NCBI GenBank assembly: GCA_963735035.1 | Contig: CAVTJJ010000003.1 | Span: 925,191-989,190, forward strand | Direction: 5' to 3' | DNA from: an uncultured candidate division Zixibacteria bacterium | GTDB taxonomy: Bacteria; Zixibacteria; MSB-5A5; GN15; FEB-12 | Length of the DNA: 64,000 nt | Shown here: positions 1 to 64,000 of the stretch, in pieces | Numbering within the stretch: position 1 is the first letter of the stretch | How the letters are laid out: each line of letters opens with the position of its first letter | Made by a program: the position numbers and the translations under genes | Notes under the pieces: model-generated | Told to the model about the DNA's origin: nothing | What the model saw: the letters and a program-made list of their open reading frames with translations, nothing else | Databases searched by the model: none

Positions 1-2390
1 GAAACATTTCCCGGCGCGATGATACCGGAAAACCAGGTATCACTATTTGATGCAGCCAGGGCGGCCCCCGGAATTACACTGATCCGTCCGCTGCACATCA
101 CGGTATCGGTCGGCAGGTATCCGAGCAAACGCACGCGCCCGAAGTCGTCGGTCTGACCTTCGTCAATAAAGGTCTTACGGGCGTTGCGACGAATCATTAC
201 CCCGCTCTTTTTCAAACCGACTCCGGTCGTCTTGTCAGAAATCGTAATGGGAACCGTGCTCGCCCCCGAAGTTGTATGCGGAATCGGGAACTGTACCAAC
301 AGCCCGACATTGTAGTCGAGCGCGAACGGAGTCTCCGGGTCATCATTTGGTCCGGGAATATAGTCCAATCCCGTGGCCAGGGTTCGGTCGCTTGGCCGGA
401 GAATCGGCACCTGCACACCTCGATCGGTATCGTAATATTCCGCCCAGGATTTGAGGAAATCCCAACAAGACATATTACGGTACTTGTACTGGGCGCTGTT
501 GCGGCAGGAAACATCGGTGTAACGAGCGGCCGAAGACATCTCCGAATTGTAGGGCCACCCGGCATTGTCGTACGCGTAATCCATATAGCCATAGTTGGCG
601 GCGGCGGGATCGACACAGCGACCGGTATCGGTCCGCTCCACGCCGGCCGAATCTACGAACCGGTACTCATCATAGAAGCCGAGTGCATAATGCCCAAATT
701 CGTGGCAGCGCGTTCGGTAGTCAGAGGGAGCGGCAAGGTTCAAAGGGTACTCGGAATATGTGCCGTTGCGGGTGAGATCGTCACTACCAAACCATCGCGG
801 CGGAAGACTCAAATACCCGCCCGGTTGGTTGATTCCGAAAACCTTGGCATTGGGCCAGACCATGTTACTGGCGCAAATCCGCATATCGGCTTCGCTCCAC
901 AGTCCGGCGTTGGTGAATATATCCACGGTATCGAGGCGAATCTGACCGTCGCTGACATCATACAGGTAATTCGAAAACTTCCTGAATCCGGTCTCCGTAG
1001 CACTGACATATCCCGGATCCGCATCCCACTGAATAGACACGACCAAATTATAGGCCATAGTGGAATGACCAAGTTTTACCGGCTGAATCGTGTCCCCGGA
1101 GATCGTATCCCAGGTCATGTATCCCAAACTATCAAACTGGGCGTTATCGAGAAAGTGGCGATCCATGGTTTGTAGCACCGCCACGTGCTTATTGTAATCG
1201 GTCTTGGCCAGCATCAATTCAACCTTGAACATGGTCCCAATGTCGATTGAATCTTCCGGGAGTGTGATAATGCCCTTATCATCCGACACGAATGTACCCA
1301 TCGGTGTTGAAGGATAGATAGGGGGATTCTTCTCTAACTTATAGACCTTCACCGTGTCCAGCGCTACGGGCATATTCCGCACGTCCACGAGCTTGAGCCG
1401 GATCTTCACGGGATCCAGCAAGATCCCTGACATTTGTCCGCCCAGGATGCCTCCGCCGATTATCTGCCCAGAATCATTGATCCCGTTGAATTCAAACAAC
1501 TGCCAGCCGGAATCCTTGACTGTGACCGTGCCCGTACCGCCGTTCAAAAGATAGAATGGATAGTATCTTGCCCCGCCGGTCGGATAGGCGCCGCCAACGA
1601 TATCCCCCCTGTTGTTCACTTTGTAACAGTAGCTATTGGCCACCCCACCCGTCTGGTAGAGATCTTTTATGACTTCGTCTCGCCACTCGCATGGATGCTG
1701 ATACCCAAGTACTTTCCCAACTCCCACGATCAGGCCGGAATCGTTGATATCGCGCGCCCAGGCGTCATTCCCGGGATACAGCAGCCCCAGGTCGGTCACC
1801 TGGCCGTTCTTATACAAGAAGCCATGTCCGACGGTATAAGGGGGCACGGTCAGGGCCACGTTCATCTGGCCCACGAACCAGCCGCTGTCGTTGATTCCAT
1901 AGCCGCCCCCGGAGATTGGCACTACGGTCAGATTGCCCCCGGATAGAATCGCCGGATTGAGACCATCGGCGGTAGTCCCCGCAATGTCCCCATTATTGTT
2001 GATCGAACCTGCATAGCTGAGCTGGTCCAACGGAGTCAAACCACCCGCTGTGGTTGTAAAGAAGGCATGTTCCTTTCCGCTGTTGTCGGTGGCGTTTCCG
2101 ACAATCATCCCCAGGTCATTAATGTCCCAGGCAACACCGGCATCCCCGCCGAGAGTCCCAAGGTCGGTCGTAACTCCACTTTGCCATACAAACGTATGAG
2201 TGACTGCGCCGTTGTTGATGACGATATCCCCGACTATCTCCCCTTTGACATTAATTCCTTCGGGAATGCAATAGTCGCCGCTGAGAGGATCGAGCGGAAC
2301 TATGTGGTAGATTCTGGCCGTGACCGATTGGCTGCACAAACAGAAGATTATCCCTAGCGGGACGCTAACCCGTGCGATAGAATTAGACAT
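1..2390 (-). CDS. Large secreted protein: signal peptide, HAF-family extracellular repeats and a CLCA-like (HExxH) zinc metallopeptidase domain; runs off the left edge of the window
   Basis: Absent from the ORF track, presumably because it has no stop in the window. ATG at 2388-2390 follows AAGGGA. Manual translation gives MSNSIARVSVPLGIIFCLCSQSVTA..., HTFVWQSGVTTDLGTLGG, INDLGMIVG, EHAF, and in the same frame FSNYLYDVSDGQIRLDTVDI and RCHEFGHYALGFYDEY (HEFGH at 690-704). Confidence 0.85.
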   Translation of the reverse strand, partial: MSNSIARVSVPLGIIFCLCSQSVTARIYHIVPLDPLSGDYCIPEGINVKGEIVGDIVINNGAVTHTFVWQSGVTTDLGTLGGDAGVAWDINDLGMIVGNATDNSGKEHAFFTTTAGGLTPLDQLSYAGSINNNGDIAGTTADGLNPAILSGGNLTVVPISGGGYGINDSGWFVGQMNVALTVPPYTVGHGFLYKNGQVTDLGLLYPGNDAWARDINDSGLIVGVGKVLGYQHPCEWRDEVIKDLYQTGGVANSYCYKVNNRGDIVGGAYPTGGARYYPFYLLNGGTGTVTVKDSGWQLFEFNGINDSGQIIGGGILGGQMSGILLDPVKIRLKLVDVRNMPVALDTVKVYKLEKNPPIYPSTPMGTFVSDDKGIITLPEDSIDIGTMFKVELMLAKTDYNKHVAVLQTMDRHFLDNAQFDSLGYMTWDTISGDTIQPVKLGHSTMAYNLVVSIQWDADPGYVSATETGFRKFSNYLYDVSDGQIRLDTVDIFTNAGLWSEADMRICASNMVWPNAKVFGINQPGGYLSLPPRWFGSDDLTRNGTYSEYPLNLAAPSDYRTRCHEFGHYALGFYDEYRFVDSAGVERTDTGRCVDPAAANYGYMDYAYDNAGWPYNSEMSSAARYTDVSCRNSAQYKYRNMSCWDFLKSWAEYYDTDRGVQVPILRPSDRTLATGLDYIPGPNDDPETPFALDYNVGLLVQFPIPHTTSGASTVPITISDKTTGVGLKKSGVMIRRNARKTFIDEGQTDDFGRVRLLGYLPTDTVMCSGRISVIPGAALAASNSDTWFSGIIAPGNV

Positions 2391-3131
2391 GTCTGAGTTC
2401 CCTTAACTAGACTTGCATATCTAAACCGCAATGTTTACAGTCGAACATTACCCTGTCAGTCAATTAACCACTGAGGACTACAAAAAGTTTCATTGTGGAC
2501 ATTGAGGACCCAACGTGACAGATGGGTTACGAGCTCCAACCTGGGAAGAGGGGTAAAGATGATCTGGGAGCGCCGATGCGCCGGACCGTGGAGAGTTGTC
2601 GGCAATCAAAATGTGCGGCCGACATTGGCAGTGACGCCACAATATGTTCATCTTGTTGTACTAAGTTATTAGAGGACAAGGCATAGGCGGGGCTGGAGGA
2701 AATAGATGACAATGCCCCTAACCGGATGGCGGCATACCAATCTATGAAGAGACGAAAATGATCGAAGTGGGCCGAAACGCTACCCTATTCGCGTTGCGGG
2801 ACAAGGACTTGCGGATCATCGTGACCAAATTTTGGCCGTTCTTGGAGTCTTGTGTCACTTGAGCATGGACTTGCGTAGTCCATGCCATTCTGGAAATATC
2901 AGAAGAATGATTATCGTCGCAGTTCAAGGCAGAGATTTTAGACGATAGATCTCGCCATTCTTTGTAGCGAGAAACTCCTGCACACCGTCTTCATGAAAGA
3001 GCAGCGAACTCAGTTGCCACGACACCCGGCATTACGACCGTGATCTTGACTCCCAGATGACTTCGTGCCAAGCAGGCGGGTAGTAGAATCAAGAGTTCTG
3101 TGGGAGCAAAGCTCGCCTTTCAGCTGCATAT

Positions 3132-4527
3132 TTAGTTTCGTTCTGGCCGCCTCGGGACCCTCAGCATAAATGTCGTCCCCTGGCCGGGAACGCTTTCGAG
3201 CGACACCTGGATTTGAAGCAAATTACTCAGGCGCCGAACCAGGGCCAGGCCCAAGCCGAATCCTTTGGCTTGCTTATCGCCGACCGTCTCAACCCGATAG
3301 AACCGATTGAACACTTTGTCGATCTGCTCCGGCGTCATTCCGGAACCATGATCGGTGATTGATATATCAATTCCTTCGCCGGATTCCTTTATGGCCACCG
3401 CGACCACCGACTCTTCCGATGAATATTTTATCGCGTTGGAGATTAGATTCTCAAGTATCGCCGTGAGCAGTGTAGGATCGGAGCTGACAGTTGCAGAGTC
3501 GATAAACTCAAGTTGGAACGATATCCGCTTGGACCGGGCAAACGGATCCAGCCGCTCAAGCGTCTTCGCCATACTCTGGGCGACATCGACATTGGCAAGC
3601 TGCAATGGCTCCCCGCCGCTTTCGTATTTCGACACCAGCAACAACTGGTCTACCAGTCCGTTCATGCGGTCGATCTCAGCTATACAGTACTCTGAGCTTC
3701 TCTTCGTAATGCTTTGGTTCGCGGGGTTGGCGTATCAGTACTTCCAGAGTGCCTTTGATGACCGCCAGCGGCGTCCGAAGTTCATGCGCCGCATCGGCCG
3801 CGAAGGTTTGTTCTCGCACAATCAGTTCTTGGAGTCGGTCGAGCAGATTATTGACTGTCGAAGAAAGTTGGCGCAGTTCACCGTGATCATTAGGAAGCGG
3901 AACTCGCTCTTCGAGATTCTCTCGGGAAATACGATCGGCGGTAGACATGAGTGAAACGATAGGCCGCACAATGCTGGCCCCAAACGCTCGACTAATGACG
4001 AGGATCACCCCTACCATCACGGGAAACGACAACAGCATGATCCACATCAGATCGTCCAGCAGATGTTTCGCTTCCGCGATCCCCATGCCCACAAGCAAGT
4101 ATCCTTCGAGAACACCATCCCGGTTGACAAGCGGACCCTGTATCTGGCGAATCCACGTATTTCCCAGATTCTGCGACACCACAAAGGTGTCCGCGCGACC
4201 GGCATGGAACTGAAGCCGAGTGTCCCGAAGGTTGGGTGACGTTCGCAGCACCGCGCCGTGAGCGTCGTTCGCCTGCAGGAGAACCGGCGCCACCGTGGCT
4301 TCTCCGTGTTCCCGCTCGGTCCAGTCGGGTTCAGCCAGAACGAACACGCGCCCGTCCTGGATAGACATGCTGCCGCCGACCTCGCCGAATTCGGCTTTCA
4401 GATCTTCGTCATAATGGGAATAGAGAATCTTCGAGGCGCTCACGTATATAATGACATACACCAGGCCCACCAGAATACCGGTGGTGGCCAGATACACGAG
4501 CGCTATACGATTCTTGAGACTGGGCAC
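3132..4527 (-). CDS. HAMP-domain sensor histidine kinase (CusS/ArlS-like), split by a frameshift near 3690
   Basis: Two TM segments, HAMP and the H-box AAHELRTPL lie in 3676-4527; the N, G1 and G2 boxes (ENLISNAIKYS, DHGSGM, GFGLGL) lie in 3132-3665. Confidence 0.88.
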
Positions 4528-4529
4528 GG

Positions 4530-5199
4530 CTAAGGTTCCCTGATGACGTATCCGACGCCGCGAACCGTCTCAATGATGTCCGGCTCACCTGCGGCGCACA
4601 ACTTCTTCCTCAGGAAGTTGATGTACACGTCTATCACCGACGTATCGGTATCGAAATGGATGTCCCAGACGCTTTCGATAATGCGGGTTCGGGAACAGAC
4701 TTTGCCGCGATTGTGCAGCAGGTATTGCAGCAGAGCGAATTCCTTCGCCGTCAGTTCAATTACCCGGTCGCCGCGAAAGACCTGACGCGCGGTGAAATCC
4801 ATCCGCAGATCGCCCAGACGTGATCAAGTTGCTCTGAGGATCCTTCTGCCTGAGCTGGGCACGGATGCGCGCCAGCAGTTCCTCGAAACTGAACGGTTTG
4901 CGGACATAGTCATTGACGCCCGAGTCCAGGCCGAATACCACATCGTCGGTGGAATCGCGGGCGCTGAGTAATATGATGGGAGTGTGAGTGTTGCTCTTGC
5001 GAAAGTGACGGCACAGTTCAACACCGCTGATCCCGGGCAACATCCAATCTACCAGGAGTAGATCGTATTCGCTGATGCCTACTGCCTTCAAACCGTCGTT
5101 GCCGTTGGAAGCCACGTCCACGGCGTACCCCTCTTCCTTGAGGCCGTCCTGCAGGAAGGCGGCGATGCCCTGTTCATCTTCGACAATCAGTATTCTCAT
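4530..5199 (-). CDS. OmpR-family response regulator, frameshift near 4814
   Basis: Receiver domain (MRILIVEDE, DWMLPG, KPF) and winged-helix C-terminus (LTAKEFALL, IETVRGVGY) are in two frames. Confidence 0.9.
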
Positions 5200-5341
5200 A
5201 GCAGGTCGGTCAAATATAGCACCGAGTGGATTGCCGGCGAAAGTTTTTCTCCAGAAACGCGAAAATCGGCCAGCCAGGCGTAGCGGAAAAAATGACGCCC
5301 TGGCCGACCGATCTCGCAAGCAAATGCGATATGGCAGGGGT

Positions 5342-5965
5342 CTAAGCTATCACGATAAAGCGATCTTTGCTGGTCATGCATATCCCACAGCGATTGGGAG
5401 CGCTGGCGTCATAAGTATTGCCACAGGTGGCACAGACAGCAAACTGGCCAGACAACGAACCCTCGGCGCCTGATTTCAGGGCCTCAAGCGCTTTGGTGTA
5501 CAGCATCTTGTGCGTCTTTTCCGTCTCGTAAGCATAATTGAAGGAAATTCCGGCAATGCTGATTTTCGAAGCGGTCACATTCTTCAGAAAGTCGGGATAC
5601 ATGGTAGCCACTTCGTATGACTCACCCTTGATGGCATCTTCCAGGTTCTTTTCGGTTGTTGCTACCTCAAACTTCGGTGTGACTTGCGGTGCGACAACAC
5701 TAAGCTGCTCCAGAACGGCCTTGTGATTGGCAGCGTGAATAGATTCGGATTTCGACGCCGCTTCGAACAGCTTGCTCACTTTTGTATAGCCCTCTTCGGC
5801 GGCTTTCTTCGAGAAGGCGGCATACTTGGCGCTCGCAGTCGATTCACCGGTAAAGGCCGCTTTGAGATCTTCGATGGTCTGGTTCCGGGCGGGATTCTCC
5901 TGGCCGAACGCGACTACTGACGCGATCAGCATCAGGGCCATGGCAAACAGTAAAGTCTTCTTCAT
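5342..5965 (-). CDS. Rubrerythrin-family protein with N-terminal signal peptide and C-terminal rubredoxin-like CxxC..CxxC
   Basis: AFTGESTASAKY, ESIHA, GESYE, EKTH, CATCG...CGIC; start MKKTLLFAMAL follows AAGGAG. Confidence 0.85.
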   Translation of the reverse strand: MKKTLLFAMALMLIASVVAFGQENPARNQTIEDLKAAFTGESTASAKYAAFSKKAAEEGYTKVSKLFEAASKSESIHAANHKAVLEQLSVVAPQVTPKFEVATTEKNLEDAIKGESYEVATMYPDFLKNVTASKISIAGISFNYAYETEKTHKMLYTKALEALKSGAEGSLSGQFAVCATCGNTYDASAPNRCGICMTSKDRFIVIA

Positions 5966-6026
5966 CTTGTAACTCCTTCTAATTCCTTCAAATGGTTCAA
6001 TATATTTTCGTGATAAGTTCTTCATT

Positions 6027-6515
6027 CTAGTCTTTGTCCTCAATCTCGGGCGAGGCCGATTCCTGCGTGTCCGGAATTCCAAAGCTCATCTCTACACCTG
6101 CGGCATGCTTGAAAACCAATTCGCCGCCGTAGTATCCGGTTCGGGCGATAGTTCCCACCCCAACTGCCAGCAAGACCACCATGACCCATTGCATCCAACC
6201 GTTCATCCGTTTGGTCACACCCAGGACAATCCGCAGTCCGGCCAAAACGATCATGGTCCACATAGCCAGTACCGCCGCGGATTCATGGGTCTCGAGGGCC
6301 GTGCCCAGGGCGCCCGCCTCGGTAACTCCGTCACCGGCGATATCGCCCGAGAAGTAAGCCGCGATGGTTCCCAGGGTGCCCAGCGTGATTAGATACAGGC
6401 CGGCCAGAGTGAAGAACGGTCGTTTGGTAACGGCGCCGACGAGATCGGACAGAAAGCCTATTATGATAAGAGCGATCGGAAAGTGGACGATCATCGGATG
6501 CAAGTGGTCTAACAT
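6027..6515 (-). CDS. DUF2231-type integral membrane protein
   Basis: HLHPMIVHFPIAL N-terminus, four hydrophobic helices, GYYGGELVF. Confidence 0.8.
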   Translation of the reverse strand: MLDHLHPMIVHFPIALIIIGFLSDLVGAVTKRPFFTLAGLYLITLGTLGTIAAYFSGDIAGDGVTEAGALGTALETHESAAVLAMWTMIVLAGLRIVLGVTKRMNGWMQWVMVVLLAVGVGTIARTGYYGGELVFKHAAGVEMSFGIPDTQESASPEIEDKD

Positions 6516-6569
6516 GACAATTTCCTTTTAGGGTTTCACCTGTCTCTGACAGCGTACAACAACGTGGAT

Positions 6570-6609
6570 CTAAAAGCCCCCTAAATAGATTCCTAAAATT
6601 GGCTTAAAA
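6570..6609 (-). promoter_or_regulatory. Four tandem (C/T)TAAA(A/T) direct repeats at 11-12 bp spacing; candidate OmpR-type operator
   Basis: Copies at 6570, 6581, 6593 and 6604, upstream of the DUF2231-rubrerythrin-RR-HK operon. Confidence 0.45.
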
Positions 6610-6830
6610 TTGTGATTCTTCGGCACAGAAGACGATACTGAAAGGCGCAGAACTGCTATGACCGGGGTCTGTCCGGCCAATGGTTCTTTCAGACTCTTGA
6701 TCAGAGAGGCCCAGGACACCCCCCCCTCAGTTTATCGCGGAATCATATCCCTTATCGAGTCATTGCAGAACGAACTCACTCGGTAGAGACCAGGAAGGTC
6801 ACAGGAACGGGATGGAGTGAAACCATAATG

Positions 6831-6860
6831 CGATAACCCGCAGCTAGCTGCGGGTTATCG
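6831..6860. terminator. Perfect palindrome downstream of the beta-barrel gene
   Basis: CGATAACCCGCAGCT/AGCTGCGGGTTATCG. Confidence 0.55.
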
Positions 6861-6941
6861 GAAAACTATATCTTGGCCCTTAAGCAGGGAATCGATGAAT
6901 CGTTAGCAGAGCCAAAGATTGTGTCGAAGCCGGATATCCGA

Positions 6942-7607
6942 CTAGAGTTTGACGCCCACCATGAAGGAAATATTCGTGTTCTTGACCGTGGGATCGCCTT
7001 CGAGATAGTAGGGATCACTCGGCTCCGCCCCGGTGACCGCGTTAATCTTGTCAGCGGCATCGACTATGCCGGACAGTCCCAGAGTATATCTGAGGTCGAA
7101 CGTGACCCGCCTATAGTCGATCCCGCCACCGAAAACGAGACTAACGTCCATGCTCTTCGTGTAGTCCTTGATGTCGTACGTTTCGTTAATGATGTGGAAT
7201 TTGGAAGCCAGCAAGACGCCCAGCGCCGGTCCGACAAACAGGTTCGGACGCATATTACCGTCGGGCGTGAAGTCGAATTTCAGCAACACCGGGATTTCCA
7301 GGTAGTCAAGGTTCAAGTGGGCGTTGAAGAAGAAGAGATCCTTTGCAGCGCCCTTGGTAACATAGAGAATCTCAGGTTGTACAGCGAATTGGCGGTTGAG
7401 CTTGTAGGTCAGGAAAGCGCCGGCGGAAAATCCGGTTCGGCTGTCAAGAAAATCGTTCAACTCGGCATAGTCGGTACTGATATCGGCAATATCAAAACCG
7501 AGTTTGAGTCCTTTACCCGTCACACCGACAGTCGTCTGTTGCGCACTCGCCGCGACACCAAGCATCAGGATCATTCCCGCCAGCAGGATCAGTTTCTTCA
7601 TATACAC
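6942..7607 (-). CDS. Outer-membrane beta-barrel protein (PorT/OMP_b-brl_2-like)
   Basis: Signal peptide, GLKLG, QPEILY, YLEIPVLLKF, VGPALG, FDLRYTLGL and a terminal amphipathic strand. Confidence 0.8.
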   Translation of the reverse strand: MYMKKLILLAGMILMLGVAASAQQTTVGVTGKGLKLGFDIADISTDYAELNDFLDSRTGFSAGAFLTYKLNRQFAVQPEILYVTKGAAKDLFFFNAHLNLDYLEIPVLLKFDFTPDGNMRPNLFVGPALGVLLASKFHIINETYDIKDYTKSMDVSLVFGGGIDYRRVTFDLRYTLGLSGIVDAADKINAVTGAEPSDPYYLEGDPTVKNTNISFMVGVKL

Positions 7608-8014
7608 TCCTCGCGTACCTAATGATTACCGATCGGTTCTTTCTTGCGGCTGCAATATCATGGATGAGTAAGCGCTTGACCAAGCAAAAAGAGACTGAGT
7701 GGTATCAATTCCGTCGCCATTCACACTTGATATCGTTCACCGGGAGGGAGACGGAAAATCTTCACATTGATTTGCGCCCTGCCCCTGTGTAACCATCAAT
7801 AACTTCTAATGTGGGATGCAACAACGCCTTATGTCTTTGTCTGTTTGCGCATGGTCATGTCTGTCACGACGAATGATGCTCTCTAGACGGATGCAAGAAC
7901 CTCCCTGTGTGGCCTAATTGTGACAGTTTTGGTTAGCATTTGTGCAGAGTTATGTCTGTGTCACCCTCCCAGCCGCCATTTCCCTTGTTTGACTTCCTGG
8001 GTTGGCAACCTTGA

Positions 8015-8356
8015 TCAGTCCCGATCAAAATGCTGAAGATGATCCGGAATCGGAACGGAAATCTCCACGTATCCTTGAAACACTCCCTCTTTCGAAAGCG
8101 GAATTTGGTGGATGATCTTCTTCTGCCCATTCTTCCGGATCGTGTAATGATTGGGTTGGTGCGCTTTGTACATCGCGGCCAGTTGGGTCCGCGAAGGTTC
8201 AGGGTGGCACGCCAGGACATCACTCCCAATCAGCTTGGCCCCGCCATCAGATGCAAAGGTGGCAATCGAAGTGGGGTTCATTTCGGTGATTATTCCATCG
8301 GCATCCGTGACCGTGATTGCAATTGCAATCTGGTTCGTCCAGTTATCGGTGGGCAT
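8015..8356 (-). CDS. Stand-alone PAS-domain protein
   Basis: AITVTDADGIITEMN, LIGSDVLACHP; ATG follows AGGAG. Confidence 0.75.
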   Translation of the reverse strand: MPTDNWTNQIAIAITVTDADGIITEMNPTSIATFASDGGAKLIGSDVLACHPEPSRTQLAAMYKAHQPNHYTIRKNGQKKIIHQIPLSKEGVFQGYVEISVPIPDHLQHFDRD

Positions 8357-8588
8357 TGCGTTTCTCCTGTCTGATTTCTTGCACCGGGGGAATATACAAG
8401 AACCCGCGTCCACAGACTACGACTACACGAGCTTGACCTCGCTCGAATTGGGTTCGAACCTGCAAGCAACTGGCAGTAGGGGATCGCCCCGACGCGCATT
8501 GTGGCACAATGGCTTACGGCTCATCGTGATCAAGTCATGACCGCTCGCAAACTGAGAAACTGGTGTATTCGGACCTGGCAGAAAAGAG

Positions 8589-8622
8589 CAGAGGGCCGGT
8601 AGACAATGCCACCTGCCCTCTG
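8589..8622 (-). terminator. Rho-independent terminator of the S8 protease gene
   Basis: CAGAGGGC...GCCCTCTG stem followed on the minus strand by CTCTTTTC. Confidence 0.55.
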
Positions 8623-8645
8623 TTTGTACTCTCTCGCTTATCGTA

Positions 8646-10739
8646 CTACTTCAGCAGCAACATCTTCTTCATCTGAACTACTTCGCCCGCGCTGAGACGG
8701 TATAGGTATACGCCAGTCGAAACTGAGCTACCTTTATCGTCAGTGCCGTTCCACTCTGTCTGATACGAGCCTGCCGACATAGTCTCGTTTACCAACGTCC
8801 TCACCTTCTGGCCAATCACATTGAAGACTTCGATCGTAACCTTCGTCTGTGATGGCAGACTATATTCGATCGTGGTCGTCGGATTGAACGGATTCGGGTA
8901 ATTCTGTCCCAGTACGTAGAGGGAAGGAAGGACCTGATTCGGCTCACTGACATCAAGTGTGTTCGCCAGAGCCCGGACAGCATTGATTCTGCCGCCACTT
9001 ACCACCTTGCCCTGCAATTGTGTCAGGCCGTCGACTGAGTTGAATATACTCCTTCGCAAATCTGCAAACGTCGTGTTCAGGTTCTGCGAAAGAATCAGAC
9101 CCGCCAGCCCGGCCACGTGAGGCGACGCCATCGAGGTACCATCTATGTATTCGTAGCTCCATTCACTCCCGCTGCCCCCACCGTTCGCGGTGATTATTAC
9201 ATCATCAATGTACGCTCCATCGAAACAAGTTGACGCGTCAGTGCTCAACCTGAAGCGCAGATAGACCTGCGCATAACCTTCCAGGACGGAAAGGGGGACC
9301 CGCACTGATACGAATTGTCCGCTTGTCGTGCCTGTGCGCCCATCGATGATGCTCCACGAATACCCATCGACACAGGCGTCGACAAAAAGCCAGTCATACT
9401 GGGATTCCGTATCGAGCCTGAGCTGAAAATCAAGGACGGGTTGACTACCAGGTGCGAAGCTGAGAGGCTTTACCAGCATCAAGCATGATTCCTGATTGTT
9501 CTGGTACGTCCCTCCCGGGCTGTCTGTTGCGCTGTGGGTGGGGCTCACGCAGGCCTCTTGAGTGAGTTGCCAGTATCCATTTGTCCACCAATTAGACCCG
9601 TCCTCCATATTGTCCTGGAACAGGACGTTTCCGGTACTCGACGCCGGAACGGTACTGAATATTTTCACCCCCGGTGCAGCAACGTCAACGCCGATCGCCC
9701 CGTAGTTTGAAAACGAAGCCAGTCGATCATTCTTATCCGTCGCTGCCACGGTTATGACATTTTCAAGGTCAAAACTCCCCGGTGTATATGGTGTCACGTC
9801 AATGTTGACCCCATCATTTCCGGCGGCACACACGAACAGAACCCCCTTGTCACGAGCATACTTCACAGCGTCGTAGACCATCTGATCGTATCCCGGCCCG
9901 CCCCAACTGGCATTAATGATTCTGGCGCCATTGTCTACAGCGTATTTGACGGCCTTTATCAGATCGGCAGTCAAGCCGCCGTTTTCCCCCAACGCTCGAA
10001 CCGCCATGATCTTCGCTTTCCAGCAAACACCCGCTACACCTATTCCGTTGTTGCCCACCGCGGCTATGGTGCCCGCGACATGTGTGCCATGTTTGCCGGC
10101 CGCCGGGTCGTTGTCGTTTTGAACGAAATCCCAGCCATAATAGTCGTCAACGAAGCCGTTATTGTCGTCATCGACACCATTGATCGGATCATCGGCATTG
10201 ACCCACATATTCGCGGCCAGGTCTTCATGACCCCGGTAAACACCGTCATCCACAACCGCAATGACCACTTCCTCGGAACCGATAGTTACATCCCACGCCG
10301 ACAGCGCTCTGATATCGGCGTTCTGCGTCCCTCGGTCGCCGCCGACCGACTGCCCTGAATTGCTCATTCCCCAAAGACTGTCAAAGTGAGCGTCGTTGGG
10401 GCGGCTGAAGTTGTGATAGATGAAGTTGTACTGTACGTACTCTACTCCGCTCTTCTGTTCCAGAGAGTTCTTCGCCTCGTCGAGTGATGAGCCATCCGGG
10501 ATCCGGAGTATGACCGCATTCATATCCGGAATTTCCTCTTTGATCGACGCGTTCAGGTCCGCCGCCATGGCGCCGCCCTGAACCATGGCGCCTCTACCCG
10601 TAAACTTGACAATTAGCTCATTCGGGACATACTGCAACTGAGTGATCGGTCGCAATTCACCCTTCGCAGTGTCAGGACGAACTGATGCGCTCCACAGGAG
10701 GGTGAAGCTTACGGTAACTGCAATAACATCCCTCAACAT
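8646..10739 (-). CDS. Secreted S8 subtilisin-like serine protease with propeptide, inserted beta-domain and C-terminal FlgD/T9SS-like domain
   Basis: Triad motifs VAVVDDG, HGTHVAG and GTSMASPHV; oxyanion AAGN; C-terminal QNYPNPFNPTT...KKMLLLK. Confidence 0.95.
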   Translation of the reverse strand: MLRDVIAVTVSFTLLWSASVRPDTAKGELRPITQLQYVPNELIVKFTGRGAMVQGGAMAADLNASIKEEIPDMNAVILRIPDGSSLDEAKNSLEQKSGVEYVQYNFIYHNFSRPNDAHFDSLWGMSNSGQSVGGDRGTQNADIRALSAWDVTIGSEEVVIAVVDDGVYRGHEDLAANMWVNADDPINGVDDDNNGFVDDYYGWDFVQNDNDPAAGKHGTHVAGTIAAVGNNGIGVAGVCWKAKIMAVRALGENGGLTADLIKAVKYAVDNGARIINASWGGPGYDQMVYDAVKYARDKGVLFVCAAGNDGVNIDVTPYTPGSFDLENVITVAATDKNDRLASFSNYGAIGVDVAAPGVKIFSTVPASSTGNVLFQDNMEDGSNWWTNGYWQLTQEACVSPTHSATDSPGGTYQNNQESCLMLVKPLSFAPGSQPVLDFQLRLDTESQYDWLFVDACVDGYSWSIIDGRTGTTSGQFVSVRVPLSVLEGYAQVYLRFRLSTDASTCFDGAYIDDVIITANGGGSGSEWSYEYIDGTSMASPHVAGLAGLILSQNLNTTFADLRRSIFNSVDGLTQLQGKVVSGGRINAVRALANTLDVSEPNQVLPSLYVLGQNYPNPFNPTTTIEYSLPSQTKVTIEVFNVIGQKVRTLVNETMSAGSYQTEWNGTDDKGSSVSTGVYLYRLSAGEVVQMKKMLLLK

Positions 10740-10776
10740 GGGTCTTATCCTTTCGGTTTATGTTCTTCTGGACATA

Positions 10777-10803
10777 AGTACCGCAGGACCCTCTGTTGTT
10801 ACA
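10777..10803 (-). promoter_or_regulatory. ECF-type promoter copy 1 (upstream of S8 protease)
   Basis: TGTAAC-AACAGAGGGTCCTGCG-GTACT. Confidence 0.7.
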
Positions 10804-11097
10804 GAGATGCCGGAAGATACTGACCACCCCGAGAACGACGGTCAATCGTCATTGAAGACGGCCTTCTCAGACCCCGGCAGGCCGACGGGGGGACAGTTTG
10901 CTTGGCTGCGCGTGGCTGTGCCCGGCTCATCTGCCAGATACCGCTTTGGAAAACGAGAAAGTAATAATGAAGCCTGAATGACCGATCGGACTCCCTCTGC
11001 GTGTCAATTGAAAGAAGATCTGGAATCCGTTTATCAGACTTGAGATTTGGACAAATAGTAAGCTCGCCGCCGCTGGATTTCAGTGCTACGACAACTG

Positions 11098-11955
11098 CTA
11101 TCTATCTGTTACAAGCCTAAACGAGAATGAACTCTCATTTACATTGAGCGAATCGGCGAAGCTCTTTTCTGCCACCACAAATTGGTACGATCCATCAATG
11201 ATGTTCTTTGTATCCAGGATTAGCTGAATTTTGCCCGGTACACTGTAATTGGCGAAGAGTGTGATCGGTGCTCTTTCGCGTTTCCCGGAATCAAAAAGTG
11301 AGTACTCATAACGATTCTCACTCGATAGATGATAAAATGGCAGGTCCATGCGAACCAGAGCATCACGTTCTGTTCGCGTGACCGTAGGCACGTCGGATGA
11401 TGAGCGATTCGCCTCAAGAAGTTGGAATACCTGAACGGGCACTGACTTATTATCACCGCTCGGTGCATGACCATTCGAATCGGTGAACCATCTGACGGTG
11501 GGATATGCAGCAAGCAGGAGAAGAAAGTACGCTACTGCCGGTTTGCGTAGAGGAATCACAATGTAATTCAGAACGGTCTGCCATATCGGAGCGCGATTAA
11601 GTTCCGACCTAACCGAGGCAGAGAGTTCCGTTTCAAGATCGTTCAAGAAAGCCAGATCGTAAGCGCACTTCTCGCAACTCTTCAGATGAGCTTCAATACG
11701 GCTTCGAACTTCGGGTGACAGACCGTGTCGGTTCTCATGATAGGAGGATACATCCTCTTGAGAAAGGTGACCCGCATGACCTGAAGAATTGGCTTCTGTG
11801 GCCGGCTTCTTGAGCATCCGCATGACCTTCAAGCTGTCCCGACACTCCACGCAGGCATCCAGGTGCCGCTTGACTTCCTGCGTCTCGGCCGGATCAAGAT
11901 GGCCCGTGGCAAAGTCATTCAGCTTGAGCCGGATATTTTCATCTAAGCATTTCAT
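11098..11955 (-). CDS. Zinc-binding anti-sigma factor with two zf-HC2 motifs, one TM helix and an extracytoplasmic domain
   Basis: HLDACVEC and HLKSCEKC motifs; hydrophobic AVAYFLLLLAAYP; directly downstream of the ECF sigma gene. Confidence 0.85.
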   Translation of the reverse strand: MKCLDENIRLKLNDFATGHLDPAETQEVKRHLDACVECRDSLKVMRMLKKPATEANSSGHAGHLSQEDVSSYHENRHGLSPEVRSRIEAHLKSCEKCAYDLAFLNDLETELSASVRSELNRAPIWQTVLNYIVIPLRKPAVAYFLLLLAAYPTVRWFTDSNGHAPSGDNKSVPVQVFQLLEANRSSSDVPTVTRTERDALVRMDLPFYHLSSENRYEYSLFDSGKRERAPITLFANYSVPGKIQLILDTKNIIDGSYQFVVAEKSFADSLNVNESSFSFRLVTDR

Positions 11956-11971
11956 GTGTCACCAACACAGA

Positions 11972-11998
11972 GGTGCCATCAGGCACCCGCCTGTTACA
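11972..11998 (-). promoter_or_regulatory. ECF-type promoter copy 2 (overlaps the sigma stop codon, upstream of anti-sigma)
   Basis: TGTAAC-AGGCGGGTGCCTGATG-GCACC. Confidence 0.55.
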
Positions 11999-12548
11999 GC
12001 AATTCTTTGACAAAATCCAGGTTTCTTGCCCGATCCAGACACCTAGAGATGGCGGTGCTGGTGGCGTTTTTGGTCTTCTTGAGGTGATCGGCTATTTCCC
12101 GATCCGACCATCCCTGCCGAAACTTCATGTCCAACAATTGGTTACACTTAGGGTCCAGGGCCATAAGAATATCCGTTGCCAGTTGACCATCGACCACTTG
12201 ATCGTCGGTCGCAACGCCTTTCGATTCGACATAGTCCAGCGGATCGTCAGTATAACTCACTCTAGCGCTTAATCTTAACCGCCTATTGATGCGGAATCTG
12301 ATGGTCTGGTAGATATAGACGTTGAATGCCGACAGCGTGTCGCCCCTGAATCGGCTTGCCCGCAAGCTGTCGAAGAGGATTTCGATCACTTCGGAGACGA
12401 TCTCTTCAGGATCTGTGTCCGAAGGTACCCCCTGGTGATACACGTACTGAGTGATCTTCTTCTTTATGATCGTGAACTGGCGACTGTCGCCCTTCAGAAA
12501 ACCGTCTACAACTAGTGTGAGTAATTGCTTGTCGTGATCGGTCTGCAT
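11994..12548 (-). CDS. ECF-type RNA polymerase sigma factor
   Basis: 184 aa; region 2 DPEEIVSEV...FNVYIYQTIR; region 4 LDPKCNQLL.MKF.QGWSDREIADHL...AISRC. Confidence 0.88.
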   Translation of the reverse strand: MQTDHDKQLLTLVVDGFLKGDSRQFTIIKKKITQYVYHQGVPSDTDPEEIVSEVIEILFDSLRASRFRGDTLSAFNVYIYQTIRFRINRRLRLSARVSYTDDPLDYVESKGVATDDQVVDGQLATDILMALDPKCNQLLDMKFRQGWSDREIADHLKKTKNATSTAISRCLDRARNLDFVKELL

Positions 12549-12700
12549 CTACGCCTCGACAAGGTACAATGCCTTCCGCCTGCCTGTTGTCTACTCTTTT
12601 GGAAGAGCGGTCCTGTCCCCAGAGTATAGTGGGCATCATACTCAACCACAATAACTTTCTCTGATTCGCGCCCGGCATACCTGCCATCGAGTTGAGACCA

Positions 12701-12727
12701 TGTAACAAAAAACTTCGAGCATGCACT
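12701..12727 (+). promoter_or_regulatory. ECF-type promoter copy 3
   Basis: TGTAAC-AAAAAACTTCGAGCAT-GCACT. Confidence 0.7.
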
Positions 12728-12965
12728 TATGATCGGTAGGAAGATTGAAACCACAGGACGAGAAGAAGCCCGGCTGATAACTATGGGAACTTAGACCGAA
12801 AATTGACCACAAACCGTGCGACCCGCCGAATTCTGCTCTCCGACTGAGCGGGGGGATGCCCGCTCCCACCTTAGAGGTGGTCATGGTGCGCCCGGCCTCT
12901 CTTGAATGAGACGGCCGGGCGCCTCCATTTTGGTTGGGTAAGATTCGCTGCGGGGTTCAAAACCG

Positions 12966-12992
12966 TGTAACAAAAGACCGGACCCTGGCACT
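12966..12992 (+). promoter_or_regulatory. ECF-type promoter copy 4 (upstream of the fibre/dockerin/CHAT operon)
   Basis: TGTAAC-AAAAGACCGGACCCTG-GCACT. Confidence 0.72.
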
Positions 12993-13049
12993 GATAGTCA
13001 GATACAAGATAACCGGTCGATGCCCCCGGAGTGTGTACTCCCGCGGATG

Positions 13050-13077
13050 TTGACAAAGAAAGAAGTTTGCATATATT
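13050..13077 (+). promoter_or_regulatory. Sigma70-type promoter candidate
   Basis: TTGACA-N16-TATATT. Confidence 0.5.
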
Positions 13078-13247
13078 TGTAAGAGGTACTACTCAACTGG
13101 AAATCATTGCCAACCATTGATAATGCAGCCCGCGTAAGGTGACAGCAGCAAATTGGCTGTGCGTCTGAGACCCCTCGGGCAATTTGGCAATACGCGTTCC
13201 GCCACAACGAAAACGAGTTGAACAAAATACAGAGGAGAAAGCGAAAT

Positions 13248-14488
13248 ATGCGCCCTACGCAGCTATTGCTTACGGCAATCATGGCGGCAACATTTCTGGT
13301 CCTTACGGGCTCGTTGTTTGCCGATCCGGTTCCTGAATACCAGAGAATACCGGAAAGTTTCACTGTCCAGGGATTCGCACTCGATAGCGCGGGATTCCCG
13401 ATTCCCGATGGCGTCTATCCTGTCACGTTCACTACCTACCATGACTCTTTATGTTCGGTTCCGGTATACACAGAGACACAATCGCTCGAGATCCAGGGCG
13501 GAAGGTTTGGTTCAATTGTCTTTGGACTGAATGGCATCGGCCCCTGGCCTCGTCCATTCCATCCGACAATTGACATTTATCCGTCTCGGTACCTAAAGAT
13601 ATCTATTGATGGTCAGGACATCCTGCCAATTATAGAGTTGCAGTCAGCTCCGACAGCTGTGATGGCTAGGCAGTGTTCGAGGCGATATCTTCACTTACGA
13701 AGGGGGGACGATATTCGCCAACCAGAATCTGGATTCGTCCGGGTATGTTAAGATCGACGGTGGCGCAGATAGTTCGTCGATCGGGCTGTTCAGTCCGGGT
13801 GCAGCTGATCCAAGCGTGCTACTTTCAAACCCGAGCTCGGGGGCACCGTCTCTGACAATGGGGGAGTCCTCCGGGGGTGCAATGCATACTATGACCATGG
13901 GACCCTCGGGCATAACGTTCGCATATTCACCAAGTTGGCCGGCAGGCTGGGATACTACACTCATCTTTTCCGGTGACAAGTTGACGTGCGCCGATACAAT
14001 TAGTTCAACCTCGGGGGGATTTCAGTTCCCGGATGGCACCGTTCAGACAACAGCCGCTGGTTCAGGAGGCGGCCCGTGGGAGACTTCCGGCTTGAATGTT
14101 TACGTCGATACCTCAGGTATTGACGATTACAGTGTTGGAGTAAATACGGCCACGCCCAATAGCCCGCTTCAGGTGGCAATGGTGCCGTTGCAACGGCTTT
14201 ACGAACCTTGTTGGAGCACAATTGTGACGCCTGACATCTGATCACTCCGTCGTACTTGTTTCTCCAAACGCCGGTCCAATAACGATCAGTCTGCCGACTG
14301 CGGCCGGCATAAGCGGCCGACAATACACTATCAAGAGGTCTGCCCTCGGCCCCGCTAACAGCGTCACCATTGACGCCTTGGCTCTGAATACATCGACGGC
14401 AGCCTATCATACTCCCTATCGGCGCAGTGGTAAGTACGTGGTGTTGGTTAGCAACGGTTCTTACTGGTGGGTCATTGGCAACAACTAA
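13248..14488 (+). pseudogene. Secreted fibre-like protein broken by several frameshifts (sequencing error or decay)
   Basis: GAGGAG RBS and signal peptide; N-domain IPESFTVQG..LDSAGFP..DG.Y.VTF..Y; then GGFQFPDGTVQTTA, VGVNTATPNSPLQV and, in shifting frames, ITISLPTAAGISGRQYTIKR and KYVVLVSNGSYWWVIGNN*. Confidence 0.65.
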
Positions 14489-14507
14489 GACAAGGCGAAG
14501 TAGTAAG

Positions 14508-15198
14508 ATGAAACAGTTAGACTTATTAGTCGTGAGCGTCGCCGCAGTCTTGTTGCTTCTTCTTGCCTGGAGCCTGGCCACAGGTGAGAGTCAGATTGAA
14601 CGCGACAGACAGCCGAGCGAAATAGCCGAAGCTCGCTTACTGCCGGCACATGATACGTCCACAAGTTCAGATCGGAACGGAGCCGTAAGCTCCAGTGTGA
14701 ATTCAGAGATCAGCCACCCACCTGCTTCCCTTCTCACCGTCGGGCCAAAACCTCGCGGAGTCGCGAGTGCGTCCGACATCTCCATTGATTGGTGGGTGGT
14801 GGCCGCGGGAGCGGTCGACGGCAGAGGACAATCCCTTCATCTACTCGCAACAATCGGTCAGGGTGTGATTGGAGAAGGTGCGTCAAGCAAGTATCTGTTG
14901 CGTTACGGATACTGGGCTGCGTCGAACGGCGCTGGTGGTTGTTGCCAGGGTCGGGTGGGCGATGTCAACCAGTCAGGTAACGACGAGCCTACTATCGGCG
15001 ACATTTCTACTTTGATCGACGCCAAGTTCATAACCGGGTCGTGCGACGGGGTGATTTCGTGTTTTGCCGAAGCTGATATCAATCAGTCCGGCGGTCCTAA
15101 CCCGACCTGTAATGACATCACGATTGGCGACATTTCTATCCTGATCGACTACTCTGTTCATTACGGGGCCTTCGCTTGGGCTTCATAACTGCCTGTAG
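14508..15198 (+). CDS. Secreted protein with a short beta module and a C-terminal dockerin-like domain; 1-nt frameshift near 15150
   Basis: CCQGRVGDVNQSGNDEPTIGDISTLIDAKFI...EADINQSGG...ITIGDISILIDY. Removing one base restores LFITGPSLGLHNCL*, matching the paralog at 61298-61837. Confidence 0.8.
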
Positions 15199-15286
15199 AT
15201 ATTGCGGCTGATTCAAAGGCTAGTCCCAGAATTCTGATTGTTGTTGCACGACAGCTCGGCTTGCTTAAATTACCTGCTATATCAGG

Positions 15287-18200
15287 ATGATTGGCTGCGT
15301 AATCGCATCGAAATCGAGCTCCGCCGTGCTAAGACGCATCTCACAAATCTCATGCCTCATAATCTGCACTCTTGTCGCGTCAATTAGCGCGGCTCCGGAA
15401 ACGGAGAAGTTGCTGACAACTGCTGACTCTCTCTTCGCGATCCAGATGTTGGACTCAGCTATTTCAGTCGGAAAAACGGCCCTGATTGCTGCCGAGCGCG
15501 ACCCGCGGTCGCCCGATTCCGTAATCGCCTCCATACACTACCTGCTCGGACTGAGTCATCTCTACAAGTCCGACTTGAATGAGGCCGTTAGTCATCTCGA
15601 TTCCAGCAGAATTACCCGAGTAACCGTGTACGGTGAAGATCATCCTCTCGTGGCGGATTGCGACTATTATCTCGGCGCCGCTCTAATGCAATTCGGCCAG
15701 TTTGATCTAGCCGAACAACACTATGCCAAAGCGCTGTCTGTCCGAGAGGCTGCCTACGGACCCGACCATGAGCAGGTGGCCGCCACCCTCGTAGGATACT
15801 CGTCGCTTTATGCCTACATGGGTCGCTATGACCGAACGGAAATGCTAGTCCAGCGTTTGCTCGGGATCCAGGAGAGAAATCCGAATATTCCCACGGCACA
15901 GGTCGTGAAAGCGCTGATCCTCCTGGCCGGAGTTAAGCTGGACTCCGGCCGATTTAGGGACGCAGAACAATATTACCGTCGCGCCCTGACCCTCTTGGAG
16001 AATACTTCAACGACCGACGCGTTTACCGAAGGTTCAGTACATTGGGGGCTGGGAAAAGCACTTCTGTTGCAGGGTGATCTGCCACAGGCGGAGAGTCATT
16101 ACTTGAAAGCCATTGATCTGACCCGCGCCACTCAGGGCGAAGGCAGCTACCAGATCGGGGCTCTGAAATCGGAATTGGGGCGTCTCTACACCATGCGCCT
16201 TCAGTACTCCGAGGCTGAAACTCTCCTGACTGAGGCGCTCTCCCAGCTGCGCGCATCCATTGGTGAAGACAATGAATTCGTGGCCTATTGCCATCAATGG
16301 CTTTCCCGGATCTACGCGTATCAGGGAAGATACGCGATGGCGCAGCGGACCGCCGAAGAAGCTGTCAAGTCAGCCGGAGCTACCTTCGGAAGAGACCATC
16401 ACGAAACTGCTCAGGTGATGAACTGGCTGGCGGAAGTTCACTTAATGGCAGGCAATTACCAAATTGCCGATTCGATCGCTACCGCGGCCACGGCCATCAT
16501 AGTCAGTGAGCTCGGCGAGACCCACCCATATCTCGTCGATGGTTTCAACATTATCGGGTATGCCAGGATGCAACTCGGCGACATGATAAGCGCCGCCAAG
16601 TACTTTGAAAGGTCTCTCGCAATCGGTCTGGCGGCAGGCGGCCAAAATCATCCCTCGGTCGCGGCCACTTATGAGGTCCTTAGCGAACTGCGCCGCCGTA
16701 CAGGTGAACGGGAACTGGCGCTTGACATGTCGCGCCGGGCGGTACTGGGTCGTCGAAATAATCTGCGTCTGGGGTGTGCCGTCATGTCCGAGCAGGAGGC
16801 TTTAGACTATGCCTTTCTGGTCAAGCGTGCCCTGAACCTTTACTTGTCCTCTCTGCGCGACTTGCCCAACCCGAATCCTGAAATTGCAAAGGCCGCTGCC
16901 GAGTTGATCGCCAATACCAAGGGACTGGTGACCGACGAAATGTTGCTGCGATCATCTTCGCTTCGCACTGACACAAGTTCAGCAGAGAAAGTCTTGAAGG
17001 ACACCGTTGATGCGGCCCGGTTCGAATTGGCTTCGCTGTTCGGCAACTTTTCCAGTGAAGTTGACCAGTCCACCTACCGAAGCAGGCTTGATTCCTTGTC
17101 GAGCCATGTGCAGGCCCTGGAGGCACGACTCGCCCGCCAGGTAACTTCGGATGTTGGCCTCCGTACTAGCGATTCAATCAGTATTGACCGATTGCAAAAA
17201 GAACTGAAACCTGATCAGGTGGCCGTCGAATACCTCCGATACACCTATAAAGATCCGCGAAACCAGAATGCGGAAGATCGATACCTGGTGCTGTTATTGA
17301 ATCCCGCTTCCGAGACCCGTGTAATTGACTTGGGAACCGCGGAACTGATTGATAAAGCTGTGGGTCGTTACCGGAAGCACATATCTGACCTCGCCGCCGC
17401 CGGGCAACCTCCCGACCAAGAAGCCCTTGACGATTATCGCCGGCTTGCCGGAGATCTCTATACTACTGTATGGCGTCCCCTGGAACCATACCTGGGTGCG
17501 AGCCGGATGATCTTCATCTCGACTGATGGATCTCTGAATCTGTTGTCATTTGCGGGCCTTCCTTGCTCCGATAATGAATACCTGATTGAAAAATACCGCC
17601 TTCACTACTTGTCCACTTCGCGCGATCTTTGTCGCTCCCCCCATCAGAGTGCCACCGGGCGCAGTCTGGTACTAATCGGGGACCCGGATTTTGGCCTCGC
17701 AGTTCAGCCAAGCCAGGTGGACCCGGAATCGGGTTCATCGGTCGACCCAGCTCTCGGGTGTGGCAGCATTGATCGCAGTCGTCTATCGCCGTTGCCGGGA
17801 ACTCGCCGCGAGGTAGAACGAATCGCTCGTCTGTGGCGACAGCAGGTTTCGGACAGCGTTACCGAGTTGACAGGCGCAGGAGCCACAGAAGGTGCTTTCA
17901 GAAAATTAGCTCCGTCAGCCACCACCGTTCACATCGCTACTCATGGGTACCTGGCCGCCGATAGCTGCTTCAGGATCGAAGCTTCCGCACCGAGTCTGGC
18001 CAATGAAGATTTCTTTACCCGCAACCCGCTTTTGCTTTCCGGCTTGTTCCTGGCAGGAGCGGCCGCGCCGGGAAAGTCCCGGGTTCGTTTTGATAGCCGC
18101 GATGGGATGCTCTCTGCCGAGGAAGTGGCCACCTTGGACCTTCACAAAGTTGGACGGGTGGTACTATCGGCCTGTGAATCGGGGCTTGGAACGGTGGAAT

Positions 18201-18457
18201 CCGGCGAGGGTGTCTATGGCCTGAGAAGGGCTTTTCAAATGGCCGGTGCCGGCACGGTCATCAGTTCACTCTGGAAGGTCCCGGACAACACTACGGCTCA
18301 GTTCATGGCGCGGTTGTATTCGACTGACAACGAGCCTGTCCCGGCAGCCATGCAATCGTCTTGCCTCGACATGCTGTCCCAACTACGCCGTCGTGGCCAG
18401 CCGGACCATCCATTTCTATGGGCTCCGTTCATAAGTATCGGTGACTGGCGGGAGTAG
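15287..18457 (+). CDS. TPR-repeat CHAT (caspase-like) protease with N-terminal hydrophobic/signal segment
   Basis: Multiple TPRs (HPLVA, HEQVA, HPSVA); catalytic VHIATHG and VVLSACESG; SLWKV.D; HPFLWAPF. Confidence 0.93.
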   Translation: MIGCVIASKSSSAVLRRISQISCLIICTLVASISAAPETEKLLTTADSLFAIQMLDSAISVGKTALIAAERDPRSPDSVIASIHYLLGLSHLYKSDLNEAVSHLDSSRITRVTVYGEDHPLVADCDYYLGAALMQFGQFDLAEQHYAKALSVREAAYGPDHEQVAATLVGYSSLYAYMGRYDRTEMLVQRLLGIQERNPNIPTAQVVKALILLAGVKLDSGRFRDAEQYYRRALTLLENTSTTDAFTEGSVHWGLGKALLLQGDLPQAESHYLKAIDLTRATQGEGSYQIGALKSELGRLYTMRLQYSEAETLLTEALSQLRASIGEDNEFVAYCHQWLSRIYAYQGRYAMAQRTAEEAVKSAGATFGRDHHETAQVMNWLAEVHLMAGNYQIADSIATAATAIIVSELGETHPYLVDGFNIIGYARMQLGDMISAAKYFERSLAIGLAAGGQNHPSVAATYEVLSELRRRTGERELALDMSRRAVLGRRNNLRLGCAVMSEQEALDYAFLVKRALNLYLSSLRDLPNPNPEIAKAAAELIANTKGLVTDEMLLRSSSLRTDTSSAEKVLKDTVDAARFELASLFGNFSSEVDQSTYRSRLDSLSSHVQALEARLARQVTSDVGLRTSDSISIDRLQKELKPDQVAVEYLRYTYKDPRNQNAEDRYLVLLLNPASETRVIDLGTAELIDKAVGRYRKHISDLAAAGQPPDQEALDDYRRLAGDLYTTVWRPLEPYLGASRMIFISTDGSLNLLSFAGLPCSDNEYLIEKYRLHYLSTSRDLCRSPHQSATGRSLVLIGDPDFGLAVQPSQVDPESGSSVDPALGCGSIDRSRLSPLPGTRREVERIARLWRQQVSDSVTELTGAGATEGAFRKLAPSATTVHIATHGYLAADSCFRIEASAPSLANEDFFTRNPLLLSGLFLAGAAAPGKSRVRFDSRDGMLSAEEVATLDLHKVGRVVLSACESGLGTVESGEGVYGLRRAFQMAGAGTVISSLWKVPDNTTAQFMARLYSTDNEPVPAAMQSSCLDMLSQLRRRGQPDHPFLWAPFISIGDWRE

Positions 18458-18476
18458 GAGCGTCTGATGTGATTTA

Positions 18477-19568
18477 TCATTGTGCCGCCGCCACGGCTTC
18501 CAACAGTTGAGTGATTACCGGCGTCTCGAACGGCTCAAGGCCCTGTTCCTTTTCTATCAGGTAGGTACACAGCGGCTTTACATCGCCATTGGCATGATAC
18601 CGATGAGGAGCCATAGGCACACCGCTTCGGCATAGTAGCAGATACCGACATTCACGGCACCATCGATTCACTGAATCACGATGCATCTTGCGGTTATACG
18701 CAAAGGCATCAGGGTTATTCCAGATATCGGCGATGGGGGTAACGCGGATATTCCCTTCGATGAATTCATCAGTCATCTCTGCGGCACCTTTCACTTCACC
18801 GGATGGTCCAACCGCCAGGTAGTGTACTCCGGATCCATCGCCCAAAAACGGGCGGCCCCCGCGCAGTTTCATTCCCTTAGTTCCATAGTGGCCTATCTCA
18901 TCGGTCGCGCTAATTGTGATGCGAGTATCGCTCTGCATTTCAATGATCTTATCAATCATCGTGGTGTATTCTTCCCTGGTCAGGACCATGTCTGCATGGG
19001 AGGCCATGCGGCCGGTTGGCTGAATCATTTGAATGCGCCAGTCTGCACACCCGGCATCGATTAGCGCACTTTTGATAGCCTCAAGCCGATCGAGGTTCAT
19101 TCTGGAAACAGCCGTAACTGCCGCAACCTTCAGACCGGGCACAGAACTGGCGAGCTTGATTGCCGCCATCGCCCGATCATACGCATCTGGACAACAGCGG
19201 ATCATATTGTGTGTCTCGCGGTCTCCATCGACACTGATGCCTAGTGAGTTAACTCCAGCGTCGACAAGTGACTGGAGTCGAGACGGTGACAGCAAGAGAC
19301 CATTGGTTATCAAACCTATACGCGCCTCTTTGCTTGATATATACTTGATAACCTCAATAAGGTCCGGACGTATCAATGGTTCACCGCCGGTCAAACAGAA
19401 CTGGCGACAACCGAGGTCAAGAAGATCGTCGATCATCATCTTGGCCTCCGCCGTGGTCAGTTCATCTGATCTGGGCTTGGCGGACGCATTGCCGCAATGC
19501 TTGCATCGTAAGTTGCAGCCGCGTGTAACTTCCCACACTGCAACAGTTAGCTTGAAATCTGAGTTCAT
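18477..19568 (-). CDS. Radical SAM protein with a degenerate SPASM domain (candidate peptide maturase)
   Basis: CNLRCKHC, TGGEP, ITNG, ISVDG; C-terminal GNIR..DIW, CRECRYLLLC...PLC. Likely start MNSDF follows GAAAGGAAG. Confidence 0.9.
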   Translation of the reverse strand: MNSDFKLTVAVWEVTRGCNLRCKHCGNASAKPRSDELTTAEAKMMIDDLLDLGCRQFCLTGGEPLIRPDLIEVIKYISSKEARIGLITNGLLLSPSRLQSLVDAGVNSLGISVDGDRETHNMIRCCPDAYDRAMAAIKLASSVPGLKVAAVTAVSRMNLDRLEAIKSALIDAGCADWRIQMIQPTGRMASHADMVLTREEYTTMIDKIIEMQSDTRITISATDEIGHYGTKGMKLRGGRPFLGDGSGVHYLAVGPSGEVKGAAEMTDEFIEGNIRVTPIADIWNNPDAFAYNRKMHRDSVNRWCRECRYLLLCRSGVPMAPHRYHANGDVKPLCTYLIEKEQGLEPFETPVITQLLEAVAAAQ

Positions 19569-19590
19569 TGTCTTCCTTTCGAGTGAGAAT

Positions 19591-19613
19591 AGGGGGCAGA
19601 GGATCTGCCCCCT
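19591..19613 (-). terminator. 10-bp hairpin between the peptide gene and the radical SAM gene
   Basis: AGGGGGCAGA-TCC-TCTGCCCCCT, with no strong U-tract. Confidence 0.6.
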
Positions 19614-19620
19614 CGGCAGA

Positions 19621-19710
19621 CTAGAGTATGATCCAAGGTCTCGGTATGAGGATGTGCAGAATATTGAGACCCGCATTGATGATAGTGGTTGAGGTAATGA
19701 TCGGGATCAT
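19621..19710 (-). CDS. 29-aa peptide MIPIITSTTIINAGLNILHILIPRPWIIL; candidate RiPP precursor
   Basis: AAGGAG (19718-19723) lies 7 nt before the ATG; TAG at 19621-19623; sits between ECF promoter copy 5 and the radical SAM gene; too short for the ORF track. Confidence 0.65.
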   Translation of the reverse strand: MIPIITSTTIINAGLNILHILIPRPWIIL

Positions 19711-19768
19711 GGCGTTGCTCCTTGTTTGAGTTGTTGGTTATGTTGGTTTTCGTTTTCATTTGTCCATT

Positions 19769-19795
19769 AGTGCCACCTACCCTCCGGTTGTTACA
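19769..19795 (-). promoter_or_regulatory. ECF-type promoter copy 5 (upstream of peptide and radical SAM)
   Basis: TGTAAC-AACCGGAGGGTAGGTG-GCACT. Confidence 0.72.
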
Positions 19796-19976
19796 GACTT
19801 CCTGCTCACCTTCTAATTATGCGTAACTTATTGTGTATCAACAGAAACCGCCCACGAGAGGGATAAGCGCCTTCGGGTGCTCTGGCTTACCGCCAGTATC
19901 AAGGTTATCGATGGCCAGCCCGACCAGCCGCGTTTGTTACAGCCTTTCACATAGGATTCCCCCGGAAACGAAGAGA

Positions 19977-20000
19977 GGTCGCCCCCGAATGGGGGCGACC
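19977..20000 (-). terminator. Terminator of the FN3 lipoprotein gene
   Basis: GGTCGCCCCC-4nt-GGGGGCGACC, then pyrimidine-rich TCTCTTCGTTT on the minus strand. Confidence 0.6.
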
Positions 20001-20038
20001 CGTTGATGAAGTCTATCGATTCTTTATGTAGAACCGCA

Positions 20039-20773
20039 CTATTGCACGGTAATCTCGACTGTGTTACTGACCGGTGACTCCCCGGCAGCGTTCAATGCGA
20101 CCACCCGGTACCGATACTTTCCACCTAGAACCACACTGCGATCCGTGGCTACGACGGCATCTATTGCAGCTTCATGCGTCAGAGCGGTCCATCCCCCAAA
20201 TCTGGACGATAACGAGTTCCAAACGGCGCGATCGATACGAAAACCGGACTCACACTCCGAGTTGTCGTTCCATTTGAGGATAACACCGTAGCCGATAGCT
20301 GGGAATCTGTCCGGCCTCAGAATCGCAGCAGTCAAACCGTCGGGCGCAACCGGGACGGCCCAATTGCATATACTTGCTTCGTTCGAGAACTCAGAGGCGC
20401 CCACATCATTGATCGCGCGTACCCGGAAATCGTAGCCAAAGAATGAAGGCGCATTAACGGTGCATTCAGTAGAGTCGGGATCGACTGTGGTAATTCGTTC
20501 CCAGCTTAACGGATGCTCGGGGATAGCGAGACCACCAAGGCGCTGAATCTCGAAACCGGTCTCATTGTAGGAATTATCGCTCCAGGTGATGTGAGCGGTC
20601 GTCTCAGAAACACGGGTGGCGACCAGGGTCGATGGCGCAGCCGGCACTATGACAGGCGGGTTGGGTTCGGGGCGGGGATCCGGTTCAGGCGCGACTGAAT
20701 TGTCGGAGCAGGACATCATCGCAACTCCTAGCGTCAGCACAACACAAGCAGTGATAAACATTCTCTGGAACAT
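20039..20773 (-). CDS. Lipoprotein with two fibronectin type III domains
   Basis: Lipobox-like VAMMSC and Pro-rich linker; two repeats of AP..L.A...W.DNS..E.GF.I.R...YRV.A.N..G.S..SN. Confidence 0.88.
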   Translation of the reverse strand: MFQRMFITACVVLTLGVAMMSCSDNSVAPEPDPRPEPNPPVIVPAAPSTLVATRVSETTAHITWSDNSYNETGFEIQRLGGLAIPEHPLSWERITTVDPDSTECTVNAPSFFGYDFRVRAINDVGASEFSNEASICNWAVPVAPDGLTAAILRPDRFPAIGYGVILKWNDNSECESGFRIDRAVWNSLSSRFGGWTALTHEAAIDAVVATDRSVVLGGKYRYRVVALNAAGESPVSNTVEITVQ

Positions 20774-20820
20774 AATAGCCTCCTTTGTTTGGTTGATTCC
20801 AGTTTCATTTTCTGATCATC

Positions 20821-20847
20821 AGTGCCCCGAGCGCCTTGTTTGTTACA
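20821..20847 (-). promoter_or_regulatory. ECF-type promoter copy 6 (upstream of FN3 lipoprotein)
   Basis: TGTAAC-AAACAAGGCGCTCGGG-GCACT. Confidence 0.72.
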
Positions 20848-21021
20848 GTTCTCCCTGAAGTTGTGCGCGTATCCGATACAAGATCACTGCTGACCGAGAT
20901 CAGGACCAAGAGACAGCAGCAGAAATACATCGGAACGCTGGTTACTGACAGGGAAAGCATCTAATCCCCTGCGCGCGCTTGATTGGATTGATTCGTGACA
21001 GACCAGAAATACTAAAGCACC

Positions 21022-21074
21022 AGCGGCAGGTCACTTCATGGTTTGAACTAAGTTCACCATGAAGGCCTGCCGCT
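21022..21074 (-). terminator. Long hairpin downstream of the 21091-21705 gene
   Basis: AGCGGCAGG..CTTCATGGT.TGAACT / AGTTCA.CCATGAAG.CCTGCCGCT. Confidence 0.5.
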
Positions 21075-21090
21075 TGGCGTGACGAGATAT

Positions 21091-21705
21091 TTAGTATTTT
21101 GTGAAGGACCCCATCAACGAGCTGATTTGTCGATCCGAAGACGACAACTCGGCCATCGAGTAAAATCCGTTCGAACAGAAGAAGGCGATCGCGCGTTTAC
21201 CGTTACCGGGACCAATGAAAGTACCATAGTAACCATAGACTTGCTCGGATTCTGTCGTATAAGCACCGATACCTCCGCCGTTCCAAAGCAGGGCGGCGTC
21301 AGGTTCTTTGTAATAAGTAAAATTGCCGTTGGCATCGAAGGTGAGTTGTCTTAGACCTGATTCCACGCTGTTGCCAATCTTGCCGTCGCCGGTATAACTC
21401 TTGTCGCCCCCGGTCACGTATTGTCCACTCAAACCACCAATAGTAACCACATAGCTCACCCCGGTGCCGTCGTGTGAAACGGTGAAGCTGTTGGGTCCAC
21501 TCTGCGTGACAGTTACTTGAGCTCCGGTGAAGTCCCAAATGAGTTTCGCGCCGCCACTTTGTGCTCCGGACGCTCCACCGCTCCCGGTACCGCCGCTTCC
21601 GTAGGGACTTTGAGCTTGTGAGTGCCCTGCAACAAACAGAGATGATCCTAGAAAAACTGCGAACACCGCGAGAAGTGCCCCTGAGTTAACAATTGACGTA
21701 TTCAT
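21091..21705 (-). CDS. Hypothetical exported protein with Gly/Ser linker and beta-rich domain
   Basis: AAGGAG RBS, signal peptide ending SQA-Q, GSGGTGSGGASG linker. Confidence 0.75.
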   Translation of the reverse strand: MNTSIVNSGALLAVFAVFLGSSLFVAGHSQAQSPYGSGGTGSGGASGAQSGGAKLIWDFTGAQVTVTQSGPNSFTVSHDGTGVSYVVTIGGLSGQYVTGGDKSYTGDGKIGNSVESGLRQLTFDANGNFTYYKEPDAALLWNGGGIGAYTTESEQVYGYYGTFIGPGNGKRAIAFFCSNGFYSMAELSSSDRQISSLMGSFTKY

Positions 21706-21746
21706 TCTTGTTTCTCCTTTGACTCATGTTCTTTGCTCTGCCCAGG

Positions 21747-21773
21747 AGTGCCGAGTCGACCGGTTCTGTTACA
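21747..21773 (-). promoter_or_regulatory. ECF-type promoter copy 7
   Basis: TGTAAC-AGAACCGGTCGACTCG-GCACT. Confidence 0.72.
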
Positions 21774-22045
21774 ATCCGGCTGCAGGTTCCGGCTGACAGA
21801 GGAGATTGTAGTAGTGCCGGGGGACGGTGGACTTGTAACTCAAGCGGGAGAAGAAGTAAGAAATTCAACGCACCCCTCGTGCCACAGCATCTTGTTGCGA
21901 GACAATAGCGTGAAAGCGAGAAGGACGGAGTTGCTGGCTCGCGGGGTGGGCACAATAGCTTGAGAGTCTTTGCCACCAAGTCTTGACCGTTTGTTTCAGT
22001 CAATTGGGGACCTGCGAAGTAGTGCAAACAGCCCCTCTTGTATCC

Positions 22046-22070
22046 TTTATACATTCTTTATATCCGCGCC
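22046..22070 (+). promoter_or_regulatory. KdpE binding site candidate
   Basis: TTTATACATTCTTTATATCCGCGCC upstream of kdpF, resembling the T-rich E. coli KdpE box. Confidence 0.6.
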
Positions 22071-22194
22071 CTTCTTCCTTATTCACCCAGATTGTGAAAC
22101 TCGCCGTTCTTATTCGACAGGTGGCGGTGTCATCCCGGCTACCCCAACCCTGATGCTGCAGTTCGCCCCTCGATTTGAAATAGAAAGGAATGCC

Positions 22195-22281
22195 ATGTCG
22201 TTTGCGTTTGCGGGCATCATAGCTCTGGCGCTATTGGCCTATCTCGTATACGCCGTGTTCAATCCGGAGAGATTCAAGTGA
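22195..22281 (+). CDS. kdpF: K+-transporting ATPase subunit F
   Basis: MSFAFAGIIALALLAYLVYAVFNPERFK with the typical YL..A...PE.F motif, directly before kdpA. Confidence 0.9.
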   Translation: MSFAFAGIIALALLAYLVYAVFNPERFK

Positions 22282-22290
22282 GGTCGCCTA

Positions 22291-23982
22291 ATGTCCACTA
22301 ATGATCTTCTCCAGGTTCTGGTCTACATCATAGCGCTGGTCACCGTGGCTCCCCTGTTAGGCGCTTTCCTGGCACGGGTCTTTACAGACCGGCCACACCC
22401 GCTCAAGCTTGCCCTCGGGTGGTTAGAGAAGGGTATCTACAAGTTTGGTCGCATAGATAGTAACAGCGAGATGAATTGGAAAGATTACGCCAGGTCACTG
22501 CTATGGCTCAACGGTCTTGGATTTGTCTTTCTTTTTGTTCTGCAGATTTGTCAGCAGTGGCTTCCACTTAATCCACAGCACTTGCCAAATGTCGGATGGC
22601 CGCTGGCATTCAACACCGCTGTCAGTTTCGTTACCAACACGAATTGGCAATCCTATGCCGGAGAGACTACGCTCAGTTATCTGACCCAAATGATCGGTCT
22701 GACCGTGCAGAATTTTGTCAGTGCCGCCACGGGAATTGCTGTGTTTCTCGCCCTGACACGTGGAATTATTCGGAAGACAACTGACAAGATCGGAAACTTC
22801 TGGGTCGATGTAACGCGCTCGATTGTCTATGTCCTGCTGCCGCTTTCTTTGCTTCTTGGGATCGTGTTAGTCGGCGAGGGCGTGGTGCAGACTTTCTCGC
22901 CTGCTGCCACCGTGACCACCGTAGAAGGTCCGGCGCAGACTATTCCGCTTGGTCCGGCCGCATCCCAGATTGCCATAAAGCAGTTAGGTACCAATGGCGG
23001 CGGCTTCTTCAATGCCAACAGCGCTCATCCACTGGAGAATCCCACGCCAATATCAAATTTCCTTCAGATGCTGGCCATTTTGCTCATCCCGGCAGCTCTA
23101 ACTTTCACTTATGGCAGGCTAGTGGGCAATCGCAAGCACGGGTGGGTCATTTTCGCCACCATGTTTGTGCTTTGGTTTGCCGGATTGTCACTCTCACTCT
23201 ACGGTGAGTATTCTGCCAACCCGGCCCTGGGATTGCAGACTAATATGGAAGGAAAAGAAGTTCGGTTTGGCATCACGAACAGCATCATTTGGTCTTCTGC
23301 CACCACTGCCGCCTCGAACGGCTCCGTCAACGCTATGCACTCGAGTCTCACACCTTTGGCGGGCGGCGTAGCTCTTTTCAATATCATGTTGGGTGAGATC
23401 ATATTCGGCGGAGTCGGCGCCGGCATGTACGGCTTCTTGCTGTACGTTCTTATGACCGTCTTTCTTGCCGGATTGATGGTAGGTCGCACGCCGGAGTATC
23501 TGGGCAAGAAAGTCGAGGCACATGAGATTCAGATGACCATTGTGGGGATTCTGGCTCCTAACACCGTCATCCTCATTGGCGCTGGGCTTGCCTGCGTCCT
23601 GCCGATCGCGCTGGCAGGTCTGGCCAACCAGGGACCGCACGGTCTAAGCGAGATACTGTACGCCTTCTCCTCAGCGGCCGGCAACAATGGCAGTGCCTTT
23701 GCCGGACTGAACGCTAATACCAATTTCTATAACATCACCCTGGGCGTGGCGATGCTCATAGGCCGTTTTGCAATCATCCTGCCCTGCCTGGCAATCGCAG
23801 GTCACTTGGCCGGCAAGAAACGGTCACCTCTGTCGGCCGGCACGTTTGCGACCGATAACACAACCTTCGCCGTGCTCCTAATTGGCGTGATTCTAATCGT
23901 CGGCGCGCTTACTTTTCTTCCTGCGCTGGGATTGGGTCCGATAGTCGAACACTTGTTAATGCTGTCCGGACGAACCTTCTGA
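22291..23982 (+). CDS. kdpA: K+-transporting ATPase subunit A
   Basis: [39 protein letters not shown]. Confidence 0.98.
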
Positions 23983-23990
23983 GGGAACCT

Positions 23991-26087
23991 ATGGCTGAAT
24001 CGGTTTCAGGACTCTTCAACAGAGCTTTGCTGGGGTTTGCGATCCGGGCGTCCCTCAAGAAGCTAAATCCGCGTGACCAGGTTCGAAATCCGGTCATGTT
24101 TGTGGCCTACGTTGGTGCCATCCTCACCTCCATATCGTTCGCTGCCGGCTGGATTCAGGGATCATGGTCCGGATTTGAATTCCAGATTAGTCTCTGGCTT
24201 TGGTTCACCGTCCTATTTGCCAATTTCGCGGAATCGATGGCTGAGGGACGTGGCAAAGCCCAGGCCGACAGCCTGAAACGAGCGCGCAGCGAGACGTTCG
24301 CTCGTCTTCTCAAGTCAGGTCGGGAAGAACGCACCGCGGCCACTCTGCTGCAAAGAGGAGACGAGGTCGTCTGCGAGGCAGGAGATATCATACCGTCAGA
24401 TGGCGAAGTGATCGAGGGAATCGCCAGCGTCGATGAATCGGCCATCACCGGCGAATCAGCCCCGGTCATACGTGAAAGCGGTGGCGACCGGAGCGCTGTA
24501 ACCGGCGGAACGCGAGTAATCAGCGATCGGATCGTCATTCTAATCACTTCCGAGCCCGGCAATACCTTTGTCGATCGTATGATCGAACTGATCGAAGGAG
24601 CAAAACGCCACAAGACCCCGAACGAAATCGCACTCGGCATTGTCCTGGCCGGACTGACTATTGTCTTCTTGCTGGCCGTCGCGACGCTGAAATTCTTTGC
24701 CGATTACAGCGGCACGTCCGCGGGACAGGATCTAAGCAAGATAGTAACCGTTACCGTGCTAGTGTCTCTGCTTGTTTGCCTCATTCCTACCACAATTGGC
24801 GCACTTCTGAGTGCTATTGGGATAGCCGGCATTGACCGGCTTGTCCAGCGAAACGTAATCGCCAAGAGCGGTCGCGCGGTTGAGGCCGCGGGTGATATCG
24901 ACGTACTCTTGCTCGATAAGACCGGGACGATCACTTTGGGCAATCGAATGGCTACCGATTTCGCACCAGCAGAAATGATACCGGTGCAGAACCTGGCGGA
25001 AACGGCTCAATTGGCGTCGTTGGCTGATGAGACTCCGGAAGGTCGTTCTATCGTCATTCTGGCTAAGGATCGCTACGGGTTTCGTGCGCAGACTCTCACG
25101 CCGAGCCAGGCGCGGTTCGTGCCCTTTACCGCACAGACTCGTATTAGTGGTGTCGACATACTCGAACCCGACGGTTCGATCGCAATGAGCATCCGCAAAG
25201 GAGCGGTTGATTCCATGCGCGAGCATCTGCTGCGGCATGGTGGCAGTTTTCCCGATGAATTAGAATCGATTCAAAGCGAGATCGCGCGTTCCGGCGGAAC
25301 ACCACTGGCCGTCAGCATCGACAATCAGGCGATTGGAATTGTGCAACTCAAGGATGTGGTCAAGGGCGGTATCAAGGAACGGTTCGCCCAACTGCGCAGG
25401 ATGGGCATTCGCACGGTTATGGTGACAGGGGATAATCCGCTCACCGCGGCGGCCATAGCGGCCGAGGCGGGGGTCGATGATTTTATCGCGCAGGCGACAC
25501 CAGAAGCCAAATTGGAGCGAATTCGAGAGGAACAGCGCGCCGGTCATCTGGTTGCCATGACGGGCGACGGCACCAATGACGCTCCAGCCCTTGCCCAGGC
25601 CGACGTCGGCGTTGCAATGAATACAGGTACTCAGGCGGCACGCGAAGCAGGCAACATGGTGGATCTCGACAGTAATCCGACGAAACTGATTCAGATTGTG
25701 GAAATCGGGAAACAGCTGCTAATGACCCGCGGCTCACTGACTACCTTTAGTATCGCCAACGATGTGGCCAAGTATTTTGCGATCCTTCCGGCAATGTTCG
25801 GAACGCTCTATGCGATGTCCGGCTCAAGTACCGGTCCGTTGGCCGCCATGAATATCATGCATCTTCACTCGCCGGAGAGCGCCATACTCAGCGCAGTAAT
25901 CTTCAACGCGCTGATAATTGTCGCCTTGATTCCCCTGTCACTGCGTGGCGTGACCTATCGACCGGAAAGCGCCGAGAGACTCTTGCGTCGCAATCTGCTG
26001 CTCTACGGCCTCGGAGGTATTGTTTCGCCGTTCATAGGTATTAAGCTAATTGACCTTCTGCTGGTGGCCGGCCGACTCGCAAACTAA
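23991..26087 (+). CDS. kdpB: K+-transporting ATPase subunit B
   Basis: [29 protein letters not shown]. Confidence 0.98.
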
Positions 26088-26097
26088 GGTAGACTCT

Positions 26098-26670
26098 GTG
26101 CGAACAATAATGACAGCCCTGAAGACACTAATCGTGTTGACGCTCTTGACCGGAGTTGTCTATCCGCTCCTGGTAACGGTGGTCGGTTATCTCTGCTTTC
26201 CGCATCAGGCCTCGGGCAGCCTGCTGGTAGTGAACGGGAGACCTGTTGGCTCAAACCTTGTCGGGCAGAAGTTCACCGATTCAAGTTACTTCTGGCCGCG
26301 TCCTTCCACCATCGACTATGATCCACTACCCTCCGGCGGAAGTAATTTGGGACCGACCAGCGACGCGCTTAAAGACAGCATTTCGTCGCGACGAAACAGA
26401 CTCGCGCAAACCGGAAATGGGGCAGTCCCGATTGATCTGCTCTGCGCCTCGGCCAGCGGCCTGGACCCGGATATATCACCCGAAGCGGCTCTTTTTCAGG
26501 CTGACCGCGTGGCGCGGGCAAGACGACTTGACCAGGCACAAAAAACCGCGCTTCTTTCACTTGTAGAGAGACATACCGAATACCCCAACATAGGGATATT
26601 CGGTCAGCCGAGAATAAATGTACTCAGGTTGAATCTCGCTTTGGACTCACTGATAAAGGCGTCGTCGTGA
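26098..26670 (+). CDS. kdpC: K+-transporting ATPase subunit C
   Basis: YPLLVT, GQKFT..YFWPRPS, SASGLDPDISP, INVLRLNLALD; start at GTG 26098 or ATG 26110. Confidence 0.95.
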   Translation: MRTIMTALKTLIVLTLLTGVVYPLLVTVVGYLCFPHQASGSLLVVNGRPVGSNLVGQKFTDSSYFWPRPSTIDYDPLPSGGSNLGPTSDALKDSISSRRNRLAQTGNGAVPIDLLCASASGLDPDISPEAALFQADRVARARRLDQAQKTALLSLVERHTEYPNIGIFGQPRINVLRLNLALDSLIKASS

Positions 26671-29363
26671 TGGTTGAATCATTTCGGCCCGATCCGGACG
26701 CTATCCTGGCGGCCATCCAGAAACGGGAAGCTCATGCCCACGCGGGGAAACTTCGCGTGTTTTTTGGCATGTCGGCCGGTGTCGGAAAGACTTTCGCCAT
26801 GCTCCGCGCCGCTCAGGACCGCTTGCGAGAGGGTATAGATGTAGTCGTAGGGACTGTCGACACTCACGGACGAACCGAGACCGAAGCGTTGCTCCAGGGT
26901 CTATCGATCATTCCCCGCAAGATTATCACTTACCGCGACGTGGCTCTCAGCGAAATGGACCTCGATGCCGTGATCGCCCGGCGACCGAAACTTGTTCTCG
27001 TCGACGAACTGGCTCATACCAACGTGCCCGGATCACGCCACACCAGACGATGGCAGGATGTACTGGAACTCTTGGATGGCGGAATCGATGTCTATACTAC
27101 TCTCAACGTCCAACATGTTGAAAGTCGCAAGGAATATGTGGAGCAGATTACCGGCATCACGGTGCGCGAGACAGTGCCTGATACAATCCTCCAGCGCGCC
27201 GCCCAGATTATTCTGGTGGATCTTACTCCTGCCGAGCTCTTGCAGCGACTGAAAGACGGCAAGGTATACCTCGGCGACAAGGCTGAAGCCGCCTCCAGGA
27301 ATTTCTTCCAAGAGGATAGGCTGACCGCACTTCGCGAAATCGCCCTTCGGTTCACGGCCGAAGCTGTGGACAACGAACTGCAAGATCTCACGGCGGCCCA
27401 CGAAGGTACGGGCTCATGGAAAGCATCGGAACGTCTGATGGTCGCAGTAAGTCACAGCCCGCACTCCGAAGATTTGATTCGAACCACGCGCCGTCTGGCT
27501 TTCAGTCTCGACGCGCCATGGTTGGCGATTCATGTCGATACCGGTAATAATCTGGGCGACAGTGACCGTCAGCAGCTGGCCCGGAATCTCAACCTGGTAC
27601 GTGAACTCGGTGGCGAAGTTGTCAGTCTGACCGATGTCGATATTGTGGAGGCCCTCATTCAAACCGCGCGACAACGCAGCGTGACACAGCTTGTTATCGG
27701 CCACCCGGTAAAGCGCCGATTGCGGGATATTCTCGGCGGTGGGTCGCTCCTCGACCGACTGGCGCTGCATGCCACAACATTTGATATCCACATCCTCAAG
27801 CCCGTGCGGGACACGAGTTCTTCTACCCACCGACGATCCTTCGTGCATTTCGAGGCCTCGCCTGTCCAATACTGGTTCATGCTTTGGGTCATTATTGCCG
27901 CCGCTGGACTTAGTGCCCTGCTTCTCACGGCAATTGGGTACCGAGCCGTAGGCTTTGTATTTCTTCTGGGTGTGTTGGTGGTGAGTCTGTTTGTATCCGT
28001 TGGGCCGACCATCTTTGCGGCGCTCCTGGCCGCTCTTACCTGGGATTACTTCTTCATACCGCCTCGGGGGACTTTTCATATTTCCGAGCCGGAAGATATG
28101 GCCATGTGTTTGGCGCTGCTGGTTGGCGCGGCTGTAACCGGTACTCTCACCAGCCGCATTCGTCGGCGCGAGCGATTGCTGCGCTCACGCGAACAGAGAA
28201 CCAATGCGCTGTATCAGATTGCCAGCGCCATATCTGCCGCCAGTGATCGAAAGGAATTTGCCTCGGCCGTCAGAGACAATCTTGCCCACCAGGTGCCGGG
28301 CGAATTCGGCATCGCGCTCAAGAACGTTGTCGGAACCCTGGAGCACATACCGTCGGGAGGCCGAGATGTCTGGATGACTGCCGAAAAGGAATGGACCGTG
28401 GCTACATGGGCGTTCCAACACGGCAAGGCCGCCGGCTGGTCAACCGATACCCTGGCGTCGGCGGTAGCCCGTTATGTGCCTCTGATTGGTCCCGGGGAAA
28501 TCACGGGTGTGCTGGCCTATAAACCGCGAGAGAATGCGTATCTCAGTCAGGATGAAGAGAATCTCCTCATGACGGCTTCCCGCCTGCTTGCGGTGGCCGC
28601 CGAGCGAGAACTGTTACAGGAACGTTCACGAAAGTTGCACCAGGTCGCCGAATCGGAACGGTTGTATCAGACAATTCTCAACACCGTGTCACACGAGTTG
28701 AGAACCCCTTTGACCGCGATCATCGGCAATGCGTCGGCGCTTGGCAATGATCAGATTGCGACCGATCCGGCCAGTCGACGGCAATTATCCACTGAGATCA
28801 TCGCCAATGCCGAACGACTCAACCGCGTAGTTTCTAATCTTCTCGATATGTCGCGCCTCAGTTCCGGCAAATTGGTTCTCAAGCAGGATTGGCATGACTT
28901 GAGCGATCTGATTTCAGTCACGCTCGACGCGCACAAGACCGCCTTGGCCGACCACCAGGTCCTGGTTCGGATCGCCGATCCGTTGCCGCTTGTCCGTATT
29001 GACTTTCAGCTGCTCCAACAGGCACTCGCCAACCTTCTGCTCAATGCCGGCATCTACACCCCACCCGGGGCCCAGATTGTTGTTAGCGCATGCGTCGTTG
29101 GGCGAGAAATCGAGCTGACTGTTTCCGACAACGGTCCCGGCCTGCCGCCAGAAGCTATTCCACATCTGTTCGATATGTTCTATCGAGTTCCGGGATCAAA
29201 GGCCGGTGGTGCTGGAATTGGGTTGGCGATCACCAAAGGAATTGTGGAAGTTCACGGCGGCACTGTGACAGTCAGAAACATCTCCACCGGCGGGGCATGC
29301 TTTGCCATCAAATTGCCCCTCGAAGTGCAGCCCCAAATACCGAGTGGCAGGAGTGAATTATGA
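26667..29363 (+). CDS. kdpD: Sensor histidine kinase KdpD
   Basis: GMSAGVGKT, DELAHTN, Usp-like domain, four TM helices, SHELRTPL. Confidence 0.97.
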   Translation: MMVESFRPDPDAILAAIQKREAHAHAGKLRVFFGMSAGVGKTFAMLRAAQDRLREGIDVVVGTVDTHGRTETEALLQGLSIIPRKIITYRDVALSEMDLDAVIARRPKLVLVDELAHTNVPGSRHTRRWQDVLELLDGGIDVYTTLNVQHVESRKEYVEQITGITVRETVPDTILQRAAQIILVDLTPAELLQRLKDGKVYLGDKAEAASRNFFQEDRLTALREIALRFTAEAVDNELQDLTAAHEGTGSWKASERLMVAVSHSPHSEDLIRTTRRLAFSLDAPWLAIHVDTGNNLGDSDRQQLARNLNLVRELGGEVVSLTDVDIVEALIQTARQRSVTQLVIGHPVKRRLRDILGGGSLLDRLALHATTFDIHILKPVRDTSSSTHRRSFVHFEASPVQYWFMLWVIIAAAGLSALLLTAIGYRAVGFVFLLGVLVVSLFVSVGPTIFAALLAALTWDYFFIPPRGTFHISEPEDMAMCLALLVGAAVTGTLTSRIRRRERLLRSREQRTNALYQIASAISAASDRKEFASAVRDNLAHQVPGEFGIALKNVVGTLEHIPSGGRDVWMTAEKEWTVATWAFQHGKAAGWSTDTLASAVARYVPLIGPGEITGVLAYKPRENAYLSQDEENLLMTASRLLAVAAERELLQERSRKLHQVAESERLYQTILNTVSHELRTPLTAIIGNASALGNDQIATDPASRRQLSTEIIANAERLNRVVSNLLDMSRLSSGKLVLKQDWHDLSDLISVTLDAHKTALADHQVLVRIADPLPLVRIDFQLLQQALANLLLNAGIYTPPGAQIVVSACVVGREIELTVSDNGPGLPPEAIPHLFDMFYRVPGSKAGGAGIGLAITKGIVEVHGGTVTVRNISTGGACFAIKLPLEVQPQIPSGRSEL

Positions 29364-30052
29364 CCGGTGCCCGCATCCTTGTCATAGATGATGAGTTGGC
29401 CATTCGCCGCTTCCTGAAAATCAGCCTGGAAGCCGAAGGCCATACATTCATTGAAGCCGACACCGGGGAGACCGGGCTTGTGGCCGCGGCCACTCAGCGC
29501 CCCGACTTGATCATACTTGACCTTGGCCTTCCCGATTTGGATGGTGCCTCAGTGTTGAAGCGCTTGCGGGAATGGTCTTCGGTGCCCGTCATCATTTTGA
29601 CTGTCAGAGATTCCGAAATTGAGAAAGTCGCGTTACTCGATGCCGGTGCGGATGACTATCTGACCAAGCCGTTTGGGGTGCCCGAACTCCTGGCTCGAGT
29701 TCGGGTAGCCTTGCGACATAAGCAGTCCGGGGAATCCGAACCGTCGATTCGCATTGGCGATCTGGAGATAGATTTCACAGTCCGAGCAGTCATTCTGCGT
29801 GGTGAAGCAGTTCGTTTGACGGCCACGGAGTATGAACTGCTGAGGGTACTGGCACAGCATGCCGGCAAAGTCGTCACTCAGCGGCAGCTGCTGAAGGATA
29901 TCTGGGGACCACAATCAGTGGATCAATCCCAATACCTGCGGGTCTATATCGCTCAGCTTCGCAAGAAATTGGAACGCGATGCAGGTCGGCCCGAACTCAT
30001 CGTCACCGAGCCGGGCGTGGGGTATCGGCTGCGATCGATAGATGAACGGTAG
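29360..30052 (+). CDS. kdpE: Response regulator KdpE
   Basis: DLGLPDLDG, YLRVYIAQLRKKLE, TEPGVGYR. Confidence 0.96.
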   Translation: MTGARILVIDDELAIRRFLKISLEAEGHTFIEADTGETGLVAAATQRPDLIILDLGLPDLDGASVLKRLREWSSVPVIILTVRDSEIEKVALLDAGADDYLTKPFGVPELLARVRVALRHKQSGESEPSIRIGDLEIDFTVRAVILRGEAVRLTATEYELLRVLAQHAGKVVTQRQLLKDIWGPQSVDQSQYLRVYIAQLRKKLERDAGRPELIVTEPGVGYRLRSIDER

Positions 30053-30209
30053 AACTGGCGCGCCCGACCAAAGCGCGGCAGAGTATATCGTAGTCATTAA
30101 TAGCCCAGGTTGGGTGACGATGCGTTGTGACCAACTCGTGACCGTTCTTCGGACGCGCTCCTAGGCTCCGAGCACAGGCCCCCTAGTAGAGCGCCTCGAG
30201 TCTCACTCA

Positions 30210-31517
30210 CTACCATACTCTCTTACCGGTAGCCCTGTCCAGCGCATTCAAGCTGACTGTGTAGTCATAGAAAGCGCGCAGCCGGATCAGTTTAGTCTGC
30301 GACAGCGCCGTCTCCGCATCGAGCAGATCCAGATTGGTAATCACTCCGGCGGTATAACGTACCCGGGCCATTGTCACAGCCTCTTCGGCCTGACGTACCT
30401 GGGTTTCGGTGCTGGCGATCTTTTCCAGACTTGAGTTGACGCCCGCTGCAGCCTGACGAACTTCGGATTGAATCTGCCGCTCGATATCCGCCGTACGGGC
30501 GTGAGCTGAATTGAGATTGGCATCGGATTCGGCTACCTGGTACTTCGTCTTGTAGCCGTTAAAGACGGGTATCTTCAACTCGAGCCCGGCCGCGTAATTA
30601 CCTCGCCAGGTACTCAGGTTTGGCTCGTACCCGTTCTTGAAGCCGGTGGCGAGATTCAGTGACAGATGCGGCTTATCGTCCAGAGACACCAAGTGTGATT
30701 GAGTCGCGGCATTGGTTTCGGCATCACGGGAGAGAATCAACTCCGGTCGCAGTTTGGTAGCAGCGGTCATAAGTGAATCAGGATTGAACGTCACTTTGCC
30801 AGATGCAAAATTGCCCTGTGGATTGATCGGCGTCTCCGGTGACAGGCCGATCAACTGTCGAAGCGTAATTTCCTGATCCTCCAGAGCGTGCAAGGCATCG
30901 ATGCGATCACTACGAACCACCGCGATTCTTACCTGGATGGTCAACGTATCAAAATCGGTCGCCGTGCCCGCACCTATCTTCTTGACGCTCATGTCCAGAT
31001 GCTGAGCTAGTGTCTGAAGCTGTTCATCAAGCACGTCGATCCGTTGACGCAATATCAACAGGTTGTTGAACACACCGATCGTCTGGTACGCGAGGTTGAA
31101 CTTGATCAGGTCGATGTTGTCGGTGGCAGTCTGGTGCGATGTCTCCGCCAGGCGGATAGCCGCATCCCTCTTCCCAAAATCGTAAAGCGTTTGACTGAGA
31201 CCGACATGAAGATCATAGTTGTTGCGTGGAGCCAAATCGAGCGGCCCCCCGCCAGCGAGCTCAAATTGCGGTACCGGCCCGATCCGCACATATTCGCCTT
31301 CGAACGAAATGTCCGGATAGAAGTCGCTCCGGTTCACATCTACCCGCGCGCCCGACGCCGCCGCGCCGTATTCCGCCTGACGGATGGCCGGGTGGTTCTG
31401 AAGCGTCAATGCGACTGCCTGTTCGACGGTAATCGAGTCGGAAGGCTTGGTCTGGGCCGAAATCAAACCGGCGCACCAACCTGCCATGATCATTACTGTT
31501 ACTGAAACCATTTTCAT
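30210..31517 (-). CDS. TolC-family outer membrane efflux protein
   Basis: Signal peptide, two OEP repeats, RYTAGVITNLDLLDAE. Confidence 0.92.
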   Translation of the reverse strand: MKMVSVTVMIMAGWCAGLISAQTKPSDSITVEQAVALTLQNHPAIRQAEYGAAASGARVDVNRSDFYPDISFEGEYVRIGPVPQFELAGGGPLDLAPRNNYDLHVGLSQTLYDFGKRDAAIRLAETSHQTATDNIDLIKFNLAYQTIGVFNNLLILRQRIDVLDEQLQTLAQHLDMSVKKIGAGTATDFDTLTIQVRIAVVRSDRIDALHALEDQEITLRQLIGLSPETPINPQGNFASGKVTFNPDSLMTAATKLRPELILSRDAETNAATQSHLVSLDDKPHLSLNLATGFKNGYEPNLSTWRGNYAAGLELKIPVFNGYKTKYQVAESDANLNSAHARTADIERQIQSEVRQAAAGVNSSLEKIASTETQVRQAEEAVTMARVRYTAGVITNLDLLDAETALSQTKLIRLRAFYDYTVSLNALDRATGKRVW

Positions 31518-31527
31518 ATCTGGTACC

Positions 31528-33168
31528 CTATTCAGCCTGCGCATGGACTGGTCCCTTTGCGGAACGAAGATGCGCACCGGCTCGGTGGGTGCGGATCAGG
31601 AAAAGCGGTATGACTCCAATAACGATAACCACTCCGGCCAGGAGAAATACATCGTCCACCGCCTGAATGAACGCCTGGTTGGCCACGAACGTGCCGATTT
31701 GCATTTTGGCCTGTGCCGCTGCAACACCGGTAGTGCTACCGGCCGCATGAACAGCCTGTGACTGTAGTTTTGTAACCGTATCCTTGAACGTATCTGAGTA
31801 TGCGTTGACCTGTCCGCCATACGTGGCGACATGGTATATGGTGCGGCGAGTCAGAATTGTCCCGAATATCGCTACTCCAAAACTACCGCCGATCTGCCGG
31901 ATAACATTGAGCAGTCCGGAGGCCTGGGCCATTTTCTGGTGAGATATTTCCGAAAGGGCCATGGCCATAAGAGGCGCAAACAACACGCCCATGGCGATGC
32001 CGCGAAGTATGAGCGGATACGTTATCTCGTTTGGTTCCGAATACAACGACAGAGAGGAAAATTGATAGAACGTATAGGCCATCAAGAGAACGCCGAGAAT
32101 CGACGGGACCTTGTGCGAAAACCTATCACCGTACCATCCGGCCAGAGGCGCCACCAACCCCTGCATGATTCCCACGGGCAGGAAGACCAGACCGGCCTGA
32201 AGCGGTGTGTAATCGAGAGAATTCTGGAGATATATTGGCAAGAGAAACGTGCTGCCAAACATACCCAGCCCGAATAAGAACAGCACGATGTTGCAAAGTG
32301 TGAAATTGTAATCCTTGAACAGACTAAGCTCAATGAGCGGATGTACGACACTGAACTCAGTGGTCAGAAAGACAATCAGCGAAACGATCGATATGGCGAA
32401 GCAGGTCAGGATGTAATCAGAGGTCCAGCCACCCGTGTTCCAGGCCGAGTTGCCGTTGGACAGAGCCAGCAGAAGCGAGGTCAGAAAGGCCGTAAGCGAG
32501 AGAAAGCCTATCAGATCGAAGGAGCGTGAATCGGCGGCTTTGTGCTCTCGGAGAATTATCACGGCTGCCGCCATTCCAAAGATGCCGATAGGAACATTGA
32601 CGTCGAAAATAGTGTGCCAGGAAAAATGATCGATCAAGTAGCCGCCGATAGCCGGGCCAAGAGAGACGGAGGCCGAGGCAGACATCGACCAAAACGCCAA
32701 CGCGAGTCCACGTTTTTCGGGAGGAAACTCTCTGGTAATGATCGCCATACCGACCGGCATCAAGATGCCTGAACCGGCCCCCTGAAGCACCCGGAAGAAT
32801 ATCAAGGCGTTGAAATCCCACGCCAGGCTGCACAAGAACGAACTTACAGTGAAGAGCAGCAATCCCAGAGTGAAGATCAGCTTGTAGCCCAGGTGGTCGG
32901 CAAGCCAGCCGGAAGTCGGCAACATCACACCGAAAATCAGGAGATAGGCCGTTAGAACCCATTCAACACTATCGACCGACACTCCGAACGACGACATGAG
33001 CTTCGGCAGCGCCACATTGACAATCGTGGCATCCAACACCGCCATGAAGGTCGCAACCATGACCCCAGAGAGAACCAGCCATCGATACGCCGGGCTCTCT
33101 GGTCGAAGCTGCGGGTAGTCGCTGGTTAGTTTCGAGCGAATAGCCCGCCATCGGTGAGTCGCGTTCAC
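31528..33168 (-). CDS. DHA2 (EmrB-like) MFS efflux transporter
   Basis: LDATIVNVALP, RVLQGAG, GPAIGG, RQIGGSFG. Confidence 0.95.
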   Translation of the reverse strand: MNATHRWRAIRSKLTSDYPQLRPESPAYRWLVLSGVMVATFMAVLDATIVNVALPKLMSSFGVSVDSVEWVLTAYLLIFGVMLPTSGWLADHLGYKLIFTLGLLLFTVSSFLCSLAWDFNALIFFRVLQGAGSGILMPVGMAIITREFPPEKRGLALAFWSMSASASVSLGPAIGGYLIDHFSWHTIFDVNVPIGIFGMAAAVIILREHKAADSRSFDLIGFLSLTAFLTSLLLALSNGNSAWNTGGWTSDYILTCFAISIVSLIVFLTTEFSVVHPLIELSLFKDYNFTLCNIVLFLFGLGMFGSTFLLPIYLQNSLDYTPLQAGLVFLPVGIMQGLVAPLAGWYGDRFSHKVPSILGVLLMAYTFYQFSSLSLYSEPNEITYPLILRGIAMGVLFAPLMAMALSEISHQKMAQASGLLNVIRQIGGSFGVAIFGTILTRRTIYHVATYGGQVNAYSDTFKDTVTKLQSQAVHAAGSTTGVAAAQAKMQIGTFVANQAFIQAVDDVFLLAGVVIVIGVIPLFLIRTHRAGAHLRSAKGPVHAQAE

Positions 33169-34134
33169 CTATTTGTCCTTCACCTGTATCTTCACTTCTA
33201 CCGACATACCCGGGAGAAGTGTATGCTGCCGATCGGGAGCGTCTTTGTCAGGGTTTACGAACACAATCTTGACCGGAACCCGCTGCGTCACCTTGGTAAA
33301 ATTGCCAGACGCGTTGTTGGGCGGTATGAGAGAAAATTGCGATGCGGCTGCAGCACCTATCAATTCGACTCGGCCTGCAAAGATGCGATCGGGAAATGCG
33401 TCGACCGTGATTTCCACGGAGTCTCCCGGATGAATTGACCCCAACTTGGTCTCCTCGAAATTGGCCGTCACCCATACATCGCTCAAGTTGAAGAGCGTAA
33501 AGATCGGCTGGCCGGCCTGCACAATGTCGCCGGGGACAACCCATTTTCGGGCTACCACACCGGACGCGGTGGCGAAAACTCTCGTGTTCGTGAGTTGAGT
33601 TTCGACAACCGCCAGTTGCGCCTGCGACGCTTTCACCTGACTGAGAGCAACGTTCTGCTGGGCCAGCGCCATCTCGGAAGCTTTACGGGCATGGTCGAAC
33701 TGCTCCCGAGTAATCACATGATCGTTATATTGAATTGAGGCCCGATCGAAATCATCCTTAGCCCGGTCCAGAGCAATTGTGGCAAGTTGGACGTTCTGCT
33801 GCACATAGTCGAGAGCCGCTTGAGCCTGCGCCTCCTGAGCTTTCAGATCGGAATCATCAATCTGAACCAGCAATTGCCCCGCCTTCACCGAGTCACCTTC
33901 GTCTGCGTTTAGTGCCACGATGCGGCCGAGTATCTTCGAGCTGATAGTCACGGCGTCGCTGGCAACTACCGCATCATCGGTGGCAACATAACCAAGCAGA
34001 TAATTGTACCAGTAGTAAACCGCCCCCGCGCTGACCACCAGCATCAGAAAAAGCGGTATCAGAACTCTCTTCTTGCGGTGCAGCGCGGTTCCAGCGCTCT
34101 GCGGCCGCTCCGTTTCGTTGTTGTCGTCTGCCAT
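33169..34134 (-). CDS. HlyD/EmrA-like membrane fusion protein
   Basis: TDDA, WVTANFEET, FSLIPPNNASGNFTKVTQRVPV. Confidence 0.95.
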   Translation of the reverse strand: MADDNNETERPQSAGTALHRKKRVLIPLFLMLVVSAGAVYYWYNYLLGYVATDDAVVASDAVTISSKILGRIVALNADEGDSVKAGQLLVQIDDSDLKAQEAQAQAALDYVQQNVQLATIALDRAKDDFDRASIQYNDHVITREQFDHARKASEMALAQQNVALSQVKASQAQLAVVETQLTNTRVFATASGVVARKWVVPGDIVQAGQPIFTLFNLSDVWVTANFEETKLGSIHPGDSVEITVDAFPDRIFAGRVELIGAAAASQFSLIPPNNASGNFTKVTQRVPVKIVFVNPDKDAPDRQHTLLPGMSVEVKIQVKDK

Positions 34135-34164
34135 TATGCCTGTCTTCCTTCGTTATTGTGCGGC

Positions 34165-34644
34165 TCACTTCCGACGGTCACGCCTGCCGTCGATCTTCAT
34201 GACGGTCAGGAGCAGGTTCAGTCCCTTCTGAATATCGCGCAGCTGGTCCGGTGACAAACAATCGATCGTATGGAAGAGAAGCCCCATACCGGCCAGCGGC
34301 GTCTTCTTTATCACCCCCCGGCCTTCGGAAGTAACTTCCAGATGCACTACCCGACGATCCTCATCGCCTCGCTTCCGCGTTACATACCCTCGCTTCTCGA
34401 GACGGTCCACGATTCCCGAGACGGTGCTGAGGTGCAAATACATTCGTTCGCTGAGTTCACCGAGCGAGATACGTGGCGAAAGTTGCACGATGCGCAAGGC
34501 ACCCAACTGCTGCCCTGTAATGTGATACTTTCGTACAAACTCACTCGACTGCCGCTGTCCTACGCGCTGCAGTAAGCGTATGGAATTGACTATCGCACTG
34601 ATTTCGTGACGACGCGACTCGGTCTTTACGGATATATGTGTCAT
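34165..34644 (-). CDS. MarR-family transcriptional regulator
   Basis: STVSGIVDRLEKRGYV.R...DRR. Confidence 0.93.
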   Translation of the reverse strand: MTHISVKTESRRHEISAIVNSIRLLQRVGQRQSSEFVRKYHITGQQLGALRIVQLSPRISLGELSERMYLHLSTVSGIVDRLEKRGYVTRKRGDEDRRVVHLEVTSEGRGVIKKTPLAGMGLLFHTIDCLSPDQLRDIQKGLNLLLTVMKIDGRRDRRK

Positions 34645-34801
34645 GCAATACTATTTCGTATCCAAATATTATGTATACAAAGTATTATACCGAAGAGATC
34701 CCACCCGAGGCAAACACTTTGTCGGTAACCGGGTGAGGGATTTGTCCTTCCGAACGATGGCGATTTGGACTGAAAATCGGTTGTACGGTAATATGCCGTC
34801 T

Positions 34802-34827
34802 TGGTGGAGGTGGGGGAATCGAACCCC
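34802..34827 (-). repeat. Duplicated 3' end of tmRNA (att site)
   Basis: GGGGTTCGATTCCCCCACCTCCACCA matches the ssrA 3' end at 39714-39737, with one base fewer in the homopolymer. Confidence 0.85.
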
Positions 34828-34932
34828 AAGCTCGCGTTGTGGCGCAATAACTTAGGGATCATTGTGACGAGACTTTGACGTTTTCTTGTGAGCCTCTCGA
34901 CGGCGCCAGCTCCGGGGCTGGTTCATCCCTGG

Positions 34933-37349
34933 TTAGACGTCTTCAATGATCACGGCAAAATCTGTCTGCTCCCATTTCGCGACATCCCGCCAATAGAAGG
35001 TGAAATCGACTCGCTCTCCCGACTGTAGACCCTCTGTAGCCAGATCAACCAAGTAGACGCCCAACCCGGTGTCACGTGTCGAGGAGTCGTTCGTGGTCCG
35101 CCAACCGTTGACACTCCAATGGACAGTTGCGGGGCTCAGAGTTTCAATCCGCAGTTGCCGACCGCGCCGCATGGTGCGGCACTTGTGATTGAAGCGCCAA
35201 ATGGTTCGTTTCGACTCCACTTTCTCCACTTGGTATCGCTGAACCGTCTGCGCCGGCATATCGAAAACGCGTTTGTCCGCTATGGATCTTCGAAGCTTGA
35301 GATACTCCGCATGCGCCCAAACCAGAGGCATCGCCGAACCTGAGGGACGTCCAAATTTCAGCTCCTTCTCACTGACATCATCGGCGTCCCAGATCTGCTC
35401 CGGAATCAGGCCCGTCTCATTCGCAAACCCCTCCATTGCCTTCAGCAGTGCCGATGCTCTTTGAATTCTGTCCTGCCGCCAGTTCGTAGTGCCCGCGCTC
35501 TCCGCTGAGCAGCGGCCACGCCCGTGCCGATACCGGTGCCATCAAACGGGCTTCCATCCTCATGTTCGCCGTAGCCATCTGCATTGTAACGATGCCAAAC
35601 CGGGCCGCAGGGCGTGTCTACCTTCAAGAGGGCATCAATAATTCTTACGGTCTTGAGCATTCGCGGATCGGTGGCGGCCCTCAGACCAAAGCGCACCAGT
35701 GCCAGAGCATCCTGACTTATGATATGATCAGCTTCTTGAAGACTGCTGCCGATCGGTCGGTTCTTGATAGGTACAAAGCCATGCACAGGCGAAGCACCGT
35801 CAGCTGTTTCCGGCGGCGCAATGCGAACATAGTAGCCATCAACGGAATATCGTTTGGCTAATTCGGTGCCGGAAACGTAGGTCCAGCGTTCGATGTGCGA
35901 ATTCCACGTATCGGCGGTCTCCCGAAGATAGGTGGCCACAATCGGTTCATTGTTCATGTCGGCAATGTCAGCCGCCGCCAAAAGAGATGCAATTTCGACG
36001 GCAAGCGTAAAGGGCGAGTACCCCGGATCCTCTTCCCAGCGATCCTGCTGTGTGACCGGACCATTGCACACAATGTATTGCGATGCTCGTCGAATCATTG
36101 GCCAGAAGTGCGGGACATCGCCAGACTCCAACGCTTTCTCGCGAAGAGCCAAATCTACCAGGAGAATTGGAAACGCGGTCTCATCCATTTGCGAACCGGA
36201 CCAATACGGCGTGCCGTCCAGCCACATGTTTTGGGGCCAGTGACCATCAGCCTCTTGCGTTGCCAGGAGATAATTGAGTACACGACGAGTATCCGCGTGT
36301 GCTCCCACAGAAAGCAGCCCGACTGCCGATTCTACGAGGTCGCGAGGCCAGACAAGATGATATCCCCCAAGGTCCTCATCTCCTTTATTGAAACCCCAGG
36401 GAATCGAAAGGCTTGCGATCATGCCTCCAGGAAACCGCTTCGCCTCATGAATGCGCAATACGATAGCGCTGATCGCTTCCAGATTTCGGACGCTCTCCAC
36501 TTGCAGTCCGGTCTTGCGCAGAGTGCTGTGGAATGCGCTCCAGCCCTGGATGTAGCGTGCCTTCAGTTCATCGAATTCATCGAGAAGACTTGCGGTCACA
36601 CGATGACCGGCCTCGGCGGCATTGGTGCCAAATCCAATCGCTATCACAAAAGAATGGCTCTTAACTGCCTGCCAATCCAGCTCACCGAGCAGCGCCACAT
36701 TTCCGTTCTCGGCACGATCAAAATGCCACAACATTCTCTTGTGCTGTGACAGGTCCTGCCAGCCGTCGGAAGCCCCGATAAACCCAACCGAGCGGCTTTT
36801 CCAATCGACAGAGGCGGCGAGCGCCAGAGCCACCCCGTTGCGCTCGGCAAAGAGCATCGGCCGACCCTTGTAGTCTCCCAGCCAAGCCGTGTTGCCGTAG
36901 CCGCAATTGCCGAGGTGCGGAGCCAACAACACATGCAGCATAAGAGATTCCGTAACTCCTGTTAACGGCACAAAGGTCGTGCGCTGCAGCACCGTGTCTC
37001 GGGTGGGGTCGGTAATGATTTCTTTCTCTATCCGATATCTTCCCTGGAGACAGGTATTGACCAGGCGGAAAGCAGGTATGGCCGGTTCTATATAGTCGAT
37101 TGCGCTCGCAGTGTGACGCTTTTCCTCGGAAAAGAAATCATGACCGTCAGTGACGATCATGCCCATGTCGCGGATACAGGCCTGATCGATCCGGGGGTAA
37201 TAGATCTCATTGAAGATGCCATGGCTAAGAGTAAACCAGACCCGACTGGCTGAACTAGTCGCCGTCCCAATTCCACTCTTGGCGCTTGATGTCCATCGTG
37301 GTGCAGTTCCCGGCCACCCGAAGGCATGCATGCTCGATTCACCCATCAT
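34933..37349 (-). CDS. GH15 glucoamylase/glucodextranase-like enzyme with C-terminal carbohydrate-binding module; frameshift near 35525
   Basis: ASLSIPWG, GGYHLVWPRD, QDRWEE, RYNADGYGE; the corrected frame gives RAWPLLSGERGHYE and then LIPEQIWD, SAMPLVWAHAEY. Confidence 0.9.
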
Positions 37350-37395
37350 GTAACACTCTCAGTCATACTTAATACCTTGATAATTGTGGGGCACA

Positions 37396-38502
37396 CTACT
37401 TGCTCCACTCCAGAACGACCTTGATTTCATCCTGACCATGATGTTGTAGGCCGGCGGCGAAATCGGCAAATGGGTGACGGTGCGTAATTAGAGAAGCAAC
37501 ATGATCGCCCCATCGTAACTGCGCTTTGACCAGATCTTCGACCGCCATACGATAATGCTCCGGAGAAGCGTTAACACTCCCTATCATCACTTGGTTCTCA
37601 AGTACCAGTTGGCGTATCAACTCCGCACCCGGGATACTCAGCGGGCGAACTCCGGCAGGTATTCCGGTAAGAACATAGATTCCGTTTATCGCCAGGGCAT
37701 CCAGCAAATTGAATTCCAACTCGGCTACCCCGGTGGCATCAAATATTAGATCCATTGGCCCAACTTGTGTATCAATCTGGTCAGCCGGAACCTGGCGACC
37801 ATCGATATACGTGCCACCGATCTTGGCTAGCCATTGTGGGCGTACGTTGTTCCCATCGACGATGTCCACTCCGTATACTTCGGCGTCGCGAAGACGCAAA
37901 GCCAACGCCGCGAGAAGGCCGATAGGTCCCAGTCCTGCCACCAGACAACGTCGGCTGCGAAGCCAATCGCCGGGATTGGAGATATCAGGGAGTCGGGATG
38001 CTTGCACGCGCAACGATTCATCAATGGCTTTCTCCGCCACCGAGAGCGGCTCAGTCAGTACTCCTATGTCCGCGACTTCCTGCGGAACCCGTGTTACGTA
38101 CTGTTCTCGGTCGACGACAAATTCCGTCTGGTATCCGTCGAGTTTCCGTATGCCTCTTTCACGGTAATCACCCGAATAGCACATGTCGGAGCGGTTCATC
38201 CGACATGCGGGACACTTGCCGCAAGAACGACGAACGGAGAAGACCGCATAATCACCAACTTTCACTTTGGTAACAGCGGCGCCCGTTTCAATTACTTTAC
38301 CGATCATTTCATGACCGATGATCAGCTCATCGAGGCCGTCCGGAGCAGCACAACGCCCGCCCGCCGCTTCTTCCCTGTCAGTTCCGCAGATGCCTACTCG
38401 GAGTACTCGCAGCTTGATTTCGTCGGCCATTTTGACGGCGGGTTCTTCACAATCCACCAAATGAATCGCCGCTGTTCCGACTTTGACTGATACCGCCTTC
38501 AT
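37396..38502 (-). CDS. Zn-dependent glucose 1-dehydrogenase (MDR family)
   Basis: GICGTDRE, GHE, VRRSCGKCPAC...C, ERGI, EPLSVAEKA, GLGPIG, GSVNA. Confidence 0.88.
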   Translation of the reverse strand: MKAVSVKVGTAAIHLVDCEEPAVKMADEIKLRVLRVGICGTDREEAAGGRCAAPDGLDELIIGHEMIGKVIETGAAVTKVKVGDYAVFSVRRSCGKCPACRMNRSDMCYSGDYRERGIRKLDGYQTEFVVDREQYVTRVPQEVADIGVLTEPLSVAEKAIDESLRVQASRLPDISNPGDWLRSRRCLVAGLGPIGLLAALALRLRDAEVYGVDIVDGNNVRPQWLAKIGGTYIDGRQVPADQIDTQVGPMDLIFDATGVAELEFNLLDALAINGIYVLTGIPAGVRPLSIPGAELIRQLVLENQVMIGSVNASPEHYRMAVEDLVKAQLRWGDHVASLITHRHPFADFAAGLQHHGQDEIKVVLEWSK

Positions 38503-38572
38503 ATGAACTGAATCCTCCGGACGTTACCCTTATTGCTGCTACGTCCTTGAACAACTCACCATAAGGAAGGTT

Positions 38573-39337
38573 CTAGAGCTTTGGGTGAAAGATGCCGTGC
38601 GGATCGTGCCCGAAATGGTATATTTTCGCTACCTGGATTTCGAGCCGCTTCAATATGCTGCGCCTTTGAACGATTGTTGCGATATACGTACCCGCGATCG
38701 GTCCTACCAGATAAACCCACCAGCCATTCCAGTGGTCTGAAATGACCGCCGGTCCAAGACTCCTGGCCGGATTTGTACTCGTTCCAGATATGGGGGCCTC
38801 AAGGTATACCATTATAGCGTATAGAAACGGAAAGAGGAGCGGCGTCCAGGCCGACAGCCGTTTATGACCAAGGAAGACGAAAAGCCCGATAATCAGGGCA
38901 AAGGTAGTGATGATTTCGCCGGCCAATGCAATCCAGACTCCGTATTGCGGCCCTGGCAGAGTGGCACCATACGCAATACTCTTCCCTGCCTCGCCCCACA
39001 TGAGCAATGGGATAGCACCAAGGACAGCTCCCACGCATTGTGCAACGACATAGATGGTCGCGTGTGCACCATCCATCTTCCCGATGATCCAGAAGGCCAG
39101 TGTCACTACCGGATTGATATGGGCGCCGCTGATTTTCCCAATGTGCGATACTGCAATAAGTGCCCCTGTAGTGCCGAACAGAAAGCCTGCGATCAATCGC
39201 CTGGCCCCCGGATCGGGGAGCAGGGCAATAAGAGCAGAGTTCGTCCCGAACAAAGCAATGACTACTGACAACCCGACAGCGACTAGAAGTCCTGTCCCTA
39301 CAAGCTCCGAAAAGAACGCCTGGCGAAGCCCTTTCAT
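38573..39337 (-). CDS. MIP/aquaporin family channel
   Basis: SGAHINPVVT and GTSTNPARS loops, six TM helices. Confidence 0.93.
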   Translation of the reverse strand: MKGLRQAFFSELVGTGLLVAVGLSVVIALFGTNSALIALLPDPGARRLIAGFLFGTTGALIAVSHIGKISGAHINPVVTLAFWIIGKMDGAHATIYVVAQCVGAVLGAIPLLMWGEAGKSIAYGATLPGPQYGVWIALAGEIITTFALIIGLFVFLGHKRLSAWTPLLFPFLYAIMVYLEAPISGTSTNPARSLGPAVISDHWNGWWVYLVGPIAGTYIATIVQRRSILKRLEIQVAKIYHFGHDPHGIFHPKL

Positions 39338-39713
39338 GATATCACCAAAAGATTAGTCAAGACTTCTCACTTTCAGGCATACGGTCAGATGATCAAAGTA
39401 ATGTGGAACAGTTGCAAAATCGCAATACGTTCCTCACAATAGGGCCCGACGCACTCATCTACAACAGTAACTGGCAAGTGATTTCAGGAATGCAACTGTA
39501 CCGCAGGTATCCGTGTCTAATCTGCCGACGCCACGGACAATCGCCCCCTCGTTGTGTAGCACAACAACCTACAGGTCATTGTGACCGAGTTGGAACGTTC
39601 TTCGTTGCCAGTAATTCGGGTTTATTGCCAGATATACGCGAAGAAATGCCAGGGGCCGGGGATTCGCGACCCCGGTCCATAGTAATCAATAGCATGACAA
39701 CGAGTTAAATAAA

Positions 39714-40081
39714 TGGAGGTGGGGGGAATCGAACCCCCGTCCGAGAATAGCGTCGAGCCGCCGTCTACGTGCGTAGTCTCTCTATATTTTCTCGCGCCGA
39801 CCGCTGCCGAAAGACAGGCCACGGTCACCGCCAGCCTTTGTATTTGGGTCCGACTTAAAGGCGTCGCCGGACCGAGTCTCCTTTATCGGCGCCGTATCCC
39901 CACCCTGGAGACGAAGGGTTGGGTACGACGGGCTGCAGCCCTAATCAGGTAAACCTAATTAGGCAGCCATGGCGTAGTTAAAGTCGCCATTTAAGGGTTT
40001 GCCCGGTTTGGTAACGAGGTCCCGAGCGACCCCGGCACGCTGACAACCCCCCACTAAACCCGTCGAAACCAGATCACCCCC
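39714..40081 (-). ncRNA. ssrA: tmRNA; tag reading frame (A)GDFNYAMAA* at 39959-39988
   Basis: 5' GGGGGTGATCTGGTTTCGACGGG and 3' GACGGGGGTTCGATTCCCCCCACCTCCA; acceptor stem has G3-U; tag ends in YAMAA. Confidence 0.96.
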
Positions 40082-40407
40082 AGTTTCGAGACGGTTAGTG
40101 TAAGAGGCTCAGCCTCTTAACTTGTCAAAGAGCAAATTGGCCACTGTGGGCGGCAGACGTCCTCGTCTGCCCCGGTCAACTCCCTGTCATCCCCCGACTT
40201 GATCGGGGGACGCAAGAATTGTAGCCACCGCAAAGTCACGCTGAGCCTGTCGAAGCGTAACCTGCCACTATTAATATACCCTATCGGCCACAATATTCAA
40301 ACGCCAAAGCGGGAAAGAAGTTGCAGCATTGAAAACCGTTTGATCTTAAGCTAAGTCAGCTATATCTTAGCGAAGGAGTCTATTCCAACAGCCAAAAGAG
40401 GAATGCC

Positions 40408-43400
40408 ATGAGGAATATTGGATTCAAGTGGTTCACAGCACCATTGTTTGTAGCTGCACTTTACTTTTCGGGATTGGCGCAAATCAGCGATTCAACGAGC
40501 AGTAATCCTTGGCACGAAAAGGGCAGGAAAAGTGCGTTCCGGACAACTGGCGGTATCACACAAGCCCAACTGACCAGTATTGCCTCCAATCTACAACAGG
40601 TAGTCGGGAAGAATAGCACGCCGTCTCTAGCGCCTCGTCTAAGAGTGGTCTTGCTGGATTGCTCGGAAGCAACCGCCCGCATGCAAAGCCGCTCGTGAAC
40701 AGGGTTCCGACAGCGTTGTCACTTGGGTCCTGTACTATCAAATGGGATACAGCAAACGGCACCCCCACTTTTATTGCAGGGGCAGGACTACAAAGGACCG
40801 CTTCGATGGCGACGGCAGCCCAAACGGACCAACAGACAGCCTTGTCCTACTTTGAAACCAACAAGCTCCTATTTCGACTTGACAGTCCAACAGATGAACT
40901 AGCCGTCGCGCGGGAACATGTCGACAAGCTCGGCAAGACACACATCGTGTACCAGCAGGCCTACATGGGAATCCCTGTTTGGGGCCGTGAAATAGCAGTG
41001 CATCTGGACGCAAACCACGAATTGTACGCTATCAATGCGCGCTACTCCCCTTCACCAAGGACCTTGGACCTATCGGCCAACAGAATCACTGCACAACAGG
41101 CCATCGATGACGCCATAAGCGACCTATCTGCACGAGGACCTATTAAGGTCTTTGGTACTGACCTTAAACGTCTACTGGAATATGACGGCCCAACAGCTAA
41201 GCTTTATATCTGGATCAACCGAGAGACGCAAGAGCCCCACCTTGTATGGCACATAGCCATCCGACCCAACATACGCGACTTGTGGTACTACTTTGTTGAC
41301 GCCAACAACGGACAAATCCTCGAATCATACAACGCCACATGCTTTGATGGCCCAGCCGTTGCTACAGCAACCGATCTGAATGGCGTTACGCAAAGCCTGA
41401 ATGTGTACTATGTGGCCCCTACATATTACATGATTGACGCCACCCGCCCAATCTGGCAGGGCGTTCAACCTGACATCATAAAGGACCCAAGGGGTGCATT
41501 GTGGACGCAAGATATGCAAGACGTCTATCAGGGTCCATTGTCCAATGTTACCTCAGTTGACAACAATTGGAACGACCCTGTCTCTGTATCGGCGCATTAC
41601 AATGCGGGTCAGACTTTCGATTATTTCTATAACACATTTGGGCGTCTCGCCATTGACAACTATGGTAGCACTGTGAAATTAATCATTCATGTCCCTGATA
41701 GTGGCAACACATTATTGGACAACGCTTATTGGAATGGCAAATTCATACACTATGGTGACGGTAATACATCTTTCAAGCCACTTTCGGGAGCCTTAGATGT
41801 AGCCGCGCACGAAATAACTCATGGCGTTGTGCAATACACGGTGAATCTTGAGCCAGGCTTTCAGCCAGGCGCCCTTAACGAGACGTTTGCCGACGTTTTC
41901 GGGGCGATGGTGGACAGGACTGATTGGTTGATAGGCGAGGATGTCGTGAAACTGACAGCGTTTCCTTCCGGTGCAATGCGCGATATGGCTGATCCCCACA
42001 ACGGAGGCAGTGGCCCAAGTGACCTCGGCTCGGGTTGGCAACCTTCCAATATGTCTGAATATCTGACACTTGAATTCACTGAAGATGGTGACTGGGGTGG
42101 TGTTCATGTCAACAGCGGGATTACCAACCGCGCGGCGTATCTGATCGGCACAACGATTGGCAAAGATAAACTGGAGCAGATATACTACAGGGTCCTAGAC
42201 GCAGGATACCTAAATAGGCTGGCTGAGTTTATTGATATGCGCTTGGCTGCTATTCTTGCGGCCGGAGAGTTGTACGGCAACCCTTCCGCTGAAGTAACTG
42301 CGGTCGAGGCAGCCTTCAGTACTGTGGGCATTGCGGATGGAGCGGGCACAGTGCAACCACCCGATATCGCGCCAATTGAAGGAGAGCAATGGATTGCCGT
42401 AGTCAATGCCGATGTTTCTGACAGTAGCTTGTATCTTGTTAGTCCCGATATACCGGCTACCCAAATCAATCAGCTTACTACTACGCAAGTATTTACGGGC
42501 ACCGGATGCCCTATTACTACACCGCGTGACGGTTCTTTTGTAGTATTCGTGGATAGTGCACACTTCTTACGCGCTATAGGATCCGATGGTGTCGGTGAAT
42601 CAGTGTTTAGCGCGGCCGGTGAATGGTGGTCGGTGGCGCTCTCTCCTGACGGCACCAAGTTGGCCGCAACCACCATATACGAAGACTCGAGCATATACGT
42701 TCTTGACCTCGTGAATGCTGACTCCAGCAAAGTATTTCACCTGTATAGTCCTGGGGCTGATGGTGGTTCAGTTTACACAACTCGCTTTGCAGACGCTCTT
42801 GATTGGGATCTCACTGGTCAGTACGTTCTTTATGATGCATTCAACAGTGTTCCCCAAAGTGGCGGCGGGGCCATCGAGTATTGGGACATCAACGGGCTCA
42901 ATGTTGATTATGGCATTGTGTTCCCGGTGTTTCCTCCCCTGCCGGCAGGAATCCAAATAGGGAATCCCTCTTTTGCCAACACAAACGACGTGTTCTTTGC
43001 TTTCGATCTGATTGATGCCAATACAGGGCAAGTTCAAGTACAGGCAGTGAATCTCTTCACCGGCGACATTGGCTTGATAGAAGATAACGGTTCCTCGGTC
43101 GGATACCCTGACTACTCACCGGACGATAGTCGCATTGTCTTCCGTCGTCCGGAAGCAGGTCACTTGACGCTAAGACAGATTGCGGTCGATTCGACAAAGA
43201 TCACTCCCGTCGGCGCGTCCGTTGCTTGGATACAAGACGGCACGTTGCCTACCTGGTTCACTATTAAGAGCCTCGTTGATGTTGAAGGAGATGAAGAGGC
43301 CGCGTCACTGCCAAAATCGTATAGCCTTTCACAGAATTACCCCAACCCATTTAATCCAGTGACGGAGATCAAGTTCGCCCTTCCTCGATCCGTTGATATT

Positions 43401-43577
43401 CGTTTGGAAGTGTTCAACGTGCTTGGGCAGAAGGTAGCTACGCTGGCGGATGGGCGGTGCGATGCCGGTGAGCACACTGTGATTTGGAACGCGAGTCGCC
43501 AAGCCAGCGGAGTCTACTTGTACCGTCTGACCGCCGGTGAGTTTGTCGAGACAAAGAAGATGCTCTTGCTGAAGTAG
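40408..43577 (+). CDS. Secreted M4 (thermolysin-like) metalloprotease with FTP/PepSY propeptide, beta-propeller and FlgD/T9SS-like tail; frameshift near 40620-40690
   Basis: NAYWNG, AAHEITHG, GALNETFAD, GGVHVNSG, QNYPNPFNP; the signal peptide is in the 40408 frame. Confidence 0.92.
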
Positions 43578-43687
43578 TCAATCCGCCAGGGCCACAGGGG
43601 TCCCACCCTTCTACCCTTGGATGCCCCGGTCAAGCCGGGGCATAACAGACAAGGCGGGTTTGAGGCAGACCCGCCCTACAAGACCCC

Positions 43688-45472
43688 CTACTCAAACACC
43701 AGCTCGCCGAAGGTCGTCGGGGTGTAGTCCCACGGTGACTGGAACGCCGCCGCTGAGTTCGTCCGCACCTGTTTGCGACGGAACTGCACCCGCCACAGAT
43801 CACCGGGCTTCGGCGTCACATCCAAAGACGCACTGGCGGGGGTCTTCTTCGCGAACTGCATCAGCGGGATGCGCATCTCGATTGCGTAATAATCCGACCC
43901 GCGCACCGCTTTCACCTCGACCTCGCCGTTCCAGTCCGTCCGGCCCGACCAGAACCCGTCGCTCGCCCGCTCAATAAGCTGATCGCACACCGTCCCGAGC
44001 GGATTGACATAGATCTGCGGCACGTCGCCGTTCGGCCCACCCGGCTGGAACATCCAACCAACCGCATCCTCGGTGTACACTGCGGCGTCGCGCTCGGTCA
44101 TGGTCGCCCGAAGCGCCGTCATCACCGAATCGCGGCAATACGCAGCCGACATACAGATTGTCTTTGTCATAGGCAAAATAGAATCGTGGTCGAATCGATC
44201 TGTCGACCGCGTCCCGTCGTTGTTGAACAGCGCCGTCACCGGTTTCGACCAGCAGGACTCGTTCAGTTGGCCGTCGATCACAACCTTCCCCTTCGCCTTT
44301 GCACAATACGCCGTGCGGGCGACTTCGAGCTCCCGGCTCACTTTGGTGGAGCGTCCTTCGCCGTACGGCAGCCGGGTCGAAATGCTCCGGCAGCGGATAG
44401 AGCTTGGCCGCAGGTGTGACATTGAACTGTGCGGTCACGGTCGCACCACCCGCCAGCGTGAACGGATAGACCGACGGCGTAATGGTCCAACCCTCAGGCA
44501 CATTCCAGCGCAACGTGTCGCTCCAATCTGTATTCACGATCGGGTTATGTATCGTCACCGTCACAGGCCCTGCCGCAAGTGTGAGCGCATCGCTCAGCGG
44601 AAGCGGTTCAACAAAGCTGATCGACGAGCTCTTGACCAGATTCGACGCCCGCGCCTCAGCGAGCGACTGCACGTTCCACGGCAGCACCGCATCCTTCTTG
44701 ATCGGCGCAATGTGCACACCGTTGACCCGTCGACCGTCACCCAGCCGAATTGATACAGCAGACCGTCGGGACTTTCCTCGGTCTCGCCGCCGGAGCTGCC
44801 CAACGCCGTGTACAGGATGCCGTCGATCTCAGCCGAGAAGTAGGTATGAAAATGTCCGTTGAAGACCGCGTCCACCCCGTTCGCCTTGAAAATTTCGTGC
44901 AGGGCATCCGGTTTCCCGTCACCGAGCGTCTTATACCAAAACGGCTTGTGGAAGAATACGAATGTGTAGCAGGCGTTGCGATTCTTCGCGAGATCATCCT
45001 TGAGCCAGTTGATCTGCGCCTCGGCAAGTTCGCTGGTGTTCTCGGTGCGGCTGTTGTCGAGCACCACGAAATGCATGCCGCGAACATCGAATGAGTAGTA
45101 CGGCTCGCCGATCCGCGCGCGGAATGTCGGCTCCATGGCGTCGGAGGTGATATCATGATTGCCCGGCGTGAAATGAATCGGCATGGTGAGCGATTTCACG
45201 AGGACGAAATATTCATCCCACTGTTTGCGAAGTTCGGTCGTGTCGGAAACGTAACCTTCGATTTGGTCACCTACAGTCATAACAAAGTCCGGCCGCAACC
45301 GTTCGACCTCGGCAACAATCTCCTCGTATACCCCTTCCTGGTGTGAGCCGGTCCGGTCACCGATGATGGCGAAATGGGCCGGATACTTCGACAGATCATC
45401 GCACGGTGTCTGCGACATTGCTGGCGATCCGATGCCGATTACAACTATGCTGATGATTGAAAGAGTTTTCAT
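43688..45472 (-). CDS. Exported calcineurin-like metallophosphoesterase fused to a CBM9-like domain; several frameshifts
   Basis: IGD, VGD, PGNHD, FFHKP, GHFH motifs; VVIDGQLNE..W, FAYDKDNLYV, YTEDAV, EMRIPL spread across frames. Confidence 0.8.
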
Positions 45473-45873
45473 AATGTGTTGACACCCTTTTCTGGCTTGA
45501 CTGTCCGTACCCAAGGATACATCGGATGAGGCTTTCGGAAAAGCGGATTTTCGTGAATCTTGGACAAACCCCGATCTACTAGTCCCCTCGAGATTCAAGT
45601 GCCCGGCAGATGCCCACATCTGCCGGCTCGTATTAATGCACTCGAATTGAGATTGCCGCGCTACGATGTCCCGCCTAGCGGCGGGACATCTCCGCTCGCA
45701 ATGACAGTGAGGTGGAATTCTTCAGCAAGCACGGGATAGCCAGCGCGGAGCTGGGCATTCCCCACCCCGCGATATTGTGTTGCGTGCGGCATTTACTTTG
45801 TCTAGATTTTGTCCGACAGCAGGGTTTTCTCTCAATAACGATGACGTCATTTGCAATTATGGAGAACTAACCT

Positions 45874-47472
45874 ATGAAAACGATACTCTCACTGGCCGTT
45901 GGGATGGTCATACTGGTCGGCATGGCTTCGAGTGCCGCCGCACAGGACAAAGCCGACCTGACGTCGGTGCAGAAGCTCTTGGATTCGGCCAAGTCGGTCC
46001 AGGCGCAGATATTCTCGCCCCGAGCTTATGTCAAGGCGCGCGATCAGTTCGACGAAGCTAAGAAGACTATACGAATCAAGGGGTCTGAGTCGGCCGCCGC
46101 GAATTACCTGGTAAAGACGCGCGAACTTACCGAGAATGCACTGAAGAACACTGAAGTCTGTAAGCTGGCTCTCAAGGAATACCTTTCGCCGCGTGACAAA
46201 GCCTTAGCCGCCAAGGCGGATATATGGGTACCAGTGTTGTTTTCCGAGGCCGAAGCGGTGTTCACTCTGGCCGCCGACAAAGTCGAATCTGGTGATGTCA
46301 AAGGGGCGCTCAAAGAAGCCGCCAAGTCTTCGCCGTTGTACGATGTAGCCGAACTTGAGGCCATACGCACCGAGATTCTCGGCCAGGCCGACAAACTGAT
46401 CGCCAACGCGGTGCTGGATGAAGCCCCCAAATATTCGTTGACCTGTCTGGACAAAGCAAATACCTCGCGCGAGCGCGCCAATGCGATTCTCACGACCGAT
46501 CGTTACAATCGCAAGGATGCGGCCGCCGAGGCGGCGCGGGCCGAATACGAAGCCCGTCACGCGACAACTATCGCCCAATCGGTGCGCTCACTGAATCGAA
46601 ACGACCAGGCCTGGGAGAAGCTGATGCTTCTCTATGAAATCCAAATGGACCGGGTCGCGAACGCTCTTCAGATCGGCTATCTCCCGTTCGACAAAGGGCC
46701 GGGCGACGCCGCCGATACGTTGATCGCCGGAATCAAGCGAGTAACCGGGACCATGTCGGCCGACGCCAGCAAGAGCCAGGGATCGATCGCATCTCTTCAG
46801 AAGACGATTGATGAATTGAATCAAAATCAGGAACGACTCACCGCCAGTCTGTCAACCGTAGTCGAGAAGGTGGGCGGCGATTCGTCCCTTCAGGATCCGA
46901 CCGCCATGGTGCGTGTGATAGACAGCAGCGTGGGTGTGTTGATCGCCGAGCGAAGTCAACTCGCTGATCAGGTCGCGGCAGGACAGGATCGGCTGAGTAA
47001 GCTCTCGGAAGCGCATCAGGAAGTCTCGGCTGAGCTTCAGTCTAAACAGGACAAGGAGCAGCGTCTCGCGCAGGCGAAAGCGATGATCGACCCGACCCAG
47101 GGCGAGATTCTGGTCAGCGGCACCAACGACATTATCCTTCGTCTCTCCGGCCTTTCGTTCGACGCCGGCAAGAGTGAGATTACCGAAGCTCAATTGCCAT
47201 TGCTCGAAAAGGTAAAGCAGATCATTGCGTTGTTTCCGCAGTCACCGCTGGTGGTGGAAGGTCATACCGATGATCGCGGCGACCCGTCTAACAATACGAC
47301 TCTTTCAGAGAAGCGCGCTTTCGCGGTCATGCAGTATCTGCGGCAGGCGATGTCGATACCGTCGGATCGGATTCGCGCTATCGGCTACGGTTCGGACAAG
47401 CCGATAGCCTCGCAGGCGACCCCCGAGGGCCGGGCAAGAAATCGGCGTATCGATATAATCATTATGCAGTAG
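45874..47472 (+). CDS. Exported coiled-coil protein with C-terminal OmpA-like peptidoglycan-binding domain
   Basis: LSFDAGKS, VEGHTD, LSEKRA, GYG..KPIA, GRARNRRIDI. Confidence 0.9.
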   Translation: MKTILSLAVGMVILVGMASSAAAQDKADLTSVQKLLDSAKSVQAQIFSPRAYVKARDQFDEAKKTIRIKGSESAAANYLVKTRELTENALKNTEVCKLALKEYLSPRDKALAAKADIWVPVLFSEAEAVFTLAADKVESGDVKGALKEAAKSSPLYDVAELEAIRTEILGQADKLIANAVLDEAPKYSLTCLDKANTSRERANAILTTDRYNRKDAAAEAARAEYEARHATTIAQSVRSLNRNDQAWEKLMLLYEIQMDRVANALQIGYLPFDKGPGDAADTLIAGIKRVTGTMSADASKSQGSIASLQKTIDELNQNQERLTASLSTVVEKVGGDSSLQDPTAMVRVIDSSVGVLIAERSQLADQVAAGQDRLSKLSEAHQEVSAELQSKQDKEQRLAQAKAMIDPTQGEILVSGTNDIILRLSGLSFDAGKSEITEAQLPLLEKVKQIIALFPQSPLVVEGHTDDRGDPSNNTTLSEKRAFAVMQYLRQAMSIPSDRIRAIGYGSDKPIASQATPEGRARNRRIDIIIMQ

Positions 47473-47504
47473 AGCGTAAATTGCGCAGGTAAGCGGTCAC
47501 ATCT

Positions 47505-48593
47505 ATGAAGATAGCTTTGAAGCGCATCCTATGGTCGATCGTGACTGTGGCAATCCTATTGGTCGCGGCGACCATAGTTGCCGTTGCCAACTACGGCTAT
47601 GACGGACCTGTCTCCGACCATTGGGACGGCTCCCGCTTTACCAGCACCGAGCCGGGCGACCACACCTTCGCCGACATGGTCAAATGGATGTGGGAGATGG
47701 AGAATATCCCCTGGCCGGAGTGGATCGATGATCCCAGGCAGCCGGTTCCTGTTGCGCGAGTGAGTGACGACGGACTTCGGGTGACATACATAAACCACGC
47801 CACCGTTCTCATTCAGACGGACGGGCTGAATATACTCACCGATCCAATTTGGTCTGAGCACACGGGGCCCTTTGGTCGGATCGGGCCCGCGCGCTTGCGG
47901 GCGCCGGGTGTTCTGATAAACGATCTTCCTCCGATAGACTACATTCTCATATCACATGATCATTGGGATCATTTGGATATGCCTACACTAAATAGAATTG
48001 TCGCCCGAGATCATCCGACAATTCTGGTTGGGTTGGGTGTGAAGTCTCTACTGCCGGACGAGGTCGCAAAGAATGCAGTGGAGCTCGATTGGTGGCAATC
48101 AACCTCGTCGCAAGTCACGAGCACGTCGTTCACATTCGTGCCGTCGAGACATCAATCCGGGCGGTGGCCTTTCGTTCAGAACAAGACCTTATGGGGCGGC
48201 TTCGTAATCGAGAGCGCGACCGGCGATCAGGTCTATTTCGCCGGAGACACCGGTCACGGCAACTTTCTGAAACAGATTCATGAACGTTTCGGTCAGATTC
48301 GATTGGCCATCCTGCCTATCGGCAATTACGAGAAGCGCTGGATGATGAAAAGTCAGCACATGAACCCGGACGACGCCGTCAGGGCACACCTCCTGCTTGG
48401 CTCGGGTCAGAGCATGGGAATACACTACGCCACTTTCGCCGAACACCAGGAGCAGGCCATAGACGCCCACGAAATTGACCTTTCGTCGGCGTTGAAGAAC
48501 TATTCTGTCCCCGAGTCGGCGTTCTGGATTCTGAAATTTGGCGAAGGGCGAGACGTGCCACCGCTTGACGTGAACCCGATAACCGGGCCTTGA
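47505..48593 (+). CDS. MBL-fold metallohydrolase (RomA/NAPE-PLD-like)
   Basis: LTDPIWS, ISHDHWDHLD, FAGDTG, LPIG, HMNP, IHYATF. Confidence 0.9.
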   Translation: MKIALKRILWSIVTVAILLVAATIVAVANYGYDGPVSDHWDGSRFTSTEPGDHTFADMVKWMWEMENIPWPEWIDDPRQPVPVARVSDDGLRVTYINHATVLIQTDGLNILTDPIWSEHTGPFGRIGPARLRAPGVLINDLPPIDYILISHDHWDHLDMPTLNRIVARDHPTILVGLGVKSLLPDEVAKNAVELDWWQSTSSQVTSTSFTFVPSRHQSGRWPFVQNKTLWGGFVIESATGDQVYFAGDTGHGNFLKQIHERFGQIRLAILPIGNYEKRWMMKSQHMNPDDAVRAHLLLGSGQSMGIHYATFAEHQEQAIDAHEIDLSSALKNYSVPESAFWILKFGEGRDVPPLDVNPITGP

Positions 48594-48699
48594 ACGGGCG
48601 ATGGTCGGCCTAAGGCGCCCCTCTCGAAATTCTTGACAATCGAACCTCTCGCCAAGTCGGGCGTTTAAGGGTTGAACCGTTTTTCTGAAAGGCGATACG

Positions 48700-49155
48700 A
48701 TGACCCGACCGCTCATCTGGCTGCTAGGCCGAAACGAAAGTAACGACGAATCCAGGCCTATTTCTCTTGGCTTGACTATCCTACGAGTGAGCCTCGGCCT
48801 TATGATGCTGTTCGGGCACGGTCTTGACAAACTGGCCGGTTTCTCTGAAAACGCCGCACAATTCCCAGACCCGTTCGGGCTGGGGAGTCAGGTCTCTTAC
48901 GCCCTCGTTGTCTTCGCCGAGTTCTTTTGCTCGCTGGCGCTGATATTCGGGCTGTTCACCAGACCGGCCGTGATTTCTCTGATCGTTACGATGCTGACTG
49001 CAATACTCATCGTTCACGCCAGTGACCCCTGGGGCAAGAAGGAGCTAGCGGTGGCGTATCTTGTGCCGCTGGTGACAATTCTAATATGCGGTCCGGGGCG
49101 GCATTCACTCGATCGTATTCTCTGGTGGCGTATCACCGCCCGTCGCAAACGCTAA
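48700..49155 (+). CDS. DoxX family membrane protein
   Basis: LRVSLG..M..HG..K, AEFF, GLFTR, GPGRHSLD. Confidence 0.9.
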   Translation: MTRPLIWLLGRNESNDESRPISLGLTILRVSLGLMMLFGHGLDKLAGFSENAAQFPDPFGLGSQVSYALVVFAEFFCSLALIFGLFTRPAVISLIVTMLTAILIVHASDPWGKKELAVAYLVPLVTILICGPGRHSLDRILWWRITARRKR

Positions 49156-49504
49156 CTGATCTCCGACGCGACCAAATACCGTGCCCGGCAGATGCCCACA
49201 TCTGCCGATTCCTTAAGCGTCATGTCTTGTAGGTCAGGCCGACTCGGGGCCTGACATCCTCTCCGAGCAGACAGTTGGGGTTCCCCCGAAGCGCGCGTCT
49301 CAGTTGTAGGTCAGGCCTACTCGGGGCCTGACAGTTTTGACTATCCGGCAGATGTGGGCATCTGCCGGGCACGGTTGCGCGCGTGTCAGGCGTCAAGTCC
49401 GCCTGACCTACAAGCGCTACTTCGTGATCGTAGCAAGAAAGCGATTGCCACCGCATGAAGACACTCGTAAGTTGCCTCATCGTGTGTCTAAAAGGAGTTC
49501 AGTT

Positions 49505-50053
49505 ATGAGTCTAGGTAAATTGATTGTCAGAAGTTGTTTGGTGTCGATGATCACCCTATTGATCATTGTCGGTCTGTCAACTATCGTGTCAGCGCAGACC
49601 GAACCGAAAAGCGACGCATGGAGTTCGTGGCGGTTTCTCGTGGGCGAGTGGGTAAGCAGCCCGGACCCGTCGGGTTCTACCGGCGGGGTCACTTTTTCAA
49701 TGGATCTTAACGAAAAGATTATGCTGTGCCGAAACCATGCCGAATATCCGGCTACCGAGAAATCTCCCGCGATAAACTACCAGAACCTGGGCGTAATCTT
49801 CCACGAAGGCGACAAGCCGGTACAGGCATCATTCTTCGATAACGAAGGTCATGTCATTCGTTATGTAGCCCAGTTCAGCAAGGCCGAGGATACTCTCGCG
49901 CTCACCAGCGATGCATTAGCTAGTGCACCTCGTTTCCGGCTGAGCTATATCAAGCTTGGCGGGGACAGCTTGAAGGTCAATTTCGATATCGCGCCGCCCG
50001 GCCAGCCGGACACGTTTATGCCCTATCGCACCGGCGTGATCCGCAAGAAGTAG
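49505..50053 (+). CDS. Hypothetical exported beta-rich (lipocalin-like) protein
   Basis: AAGGAG RBS, signal peptide, FLVGEW, FFDNEGHVIRY. Confidence 0.7.
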   Translation: MSLGKLIVRSCLVSMITLLIIVGLSTIVSAQTEPKSDAWSSWRFLVGEWVSSPDPSGSTGGVTFSMDLNEKIMLCRNHAEYPATEKSPAINYQNLGVIFHEGDKPVQASFFDNEGHVIRYVAQFSKAEDTLALTSDALASAPRFRLSYIKLGGDSLKVNFDIAPPGQPDTFMPYRTGVIRKK

Positions 50054-50404
50054 TCAAGTAGGTCAGGCATACTCAGGCACACACCGTGCCCGGCAGATGC
50101 CCACATCTGCCGATTCCCTGCGACGTCAATTTCGTAGGTCGAAAGACGTGCCGTCAGGCGTCTCTGCCTGACGGCGCTTTCATTGTACACCGTGCCCGTC
50201 CCGTTGCTGTGTAATCGTCATTGCGAACGGAGATGAACCGACGCAAGGCGGTTCATCGTAGCGCGGCAATCTCAAGGCTGCTGCAGCGGTGTCATTAGAG
50301 ATCGCCACGTCTCGTCCGCGAAGCGCGGTCGAGACTCGCGATGACGAAGAAAGGTCTTCTTAACGCTCCTCAAGTGGTGGGTTCATTTGATCATGAACCA
50401 GCCG

Positions 50405-50812
50405 TCAGAACACCAACCTCACCCCGAACTGGTTGACTGACTCCGGCTCGAAACTCGAAATCACCCGCTGCACATTGAGACTTATCAGCGGCGTGATCGG
50501 TTTGACCAGCGACAGCTCGACATAATGGTCGCGATTCAGACCGGGGGTAAACTTGAAATTGTAGTCGGCGGTGTATTCGAAACTGAAATCGGTCCAGAGC
50601 TTGAAACCGTTGATGACGATCAACTGCAGGGTGCGACCCCGGTTGTCGCCGGAATCATCGTAGTTCTGATAGAGGGAGACCTGGTTGGAGATCGGATAGA
50701 AGCCGATCTTTTTGGATTTTGATTCCCAGGTCGGGATGACGCCGGCCGACAGATCGACCGTTGCGACCAGTGTCGCGATGACCACGCTTACGAGCGAAAC
50801 AAGCTTGCGCAT
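50405..50812 (-). CDS. Hypothetical small exported beta-strand protein
   Basis: AAGGAG RBS, signal peptide, amphipathic strands, terminal Phe. Confidence 0.7.
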   Translation of the reverse strand: MRKLVSLVSVVIATLVATVDLSAGVIPTWESKSKKIGFYPISNQVSLYQNYDDSGDNRGRTLQLIVINGFKLWTDFSFEYTADYNFKFTPGLNRDHYVELSLVKPITPLISLNVQRVISSFEPESVNQFGVRLVF

Positions 50813-51056
50813 GGTATTTCTCCTTGGTTGTTAGGTTATATGTATGTCGAATTACGATCTTGAACTTGGTACCCCACAGCTTGGGGATAATTGAAATAAT
50901 CCTTCTCGTTGTCATTGCGAGCGGAGATGGCCCGCCGTGAGGCGGGGCAACGTAGCGCGGCAATCTCAAGGTCGTTGCGGTGAGGCACTTTGAGATCGCC
51001 ACGCCCGCCGCGGGCTCGCGATGACGGACACTTGGCTTTCTTCGACAATCTCACAT

Positions 51057-51563
51057 TCAATCGTGTAACGACGTCTTCGCCTTGCTCACCCAATTCGGCG
51101 CGGAATCAATCGTCTGCCGAAGAATCAAATTCAACTGCGCCGCATGATGCTGCACGTGACGCATCGTGTACAGGAGCAACTCTGCTTCGGTGAGCGTACC
51201 GCGTCTGAACGCGGACGGCTTATGCGCCGTCTCTTCAGTCAGCGCAGAAATCTTCGCGCGGCACTTGTTACGGCCGTGATCGAGATAGGCGAGCAACTCC
51301 GCCTGCGTATAGACTCTACCCGGCATAAGTCCTGACGGGTCCAATTCGCTCAGCGAGTATCCCGGCGGCGGCGCAAATTTGTCTTCCGACTCGGATAGAT
51401 AGTAATCGAGAAAGAACACGGTGTGATAGACGACGTACCAGTATTCCGGTTTGCGCGTGCGGTCGCTCCAGATATTCTCTGGGCAGGCGCGAATGGCGTT
51501 CTCGAGCGTATCGATCGCCGCCCCGAACTGCTGCCAGATCATCTCTTGCCAGTGTGTGATCAT
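51057..51563 (-). CDS. DinB/DUF664-like protein
   Basis: QFGAAIDTL, YHTVFFLDYY, RHVQHHAAQL. Confidence 0.85.
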   Translation of the reverse strand: MITHWQEMIWQQFGAAIDTLENAIRACPENIWSDRTRKPEYWYVVYHTVFFLDYYLSESEDKFAPPPGYSLSELDPSGLMPGRVYTQAELLAYLDHGRNKCRAKISALTEETAHKPSAFRRGTLTEAELLLYTMRHVQHHAAQLNLILRQTIDSAPNWVSKAKTSLHD

Positions 51564-51656
51564 ATTGGTTCTTCTCTTGTAGGTCGGGTTACGCGCGTTT
51601 ATGGATTGAGTGCGCAACCCGACATTGTGCTGGTGATTGAGCTATCTACCTAAGGT

Positions 51657-52253
51657 TCACAGTTCCCAAATCAAGTAACTCTCAAAGTCGTAGGCGTCTA
51701 TGGCACACTTCTCGGCGTTCACAATGAGGCTGTTGACAACGTCCTTATCCAAGTCCCCACCTTCTGACAGGATGCACGGGTCTGGCAACGAAGAGAACAA
51801 TACCCAATTGGTCCAGGACGTGGAGTTGTTTACGTGTTGAGCAACAGTCTCCCACTCGTTGTGTTGACCGAGCAGGTAATGAAAGACATCGTTCCCTATA
51901 TAGAGTTTGTGGGTTCTGGTCCGCGATGAAAGGGGGTCGTCCCTGCCCGGACCTCGAACTTCAAACACCACAACCCTGTTGTCTTGGCCGTGTAGGAAGT
52001 CGCAAACGTAGTCGACAAACCAATTCTCTGTATGAGAAGGTGAAAATACTCGAGGTGGTGAGAATACTGCGCCAGTAAACCCGTATATTCGGTCGCGACT
52101 GGATTGCCTAGGCCAAACAGATAGTACGCGCCCGCGTCGCAAATCAACTGTTTCGAGGAAAGCTTTGGAGAGTGGGTACGGAGGATTTAACTTATCGATA
52201 ATGTAGCGGCGGGCCCTCTCGTCAAGTTCAATGAGTTCAAACTCCATGATCAA
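51657..52253 (-). CDS. Hypothetical protein (AT-richer than its neighbours)
   Basis: Intact 198-aa ORF ending AYDFESYLIW; no family recognised. Confidence 0.65.
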   Translation of the reverse strand: MIMEFELIELDERARRYIIDKLNPPYPLSKAFLETVDLRRGRVLSVWPRQSSRDRIYGFTGAVFSPPRVFSPSHTENWFVDYVCDFLHGQDNRVVVFEVRGPGRDDPLSSRTRTHKLYIGNDVFHYLLGQHNEWETVAQHVNNSTSWTNWVLFSSLPDPCILSEGGDLDKDVVNSLIVNAEKCAIDAYDFESYLIWEL

Positions 52254-52320
52254 CTCCAGTAAGCGTGATCCATTGTCAGGAGCCTAAGGGCTCCTGACCT
52301 ACAGGAATCAAGAAGCGCAC

Positions 52321-53481
52321 CTACTTCCCAAACCGCGCCAACACCTCTATCAGCTTATCAATATCCGACTCGTCGTTGTACAAATGCGCCGACACCCGAA
52401 TCGATCCCTCCCGCTGCACCAGAATGATCTTGTTCTTCAAGAGCTCCCGATGCAACTCCGGCACCCGGTCACACGCAAACGTGAATATCGATGAACGGTG
52501 TTTCGCCTCCATCGAACAGGTGATCCGATAGTACGGATTCGACCGGATATATTCCGCCAGTCGGTCGACCAGCGCATGATTGTGTTTCTGGATATTGGCT
52601 ATACCGAGACCCTGGAAGACCTGCGCGGCCGCTTTCATCCCCAGGAGATTCAGCACCGCATAGTAGCCCAACTCAAACTTCTGCGCCGAGTCAAACCACG
52701 GCAGGTCGTAATGAAACAGATCGGTGAACTTCACTTTCCAATCGACCCCGAGCCAGCTCATTACCGGCGGCGTCATGGTATCGCGCACCCGATCTGACAG
52801 ATAGAAGAACCCGCACCCCTGCGGTGCGAGCATCCATTTCTGGCAGCCCGACGTGAATATATCTATCCCGCTCTTGACCACGTTGATCGGCTCGACCCCC
52901 ATCCCCTGGATGCCGTCGACCACAAAATACAGATCATGCTTGCGACAGATTTCCGCAATCTCAGAGACATCAGTCTTGTACCCGTTGAAGAACTGCACGA
53001 ACGACAGCGACAACACCCTAGTCCGCTTACCAATAGACTTCTTGAACAGCTCGACATCGAAACACAAGTCACGCGACTTGACGAACTTGATCTTCAACCC
53101 GCGCGCCTCAGCCGCCGCCTTCCAGGTGTACGCGATCGCCGGAAACTCGATATCCGAAACGAGTATCTCATCCCCGCGTTTCAGCGGCAAACCAAACGCG
53201 GCCATGTTGAGACCATAGCTGGTGTTCAAGCCGATACCGACTGTACGAGCGGGCGCGCCGATCATCTTGGCATAGGCGCCGCGAAGCCAGTCGCGAGTAG
53301 CAAAAGCGTCGTGCGAGTCGTCGGTCTCAGCCGCCAGGCGTTGCTCGACATTGGCGGTGATAGCATCGCGCACAGGTGTGCAGAACGGGCCATACGACGC
53401 GGCGTTGAAATAGGCAACTTTGGAAGTATGCGGAAACAGCGCGCGGGTCGCGCTGAACTTGGCAGCGATATCCTGCTTCAT
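52321..53481 (-). CDS. PLP-dependent class V aminotransferase/cysteine desulfurase-like enzyme
   Basis: YFNAAS, VDGIQ, GCQKWMLAPQG, IRVSAHLYN. Confidence 0.92.
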   Translation of the reverse strand: MKQDIAAKFSATRALFPHTSKVAYFNAASYGPFCTPVRDAITANVEQRLAAETDDSHDAFATRDWLRGAYAKMIGAPARTVGIGLNTSYGLNMAAFGLPLKRGDEILVSDIEFPAIAYTWKAAAEARGLKIKFVKSRDLCFDVELFKKSIGKRTRVLSLSFVQFFNGYKTDVSEIAEICRKHDLYFVVDGIQGMGVEPINVVKSGIDIFTSGCQKWMLAPQGCGFFYLSDRVRDTMTPPVMSWLGVDWKVKFTDLFHYDLPWFDSAQKFELGYYAVLNLLGMKAAAQVFQGLGIANIQKHNHALVDRLAEYIRSNPYYRITCSMEAKHRSSIFTFACDRVPELHRELLKNKIILVQREGSIRVSAHLYNDESDIDKLIEVLARFGK

Positions 53482-53491
53482 ATATTAGACC

Positions 53492-53938
53492 TTACAGTGT
53501 GTTCAAGTAACCAATAATCGCCAGGCAGCCGAGCAGCTTGACAAGTATCACCAGCAGCGTCCAGAACAAATACGGCGTCGGCAATTTCACTCGTAGTGAT
53601 AAACCAATTAGTGCGGGCGCAGCGCCGAGTGCGAATGCGAACAAGGCCGCAGCCATCCCCCCGCGCGCCCCGTAGAACGGCAGCAGATAGAAAAAGAAGC
53701 TGTACACCACGGACGGCAGCGCAACGTAGAATATCAATTCGAGCACGAAATTAGCCACGGTCGCACTGAAACTCGACGGCTCCACCAGTTCTTTGGGCAA
53801 CGCGGCTGTCAATTGGAGTTTGTGCTCCACCCAATCGAGCACCAGCGAGATCAAGAACAGGTAGCCGCCACCGGCCACCAAACAGTAAAGCATCTGGTTC
53901 ATCGAAATCATTTGAGCCACCCATGCTTGATATACCAA
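53492..53938 (-). CDS. Hypothetical 4-TM membrane protein
   Basis: Hydrophobic ORF packed between co-oriented genes; start uncertain. Confidence 0.7.
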   Translation of the reverse strand: MVYQAWVAQMISMNQMLYCLVAGGGYLFLISLVLDWVEHKLQLTAALPKELVEPSSFSATVANFVLELIFYVALPSVVYSFFFYLLPFYGARGGMAAALFAFALGAAPALIGLSLRVKLPTPYLFWTLLVILVKLLGCLAIIGYLNTL

Positions 53939-54903
53939 TCATACGTCTGCCGTGCGCCGTCGGCAAAACTCATTTGTGATACGAACCCAAGTTCATCCCG
54001 CGCCCGACTTATGTCCATCTCCCACGACGAATTCAACTCGCGCGATTTCTCCCGGGTGAGAAGCGGCGTCACACCAATCGCTCTGAAGCTGTACTCAGAG
54101 ATTGTCGCGACCGCGCGAAACAACGACGACGGCAAATACAACGGCGCGGTCCACCGCCCCGACGCTGCCACAAGAATGTCTATCAACTCGCGATAGGCAT
54201 AAGCGTCCTTCTCGGCCACAAAATAGATCCCGCCCGGCTTGACATTCGCTTTCAGGCCTTTTGCGATCCCGTCACACAGATCGTCGACATGGACCAACTG
54301 CAACATTCGATTACTGTCGCCGATCAGCGGCTTCAGATGCATCCAGACCGCCTGGAACATCGAGAATATTCCCCGGTCCCCCGGTCCGTAGACGGCCGGT
54401 GGGCGCACTACCACAAGAGGCAGACGATCAGCAAATGACAGGGCCACTTGTTCGCCGGCCAGTTTCGATTCGCCGTAGGTTGTGATCGGGTGTGGTTGGT
54501 CGGATTCTTTCACCGGACAGCCTGGCTGTGATGGCCCCGCGGCCGCCACGGATGATATATGCACGATCTGCCGCACCGTCGGATTGTGTTTCTCGACCGC
54601 TTCGAGCAGAGAGCGAGTCCCCTTCTCGTTGACATCAAAAAAGACCTGACGGCGTTTCGCTTTTATCAGTCCCGCGTTGTGTACGATGTAATCGACACCG
54701 GTCACCATCTCCGGAAGTGTCCGAAGCTCGGTAATGTCGCCATATCGATATTCGACTTTGAGGTCCCGTAGCAGGGTCAGGTCGGAAGTGCGTCGTACCT
54801 GGGCGATGACATGAAAGCCCAGGTCGATCATATGCGCGCATAGACGGGAGCCGACAAATCCGTTGGCGCCGGTAATCAGGACCGTTTCTTTTGGTTCGGA
54901 CAT
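53908..54903 (-). CDS. NAD-dependent epimerase/dehydratase (extended SDR)
   Basis: TGANGFVG, HNAG, YGESK, VYGPGD; start MSEPKE. Confidence 0.92.
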   Translation of the reverse strand: MSEPKETVLITGANGFVGSRLCAHMIDLGFHVIAQVRRTSDLTLLRDLKVEYRYGDITELRTLPEMVTGVDYIVHNAGLIKAKRRQVFFDVNEKGTRSLLEAVEKHNPTVRQIVHISSVAAAGPSQPGCPVKESDQPHPITTYGESKLAGEQVALSFADRLPLVVVRPPAVYGPGDRGIFSMFQAVWMHLKPLIGDSNRMLQLVHVDDLCDGIAKGLKANVKPGGIYFVAEKDAYAYRELIDILVAASGRWTAPLYLPSSLFRAVATISEYSFRAIGVTPLLTREKSRELNSSWEMDISRARDELGFVSQMSFADGARQTYDWYIKHGWLK

Positions 54904-55501
54904 GGCCCCCAAGTTAGGCAATTGGACCTTGCCCGACAAGTGATTAACACGCTCGGTACCGGGTTCTCGGTGCCTCAGTTCTTGGTGCCCCAGCGCTTGC
55001 GCTGGGATTATAGACTGTCGAGCATTACCGTGCCCGGCAGATGTCCACATCTGCCGGTTCCCTGCAGCGTCAGGATTTGTGGTTATAGTGCCCCAAATTC
55101 TGGTGCCCCAGCGCTTGCGCTGGGATTTTTCGCTACGTTGCGTCAGGTCCTGCCGAGGCCGCCTGCGGCGACCGAGGTGTGACCTGACGCGTTGCACCAG
55201 CACCGTGAGAACGGCCGCAAGACCGTCACCCCGGTGTCCGCCGCGGCGGAGGGCCCAGTTGTGACCGCAGAATCACTAGTGGCATGTTCAGACAATCCCT
55301 TCGTATGGTTAGCTTGATCATCAGCCTCTCCGCTCTGTCCACCACAACTGGGTTCTGGCTTTCGCCAGAATGACGGGTCTTCGACACGTTCTGTACTCGG
55401 AAAACTGCGCCCCTGCCCCCCACCGTTATTGTTGACCCGGATTGTGATTGTGACATATTTCAGGTGCGTAAATTACAGTCCTTTAGAAACAGAGGTTGAA
55501 T

Positions 55502-56167
55502 ATGAAGAAGATTCTAATCACCACCCTGATCGGCGTCCTGGCGCTTAGCCTGGTTATCGGCTGCGCCTCGATGAAGAAACGTGACAAGGGCGCTCTGATC
55601 GGCGCCGGGACCGGTGCCGCAATCGGCGCTATTATCGGCAAGCAGGCCGGCAACACGGCGGTAGGCGCGATTATCGGCGCGGCGGTCGGCGGCGCGGCCG
55701 GAGCCTACATCGGCAACTACATGGACAAACAGGCCGAGGAGATGAAACGTGACCTGGCAGGCGCGAAGATCGAACGCGTCGGCGAAGGCATCAAGATCAC
55801 TTTCGATTCCGGCATCCTGTTCGATGTCGACAAATCGAACCTCCGCCCCGAAGCCACTGCCAATCTGGAAAAGCTGGCGGTAATCTTGAACAAGTACGAG
55901 GACACCAAGGTATTGATCGAAGGTCACACCGACAACACCGGTACGGAAGAACACAACCGCGATCTCTCTATCAGCCGCGCTCAGTCGGTGGCGACCACGC
56001 TTTCGGGCGACCAGGTCAACGCCACCCGGTTCACGATCATGGGTTACGGCGAGGCTCAGCCGATAGCCGACAACGCCACGGCCGATGGCCGTCAGTCGAA
56101 CCGTCGGGTAGAAATCGCGATCTACGCCAACGACAAGTTGAAGTCGGTCGCCAAAGCCCAGGGTTGA
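55502..56167 (+). CDS. OmpA-family lipoprotein with glycine zipper (YiaD-like)
   Basis: Lipobox VIGC, GAAIGAIIG, YMDKQ, EGHTD, NRRVEI. Confidence 0.93.
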   Translation: MKKILITTLIGVLALSLVIGCASMKKRDKGALIGAGTGAAIGAIIGKQAGNTAVGAIIGAAVGGAAGAYIGNYMDKQAEEMKRDLAGAKIERVGEGIKITFDSGILFDVDKSNLRPEATANLEKLAVILNKYEDTKVLIEGHTDNTGTEEHNRDLSISRAQSVATTLSGDQVNATRFTIMGYGEAQPIADNATADGRQSNRRVEIAIYANDKLKSVAKAQG

Positions 56168-56652
56168 TGGATCGTAGGTCAGGCCAACTCGGGGCCTGAC
56201 ACGCTAAATGTACCCGGTCCGCCGCGGCGGACCCACATCTGCCGGTTCAATGCGATGATTTCGTGCGTGGTGGACGCCCTCGTCCACCACGCTTCATTTT
56301 GTGTGTGCCCAGTCTTGTAGGGTGGGTTTGCTTCAAACCCGCCATTGCCCTGTAGTCTTGTGGGTCGAAACCAGTCCGCATCGGGCGGTTTCGAAATCGT
56401 TGAGAACGGCCGCCAGGCCGTCACCCCGGTGAAAACCGGGGCCCAGTTGTGAGTGCAGCATCGTTGCCGGTATGTTTGGGAATTCCCTTCAGAGGACAGA
56501 TCGAACATAAACGTCATATCACTGTCCACCACAACTGGTTCCCGACTTCCGTCGGGATGACGGGTCTTCGACCCATTATGTCTTTGCTGGGTACCCCACA
56601 GCTTGCTGTGGGTAGGGTGGAGTGAAGCTGTCGAAACTGGAGATGGGCCAAC

Positions 56653-57183
56653 TTATGTTGACTTCAGCACTCTCTCCCGCTCAGTGAGCACTTTGCCATC
56701 AAGATTCCCTGGCGGAACTGTACTCATAAACCGTTGATATGCTTGTTTCAGAATTATGTTAGCTTGTAGCAGTGTCTCTCGCCAAGCTTTCTCATCGGGC
56801 TTAACACCGAGACGGTAGTACGTAAGATGTACTACCTCTTTGTTCACTCGGTTTTCGATAGCGTCGATGATAACGTCAACGCTGCCAATTTCCGCTTTCT
56901 GCTTACTCCATGCTTCCCATGCAGACGGATCATCGTAGAAATCACCTGCTACCACATCATCGTCGCGAGGATAAGCGTCGAAGAAGAACTTCAGTAGAAT
57001 TCGTGTATGTACAGCAACCGACTCAATGACTGCATACCTGAGTGGGATACAGCTTTGCACAACTTGATCACCTAATAGCGCTGCCGAAGCATGAAACATA
57101 TCAAACTCGTATGTTACGTGTTCCGCTGCCATTCGGCGGAGGATATCGCTATCCCTCCTTGCCCTCTTCGTTTTCTTTGCCAT
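56653..57183 (-). CDS. Hypothetical all-alpha protein, possibly HEPN-like
   Basis: ESVAVHTRILLKFF and RVNKEVVH (R-x6-H); AT-richer than its neighbours. Confidence 0.6.
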   Translation of the reverse strand: MAKKTKRARRDSDILRRMAAEHVTYEFDMFHASAALLGDQVVQSCIPLRYAVIESVAVHTRILLKFFFDAYPRDDDVVAGDFYDDPSAWEAWSKQKAEIGSVDVIIDAIENRVNKEVVHLTYYRLGVKPDEKAWRETLLQANIILKQAYQRFMSTVPPGNLDGKVLTERERVLKST

Positions 57184-57267
57184 AATCTCACCCTCGCATG
57201 ATACCAAATAGATAATGCATGCCCGGCGGGTTTGAGACAGACCCGCCCTACAAGAACCCGCCAGCCC

Positions 57268-58725
57268 CTAGAACACCTCCGCGCCGAACCGATAGATCTC
57301 CGCGAACTTGTCCTTGTAGCTGTCTTTCGGTAGCCCCGCCTTCAAACAGGTCTGCTCCAGAAATTCCTGAGTCGTCCAGCCATACTCCGTCGCCACCTGC
57401 GGCAAGAGCAGTCCCGAATGCATATCCAGTCGAATCATCAATCCGTCGCGGCCGACTTTGATCTCGCCGAAATCCTTCACTCGCTCCAGAGGCGTCAGCA
57501 CCGAGATTTCATACTCCAGACGCGCATATTCTTCTTTCGTCAACGTCGGGAATCTCGGATCCTCGAACGCCGCCGCCACCGCCATGTCGGCGATGACTTT
57601 GTGAAGCGGGTCGCGCGCCCTGACCTGACCGATACACCCGCGCAAGTCCCCGTCGATCTTGAGCGTCACGAATGCGCCGCGCTTATAGTCAAGTTCCGTG
57701 TCCGGCTCCATCAAGTATTCGCGCCCATCGAGCTGCGACGCAATCGCCTCGCGCGCGATGCGGTGAAGTTTCTGCTTGGTTTCGTCGCTCAGCAAAGCGT
57801 CCGACTGCTTAGCCGCCATCGCGCCCATGACCGAGGCCACCCGCTGCTTGTCGGCAATGGCATCCTGGGCCTTCTCCCCCATCACCATGACCGCGGAGAG
57901 ATACCCGACCACTTCGGTGAAATCAGCCGTGGCATCGCCGGAAGTCGCATAAGCGAGCATTTTGATTTCGCGGCTGCCGAGCCGTTTGGCCGCAGTCATC
58001 ACCGCCGCCACCGGTCCGCCGCCGCACGCTTCGCCGTCGCCGCACGAAAGAACATCCATCAACTGCGACGGATCATAAGTCTCCATCGCCTTGCGCACCG
58101 CCCCGTCGAGCTTGTTCGCTTCCTTCTGCTCGTGAAAATGCGACAGATCGGTCGACGCCACCATCAGGATGTTGCGCCCCTTGAGCGCGGTGGCCAGAAC
58201 TTCGCCCAACGCCCGGACCGATTCCTCTTCCTGGTCGCCCATGACAATGCCAACCATCTTGAAATTACCGAGCGCTACCTGCATGAACGGCAAATGCACC
58301 TCGAGCGCATGTTCGCCGCGCGTGGAGCCGGTAGCATGCCCCTGTGCGGAGGGATATACGAGGGGATGAATGGAAGATATGCGCTGCGCCAGTTCGCGGT
58401 CGGTTTCCACCAGGCCAAGGGGCGTCTCGTACCCGTCGCCGACATAGACCGAACTGCCCCGGAAGAAGACCGTGTGCGACGGTGACACGACCACTACCGC
58501 GTCGTACGCTTCCCCGGCGAGAAGTTTGTAGGCTGAGGCGGCCACTTTACCGGAATAGGGATACCCGGCGTGGGGGGCAATCAGGGCAAGCGGACGACCC
58601 GAGAGCGACGCCTTCTTGACTTTGGCGAACAGGGTGGCGATCATCTTGGCCAGTTTACCCGCTTCGCTGGGATAGAACTGTCCGGCGACGGCCGGTTTTC
58701 TGACATCGTTCAACTTATTTTCCAT
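57268..58725 (-). CDS. amrB: AmmeMemoRadiSam system protein B (MEMO1-like) fused to protein A (AMMECR1-like)
   Basis: RKPAVAGQFYP, APHAGYPYSG, EHALEVHLPF, STDLSH, ACG, VVGY; then GAFVTL, LRGCIG, DPRF, GLLLPQV, CLKAG. Confidence 0.93.
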   Translation of the reverse strand: MENKLNDVRKPAVAGQFYPSEAGKLAKMIATLFAKVKKASLSGRPLALIAPHAGYPYSGKVAASAYKLLAGEAYDAVVVVSPSHTVFFRGSSVYVGDGYETPLGLVETDRELAQRISSIHPLVYPSAQGHATGSTRGEHALEVHLPFMQVALGNFKMVGIVMGDQEEESVRALGEVLATALKGRNILMVASTDLSHFHEQKEANKLDGAVRKAMETYDPSQLMDVLSCGDGEACGGGPVAAVMTAAKRLGSREIKMLAYATSGDATADFTEVVGYLSAVMVMGEKAQDAIADKQRVASVMGAMAAKQSDALLSDETKQKLHRIAREAIASQLDGREYLMEPDTELDYKRGAFVTLKIDGDLRGCIGQVRARDPLHKVIADMAVAAAFEDPRFPTLTKEEYARLEYEISVLTPLERVKDFGEIKVGRDGLMIRLDMHSGLLLPQVATEYGWTTQEFLEQTCLKAGLPKDSYKDKFAEIYRFGAEVF

Positions 58726-59165
58726 CTGACGCCACCTCGGTTCAAGTTTCAAAGAGCGCTTACTCTGTCAGGCTGAGCCTGTCGAAGCCCGACATCCAAT
58801 CATCGTCATGCCCCGGCTCCCTTTAGTCATGCCCCGGCTTGACCGGGGCACCCAAGGGTTGTGGGCGACTCACGTAGGGCAGAACCCCTGGGCCTGCACG
58901 CCGCGGCGAGGTTCTGCCATCTATTCAACATGCGTAGGTCAGGCGGACTTGACGCCTGACACGGCCATCAAGATGTCAGGCCCCAAGTAGGCCTGACCTA
59001 CAAGGCTTTCGACTGATCTGTGGGCGGCAGACGTCCTCGTCTGCCCCATTCACCTTCGGCCAAAAAGTCCCTACGCATCTCAAACTACCACTCCCGCGAG
59101 CTCTTGTCAAATGCCGGATAGACTACCCCTAACCCCATGCCCCACGGGGGTAACCGGAAATCTGC

Positions 59166-59194
59166 TTGACCAAAAGTGATGAAACAGGTATTCT
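59166..59194 (+). promoter_or_regulatory. Sigma70-type promoter candidate
   Basis: TTGACC-N17-TATTCT upstream of the fibre gene. Confidence 0.5.
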
Positions 59195-59369
59195 TTGACA
59201 CGACAGAGACATTTCCAACTTTGGAATTTTACTACTTACCGTAGTCGTTTGCGACGCGCGGGGTCGGCGTCACACACTAGCGTTGCTTCAGGCTGTTCTC
59301 GCTTATGGAGCCGGTCTTGTCAAACGTAGAAATCTATTTTGTGGCATAATTAGAACCAAGGAGAAACGT

Positions 59370-61276
59370 ATGAAACTGTTCACCGTAATTCTATCGGCGT
59401 TGTTAGTTCTGACAGCCGCACTCGTATCGGCATCAGACGTGCCCCGACTGCTCAGCTATCAGGGTACTCTGACTAACGGCTCCGGCACGCCGTTGTCAAA
59501 CGCGACGGTCACGGTTCAGTTCACCATCTACGATGACATGAACGGCGGGAATGTCAAATGGACCGAAGCCCAGAGCGTCACGACCGACGCCAGTGGTCTG
59601 TTCGCCGTGCTTCTCGGCAGCAGCACCCCGGTTCCGGATACGGCCTTCAGCGGCGTTAGTCGCTGGCTGAGTGTAAGAGTCGGAGCCGACCCCGAAATGA
59701 ATCCCCGCATGAGAATCGTTTCGACCGCCTATGCCTATCAAGCGTTGCGCGCCGATACAGCGCAGTTCGCTCTCGGCGTGGCAGGCTCTCATTGGCTGGT
59801 GGTGGATTCCATACTGTACACGGATCATCTTCTGGGTCTGGCGCGCGGCAATGCCGGTAACGCCATCTATGGAAATGACAAATATGCTTCGGTGAATTTC
59901 GGTGTGGCCTGCACCACCGGTACGTCCGGTCAGTACTGGAGCGCGGCCACGGTCGGCGGTGGTAACGCCAATACCGCCGGGGGGTATGGAAGTGTGATCC
60001 CGGGCGGAAGCAACAACCAGGCGACAGCCGAGCACAGCACGGTCGGCGGTGGCGCCAACAACAGTTCGACAGGGCAGTGGGGCACTGTGTCAGGCGGCTG
60101 GCAGAACATAGCCGGAAGTTACGGCACTACGGTCAGTGGCGGCACCAACAGCGCGGCCTGGGCCACATTCGGCGGGGTGGCCGCCGGATATTATAATCAG
60201 GCCGGTGATGACTATTCCGACACGGCTGCTTTCGTAGGTGGCGGTAACAACAACCGGGTGACCGCCAAATACAGCACGATCGGCGGCGGCAAGGACAATT
60301 CGGTCAGCAACTTCTGGTCAACTATCGGCGGCGGAAATCAGAACAACGCCAGCGGTTGGACTACTACTATCGGCGGCGGTGTCTGGAACACAGCCACAGC
60401 CGACAATGCTTCTGTCGGCGGCGGTTTCCAGAATGCGGCCGGCGGCCCTATTTCAACCATAGGCGGCGGATATCAAAACCGCACCTCCGGCGCCAACTGT
60501 GTCGTGGCGGGAGGCGCCAATAACCTCGCCTCGGGTTGGAACGCCACGGTCGGCGGCGGATATCTCGATTCCGCCACTGGTGATATCAGTGTTGTCGCGG
60601 GCGGTCTCGACAACACCGCCTCAGGATACGGCGCCGTGGTAGGTGGCGGCGAAGCTCATGTCAACGCGGGCGAATATTCGGTAATCCCGGTGGCAGCGAG
60701 ATCGCCGACAAGGCTCTGGGCACGGGGGCTTACTATTCCTTCCTCTTCGGCTACCAGTCGTACCTGAATACCAACTACCAGGCCGTCTTCTTCAACGGCC
60801 GCAATCCAGGTCGGCTCGGCATCAATCGTGACGATCGCGACGGCGGTATCTGGTATCCGATTCATGTCGGCACCAACACCAGCAACGGCAACGGCGCTTA
60901 TCTGACCCCGGGCGGAGTCTGGACCAGCACCAGTTCGAAGGAAACCAAAGAAGGGTTCGAGCCGGTCGACAGTCGCGAACTGCTCGAGAAACTGGCCGAC
61001 CTTCCGGTGGAATCGTGGCAGTACAAGAACAGTTCCGAACGTCACATCGGCCCGGTCGCCGAAGATTTCACTTCGGCATTTGATGTCGGCACCACGAACG
61101 AAGACGGCACCCGCGACAGTCTGCATATCTCTTCCAACGATGTCGCCGGCGTGGCGTTGGTAGCCATCAAGGAACTGTATCAGCAGAATCGCGATCTGGT
61201 AAAGCAGAATGCCGAGTTGAGTAATCAACTCAAGGAGCTGGATAAGAAAGTAAGAGAACTGCAGTCACACAAGTAA
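59370..61276 (+). CDS. Secreted trimeric fibre-like protein: N-domain, about 14-aa (S/T)VGGG..N repeats and C-terminal peptidase S74 intramolecular chaperone; frameshift near 60690
   Basis: VPRLLSYQGTLT, many TIGGG..N.A repeats; second frame GVWTSTSSKETKEGFEPVD..LLEKL..LPVESWQYK...HIGPVAEDF...AIKEL plus a coiled coil. Confidence 0.85.
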
Positions 61277-61297
61277 ACCACGCTGCGAAAGGTTCAG

Positions 61298-61837
61298 GTG
61301 ATTAGAATGCGATTCAAATCGATACTACCGTACGCGGCCGTGGTTATAATGCTGGCGGCACCACTGGCGCGCGCCGAAGATGATACGTCGCTGCCGACTG
61401 CAGCCCCGGACTCGGGTGAGCGTATCAGCCGTCAGGTGATGGCGTCAGGTGGCGCCGTGAACCTGAGTTCGGCGAACTATCACATGAGCGCTACGGCCGG
61501 ACAGACCTCGGTCGGGCGGGCGGCGTCGGCGAATTACCGGGGCAACTTCGGCTTCTGGCAAACCCTGCATGCCCCCGGCTGTTGTAGCGGACGCGTCGGT
61601 GACGCCAACGGCATCGGCGGCGATGAACCGACTATCGGCGATGTCTCGAGCATGATTGATGCGAAGTTCATCTCGGGATCGTGCACGGGTGTGATTGCAT
61701 GTCTGTCCGAGGCCGACATCAATCAAACTGGCGGTACCAACCCGACGTGTGATGACATCACGATCGGCGACATCTCTATACTGATTGATTACTTGTTCAT
61801 CACGGGACCGACGCTCGGCCTGCACAATTGCCTGTGA
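61298..61837 (+). CDS. Small secreted protein with beta module and dockerin-like domain (paralog of 14508-15198)
   Basis: QVMASGG...ATAGQ...GFW followed by CCSGRVGDANGIGGDEPTIGDVSSMIDAKFI...LHNCL. Confidence 0.85.
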   Translation: MIRMRFKSILPYAAVVIMLAAPLARAEDDTSLPTAAPDSGERISRQVMASGGAVNLSSANYHMSATAGQTSVGRAASANYRGNFGFWQTLHAPGCCSGRVGDANGIGGDEPTIGDVSSMIDAKFISGSCTGVIACLSEADINQTGGTNPTCDDITIGDISILIDYLFITGPTLGLHNCL

Positions 61838-61896
61838 TGTGTTTATAGCGTGTGGGCGGTGATGCCTCTTCTCTGTCTTGCCCCGCTTCAGGCGGG

Positions 61897-62927
61897 GCTG
61901 GATTCACATTTGAAGTGCAACAGTTCGAGCCAAAAGAACTCTGCTGGAGTGAGGAAGTCCAGGCGTTTTCGAGGCGTGTTATTGTAGATTTGAAAGAAGT
62001 CTGCGAACCGTCTCGGCGAGAGTTTGGTCAAGTCGGTTGACCGAGGAGTCGGCGTCGGAGGCGACCGATTCCATTTTCGACGCCGCCTTTCTGCCAGGGT
62101 GAGTAGGTGTTACAGAAGTAGGTCTCGATGTCGTGGTCATGGAGTCGGTAGTGCTGGCCGAACTCGGGACCGTTATCGAAGGTGATGGTCTGTGGCCAGG
62201 CGGGCGGCAAGGGTGCCAGGAGAGTGCACATGGCCTTAGCAACCGAGGCGGCATCTTTGGCGGGTAGCTTAACCCCCATCATCAGGCGTGAGTGTCGCTC
62301 ATGAAGGACGAGGACGCTCTGATCGGGTTTTCGGAAGTTCATGAGATCACCTTCCCAGTGTCCTGGTGTTTTCCGGCTCTTGGCGCTCTTCGGCCGCGCG
62401 GAGATAGGGCACCGCAGGGCTATAGACGACGTCGACCGACCTCTCTTGCACCCTCGCCAGCTACGTCTGGCTCGGCCACGGATCAGTAAGTACCGCCAAG
62501 TGTAATCCTTAGTACGGGCGATCTGCGCGTAGATAAACCGGTAGATCGTTTCGTAGGAAATCACCTTCCGGCCCATCTCCACGGCCAGCCTTCCCGCGAC
62601 CAACTCCGGAGACAAACCATTCACTAGTCCCATCACTACCATGTCGCGCAGTTCTGGACGGCGATCCAATTTGGAGCCGGTCCAACGCCGGGCACGGCTC
62701 TGGTCGTTGGCATAGGCGGGCAGGTAACCGCTTTGTCGGCTGCGATTTCGCCTTATCTCCCGAGCAATGGTCGATGGCGCGCGATCCAGAGCCGCCGATT
62801 TGCCGGAGCGACCGCCCGTTGGTGTGTAAGCGGGCAATCTCACACCGCTCTTCAAGATTGATCTGTGCATATCTTCGTTCCATGACAACACCTTTAACAG
62901 GTGTTGCACTTCGTTTGTGAACTTAGG
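61897..62927 (-). mobile_element. IS30-family insertion sequence; transposase 61904-62883 with frameshifts
   Basis: RAPSTIAREIRRN, ISYETIYRFIY, GHWEGD, TITFDNGPEF, SPWQKGGVEN. IR cores are TTCACATTTGAAGTGCAACA (61903-61922) and TGTTGCACTTCGTTTGTGAA (62902-62921); exact ends approximate. Confidence 0.92.
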
Positions 62928-63348
62928 GGGGCACCCAAGGGTTGAGTGAACCGTGCCCGGCAGATGTCCACATCTGCCGACTTATGTGCATATACCGCAT
63001 GTACTGTCATGCCCCGGCGTCTCTTCTCTGTCTTTGCCCCGGCTTGACCGGGGCACACAAACTTGATCGGCAGGCCTCTGTGCCTGCCGTCCGGGTGGCC
63101 CACCATTTATGGTGGGATGGAACATTACGGAGCGCAAGCTCTACCACCCCGGTGTAAACCGGGGCCCAGTTGTGTTGGAAAGAACGCCGACGCCAATGTT
63201 CGAGCTCTCACAGCGAAGGGAGAAGTCGGTCATGGCCGCATTAACTTAGCCATCCACAACTGGGTCCTGGCCTCGCGACAGAATTACGGGACTGGCGTCA
63301 CATTTCAAGACCCCACGCGCGAGTAACTATGATACTGTTGCGTGATTT

Positions 63349-63420
63349 TGAGCCTCTGTTCGGACAAGGTATCGTATCGTGGTCTGAAGACAACGATAGA
63401 TCCTTAGAACAGGAGGCTCA
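63349..63420 (+). ncRNA. Structured non-coding left end of IS110 (candidate bridge/seek RNA)
   Basis: Long stem with internal loops: TGAGCCTCTGTTC/GAACAGGAGGCTCA, AAGGTATC/GATCCTT, TATCGTGGTCT/AGACAACGATA; TATGAT at 63328. Confidence 0.5.
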
Positions 63421-63421
63421 G

Positions 63422-64000
63422 ATGAGAAGGTACGAAGTTGGAGCGGAAGTGGGAAGTGCTGTTTTTGTTGGCGTGGATGTTCACAAGCGTCAGTGGTTTG
63501 TCACGGTGAGGACGCGAAAGTGGAACTGTTCTGTGGGCAGCATTAACGGGGATTGGGCGTCTTTGCGGTGTTTGCTGGATCGGTATGATCCTGGGTGTGT
63601 GTCCGTGGTTTACGAGGCGGGTTTTTCTGGTTTTTGGCTGCACGACTGTGTGGTAGCGTGGGGTGGTCAGTGCGTAGTAACGCCGCCGAGCTTGGTGCCG
63701 ATGGCCTACGGTAATCGGGTGAAGACGGACAAGCGGGATAGCCGGAAGCTGGCCTGGTTGCTGTCGTTAGGGTTGTTGAAGAAGGTCTGGGTTCCGGATG
63801 AGAGTCAGCGGGGTCACCGAGAGGTCTTACGTCGTCGTCGTCAATTGGTTCAAGATCGGGTACGTCTTCAGAGTCGGATCAAATCGGAGTTGGCCTTATA
63901 TGGTATTTCAGTGTGCAGTGGGACGGGTCGGTGGACCGGTCCGTTATTAGAGCGTCTGAGACAGGTGTGTTTGGCAGATGTCTGGGCTCAGGCGAATCCC
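63422..64000 (+). mobile_element. IS110-family transposase/recombinase, N-terminal part (runs off the right edge)
   Basis: Manual translation after AGGAGG: FVGVDVHK, VVYEAG.SGFWL, NRVKTDKRDS (DEDD motif), VWVP. Confidence 0.92.

Follow-up and report, generated by a model that had tools for sequence, protein, structure and literature searches.

Seven copies of a 27-nt sequence, TGTAACA-N15-GYACY, lie in an 11-kb block of the 64,000-nucleotide stretch of DNA analysed here (the window), raising the question of what reads them and which genes they control. The original prediction took them for promoters of the ECF sigma factor encoded beside them and compared them with SigX of B. subtilis, which uses a TGTAAC −35. 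Every copy was recovered at the predicted coordinates and on the predicted strand, with the −10 element reading GCACT in five copies, GTACT in one and GCACC in one:

10777..10803, minus strand: promoter copy, TGTAACA-N15-GTACT, 37 nt 5' of the subtilase ATG (22.0 bits)
11972..11998, minus strand: promoter copy, TGTAACA-N15-GCACC, ending 16 nt 5' of the anti-sigma ATG
12701..12727, plus strand: first promoter copy of a tandem pair that diverges from the sigma gene
12966..12992, plus strand: second divergent promoter copy, 255 nt 5' of ATG 13248
19769..19795, minus strand: promoter copy 58 nt 5' of a 29-codon ORF ahead of the radical SAM gene
20821..20847, minus strand: promoter copy 47 nt 5' of the fn3 gene
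21747..21773, minus strand: promoter copy 41 nt 5' of the gene for an exported 204-aa protein

The genes of the block are as follows:

8646..10739, minus strand: S8 subtilase ending in a FlgD/secretion-tail domain, predicted target
11098..11955, minus strand: anti-sigma, 285 aa, with two zinc-finger (ZAS) modules (zf-HC2 x2) and one TM helix at about 139–161
11994..12548, minus strand: ECF sigma factor, 184 aa, of a discrete family
13248..14490 (end approximate), plus strand: exported-type protein gene in three successive frames, with breaks near 13690 and 14200–14240
14427..15188, plus strand: exported protein with a C-terminal repeat common to many genes of the genome (many tblastn paralogues)
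15287..18457, plus strand: TPR-CHAT caspase-like protease, 1056 aa, with a hydrophobic N-terminus (export inferred) and a His886/Cys963 dyad
18477..19568, minus strand: radical SAM/SPASM enzyme; its start, at 19568, has a ribosome-binding site
19621..19710, minus strand: putative hydrophobic ORF of 29 codons; it has a ribosome-binding site and is the gene that directly follows the 19769 copy
20039..20773, minus strand: fibronectin type III protein whose N-terminus resembles that of a lipoprotein, predicted target
21091..21705, minus strand: exported 204-aa protein, predicted target

The frame breaks at 13248..14490 reflect either an assembly error or a pseudogene, and its pieces resemble neighbours in related loci, such as L001:7535-9688 with Peptidase_S74. 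The protein at 14427..15188 gave no Pfam match; its C-terminal repeat is probably dockerin-like, and the true start of its gene is probably an ATG near 14509. A Pfam scan of 16 ORFs from the window and 30 neighbouring ones turned up no CBASS or CRISPR family.

Confinement of the motif and its association with one sigma family

A strict pattern search of the 3,614,957-base genome returned seven matches, all inside window positions 10777–21773, which extends to the whole genome the earlier claim that the window holds no other full match. Shuffling the window 100 times with dinucleotides preserved produced no match, and with 19 other spacer lengths (8–27 nt from TGTAAC) the TGTAACA version matched zero to two times each genome-wide. 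A scoring matrix trained on 44 sites from 21 other loci, semi-independent in that its training sites were chosen via the window-derived pattern and the stop-codon register described below, placed the seven window sites at ranks 1–7 in the genome (18.4–24.5 bits; next best 18.2). With the strict matches and the top seven matrix ranks all within the block, a genome-wide regulon was rejected. The GC content of the block (0.50–0.56) is only slightly lower than that of the contig (0.554), and we therefore claim no recent transfer.

The five minus-strand copies lie at the predicted 16–58 nt from a start codon. The accompanying claim that all copies face downstream genes needs qualifying for the two plus-strand copies, neither of which has a gene close by; ATG 13248 apart, the search up to 320 nt from 12727 found no start codon preceded by a ribosome-binding site, and a near-consensus (11/12) sigma-70 promoter lies at 13050–13077, behind the 12966 copy. 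That promoter, the long leaders at two copies and the lack of a nearby gene at one would fit a conventional transcription-factor site or a relic of some dispersed repeat. Such an origin is highly unlikely for a motif that is non-palindromic and strand-directional, joins two conserved blocks by an unconserved spacer of fixed length (31% identity), and usually sits 16–60 nt before a start codon.

We then turned to 285 genomes of the phylum. Since the background is about one match per genome, raw per-genome counts are uninformative and only clustering was used. Among the matches listed (all but three), motif clusters within about 12 kb occurred only in G000, G099, G108 and G132, and each adjoined a sigma of this family; the motif accompanies a single family of ECF sigmas. 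A further candidate, G120, had two sites 20 kb apart and no family sigma at that place.

The sigma scored 43.1 bits against TIGR02937 (cut-off 42.9), which all 29 aligned family members match; its Pfam r2 and r4_2 matches were weak and below cut-off, and the family profile matched SigL and PDB 9isn. Its features are those of ECF (group 4) sigma factors: a small protein of sigma2 and sigma4 only, an AAC-type −35 in a fixed-spacer promoter before gene starts, and an adjacent anti-sigma. One could instead suppose that another ECF sigma, or several, encoded elsewhere in the genome recognise the motif, as GTAAC-type −35 elements are common among groups ECF16, 40, 120, 127, 231, 235 and 264 in the available source excerpts, and G000 holds further sigma-like loci (15 first-look candidates for other ECF-like sigmas). 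We consider this very unlikely: site clusters occur only beside this sigma family, across several families of the phylum, sites are physically part of this sigma gene's end, and a distant sigma should have sites elsewhere in the genome, where there are none. The original assignment to the adjacent sigma gains support from these comparisons (genome-wide confinement, co-occurrence and stop register), and it is very probable that the repeats serve the neighbouring ECF sigma as a promoter of its own.

The copy at the sigma stop codon and the predicted feedback layout

The copy at 11972–11998 faces the anti-sigma gene, and the stop codon of the sigma gene (11996–11994) is the TAA of its −35 (TG-TAA-CA). 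Among 23 loci, 22 had their top-scoring match in a ±30-nt scan exactly in this stop register (offset 0); in G037 the site was displaced by 13 nt. G2, A25 and C26 were each present in 22/22, with a mean spacer identity of 31%. The stop lies further on in five loci, where the motif is kept within coding DNA, although the loci are kin and the five may represent one event. The site was degenerate (8–9 of 12) in 4/22 loci, and the window's own copy, at 18.4 bits, exceeded background (18.2, 17.5) only narrowly.

TG+TAA is what a final Leu, Met or Val codon and a TAA stop produce, and the overlap might accordingly be a by-product of TAA use and such a C-terminus rather than a promoter. This is extremely improbable, given that the −10, some 20 nt beyond the coding sequence, has its AC in 22/22, that each position of the CA after the stop is kept in 19/22, and that stop loss leaves the pattern intact. 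The overlap, the anti-sigma-only drive it implies and the anti-sigma/TPR-CHAT module were absent from the original prediction.

Reading the stop-codon copy as a promoter, we asked what drives the sigma gene itself. A matrix scan of up to 420 nt upstream found a sense-strand site facing it in none of the 23 loci (best score ≤6.9 bits), in agreement with the predicted lack of autoregulation. On the divergent strand, a site of at least 12.9 bits lay within 420 nt in 17/23 loci, most antisense scores outside the window, like most such stop-site scores, including the site's own training site. Positive autoregulation is usual but not required for ECF sigmas; here the sigma gene has no site directed at it, and the predicted loop would have direct negative feedback without direct positive autoregulation. 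The sigma switch thus appears to boost its own inhibitor and exported proteins but not itself. In the proposed circuit, the motif would be the −35/−10 promoter of the ECF sigma at 11994–12548, with a regulon in this genome limited to the 11-kb block. At rest, a different type of promoter would supply the sigma, which the membrane anti-sigma would keep bound; once freed, the sigma would transcribe the genes of exported and surface proteins and, from the stop-codon copy, the anti-sigma alone.

Together, these results precisely define a predicted promoter, regulon and feedback circuit for one ECF family in a phylum without cultured members, probably Zixibacteria. Standard ECF promoter predictions depend on autoregulation (PMC7826278, from the text available), so such a family would be missed, and here the motif is recoverable by inspecting the sigma stop codon. 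In the literature searched, which covered few subscription journals, we found no description of a stop-codon promoter or of such a sigma/anti-sigma/CHAT module; what came up were mainly papers and reviews on craspase, DdvA, SAVED-CHAT and further defence proteases, and the available SAVED-CHAT text named no residue at the cleavage site.

The anti-sigma and the TPR-CHAT protease

An anti-sigma gene was present at all 23 loci. The N-terminus resembles the RslA and RsiW folds with middling scores (Z 6.4–6.7). The outer part is predicted to form an extracytoplasmic beta-sandwich, for which a fold search returned generic Ig-like sandwiches (best Z 7.4) and no specific family. Outside the sandwich core, a predicted loop (182–190) carries E181-x-x-R184-S. 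Separase cuts after EXXR (PMC9729208, available text). Across the 18 full-length anti-sigmas of A2, R184 was kept in 18 and E181 in 15, and the next residue was S, G or A in all 18, that is, a small residue in a predicted exposed loop, as at separase-type sites. The anti-sigma ExxR is a candidate separase-like cut site.

The CHAT gene lay within the fetched DNA at 17 of 23 loci (the window and 16 others), separate from the anti-sigma gene, in a comparison whose anti-sigma relatives spanned 74–508 aa, and its His-Cys dyad was invariant in 15/15 aligned. On sequence grounds, the module reads as a split DdvS/DdvA-like system, in which the ECF sigma is joined by a membrane anti-sigma with two zinc-finger modules and by a TPR-CHAT that is encoded separately and probably exported. 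By analogy with DdvA, on a signal the exported TPR-CHAT would most likely cut or grip the outer ExxR loop of the anti-sigma, and intramembrane proteolysis of the anti-sigma would follow. In the E. coli rpoE–rseA system, the site-1 protease is DegS. We tentatively propose, as a less than even prospect, a self-contained envelope signalling circuit in which the exported caspase-like CHAT is a site-1 protease with separase-like ExxR specificity for a double-ZAS anti-sigma, the freed sigma refills its inhibitor and not itself from a promoter written in the sigma gene's final sense codon and stop, and selection on that promoter fixes the length and C-terminal residue of the sigma phylum-wide.

It is also conceivable, and a possibility to be taken seriously, that the promoter reading is right and CHAT is a regulon member or mere neighbour, R184 being structural or ligand-binding. 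In the window and L001, CHAT could end a promoter-led gene run, like other exported targets, and two loci have no adjacent CHAT: L023, where ExxR is present and CHAT absent from the fetched DNA, and L002, a 4.6-kb contig. The separase-type S1 Asp is also missing at the aligned position: Ala1004 aligns, weakly (E 0.3), with craspase K670, the counterpart of the Arg-binding Asp2151 of separase (PMC9729208, available text), and E842, E974 and D1000, which are invariant acids, occupy other positions. Against a neighbour role, R184 is invariant and sits in the loop rather than the sandwich core, and CHAT is adjacent in 17/23 loci while other neighbours vary. Moreover, the short, TM-less anti-sigmas of three loci have no adjacent CHAT (their genomes carry other CHAT genes elsewhere), and G037, a 97%-complete genome with no CHAT match, lacks the Arg at the R184 column, though this is one case in an ambiguous alignment. 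Sequence searches of the PDB gave only TPR proteins among the matches listed for whole CHAT and only weak craspase matches for the CHAT domain alone. A complex prediction of CHAT (200–1056) with the anti-sigma outer domain (160–285) scored 0.26 against a mark of 0.32, with controls not folded.

Returning to the site-1 protease reading, this two-protein, non-fused counterpart of DdvA keeps its dyad intact and offers a specific candidate cut site, which makes it directly testable whether a periplasmic CHAT sets off anti-sigma proteolysis. Taken as a whole, a model in which the motif is the sigma's promoter, the regulon is confined to the block, feedback acts through the anti-sigma alone and CHAT would trigger release is, on comparative grounds, highly likely.

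Relation to known systems

Comparisons below extend to the available text of each cited source. The system resembles DdvS/DdvA of Myxococcus xanthus (PMC11506125, PMC6061681), with which it shares an ECF sigma, a zinc-binding single-pass anti-sigma, an extracytoplasmic TPR-CHAT, few promoters clustered in one island and a GTAA in the −35. In DdvA, however, the CHAT is fused and described as incomplete, whereas here it has a gene to itself and its His-Cys dyad is intact, and the anti-sigma, unlike DdvA, has two ZAS modules. The DdvS promoter is GTAA-n16-CGT; the −35 agrees and the −10 is GYACY, with no CGT in the seven sites. DdvS is autoregulated and the sigma here apparently is not, and DdvS/DdvA targets CBASS/CRISPR, whereas the predicted targets here are exported proteins.

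The apparent anti-sigma-only feedback recalls sigH–rshA of Corynebacterium glutamicum (PMC3489674), where the sigma is made from housekeeping promoters and only the ZAS anti-sigma has a sigma-dependent promoter, proposed to serve fast shut-off. RshA is soluble and redox-sensing, and that regulon spans the genome, whereas the anti-sigma here is predicted to be membrane-bound and the regulon block-confined; rshA starts lie 62–66 nt upstream of rshA, and the available text reports no overlap of a −35 with the sigH stop. E. coli rpoE–rseA (PMC8595263) likewise has a separate sigma-E-dependent anti-sigma promoter, rseA P3, but rpoE has its own sigma-E promoter, and no such site faces the sigma here. 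The TPR-CHAT resembles separase and craspase (PMC9729208) as a CHAT-type protease. The protein that craspase cleaves, Csx30, is a sigma-factor-binding one; here there is no CRISPR link, the protease is probably exported, and, in a weak alignment, the residue matched to the separase S1 Asp is not an Asp.

Among the ECF groups (PMC7826278), ECF54 shares only a TPR-CHAT and a subtilase among its neighbours; it is actinobacterial, has no anti-sigma and uses GTATCAG / CTCC, unlike the motif here. ECF120 has a similar −35, TGTAACAAA, but a different −10, TCGTCAT. The nearest motif found was the predicted ECF264 promoter, GTAACCTT / GGCACATT, from a Firmicutes group with a DUF1835 extension of roughly 350 aa and no anti-sigma, unlike the 184-aa sigma here with its adjacent anti-sigma. 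GCACT, originally called atypical, is indeed an unusual −10, but a GCAC-type −10 has a predicted precedent in ECF264.

Distribution of the motif and the genes behind it

A pattern search of the window for the putative ECF promoter motif TGTAACA-N15-GYACY returned exactly the seven sites of the original prediction, and 100 shuffles of the window gave no match. The genome-wide frequency check that had been proposed with them again yielded seven matches, identical to those of the window, in a genome of 3,614,957 bases (6 contigs, 96.9% complete). The spacing, described as invariant, held up in this genome, where 19 alternative spacer lengths gave only 0–2 matches per length. All five minus-strand copies lie 16–58 nt from site end to start codon, as claimed, with an ATG each time. 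The two plus-strand copies are in tandem, directed away from the sigma gene, and have long leaders.

A scoring matrix trained on 44 sites from 21 loci other than the window ranked the seven sites 1–7 in the genome (24.5–18.4 bits; next best 18.2), a test only partly independent, as the training sites were picked by the window-derived pattern and by the register of the sigma stop codon. Across the phylum the pattern has a background of about one match per genome. Among the matches listed (read by eye, with three matches unlisted), clusters within ~12 kb occur only in this genome and three others of the phylum set (G099, G108, G132), each at a sigma of the same family. The motif is real, and it is highly probable that it is an ECF promoter; that it is read by the adjacent sigma, as predicted, is also quite probable given these clusters and the ranking. 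A weaker match at 28618 (-; 17.5 bits) lies antisense within 22291–30052 (+), a stretch after the block whose translations look like those of a kdp potassium-uptake operon.

Features of the block
11098–11955 (-): anti-sigma, 285 aa: a pair of zinc-finger modules, a single TM helix, an outer beta-sandwich
11994–12548 (-): ECF sigma, 184 aa
13050–13077 (+): near-consensus sigma-70 promoter, TTGACA-16-TATATT (11/12), behind the 12966 ECF site
13248–14490 (+): exported-protein gene in three successive frames
15287–18457 (+): TPR-CHAT protease, 1056 aa, with a hydrophobic N-terminus
19621–19710 (-): hydrophobic ORF of 29 codons preceded by a good ribosome-binding site, between a motif copy and a radical SAM/SPASM gene

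Behind motif copies lie genes for a subtilase, an fn3 protein and other exported-type proteins, as well as the 29-codon ORF followed by the radical SAM/SPASM gene. The ORF product might be the precursor of a modified peptide; upstream of the 40%-identical paralogue on G000:C2 of the same genome, nothing resembling this peptide was apparent. The sigma-70-type promoter behind the 12966 site suggests that the divergent genes are under dual control (ECF and sigma-70). No ORF with a ribosome-binding site was found in the 240 nt between the tandem sites (12728–12965, +); GC-rich inverted repeats were spotted there by eye, and a small RNA or structured leader is possible. The gene after 13248–14490 seems frame-shifted at its C-terminus, near the end (~15150–15190, +), and the frame changes at both places represent either assembly indels or decay. 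In relatives, a Peptidase_S74 (tail-fibre chaperone) domain is found repeatedly in large exported-type proteins encoded near the sigma, the gene being the first large one behind the divergent promoter in three of four such loci.

Peptidase_S74 proteins in fetched loci of related sigmas
L001:7535–9688
L019:7654–10374
L050:10930–13452
L052:10703–12961

The motif copy on the sigma stop codon

The sigma belongs to a discrete family, with 33 representatives at E <= 1e-10 and an edge where full-length match scores fall from ~90 to 50 bits; with its profile, the family was detected in 16 of 285 phylum genomes (E <= 1e-25). The 23 loci analysed comprised the window, 17 close relatives (177–290 bits) and five weaker ones (70–98 bits), with loci fetched in duplicate entered once.

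At 11998–11992, the -35 reads TG-TAA-CA, in which TG closes the last Leu codon, TAA is the stop codon of the sigma and CA follows it; the anti-sigma start lies 16 nt beyond the -10 end. With loci anchored on the conserved Cys of sigma region 4, the best motif match within ±30 nt sat at this stop register in 22/23 loci, matching 12/12 letters in seven, 11 in nine, 10 in two, 9 in three and 8 in one; in the exception, G037, it is shifted downstream by 13 nt. Within the -10, A and C are each kept in 22/22, with spacers just 31% identical. The stop codon falls within the -35 in 16 of these 22 loci (15 TAA, 1 TGA), comes 15 nt earlier in one, and lies 24–48 nt further on in five, where the motif is kept within coding sequence. 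Four of these five stop-loss loci carry TGTACCA as the -35, and the five may descend from a single event. Of 29 aligned sigmas, 25 terminate at one common column, and 21 of these 25 have Leu, Met or Val as the final residue, in keeping with what an NTG last codon demands. Comparison across loci strongly supports the stop-codon copy as the predicted promoter of the anti-sigma gene.

In a distant relative, L020 (G028), the stop site has TGA in its -35 (TGTGACA) and the divergent site reads TGTCACA, a possible co-variation of sigma and promoter. In G273, a second sigma-like/zinc-finger/CHAT trio (L047:1751–6028) is separated from the first by a few kb.

Probable feedback layout and known systems

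The sigma had been predicted not to autoregulate its own gene, and no sense-strand site facing it scored above 6.9 bits, up to 420 nt upstream, in any of the 23 loci; a sigma-70 promoter scan likewise gave no match facing the sigma gene. A divergent site of at least 12.9 bits lies upstream of the sigma in 17/23 loci, many of these being training sites. Given divergent sites and no sense site, the targets of the sigma appear to be its inhibitor, the anti-sigma, and flanking genes (mostly with hydrophobic N-termini) but not its own gene, and the putative absence of autoregulation has strong comparative support. In the available parts of the sources, C. glutamicum sigH-rshA is a precedent for this anti-sigma-only layout (PMC3489674) and E. 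coli rseA P3 a partial one (PMC8595263).

DdvS/DdvA, as far as the accessible portions of its descriptions go (PMC11506125, PMC6061681), works similarly to the sigma/anti-sigma/CHAT module, but the module falls outside that system, with CHAT encoded separately, a different -10 and apparently no autoregulation. The proposed comparison with published ECF motifs, within the available part of PMC7826278, gave the predicted motif of ECF264 (GTAACCTT / GGCACATT) as the nearest found, although the architecture of that group is unrelated; the -35 is shared with ECF120, and a CHAT/subtilase context with ECF54. In the literature covered, mostly outside subscription journals, we found no description of the module, nor of a sigma gene whose stop codon is overlapped by a promoter.

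The anti-sigma and the CHAT protease

A CHAT gene lies within the fetched DNA in 17/23 loci, usually tail-to-tail with the anti-sigma, a count that leaves out the unannotated outer flanks of G097 and G276. Directly before the CHAT gene, related loci have no motif site of at least 15 bits. CHAT His886 and Cys963 are invariant (15/15 aligned). The anti-sigma outer domain keeps R184 in 18/18, E181 in 15/18 and S, G or A as the next residue in 18/18, in an alignment where the region is missing from two short anti-sigmas and those of G037 and G162 are not included. R184 lies in a loop in a structure model, and separase cuts after EXXR (PMC9729208, available part). Against cleavage, the position of separase's Arg-binding Asp is Ala in CHAT (weak alignment), and L023 has ExxR with no CHAT visible. 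We lean slightly towards CHAT cleaving the anti-sigma, hold cleavage exactly after R184 somewhat less probable, and offer the protease step as a testable hypothesis.

G005, G097 and G162 have short anti-sigmas without a TM helix and no adjacent CHAT, with CHAT genes elsewhere in the genome. G037 gave no CHAT match, and its anti-sigma lacks Arg at the R184 column, where there is an ambiguous insertion.

Short double-ZAS anti-sigmas without TM helix or outer domain
L019:5838–6245
L045:10270–10707
L049 ~2180–2600

Near two of these three, a Ser/Thr kinase with TPRs stands in place of CHAT. The anti-sigma at L001:2958–3809 has lost the zinc-ligand residues from both ZAS modules and retains the outer Arg.

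Follow-up and report, generated by a model that had tools for sequence, protein, structure and literature searches.

Locus anatomy

The window, a stretch of 64,000 nucleotides from an uncultured Zixibacteria bacterium, contains on its minus strand an orphan gene for a radical SAM (rSAM) enzyme with a SPASM domain and, on the same strand and directly upstream of this presumed maturase, a candidate precursor ORF of 29 codons (Table 1). Stop codon of the ORF and ATG of the rSAM gene are separated by 52 nt, with neither a promoter motif nor a called terminator between them; the distance from the ECF-type promoter motif to the rSAM start is 227 nt. A sequence-only reading of this DNA had listed a promoter motif, an AAGGAG site, a 29-codon ORF, a 10-bp hairpin, a second ribosome-binding site and the rSAM/SPASM gene, and each of them was located in the sequence. 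The translation of the ORF was identical to the one given there, including the counts of Ile, Cys, His and Trp, and the layout of short ORF, hairpin and rSAM maturase is real. The description of the ORF as unannotated did not hold: exactly this 29-aa peptide is already present, as a singleton cluster, in a collection of 15 billion proteins (sources NCBI and ENA), and some gene caller must, thus, have called the ORF before.

Table 1. Positions of the features at and around the candidate precursor gene (numbering of the window).
Feature	Position	Strand	Details
Candidate precursor ORF (protein P0121)	19621-19710	-	29 codons; 10 Ile, 0 Cys, 1 His, 1 Trp
AAGGAG Shine-Dalgarno site of the 29-aa ORF	19718-19723	-	spacing of 7 nt to ATG at 19710
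Hairpin 3' of the ORF	19591-19613	-	10-bp GC-rich stem, 3-nt loop, no U-run
rSAM ribosome-binding site AAAGGAAG	19572-19579	-	read from sequence
Orphan radical SAM/SPASM gene	18477-19568	-	ATG 19568, stop 18477, 363 aa; Pfam Radical_SAM and SPASM
ECF-type motif TGTAACA-N16-GCACT (copy 5)	19768-19795	-	TGTAACA 19795-19789, GCACT 19772-19768
Putative promoter copy of FN3 lipoprotein gene (20039-20773)	20820-20847	-	motif match
Putative promoter copy of S8 peptidase gene (8646-10739)	10776-10803	-	motif match
Putative promoter copy of gene for 204-aa protein (21091-21705; signal-like N-terminus)	21746-21773	-	motif match
Putative promoter copy of plus-strand genes 13218-18457, TPR-CHAT gene last	12966-12993	+	motif match
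Divergent sigma-70/ECF-like factor, presumed reader of the shared motif	11994-12548	-	weak Pfam Sigma70_r2, r4
zf-HC2 anti-sigma factor	11098-11955	-	Pfam PF13490, E 9e-12

The ORF carries a frame-specific coding signal

Of the genome's 10,535 ATG-initiated ORFs with a length of 25-35 aa, none is richer in Ile than the candidate precursor (10 residues; the runner-up has 8). ATH triplets were distributed 10/1/0 over its three frames, and nine or more Ile were encountered in only 3.5e-5 of 200,000 shuffles. Its codon score was +0.31 bits per codon, compared with 0.26 (sd 0.17) for real genes read in frame and -0.65 for genes read off frame, which places it among the best-scoring 1.9% of 6,375 small ORFs; the other two frames scored -0.18 and -0.55. 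ATC codons largely drive the codon score, which is thus tied to the Ile count. The ORF differs from a random frame: its composition and frame are beyond what chance produces, and the earlier assumption that it is a gene gained strong, frame-specific backing. The peptide contains a single basic residue (Arg24) and no acidic one, and 15 of the 30 codons (stop counted) have T in the middle.

AAGGAG followed by ATG at a distance of 5-9 nt initiated ORFs of at least 100 codons at 138 of 201 sites genome-wide, versus 8 of 57 for the control hexamer CTCCTT. The same arrangement ahead of ORFs of 20-39 codons was not enriched in the genome (14 versus 11 for CTCCTT), and neither was AAGGAG ahead of intergenic small ORFs (6 versus 6, 5 and 3 for the controls) when a crude filter was applied that masked the target ORF too. 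All three frames are open across the leader (for 38, 83 and 409 codons), which is G-poor, and stop codons are therefore scarce in it.

One of the alternative frames, comprising 64 codons (19759-19565), begins near the expected transcription start and overlaps the rSAM start in an ATGA. It was rejected as the main reading: it has no ribosome-binding site, scored -0.18 for codon usage and is not in the protein collection; a change in a related strain (see below) would read His to Arg in this frame. Clustering of GATC within the ORF was likewise discarded as a signal, four sites in ~110 nt being ordinary for a genome with 6.6 sites per kb and ~1,160 windows with at least four. Searches of the organism's own genome revealed no paralogue for either the peptide or the leader DNA.

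The rSAM enzyme has lost the AuxI ligands

The cysteines of the CX3CX2C motif are C18, C22 and C25 of the enzyme, and the ligands of the auxiliary cluster AuxII (C304, C307, C313 and C334) are present. At three further positions, 244, 262 and 317, all 69 homologues have Cys, and the orphan enzyme has Asp, Ala and Val; according to the descriptions in PMC10452713 and PMC6231123 these positions correspond to the ligands of AuxI. The remaining seven cluster cysteines are all retained. Conversely, C58, C125 and C126 of the orphan enzyme are Cys in none of the 69 homologues. [quoted passage not shown]

Pfam reported only Radical_SAM, Fer4_12 and SPASM on the protein. No NCBIfam model reached its cut-off; the best match was TIGR04133 (rSAM_w_lipo; 193 bits versus a cut-off of 425), a family that we take to pair with lipoproteins. 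The AF2 model of the enzyme (pLDDT 92.3) was closest to SkfB, PqqE, CteB, SuiB and anSME; for the first four, which are solved SPASM/Twitch peptide maturases, Foldseek returned E 5e-18 to 5e-13, query-normalised TM-scores of 0.64-0.69 and identities of 13-21%. An N-terminal RRE is part of SkfB, CteB and SuiB; PqqE, whose substrate is likewise a short peptide, has no fused recognition domain and depends on PqqD. An RRE fused to the orphan enzyme was not found, its CX3CX2C motif starting at residue 18, and the two-gene unit contains no PqqD-like gene, no exporter and no protease. Both its structural neighbours and the gene clusters of its homologues make the enzyme a member of the peptide-modifying rSAM clade.

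The enzyme is a paralogue from a peptide-maturase family

The orphan enzyme is a species-restricted paralogue, with ~40% identity, of the second rSAM enzyme (rSAM2) of a conserved Zixibacteria peptide cluster, which comprises Cys-containing precursors of 31-42 aa, hairpins, two rSAM enzymes and an ABC exporter. The organism's own copy of this cassette (G000:C2, L022) encodes three precursors of 31-34 aa, rSAM1, rSAM2 and the exporter; the best match of its rSAM1 was the Clo7bot maturase model, at a sub-threshold 344 bits (cut-off 600). Among the homologues with 40-44% identity, the gene follows one for an rSAM protein of ~450 aa in 12 of 12 loci, and the precursor family was present in 9 of 11 relatives' loci, amounting to 24 peptides when the own cluster is included. 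Thirteen of these 24 precursors are followed by a hairpin at least as strong as -18 kcal/mol, versus 10.7% of 150 random windows. The RiPP context that had been proposed for the enzyme was supported by its nearest relatives, which occupy peptide-maturase clusters with short precursors.

The peptide itself did not fit into this family. A profile built from the 24 precursors retrieved the three precursors of the own cassette at E 7e-15 to 7e-12; the 29-aa ORF was missing from its matches among 30,470 small ORFs although E-values up to 1000 were admitted. Every family precursor contains Cys, and the 29-aa peptide has none. The proposal of a new RiPP-like substrate therefore stood in part: layout, peptide-maturase relatives and coding signal speak for it, and the mismatch to the precursor profile of the paralogous family speaks against it.

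The pair is restricted to one species

Enzyme and peptide were found together in one species only, and for this reason the peptide is a candidate rather than a confirmed substrate. No orthologue of the enzyme was found: the closest of 621 hits (E<=1e-30) reached 43-44% identity, and 41 related genomes yielded nothing better. One weak locus was retrieved in a scan of genome contigs, and seven loci with 23-32% identity in a scan of metagenome contigs. In 285 genomes of the phylum no relative of the peptide was detected (best non-self E 0.107); of 33 non-self hits, all at chance level, 7 loci were inspected, and none of these lies beside an rSAM homologue.

Among sequencing runs, none of RNA was found for positions 18400-20900, and one of DNA, X1, contained a fraction of 0.06 of the words of this region; it represents a related strain. 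In this strain, 30 differences were listed for the rSAM gene, 24 of them synonymous and 6 not, and A262 and V317 were kept. The ORF is intact there, with one listed change, Ile22 to Val, which is non-synonymous, and no listed synonymous one. The piece spanning ORF, hairpin and rSAM start differed at 5 of 249 nt, versus 23 of 281 and 9 of 191 for the other two rSAM pieces.

A putative ECF-type regulon

The motif CTGTAACAA occurs four times in the window, where 0.19 copies are expected, and none of 100 shuffles reached four. In the relaxed form TGTAACA-N15-17-G[CT]ACT, seven copies were found in the 3.6-Mb genome, six of them within 10.8-21.8 kb of the window. TGTAACA...GCACT probably acts as a promoter. 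The 29-aa ORF and the genes for the S8 peptidase, the FN3 lipoprotein and the 204-aa protein share the order of motif, A-rich leader of ~30-50 nt, AAGGAG-type site, 5-8 nt and ATG, which speaks for the ORF as a gene. From their spacing, the plus-strand genes 13218-18457 would form a single operon. The candidate sigma factor matched Pfam Sigma70_r2 and r4 below the Pfam thresholds (E 0.017-0.07) and nothing significant among PDB sequences; by its Atlas features, it lies beside sigma-70-family clusters (0.98; 194 of 256 features in common).

Every other product of the presumed regulon has an N-terminal hydrophobic segment that was taken, by eye, as an export signal. The S8 peptidase also contains a secretion-system sorting domain, and the FN3 lipoprotein gene is served by a separate promoter copy and a separate terminator, with no NCBIfam family matching its product. 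In neither of two genomes of the same genus was the TPR-CHAT protein detected (E<=1e-30), and DNA synteny with these genomes was limited to a repeated C-terminal domain. The S8 or CHAT protease had been suggested to process the peptide; presumed co-regulation turned out to be the sole tie, and both proteins carry the N-terminal segments read as export signals.

Hairpin and leader RNA

The hairpin between the two genes has a folding energy of -20.0 kcal/mol in a 40-nt window and resembles the second family of REP-like hairpins of this genome, whose shared core is present in 258 copies. It was not called as a terminator, with 4 U among the 8 nt of its tail. Rfam gave no match at E<=1 in the region 10000-24000, and the leader folded no better than its shuffles (z -0.77; 44 of 200 shuffles were at least as stable). 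In the minimum-energy fold, 4 nt 3' of the ORF stop pair with the AGAC just 5' of the rSAM ATG. The sole alternative pairing, of 6 bp, is that between TCTGCC right after the ORF stop and the complementary GGCAGA of the 5' arm of the hairpin.

A candidate substrate-maturase pair

From the observed anatomy, coding signal, family relationship and cysteine pattern we infer translation, a substrate relationship and a chemistry: the ORF would be a real, translated gene, and its 29-aa, Cys-free, Ile-rich product the substrate of the downstream rSAM enzyme. To this reading we assign a probability of roughly 45%; a new RiPP-like substrate-maturase pair with non-thioether chemistry is, at the same tentative level, the best interpretation of the locus. 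The divergent ECF-like sigma factor would turn on six neighbouring promoters, one of which would yield the two-gene transcript. Ribosomes would load onto the unstructured, A/C-rich leader at AAGGAG, 7 nt ahead of the ATG, and synthesize the peptide. The GC-rich hairpin behind the stop codon, REP-like and devoid of a U-run, may shield the upstream message or leak termination, and either effect is proposed to bring the peptide into excess over the enzyme.

The enzyme presumably derived from the second maturase of the thioether-type Zixibacteria cluster and lost AuxI, the cluster nearest the active site. Because AuxI is lost and the enzyme has cysteines of its own (C58, C125 and C126), Cys thioethers are probably no longer made, and the loss of AuxI in the enzyme and of Cys in the peptide may constitute a matched change. 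Instead, the enzyme may abstract hydrogen from an aliphatic residue and bring about a redox-neutral change, for example, epimerisation of Ile or Thr in which a Cys thiol donates the hydrogen; formation of a C-C crosslink with Trp26 or His19 would be less likely. The choice between epimerisation and a Trp/His crosslink is a guess, which the loss of AuxI narrows.

Structure prediction of the enzyme-peptide complex gave weak support for contact between the two, with a score of 0.33 versus 0.01 for the best of three controls; at least 52% of the contacts agreed between runs, and the partner pLDDT was at least 47. In the calibration, 116 of 157 solved complexes and 2 of 215 mismatched pairs passed the mark, but those passing with a score of 0.60 or lower were only 18 of the 157 solved complexes and both of the mismatches; moreover, the peptide is shorter than any in the calibration, and the alignment was self-built.

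In its most far-reaching form, which we regard as a long shot, the substrate-maturase reading would describe a new class of peptide: a Cys-free 29-mer rich in Ile, Thr and Leu, induced by envelope stress (ECF), given multiple D-residues by an SPASM-derived rSAM enzyme that possesses AuxII only and draws hydrogen from its own extra Cys thiols, and ending up as a membrane-active product of mixed D and L residues; the enzyme would then be the first peptide maturase known to work without AuxI. Gramicidin and the polytheonamides are membrane-active peptides of the D/L type.

Alternative explanations

The coding signal speaks for translation and is silent on whether the product is a substrate. A translated ORF could also encode a small hydrophobic membrane peptide, as its charge and the abundance of T at the second codon position might suggest, or serve as a uORF, whose translation would open the hairpin and the weak pairing, involving the AGAC ahead of the rSAM ATG, that covers the rSAM ribosome-binding site. 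The rSAM enzyme would then act elsewhere, for example, on a co-regulated exported protein before its export, as anSME does on sulfatases. The export-signal-like segments of all other regulon products are in line with such a target, as is the best match to TIGR04133 in view of the FN3 lipoprotein gene directly upstream; yet the latter has a promoter copy and a terminator of its own and lacks an NCBIfam match. We consider it unlikely that the peptide is translated and is not the substrate: the nearest relatives of the enzyme all adjoin short peptide genes, the predicted complex, weak as its support is, points to contact, and loss of AuxI next to a Cys-free peptide would be a coincidence. That the ORF is not a functional gene, its frame being open by accident in a long 5' leader under RNA or regulatory constraint or in the remnant of a lost first gene, is improbable as well. 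Base composition does not explain the 10/1/0 distribution of ATH or the first rank in Ile among 10,535 ORFs, codon usage is gene-like in this frame and worse in the others, and ribosomes would be expected to bind at the AAGGAG, a strong and optimally spaced site whose leader is unpaired. The scarcity of G and the three open frames of the leader are nevertheless compatible with an accidental frame, as are the ordinary frequency of short ORFs behind AAGGAG relative to control hexamers, the failure of both the 24-peptide profile and the 285 phylum genomes to yield a homologue of the peptide, and the likeness of the hairpin to the REP-like repeats. In strain X1, this stretch has changed less than the synonymous sites of the rSAM gene, a pattern that would fit constraint on nucleotides rather than on protein, but the Rfam result and the leader folding give no sign of a structured RNA.

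The sequence-only reading had also offered an attenuator sensing Ile and Thr. Stalling at Ile codons would leave TCTGCC free to pair with the hairpin's 5' arm, and termination before the rSAM gene would thereby be prevented. Ten Ile and three Thr codons among 29, the hairpin directly behind the ORF and its complementarity to TCTGCC agree with this proposal, but the Ile codons are scattered along the ORF rather than grouped ahead of the structure, 6 bp would have to compete with a stem of 10 bp and -20 kcal/mol, and the hairpin has no U-run and was not called as a terminator. In addition, the downstream gene encodes a paralogue of rSAM peptide maturases and nothing related to amino-acid biosynthesis, transport or tRNA charging, and the putative promoter belongs to a presumed regulon of exported-looking proteins. 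Attenuation is, therefore, poorly supported and very improbable.

If the peptide is indeed the substrate, the 29-aa and 363-aa products constitute a compact two-gene system for studying SPASM function without the cluster nearest the active site, and a modified peptide would be tied to an ECF-type regulon of otherwise exported-looking products. To our knowledge, no other modified peptide has been linked to such a regulon. If it is not, the locus contains an ordinary orphan rSAM gene with a long leader.

Comparison with known systems

The ilv and thr attenuator leaders share with this locus a short, Ile- and Thr-rich ORF that is followed by a hairpin, but a U-run, a strong antiterminator and a downstream gene for amino-acid biosynthesis are absent here. 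SkfB, PqqE, CteB and SuiB are the best structural matches of the enzyme, but all of them bind AuxI. The loss of the AuxI ligands resembles the situation in the AhbD heme synthases of non-methanogenic archaea, in which three AuxI cysteines are described as replaced by Glu, Ser and Ser (here, Asp, Ala and Val) while AuxII is kept (PMC10452713). The NCBIfam AhbD model, however, gave the orphan enzyme only 169.7 bits versus a cut-off of 500, and the enzyme has no heme-pathway neighbours, its nearest relatives being peptide maturases. The role of the auxiliary clusters is portrayed as unsettled for SkfB, CteB and AhbD (PMC6231123, PMC10452713).

For the proposed chemistry, EpeX/EpeE (YydF/YydG) of Bacillus subtilis may serve as a model, although by mechanistic analogy only, epimerisation being the presumed reaction in the present case. 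EpeE is described as an rSAM enzyme that has just one auxiliary cluster, acts on the Cα of Val and Ile of a small ribosomal peptide and employs a Cys thiol as hydrogen donor (PMC13012085). In contrast to the orphan enzyme, which has lost AuxI, its one cluster resides in an extended Twitch domain, the type of domain that is reported to retain AuxI (PMC6231123), and genes for a protease and an ABC transporter are additionally part of the epipeptide cluster.

The closest counterpart is the Zixibacteria cassette itself. Apart from the ~40% identity to its rSAM2, the orphan pair shares with it the size of the precursor (31-42 aa versus 29 aa), a strong ribosome-binding site and, as behind 13 of the 24 family precursors, a GC-rich hairpin. 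It differs in lacking an rSAM1 partner and an exporter and in the ECF-type promoter presumed to drive it; the peptide is devoid of the motif M-I-[YF]-L-[IV]-D-P, of Cys and of P-[LM]-Y-G-[IV], and the enzyme has lost the three AuxI cysteines that all 69 family members keep. Should the maturase paralogue have diverged along with its substrate, the ancestral cassette in the same genome would provide a natural before-and-after comparison.

Layout of the ORF–rSAM unit

All elements that the sequence-only reading had placed in the unit, namely promoter motif, AAGGAG, ORF, 10-bp hairpin, ribosome-binding site (RBS) and radical SAM (rSAM) gene, were found in the minus-strand sequence (see the table below), and its translation of the ORF (10 Ile, no Cys, one His, one Trp) was exact. 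The peptide is, however, not unannotated as had been claimed; the identical 29-aa sequence is already present in a public protein collection, drawn from NCBI and ENA, where it forms a single-member cluster. The rSAM protein contains Radical_SAM (E 4.5e-27) and SPASM (E 3.2e-6) domains (Pfam). Its gene converges with that of a TPR-CHAT protein (plus strand, ending at 18457), leaving 19 nt between the stops; no terminator was called in this interval (window 18457-18477), and the two transcripts would collide or overlap.

Features of the ORF–rSAM unit, of the co-regulated promoters and of the two-rSAM peptide cassette elsewhere in the genome (L022; G000:C2:62000-74000)
Feature	Position	Strand	Remarks
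Promoter copy before 29-codon ORF	19795-19789; 19772-19768	minus	TGTAACA, N16, GCACT; read from sequence
A/C-rich stretch		minus	44 nt, between GCACT and AAGGAG
AAGGAG	19723-19718	minus	7 nt to ATG at 19710
29-codon ORF	19710-19621	minus	stop TAG at 19623-19621
Hairpin	19613-19591	minus	10-bp stem, 3-nt loop, 7 nt beyond ORF stop
AAAGGAAG	19579-19572	minus	ahead of rSAM ATG
rSAM gene	ATG 19568, end 18477	minus	363 aa
Promoter copy before S8 peptidase			peptidase carries secretion-system sorting domain
Promoter copy before FN3 lipoprotein
Promoter copy before 204-aa protein			N-terminus signal-like
Promoter copy before gene row			row on plus strand, last member TPR-CHAT protein
Promoter copy before short unit	motif at 12701	plus	unit terminates in hairpin
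GGCAGA...TCTGCC repeats (examples)	40144-40181, 50083-50128, 55027-55072, 59018-59055
L022 tandem precursors	4783-4887, 5094-5189, 5368-5469		31-34 aa
L022 rSAM1	5571-6926		rSAM/SPASM; best NCBIfam Clo7bot maturase model, 344 bits (cut-off 600)
L022 rSAM2	6923-8065		rSAM/SPASM
L022 ABC exporter	8114-9904

Coding evidence

ATH triplets are confined almost entirely to one frame of the ORF (10/1/0), at least nine Ile arose by chance in a fraction of 3.5e-5 of 200,000 shuffles, and the ORF ranks first in Ile among the genome's 10,535 ATG-ORFs of 25-35 aa. At +0.31 bits per codon, its codon usage is on a par with that of real genes (0.26, sd 0.17) and places it among the best 2% of 6,375 small ORFs; the remaining frames gave −0.18 and −0.55. 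The codon score is mostly driven by ATC and so overlaps with the Ile count rather than being separate evidence. Genome-wide, AAGGAG-N5-9-ATG opened ORFs of at least 100 codons at 138 of 201 sites (control CTCCTT, 8 of 57). For short ORFs (20-39 codons) no excess was seen (14 versus 11 for CTCCTT), nor for intergenic small ORFs (6 versus 3-6 for controls) under a crude filter that masked the target ORF itself. Across the G-poor leader, every frame is open. A 64-codon His/Asp/Tyr-rich frame (19565-19759, minus strand), which overlaps the ORF, begins approximately at the expected transcription start and ends via an ATGA overlapping the rSAM start, was rejected as the main reading; it has no RBS, scores −0.18 bits per codon, and its product is absent from the protein collection.

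Promoter copies and neighboring genes

Four copies of CTGTAACAA are present in the window (0.19 expected), and six of the seven occurrences of TGTAACA-N15-17-G[CT]ACT in the 3.6-Mb genome fall within window 10.8-21.8 kb. Adjoining these copies are genes for a zf-HC2 anti-sigma factor and for a 184-aa protein; the latter has matches to sigma-70 regions 2 and 4, all below threshold, and was grouped with sigma-70-family clusters by language-model features (0.98). From the promoter copies, the anti-sigma factor and the sigma-like protein, we infer an ECF-type regulon. The ORF shares its promoter-AAGGAG-ATG distance and layout with the three regulon genes that have short leaders; the motif lies 227 nt from the rSAM start. 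Approximately 190 nt beyond the copy at 12701, a strong hairpin (12888-12922) with a T-rich tail immediately precedes the next copy (12966). Nine ORFs of 21 to 106 aa, listed at ≥20 aa on both strands, lie over 12701-12935, and this plus-strand unit may represent a very short gene or a small RNA under control of the sigma factor.

The 3′ end (14934-15200) of a 253-codon gene (14427-15188, plus strand) encodes D-x-N-Q-S-G-type repeats, dockerin-like by eye. It is a widely shared C-terminal module, because it (also 61621-61793) matches 40 and 24 places, respectively, in two same-genus genomes at 66-78% DNA identity; other DNA-level matches to these genomes in 20 kb were only short stretches near window 8650-8910. 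An ordinary potassium-uptake operon (kdpA, kdpB, probable kdpC, kdpD; 22291-30052, plus strand; domain scan covering kdpA, kdpB and kdpD) adjoins the island and is followed by a 230-aa ORF.

Family of the rSAM enzyme

No NCBIfam model matched the rSAM enzyme at cut-off; the best was TIGR04133 (193 of 425 bits), followed by the GDL-motif-peptide maturase (179), nif11-class maturase 3 (170) and AhbD (170). Among 5.8 billion proteins, the closest non-self match was 43-44% identical, and source-named matches were mostly labelled Zixibacteria. The 41 related genomes searched, two of them congeneric, gave no orthologue, only homologues of 40-44% identity, one of them within the same genome (L022 rSAM2). 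At 12 of 12 homologue loci, the homologue directly follows an rSAM gene of ∼450 aa. All three L022 precursors have a GGAGG site and a hairpin behind, and none matched NCBIfam. Precursors of this family (24 with those of the relatives) have M-I-[YF]-L-[IV]-D-P at the N-terminus and P-[LM]-Y-G-[IV] at the C-terminus, and contain two to four Cys; by pattern search they occur at 9 of 11 relatives' loci in one to five copies each, loci L023 and L028 giving no match. Given this setting of its homologues, the enzyme of the window is a peptide maturase copy that stands alone and has diverged.

Cysteine pattern and conservation

In an alignment with 69 homologues, the enzyme keeps CX3CX2C as well as C304, C307, C313 and C334, and has D244, A262 and V317 where 69/69 homologues have Cys; its Cys at 58, 125 and 126 are Cys in 0/69. 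By spacing (C-x17-C, and the last Cys of a C-x2-C-x5-C-x3-C run), the lost residues correspond to ligands of auxiliary cluster I (AuxI) and the kept ones to those of AuxII, following the assignments for M. barkeri AhbD and anSME (PMC10452713, PMC6231123). With AuxI ligands lost and AuxII kept, the enzyme fits the definition of neither the canonical SPASM nor the Twitch type (PMC6231123). Its AF2 model, of high confidence (pLDDT 92.3), best matches SkfB, PqqE, CteB, BlsE, SuiB and anSME.

A DNA run with a related strain (X1) yielded short contigs of 92-98% identity to parts of the region, at ∼3-fold depth and possibly from more than one strain. Four pieces contain 47 differences, of which 31 are listed; 30 of these lie within the rSAM gene (24 synonymous, 6 not). 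Because synonymous changes prevail and A262 and V317 are retained, purifying selection acts on the enzyme in the form that has lost AuxI.

Nature of the ORF

The ORF peptide is most plausibly, with a probability of about 45%, a RiPP-like substrate of the rSAM enzyme. Coding signal, layout and maturase family partly support the sequence-only reading; the absence of an enzyme orthologue and of any relative of the peptide from the collections searched counts against it. The lack of peptide relatives, together with the G-poor context, is what a functionless leader would give, but the frame-locked signal is hard to square with such a leader, which we consider unlikely. In X1, the piece over the rSAM start, hairpin and entire ORF is free of indels and shows 5 differences over 249 nt, compared with 23 in 281 nt and 9 in 191 nt for the remaining two rSAM pieces; the sole listed ORF change is Ile22 to Val. 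The ORF stretch is thus more conserved than synonymous sites of the adjoining rSAM gene, which argues against an unconstrained leader and fits protein-level or RNA-level constraint alike. Rather unlikely, too, is that the ORF is translated for another role while the enzyme targets a co-regulated exported protein, which would match the regulon content and an enzyme without recognition domain. The predicted enzyme-peptide complex (70-row enzyme alignment of our own) scored 0.33, while none of three controls exceeded 0.01; at least 52% of contacts were shared between runs and partner pLDDT was at least 47. In calibration, 116 of the 157 solved complexes and 2 of the 215 mismatched pairs reached the mark, passing scores of ≤0.60 comprising 18 of the 157 and both mismatches, and the candidate peptide is shorter than every calibration case; the prediction lends weak support to contact.

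An attenuator leader is very improbable: the Ile codons are scattered, the alternative pairing is merely 6 bp, the downstream gene is not one of amino-acid biosynthesis, and the hairpin has no U-run, nor was a terminator called there. This hairpin is the leader's only strong structure (whole leader z −0.77). Its arms carry the GGCAGA/TCTGCC core of a 258-copy family of hairpin repeats (control cores, 4-8 copies) with at least two main sequence types, and it resembles a truncated member of the second type. GC hairpins at least as stable as −18 kcal/mol lie behind 13 of 24 family precursors, versus 10.7% of random windows. By analogy with intercistronic REP elements and RiPP operons, it likely protects the upstream message or terminates leakily, giving more peptide than enzyme.

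Chemistry and comparison with known systems

Because every family precursor contains Cys and the candidate peptide none, enzyme and peptide may coherently be read as having shifted jointly away from thioether chemistry. If the pair is real, it would vary the rSAM-modified peptide theme through four defining features: a SPASM enzyme lacking AuxI, a Cys-free, Ile-rich substrate, control of the ECF type and occurrence in a single species. By analogy with EpeE (PMC13012085), we favor a redox-neutral change such as epimerisation; a Trp or His crosslink would be a second possibility. For the loss of AuxI, the sole natural parallel found is AhbD of non-methanogenic archaea (PMC10452713).
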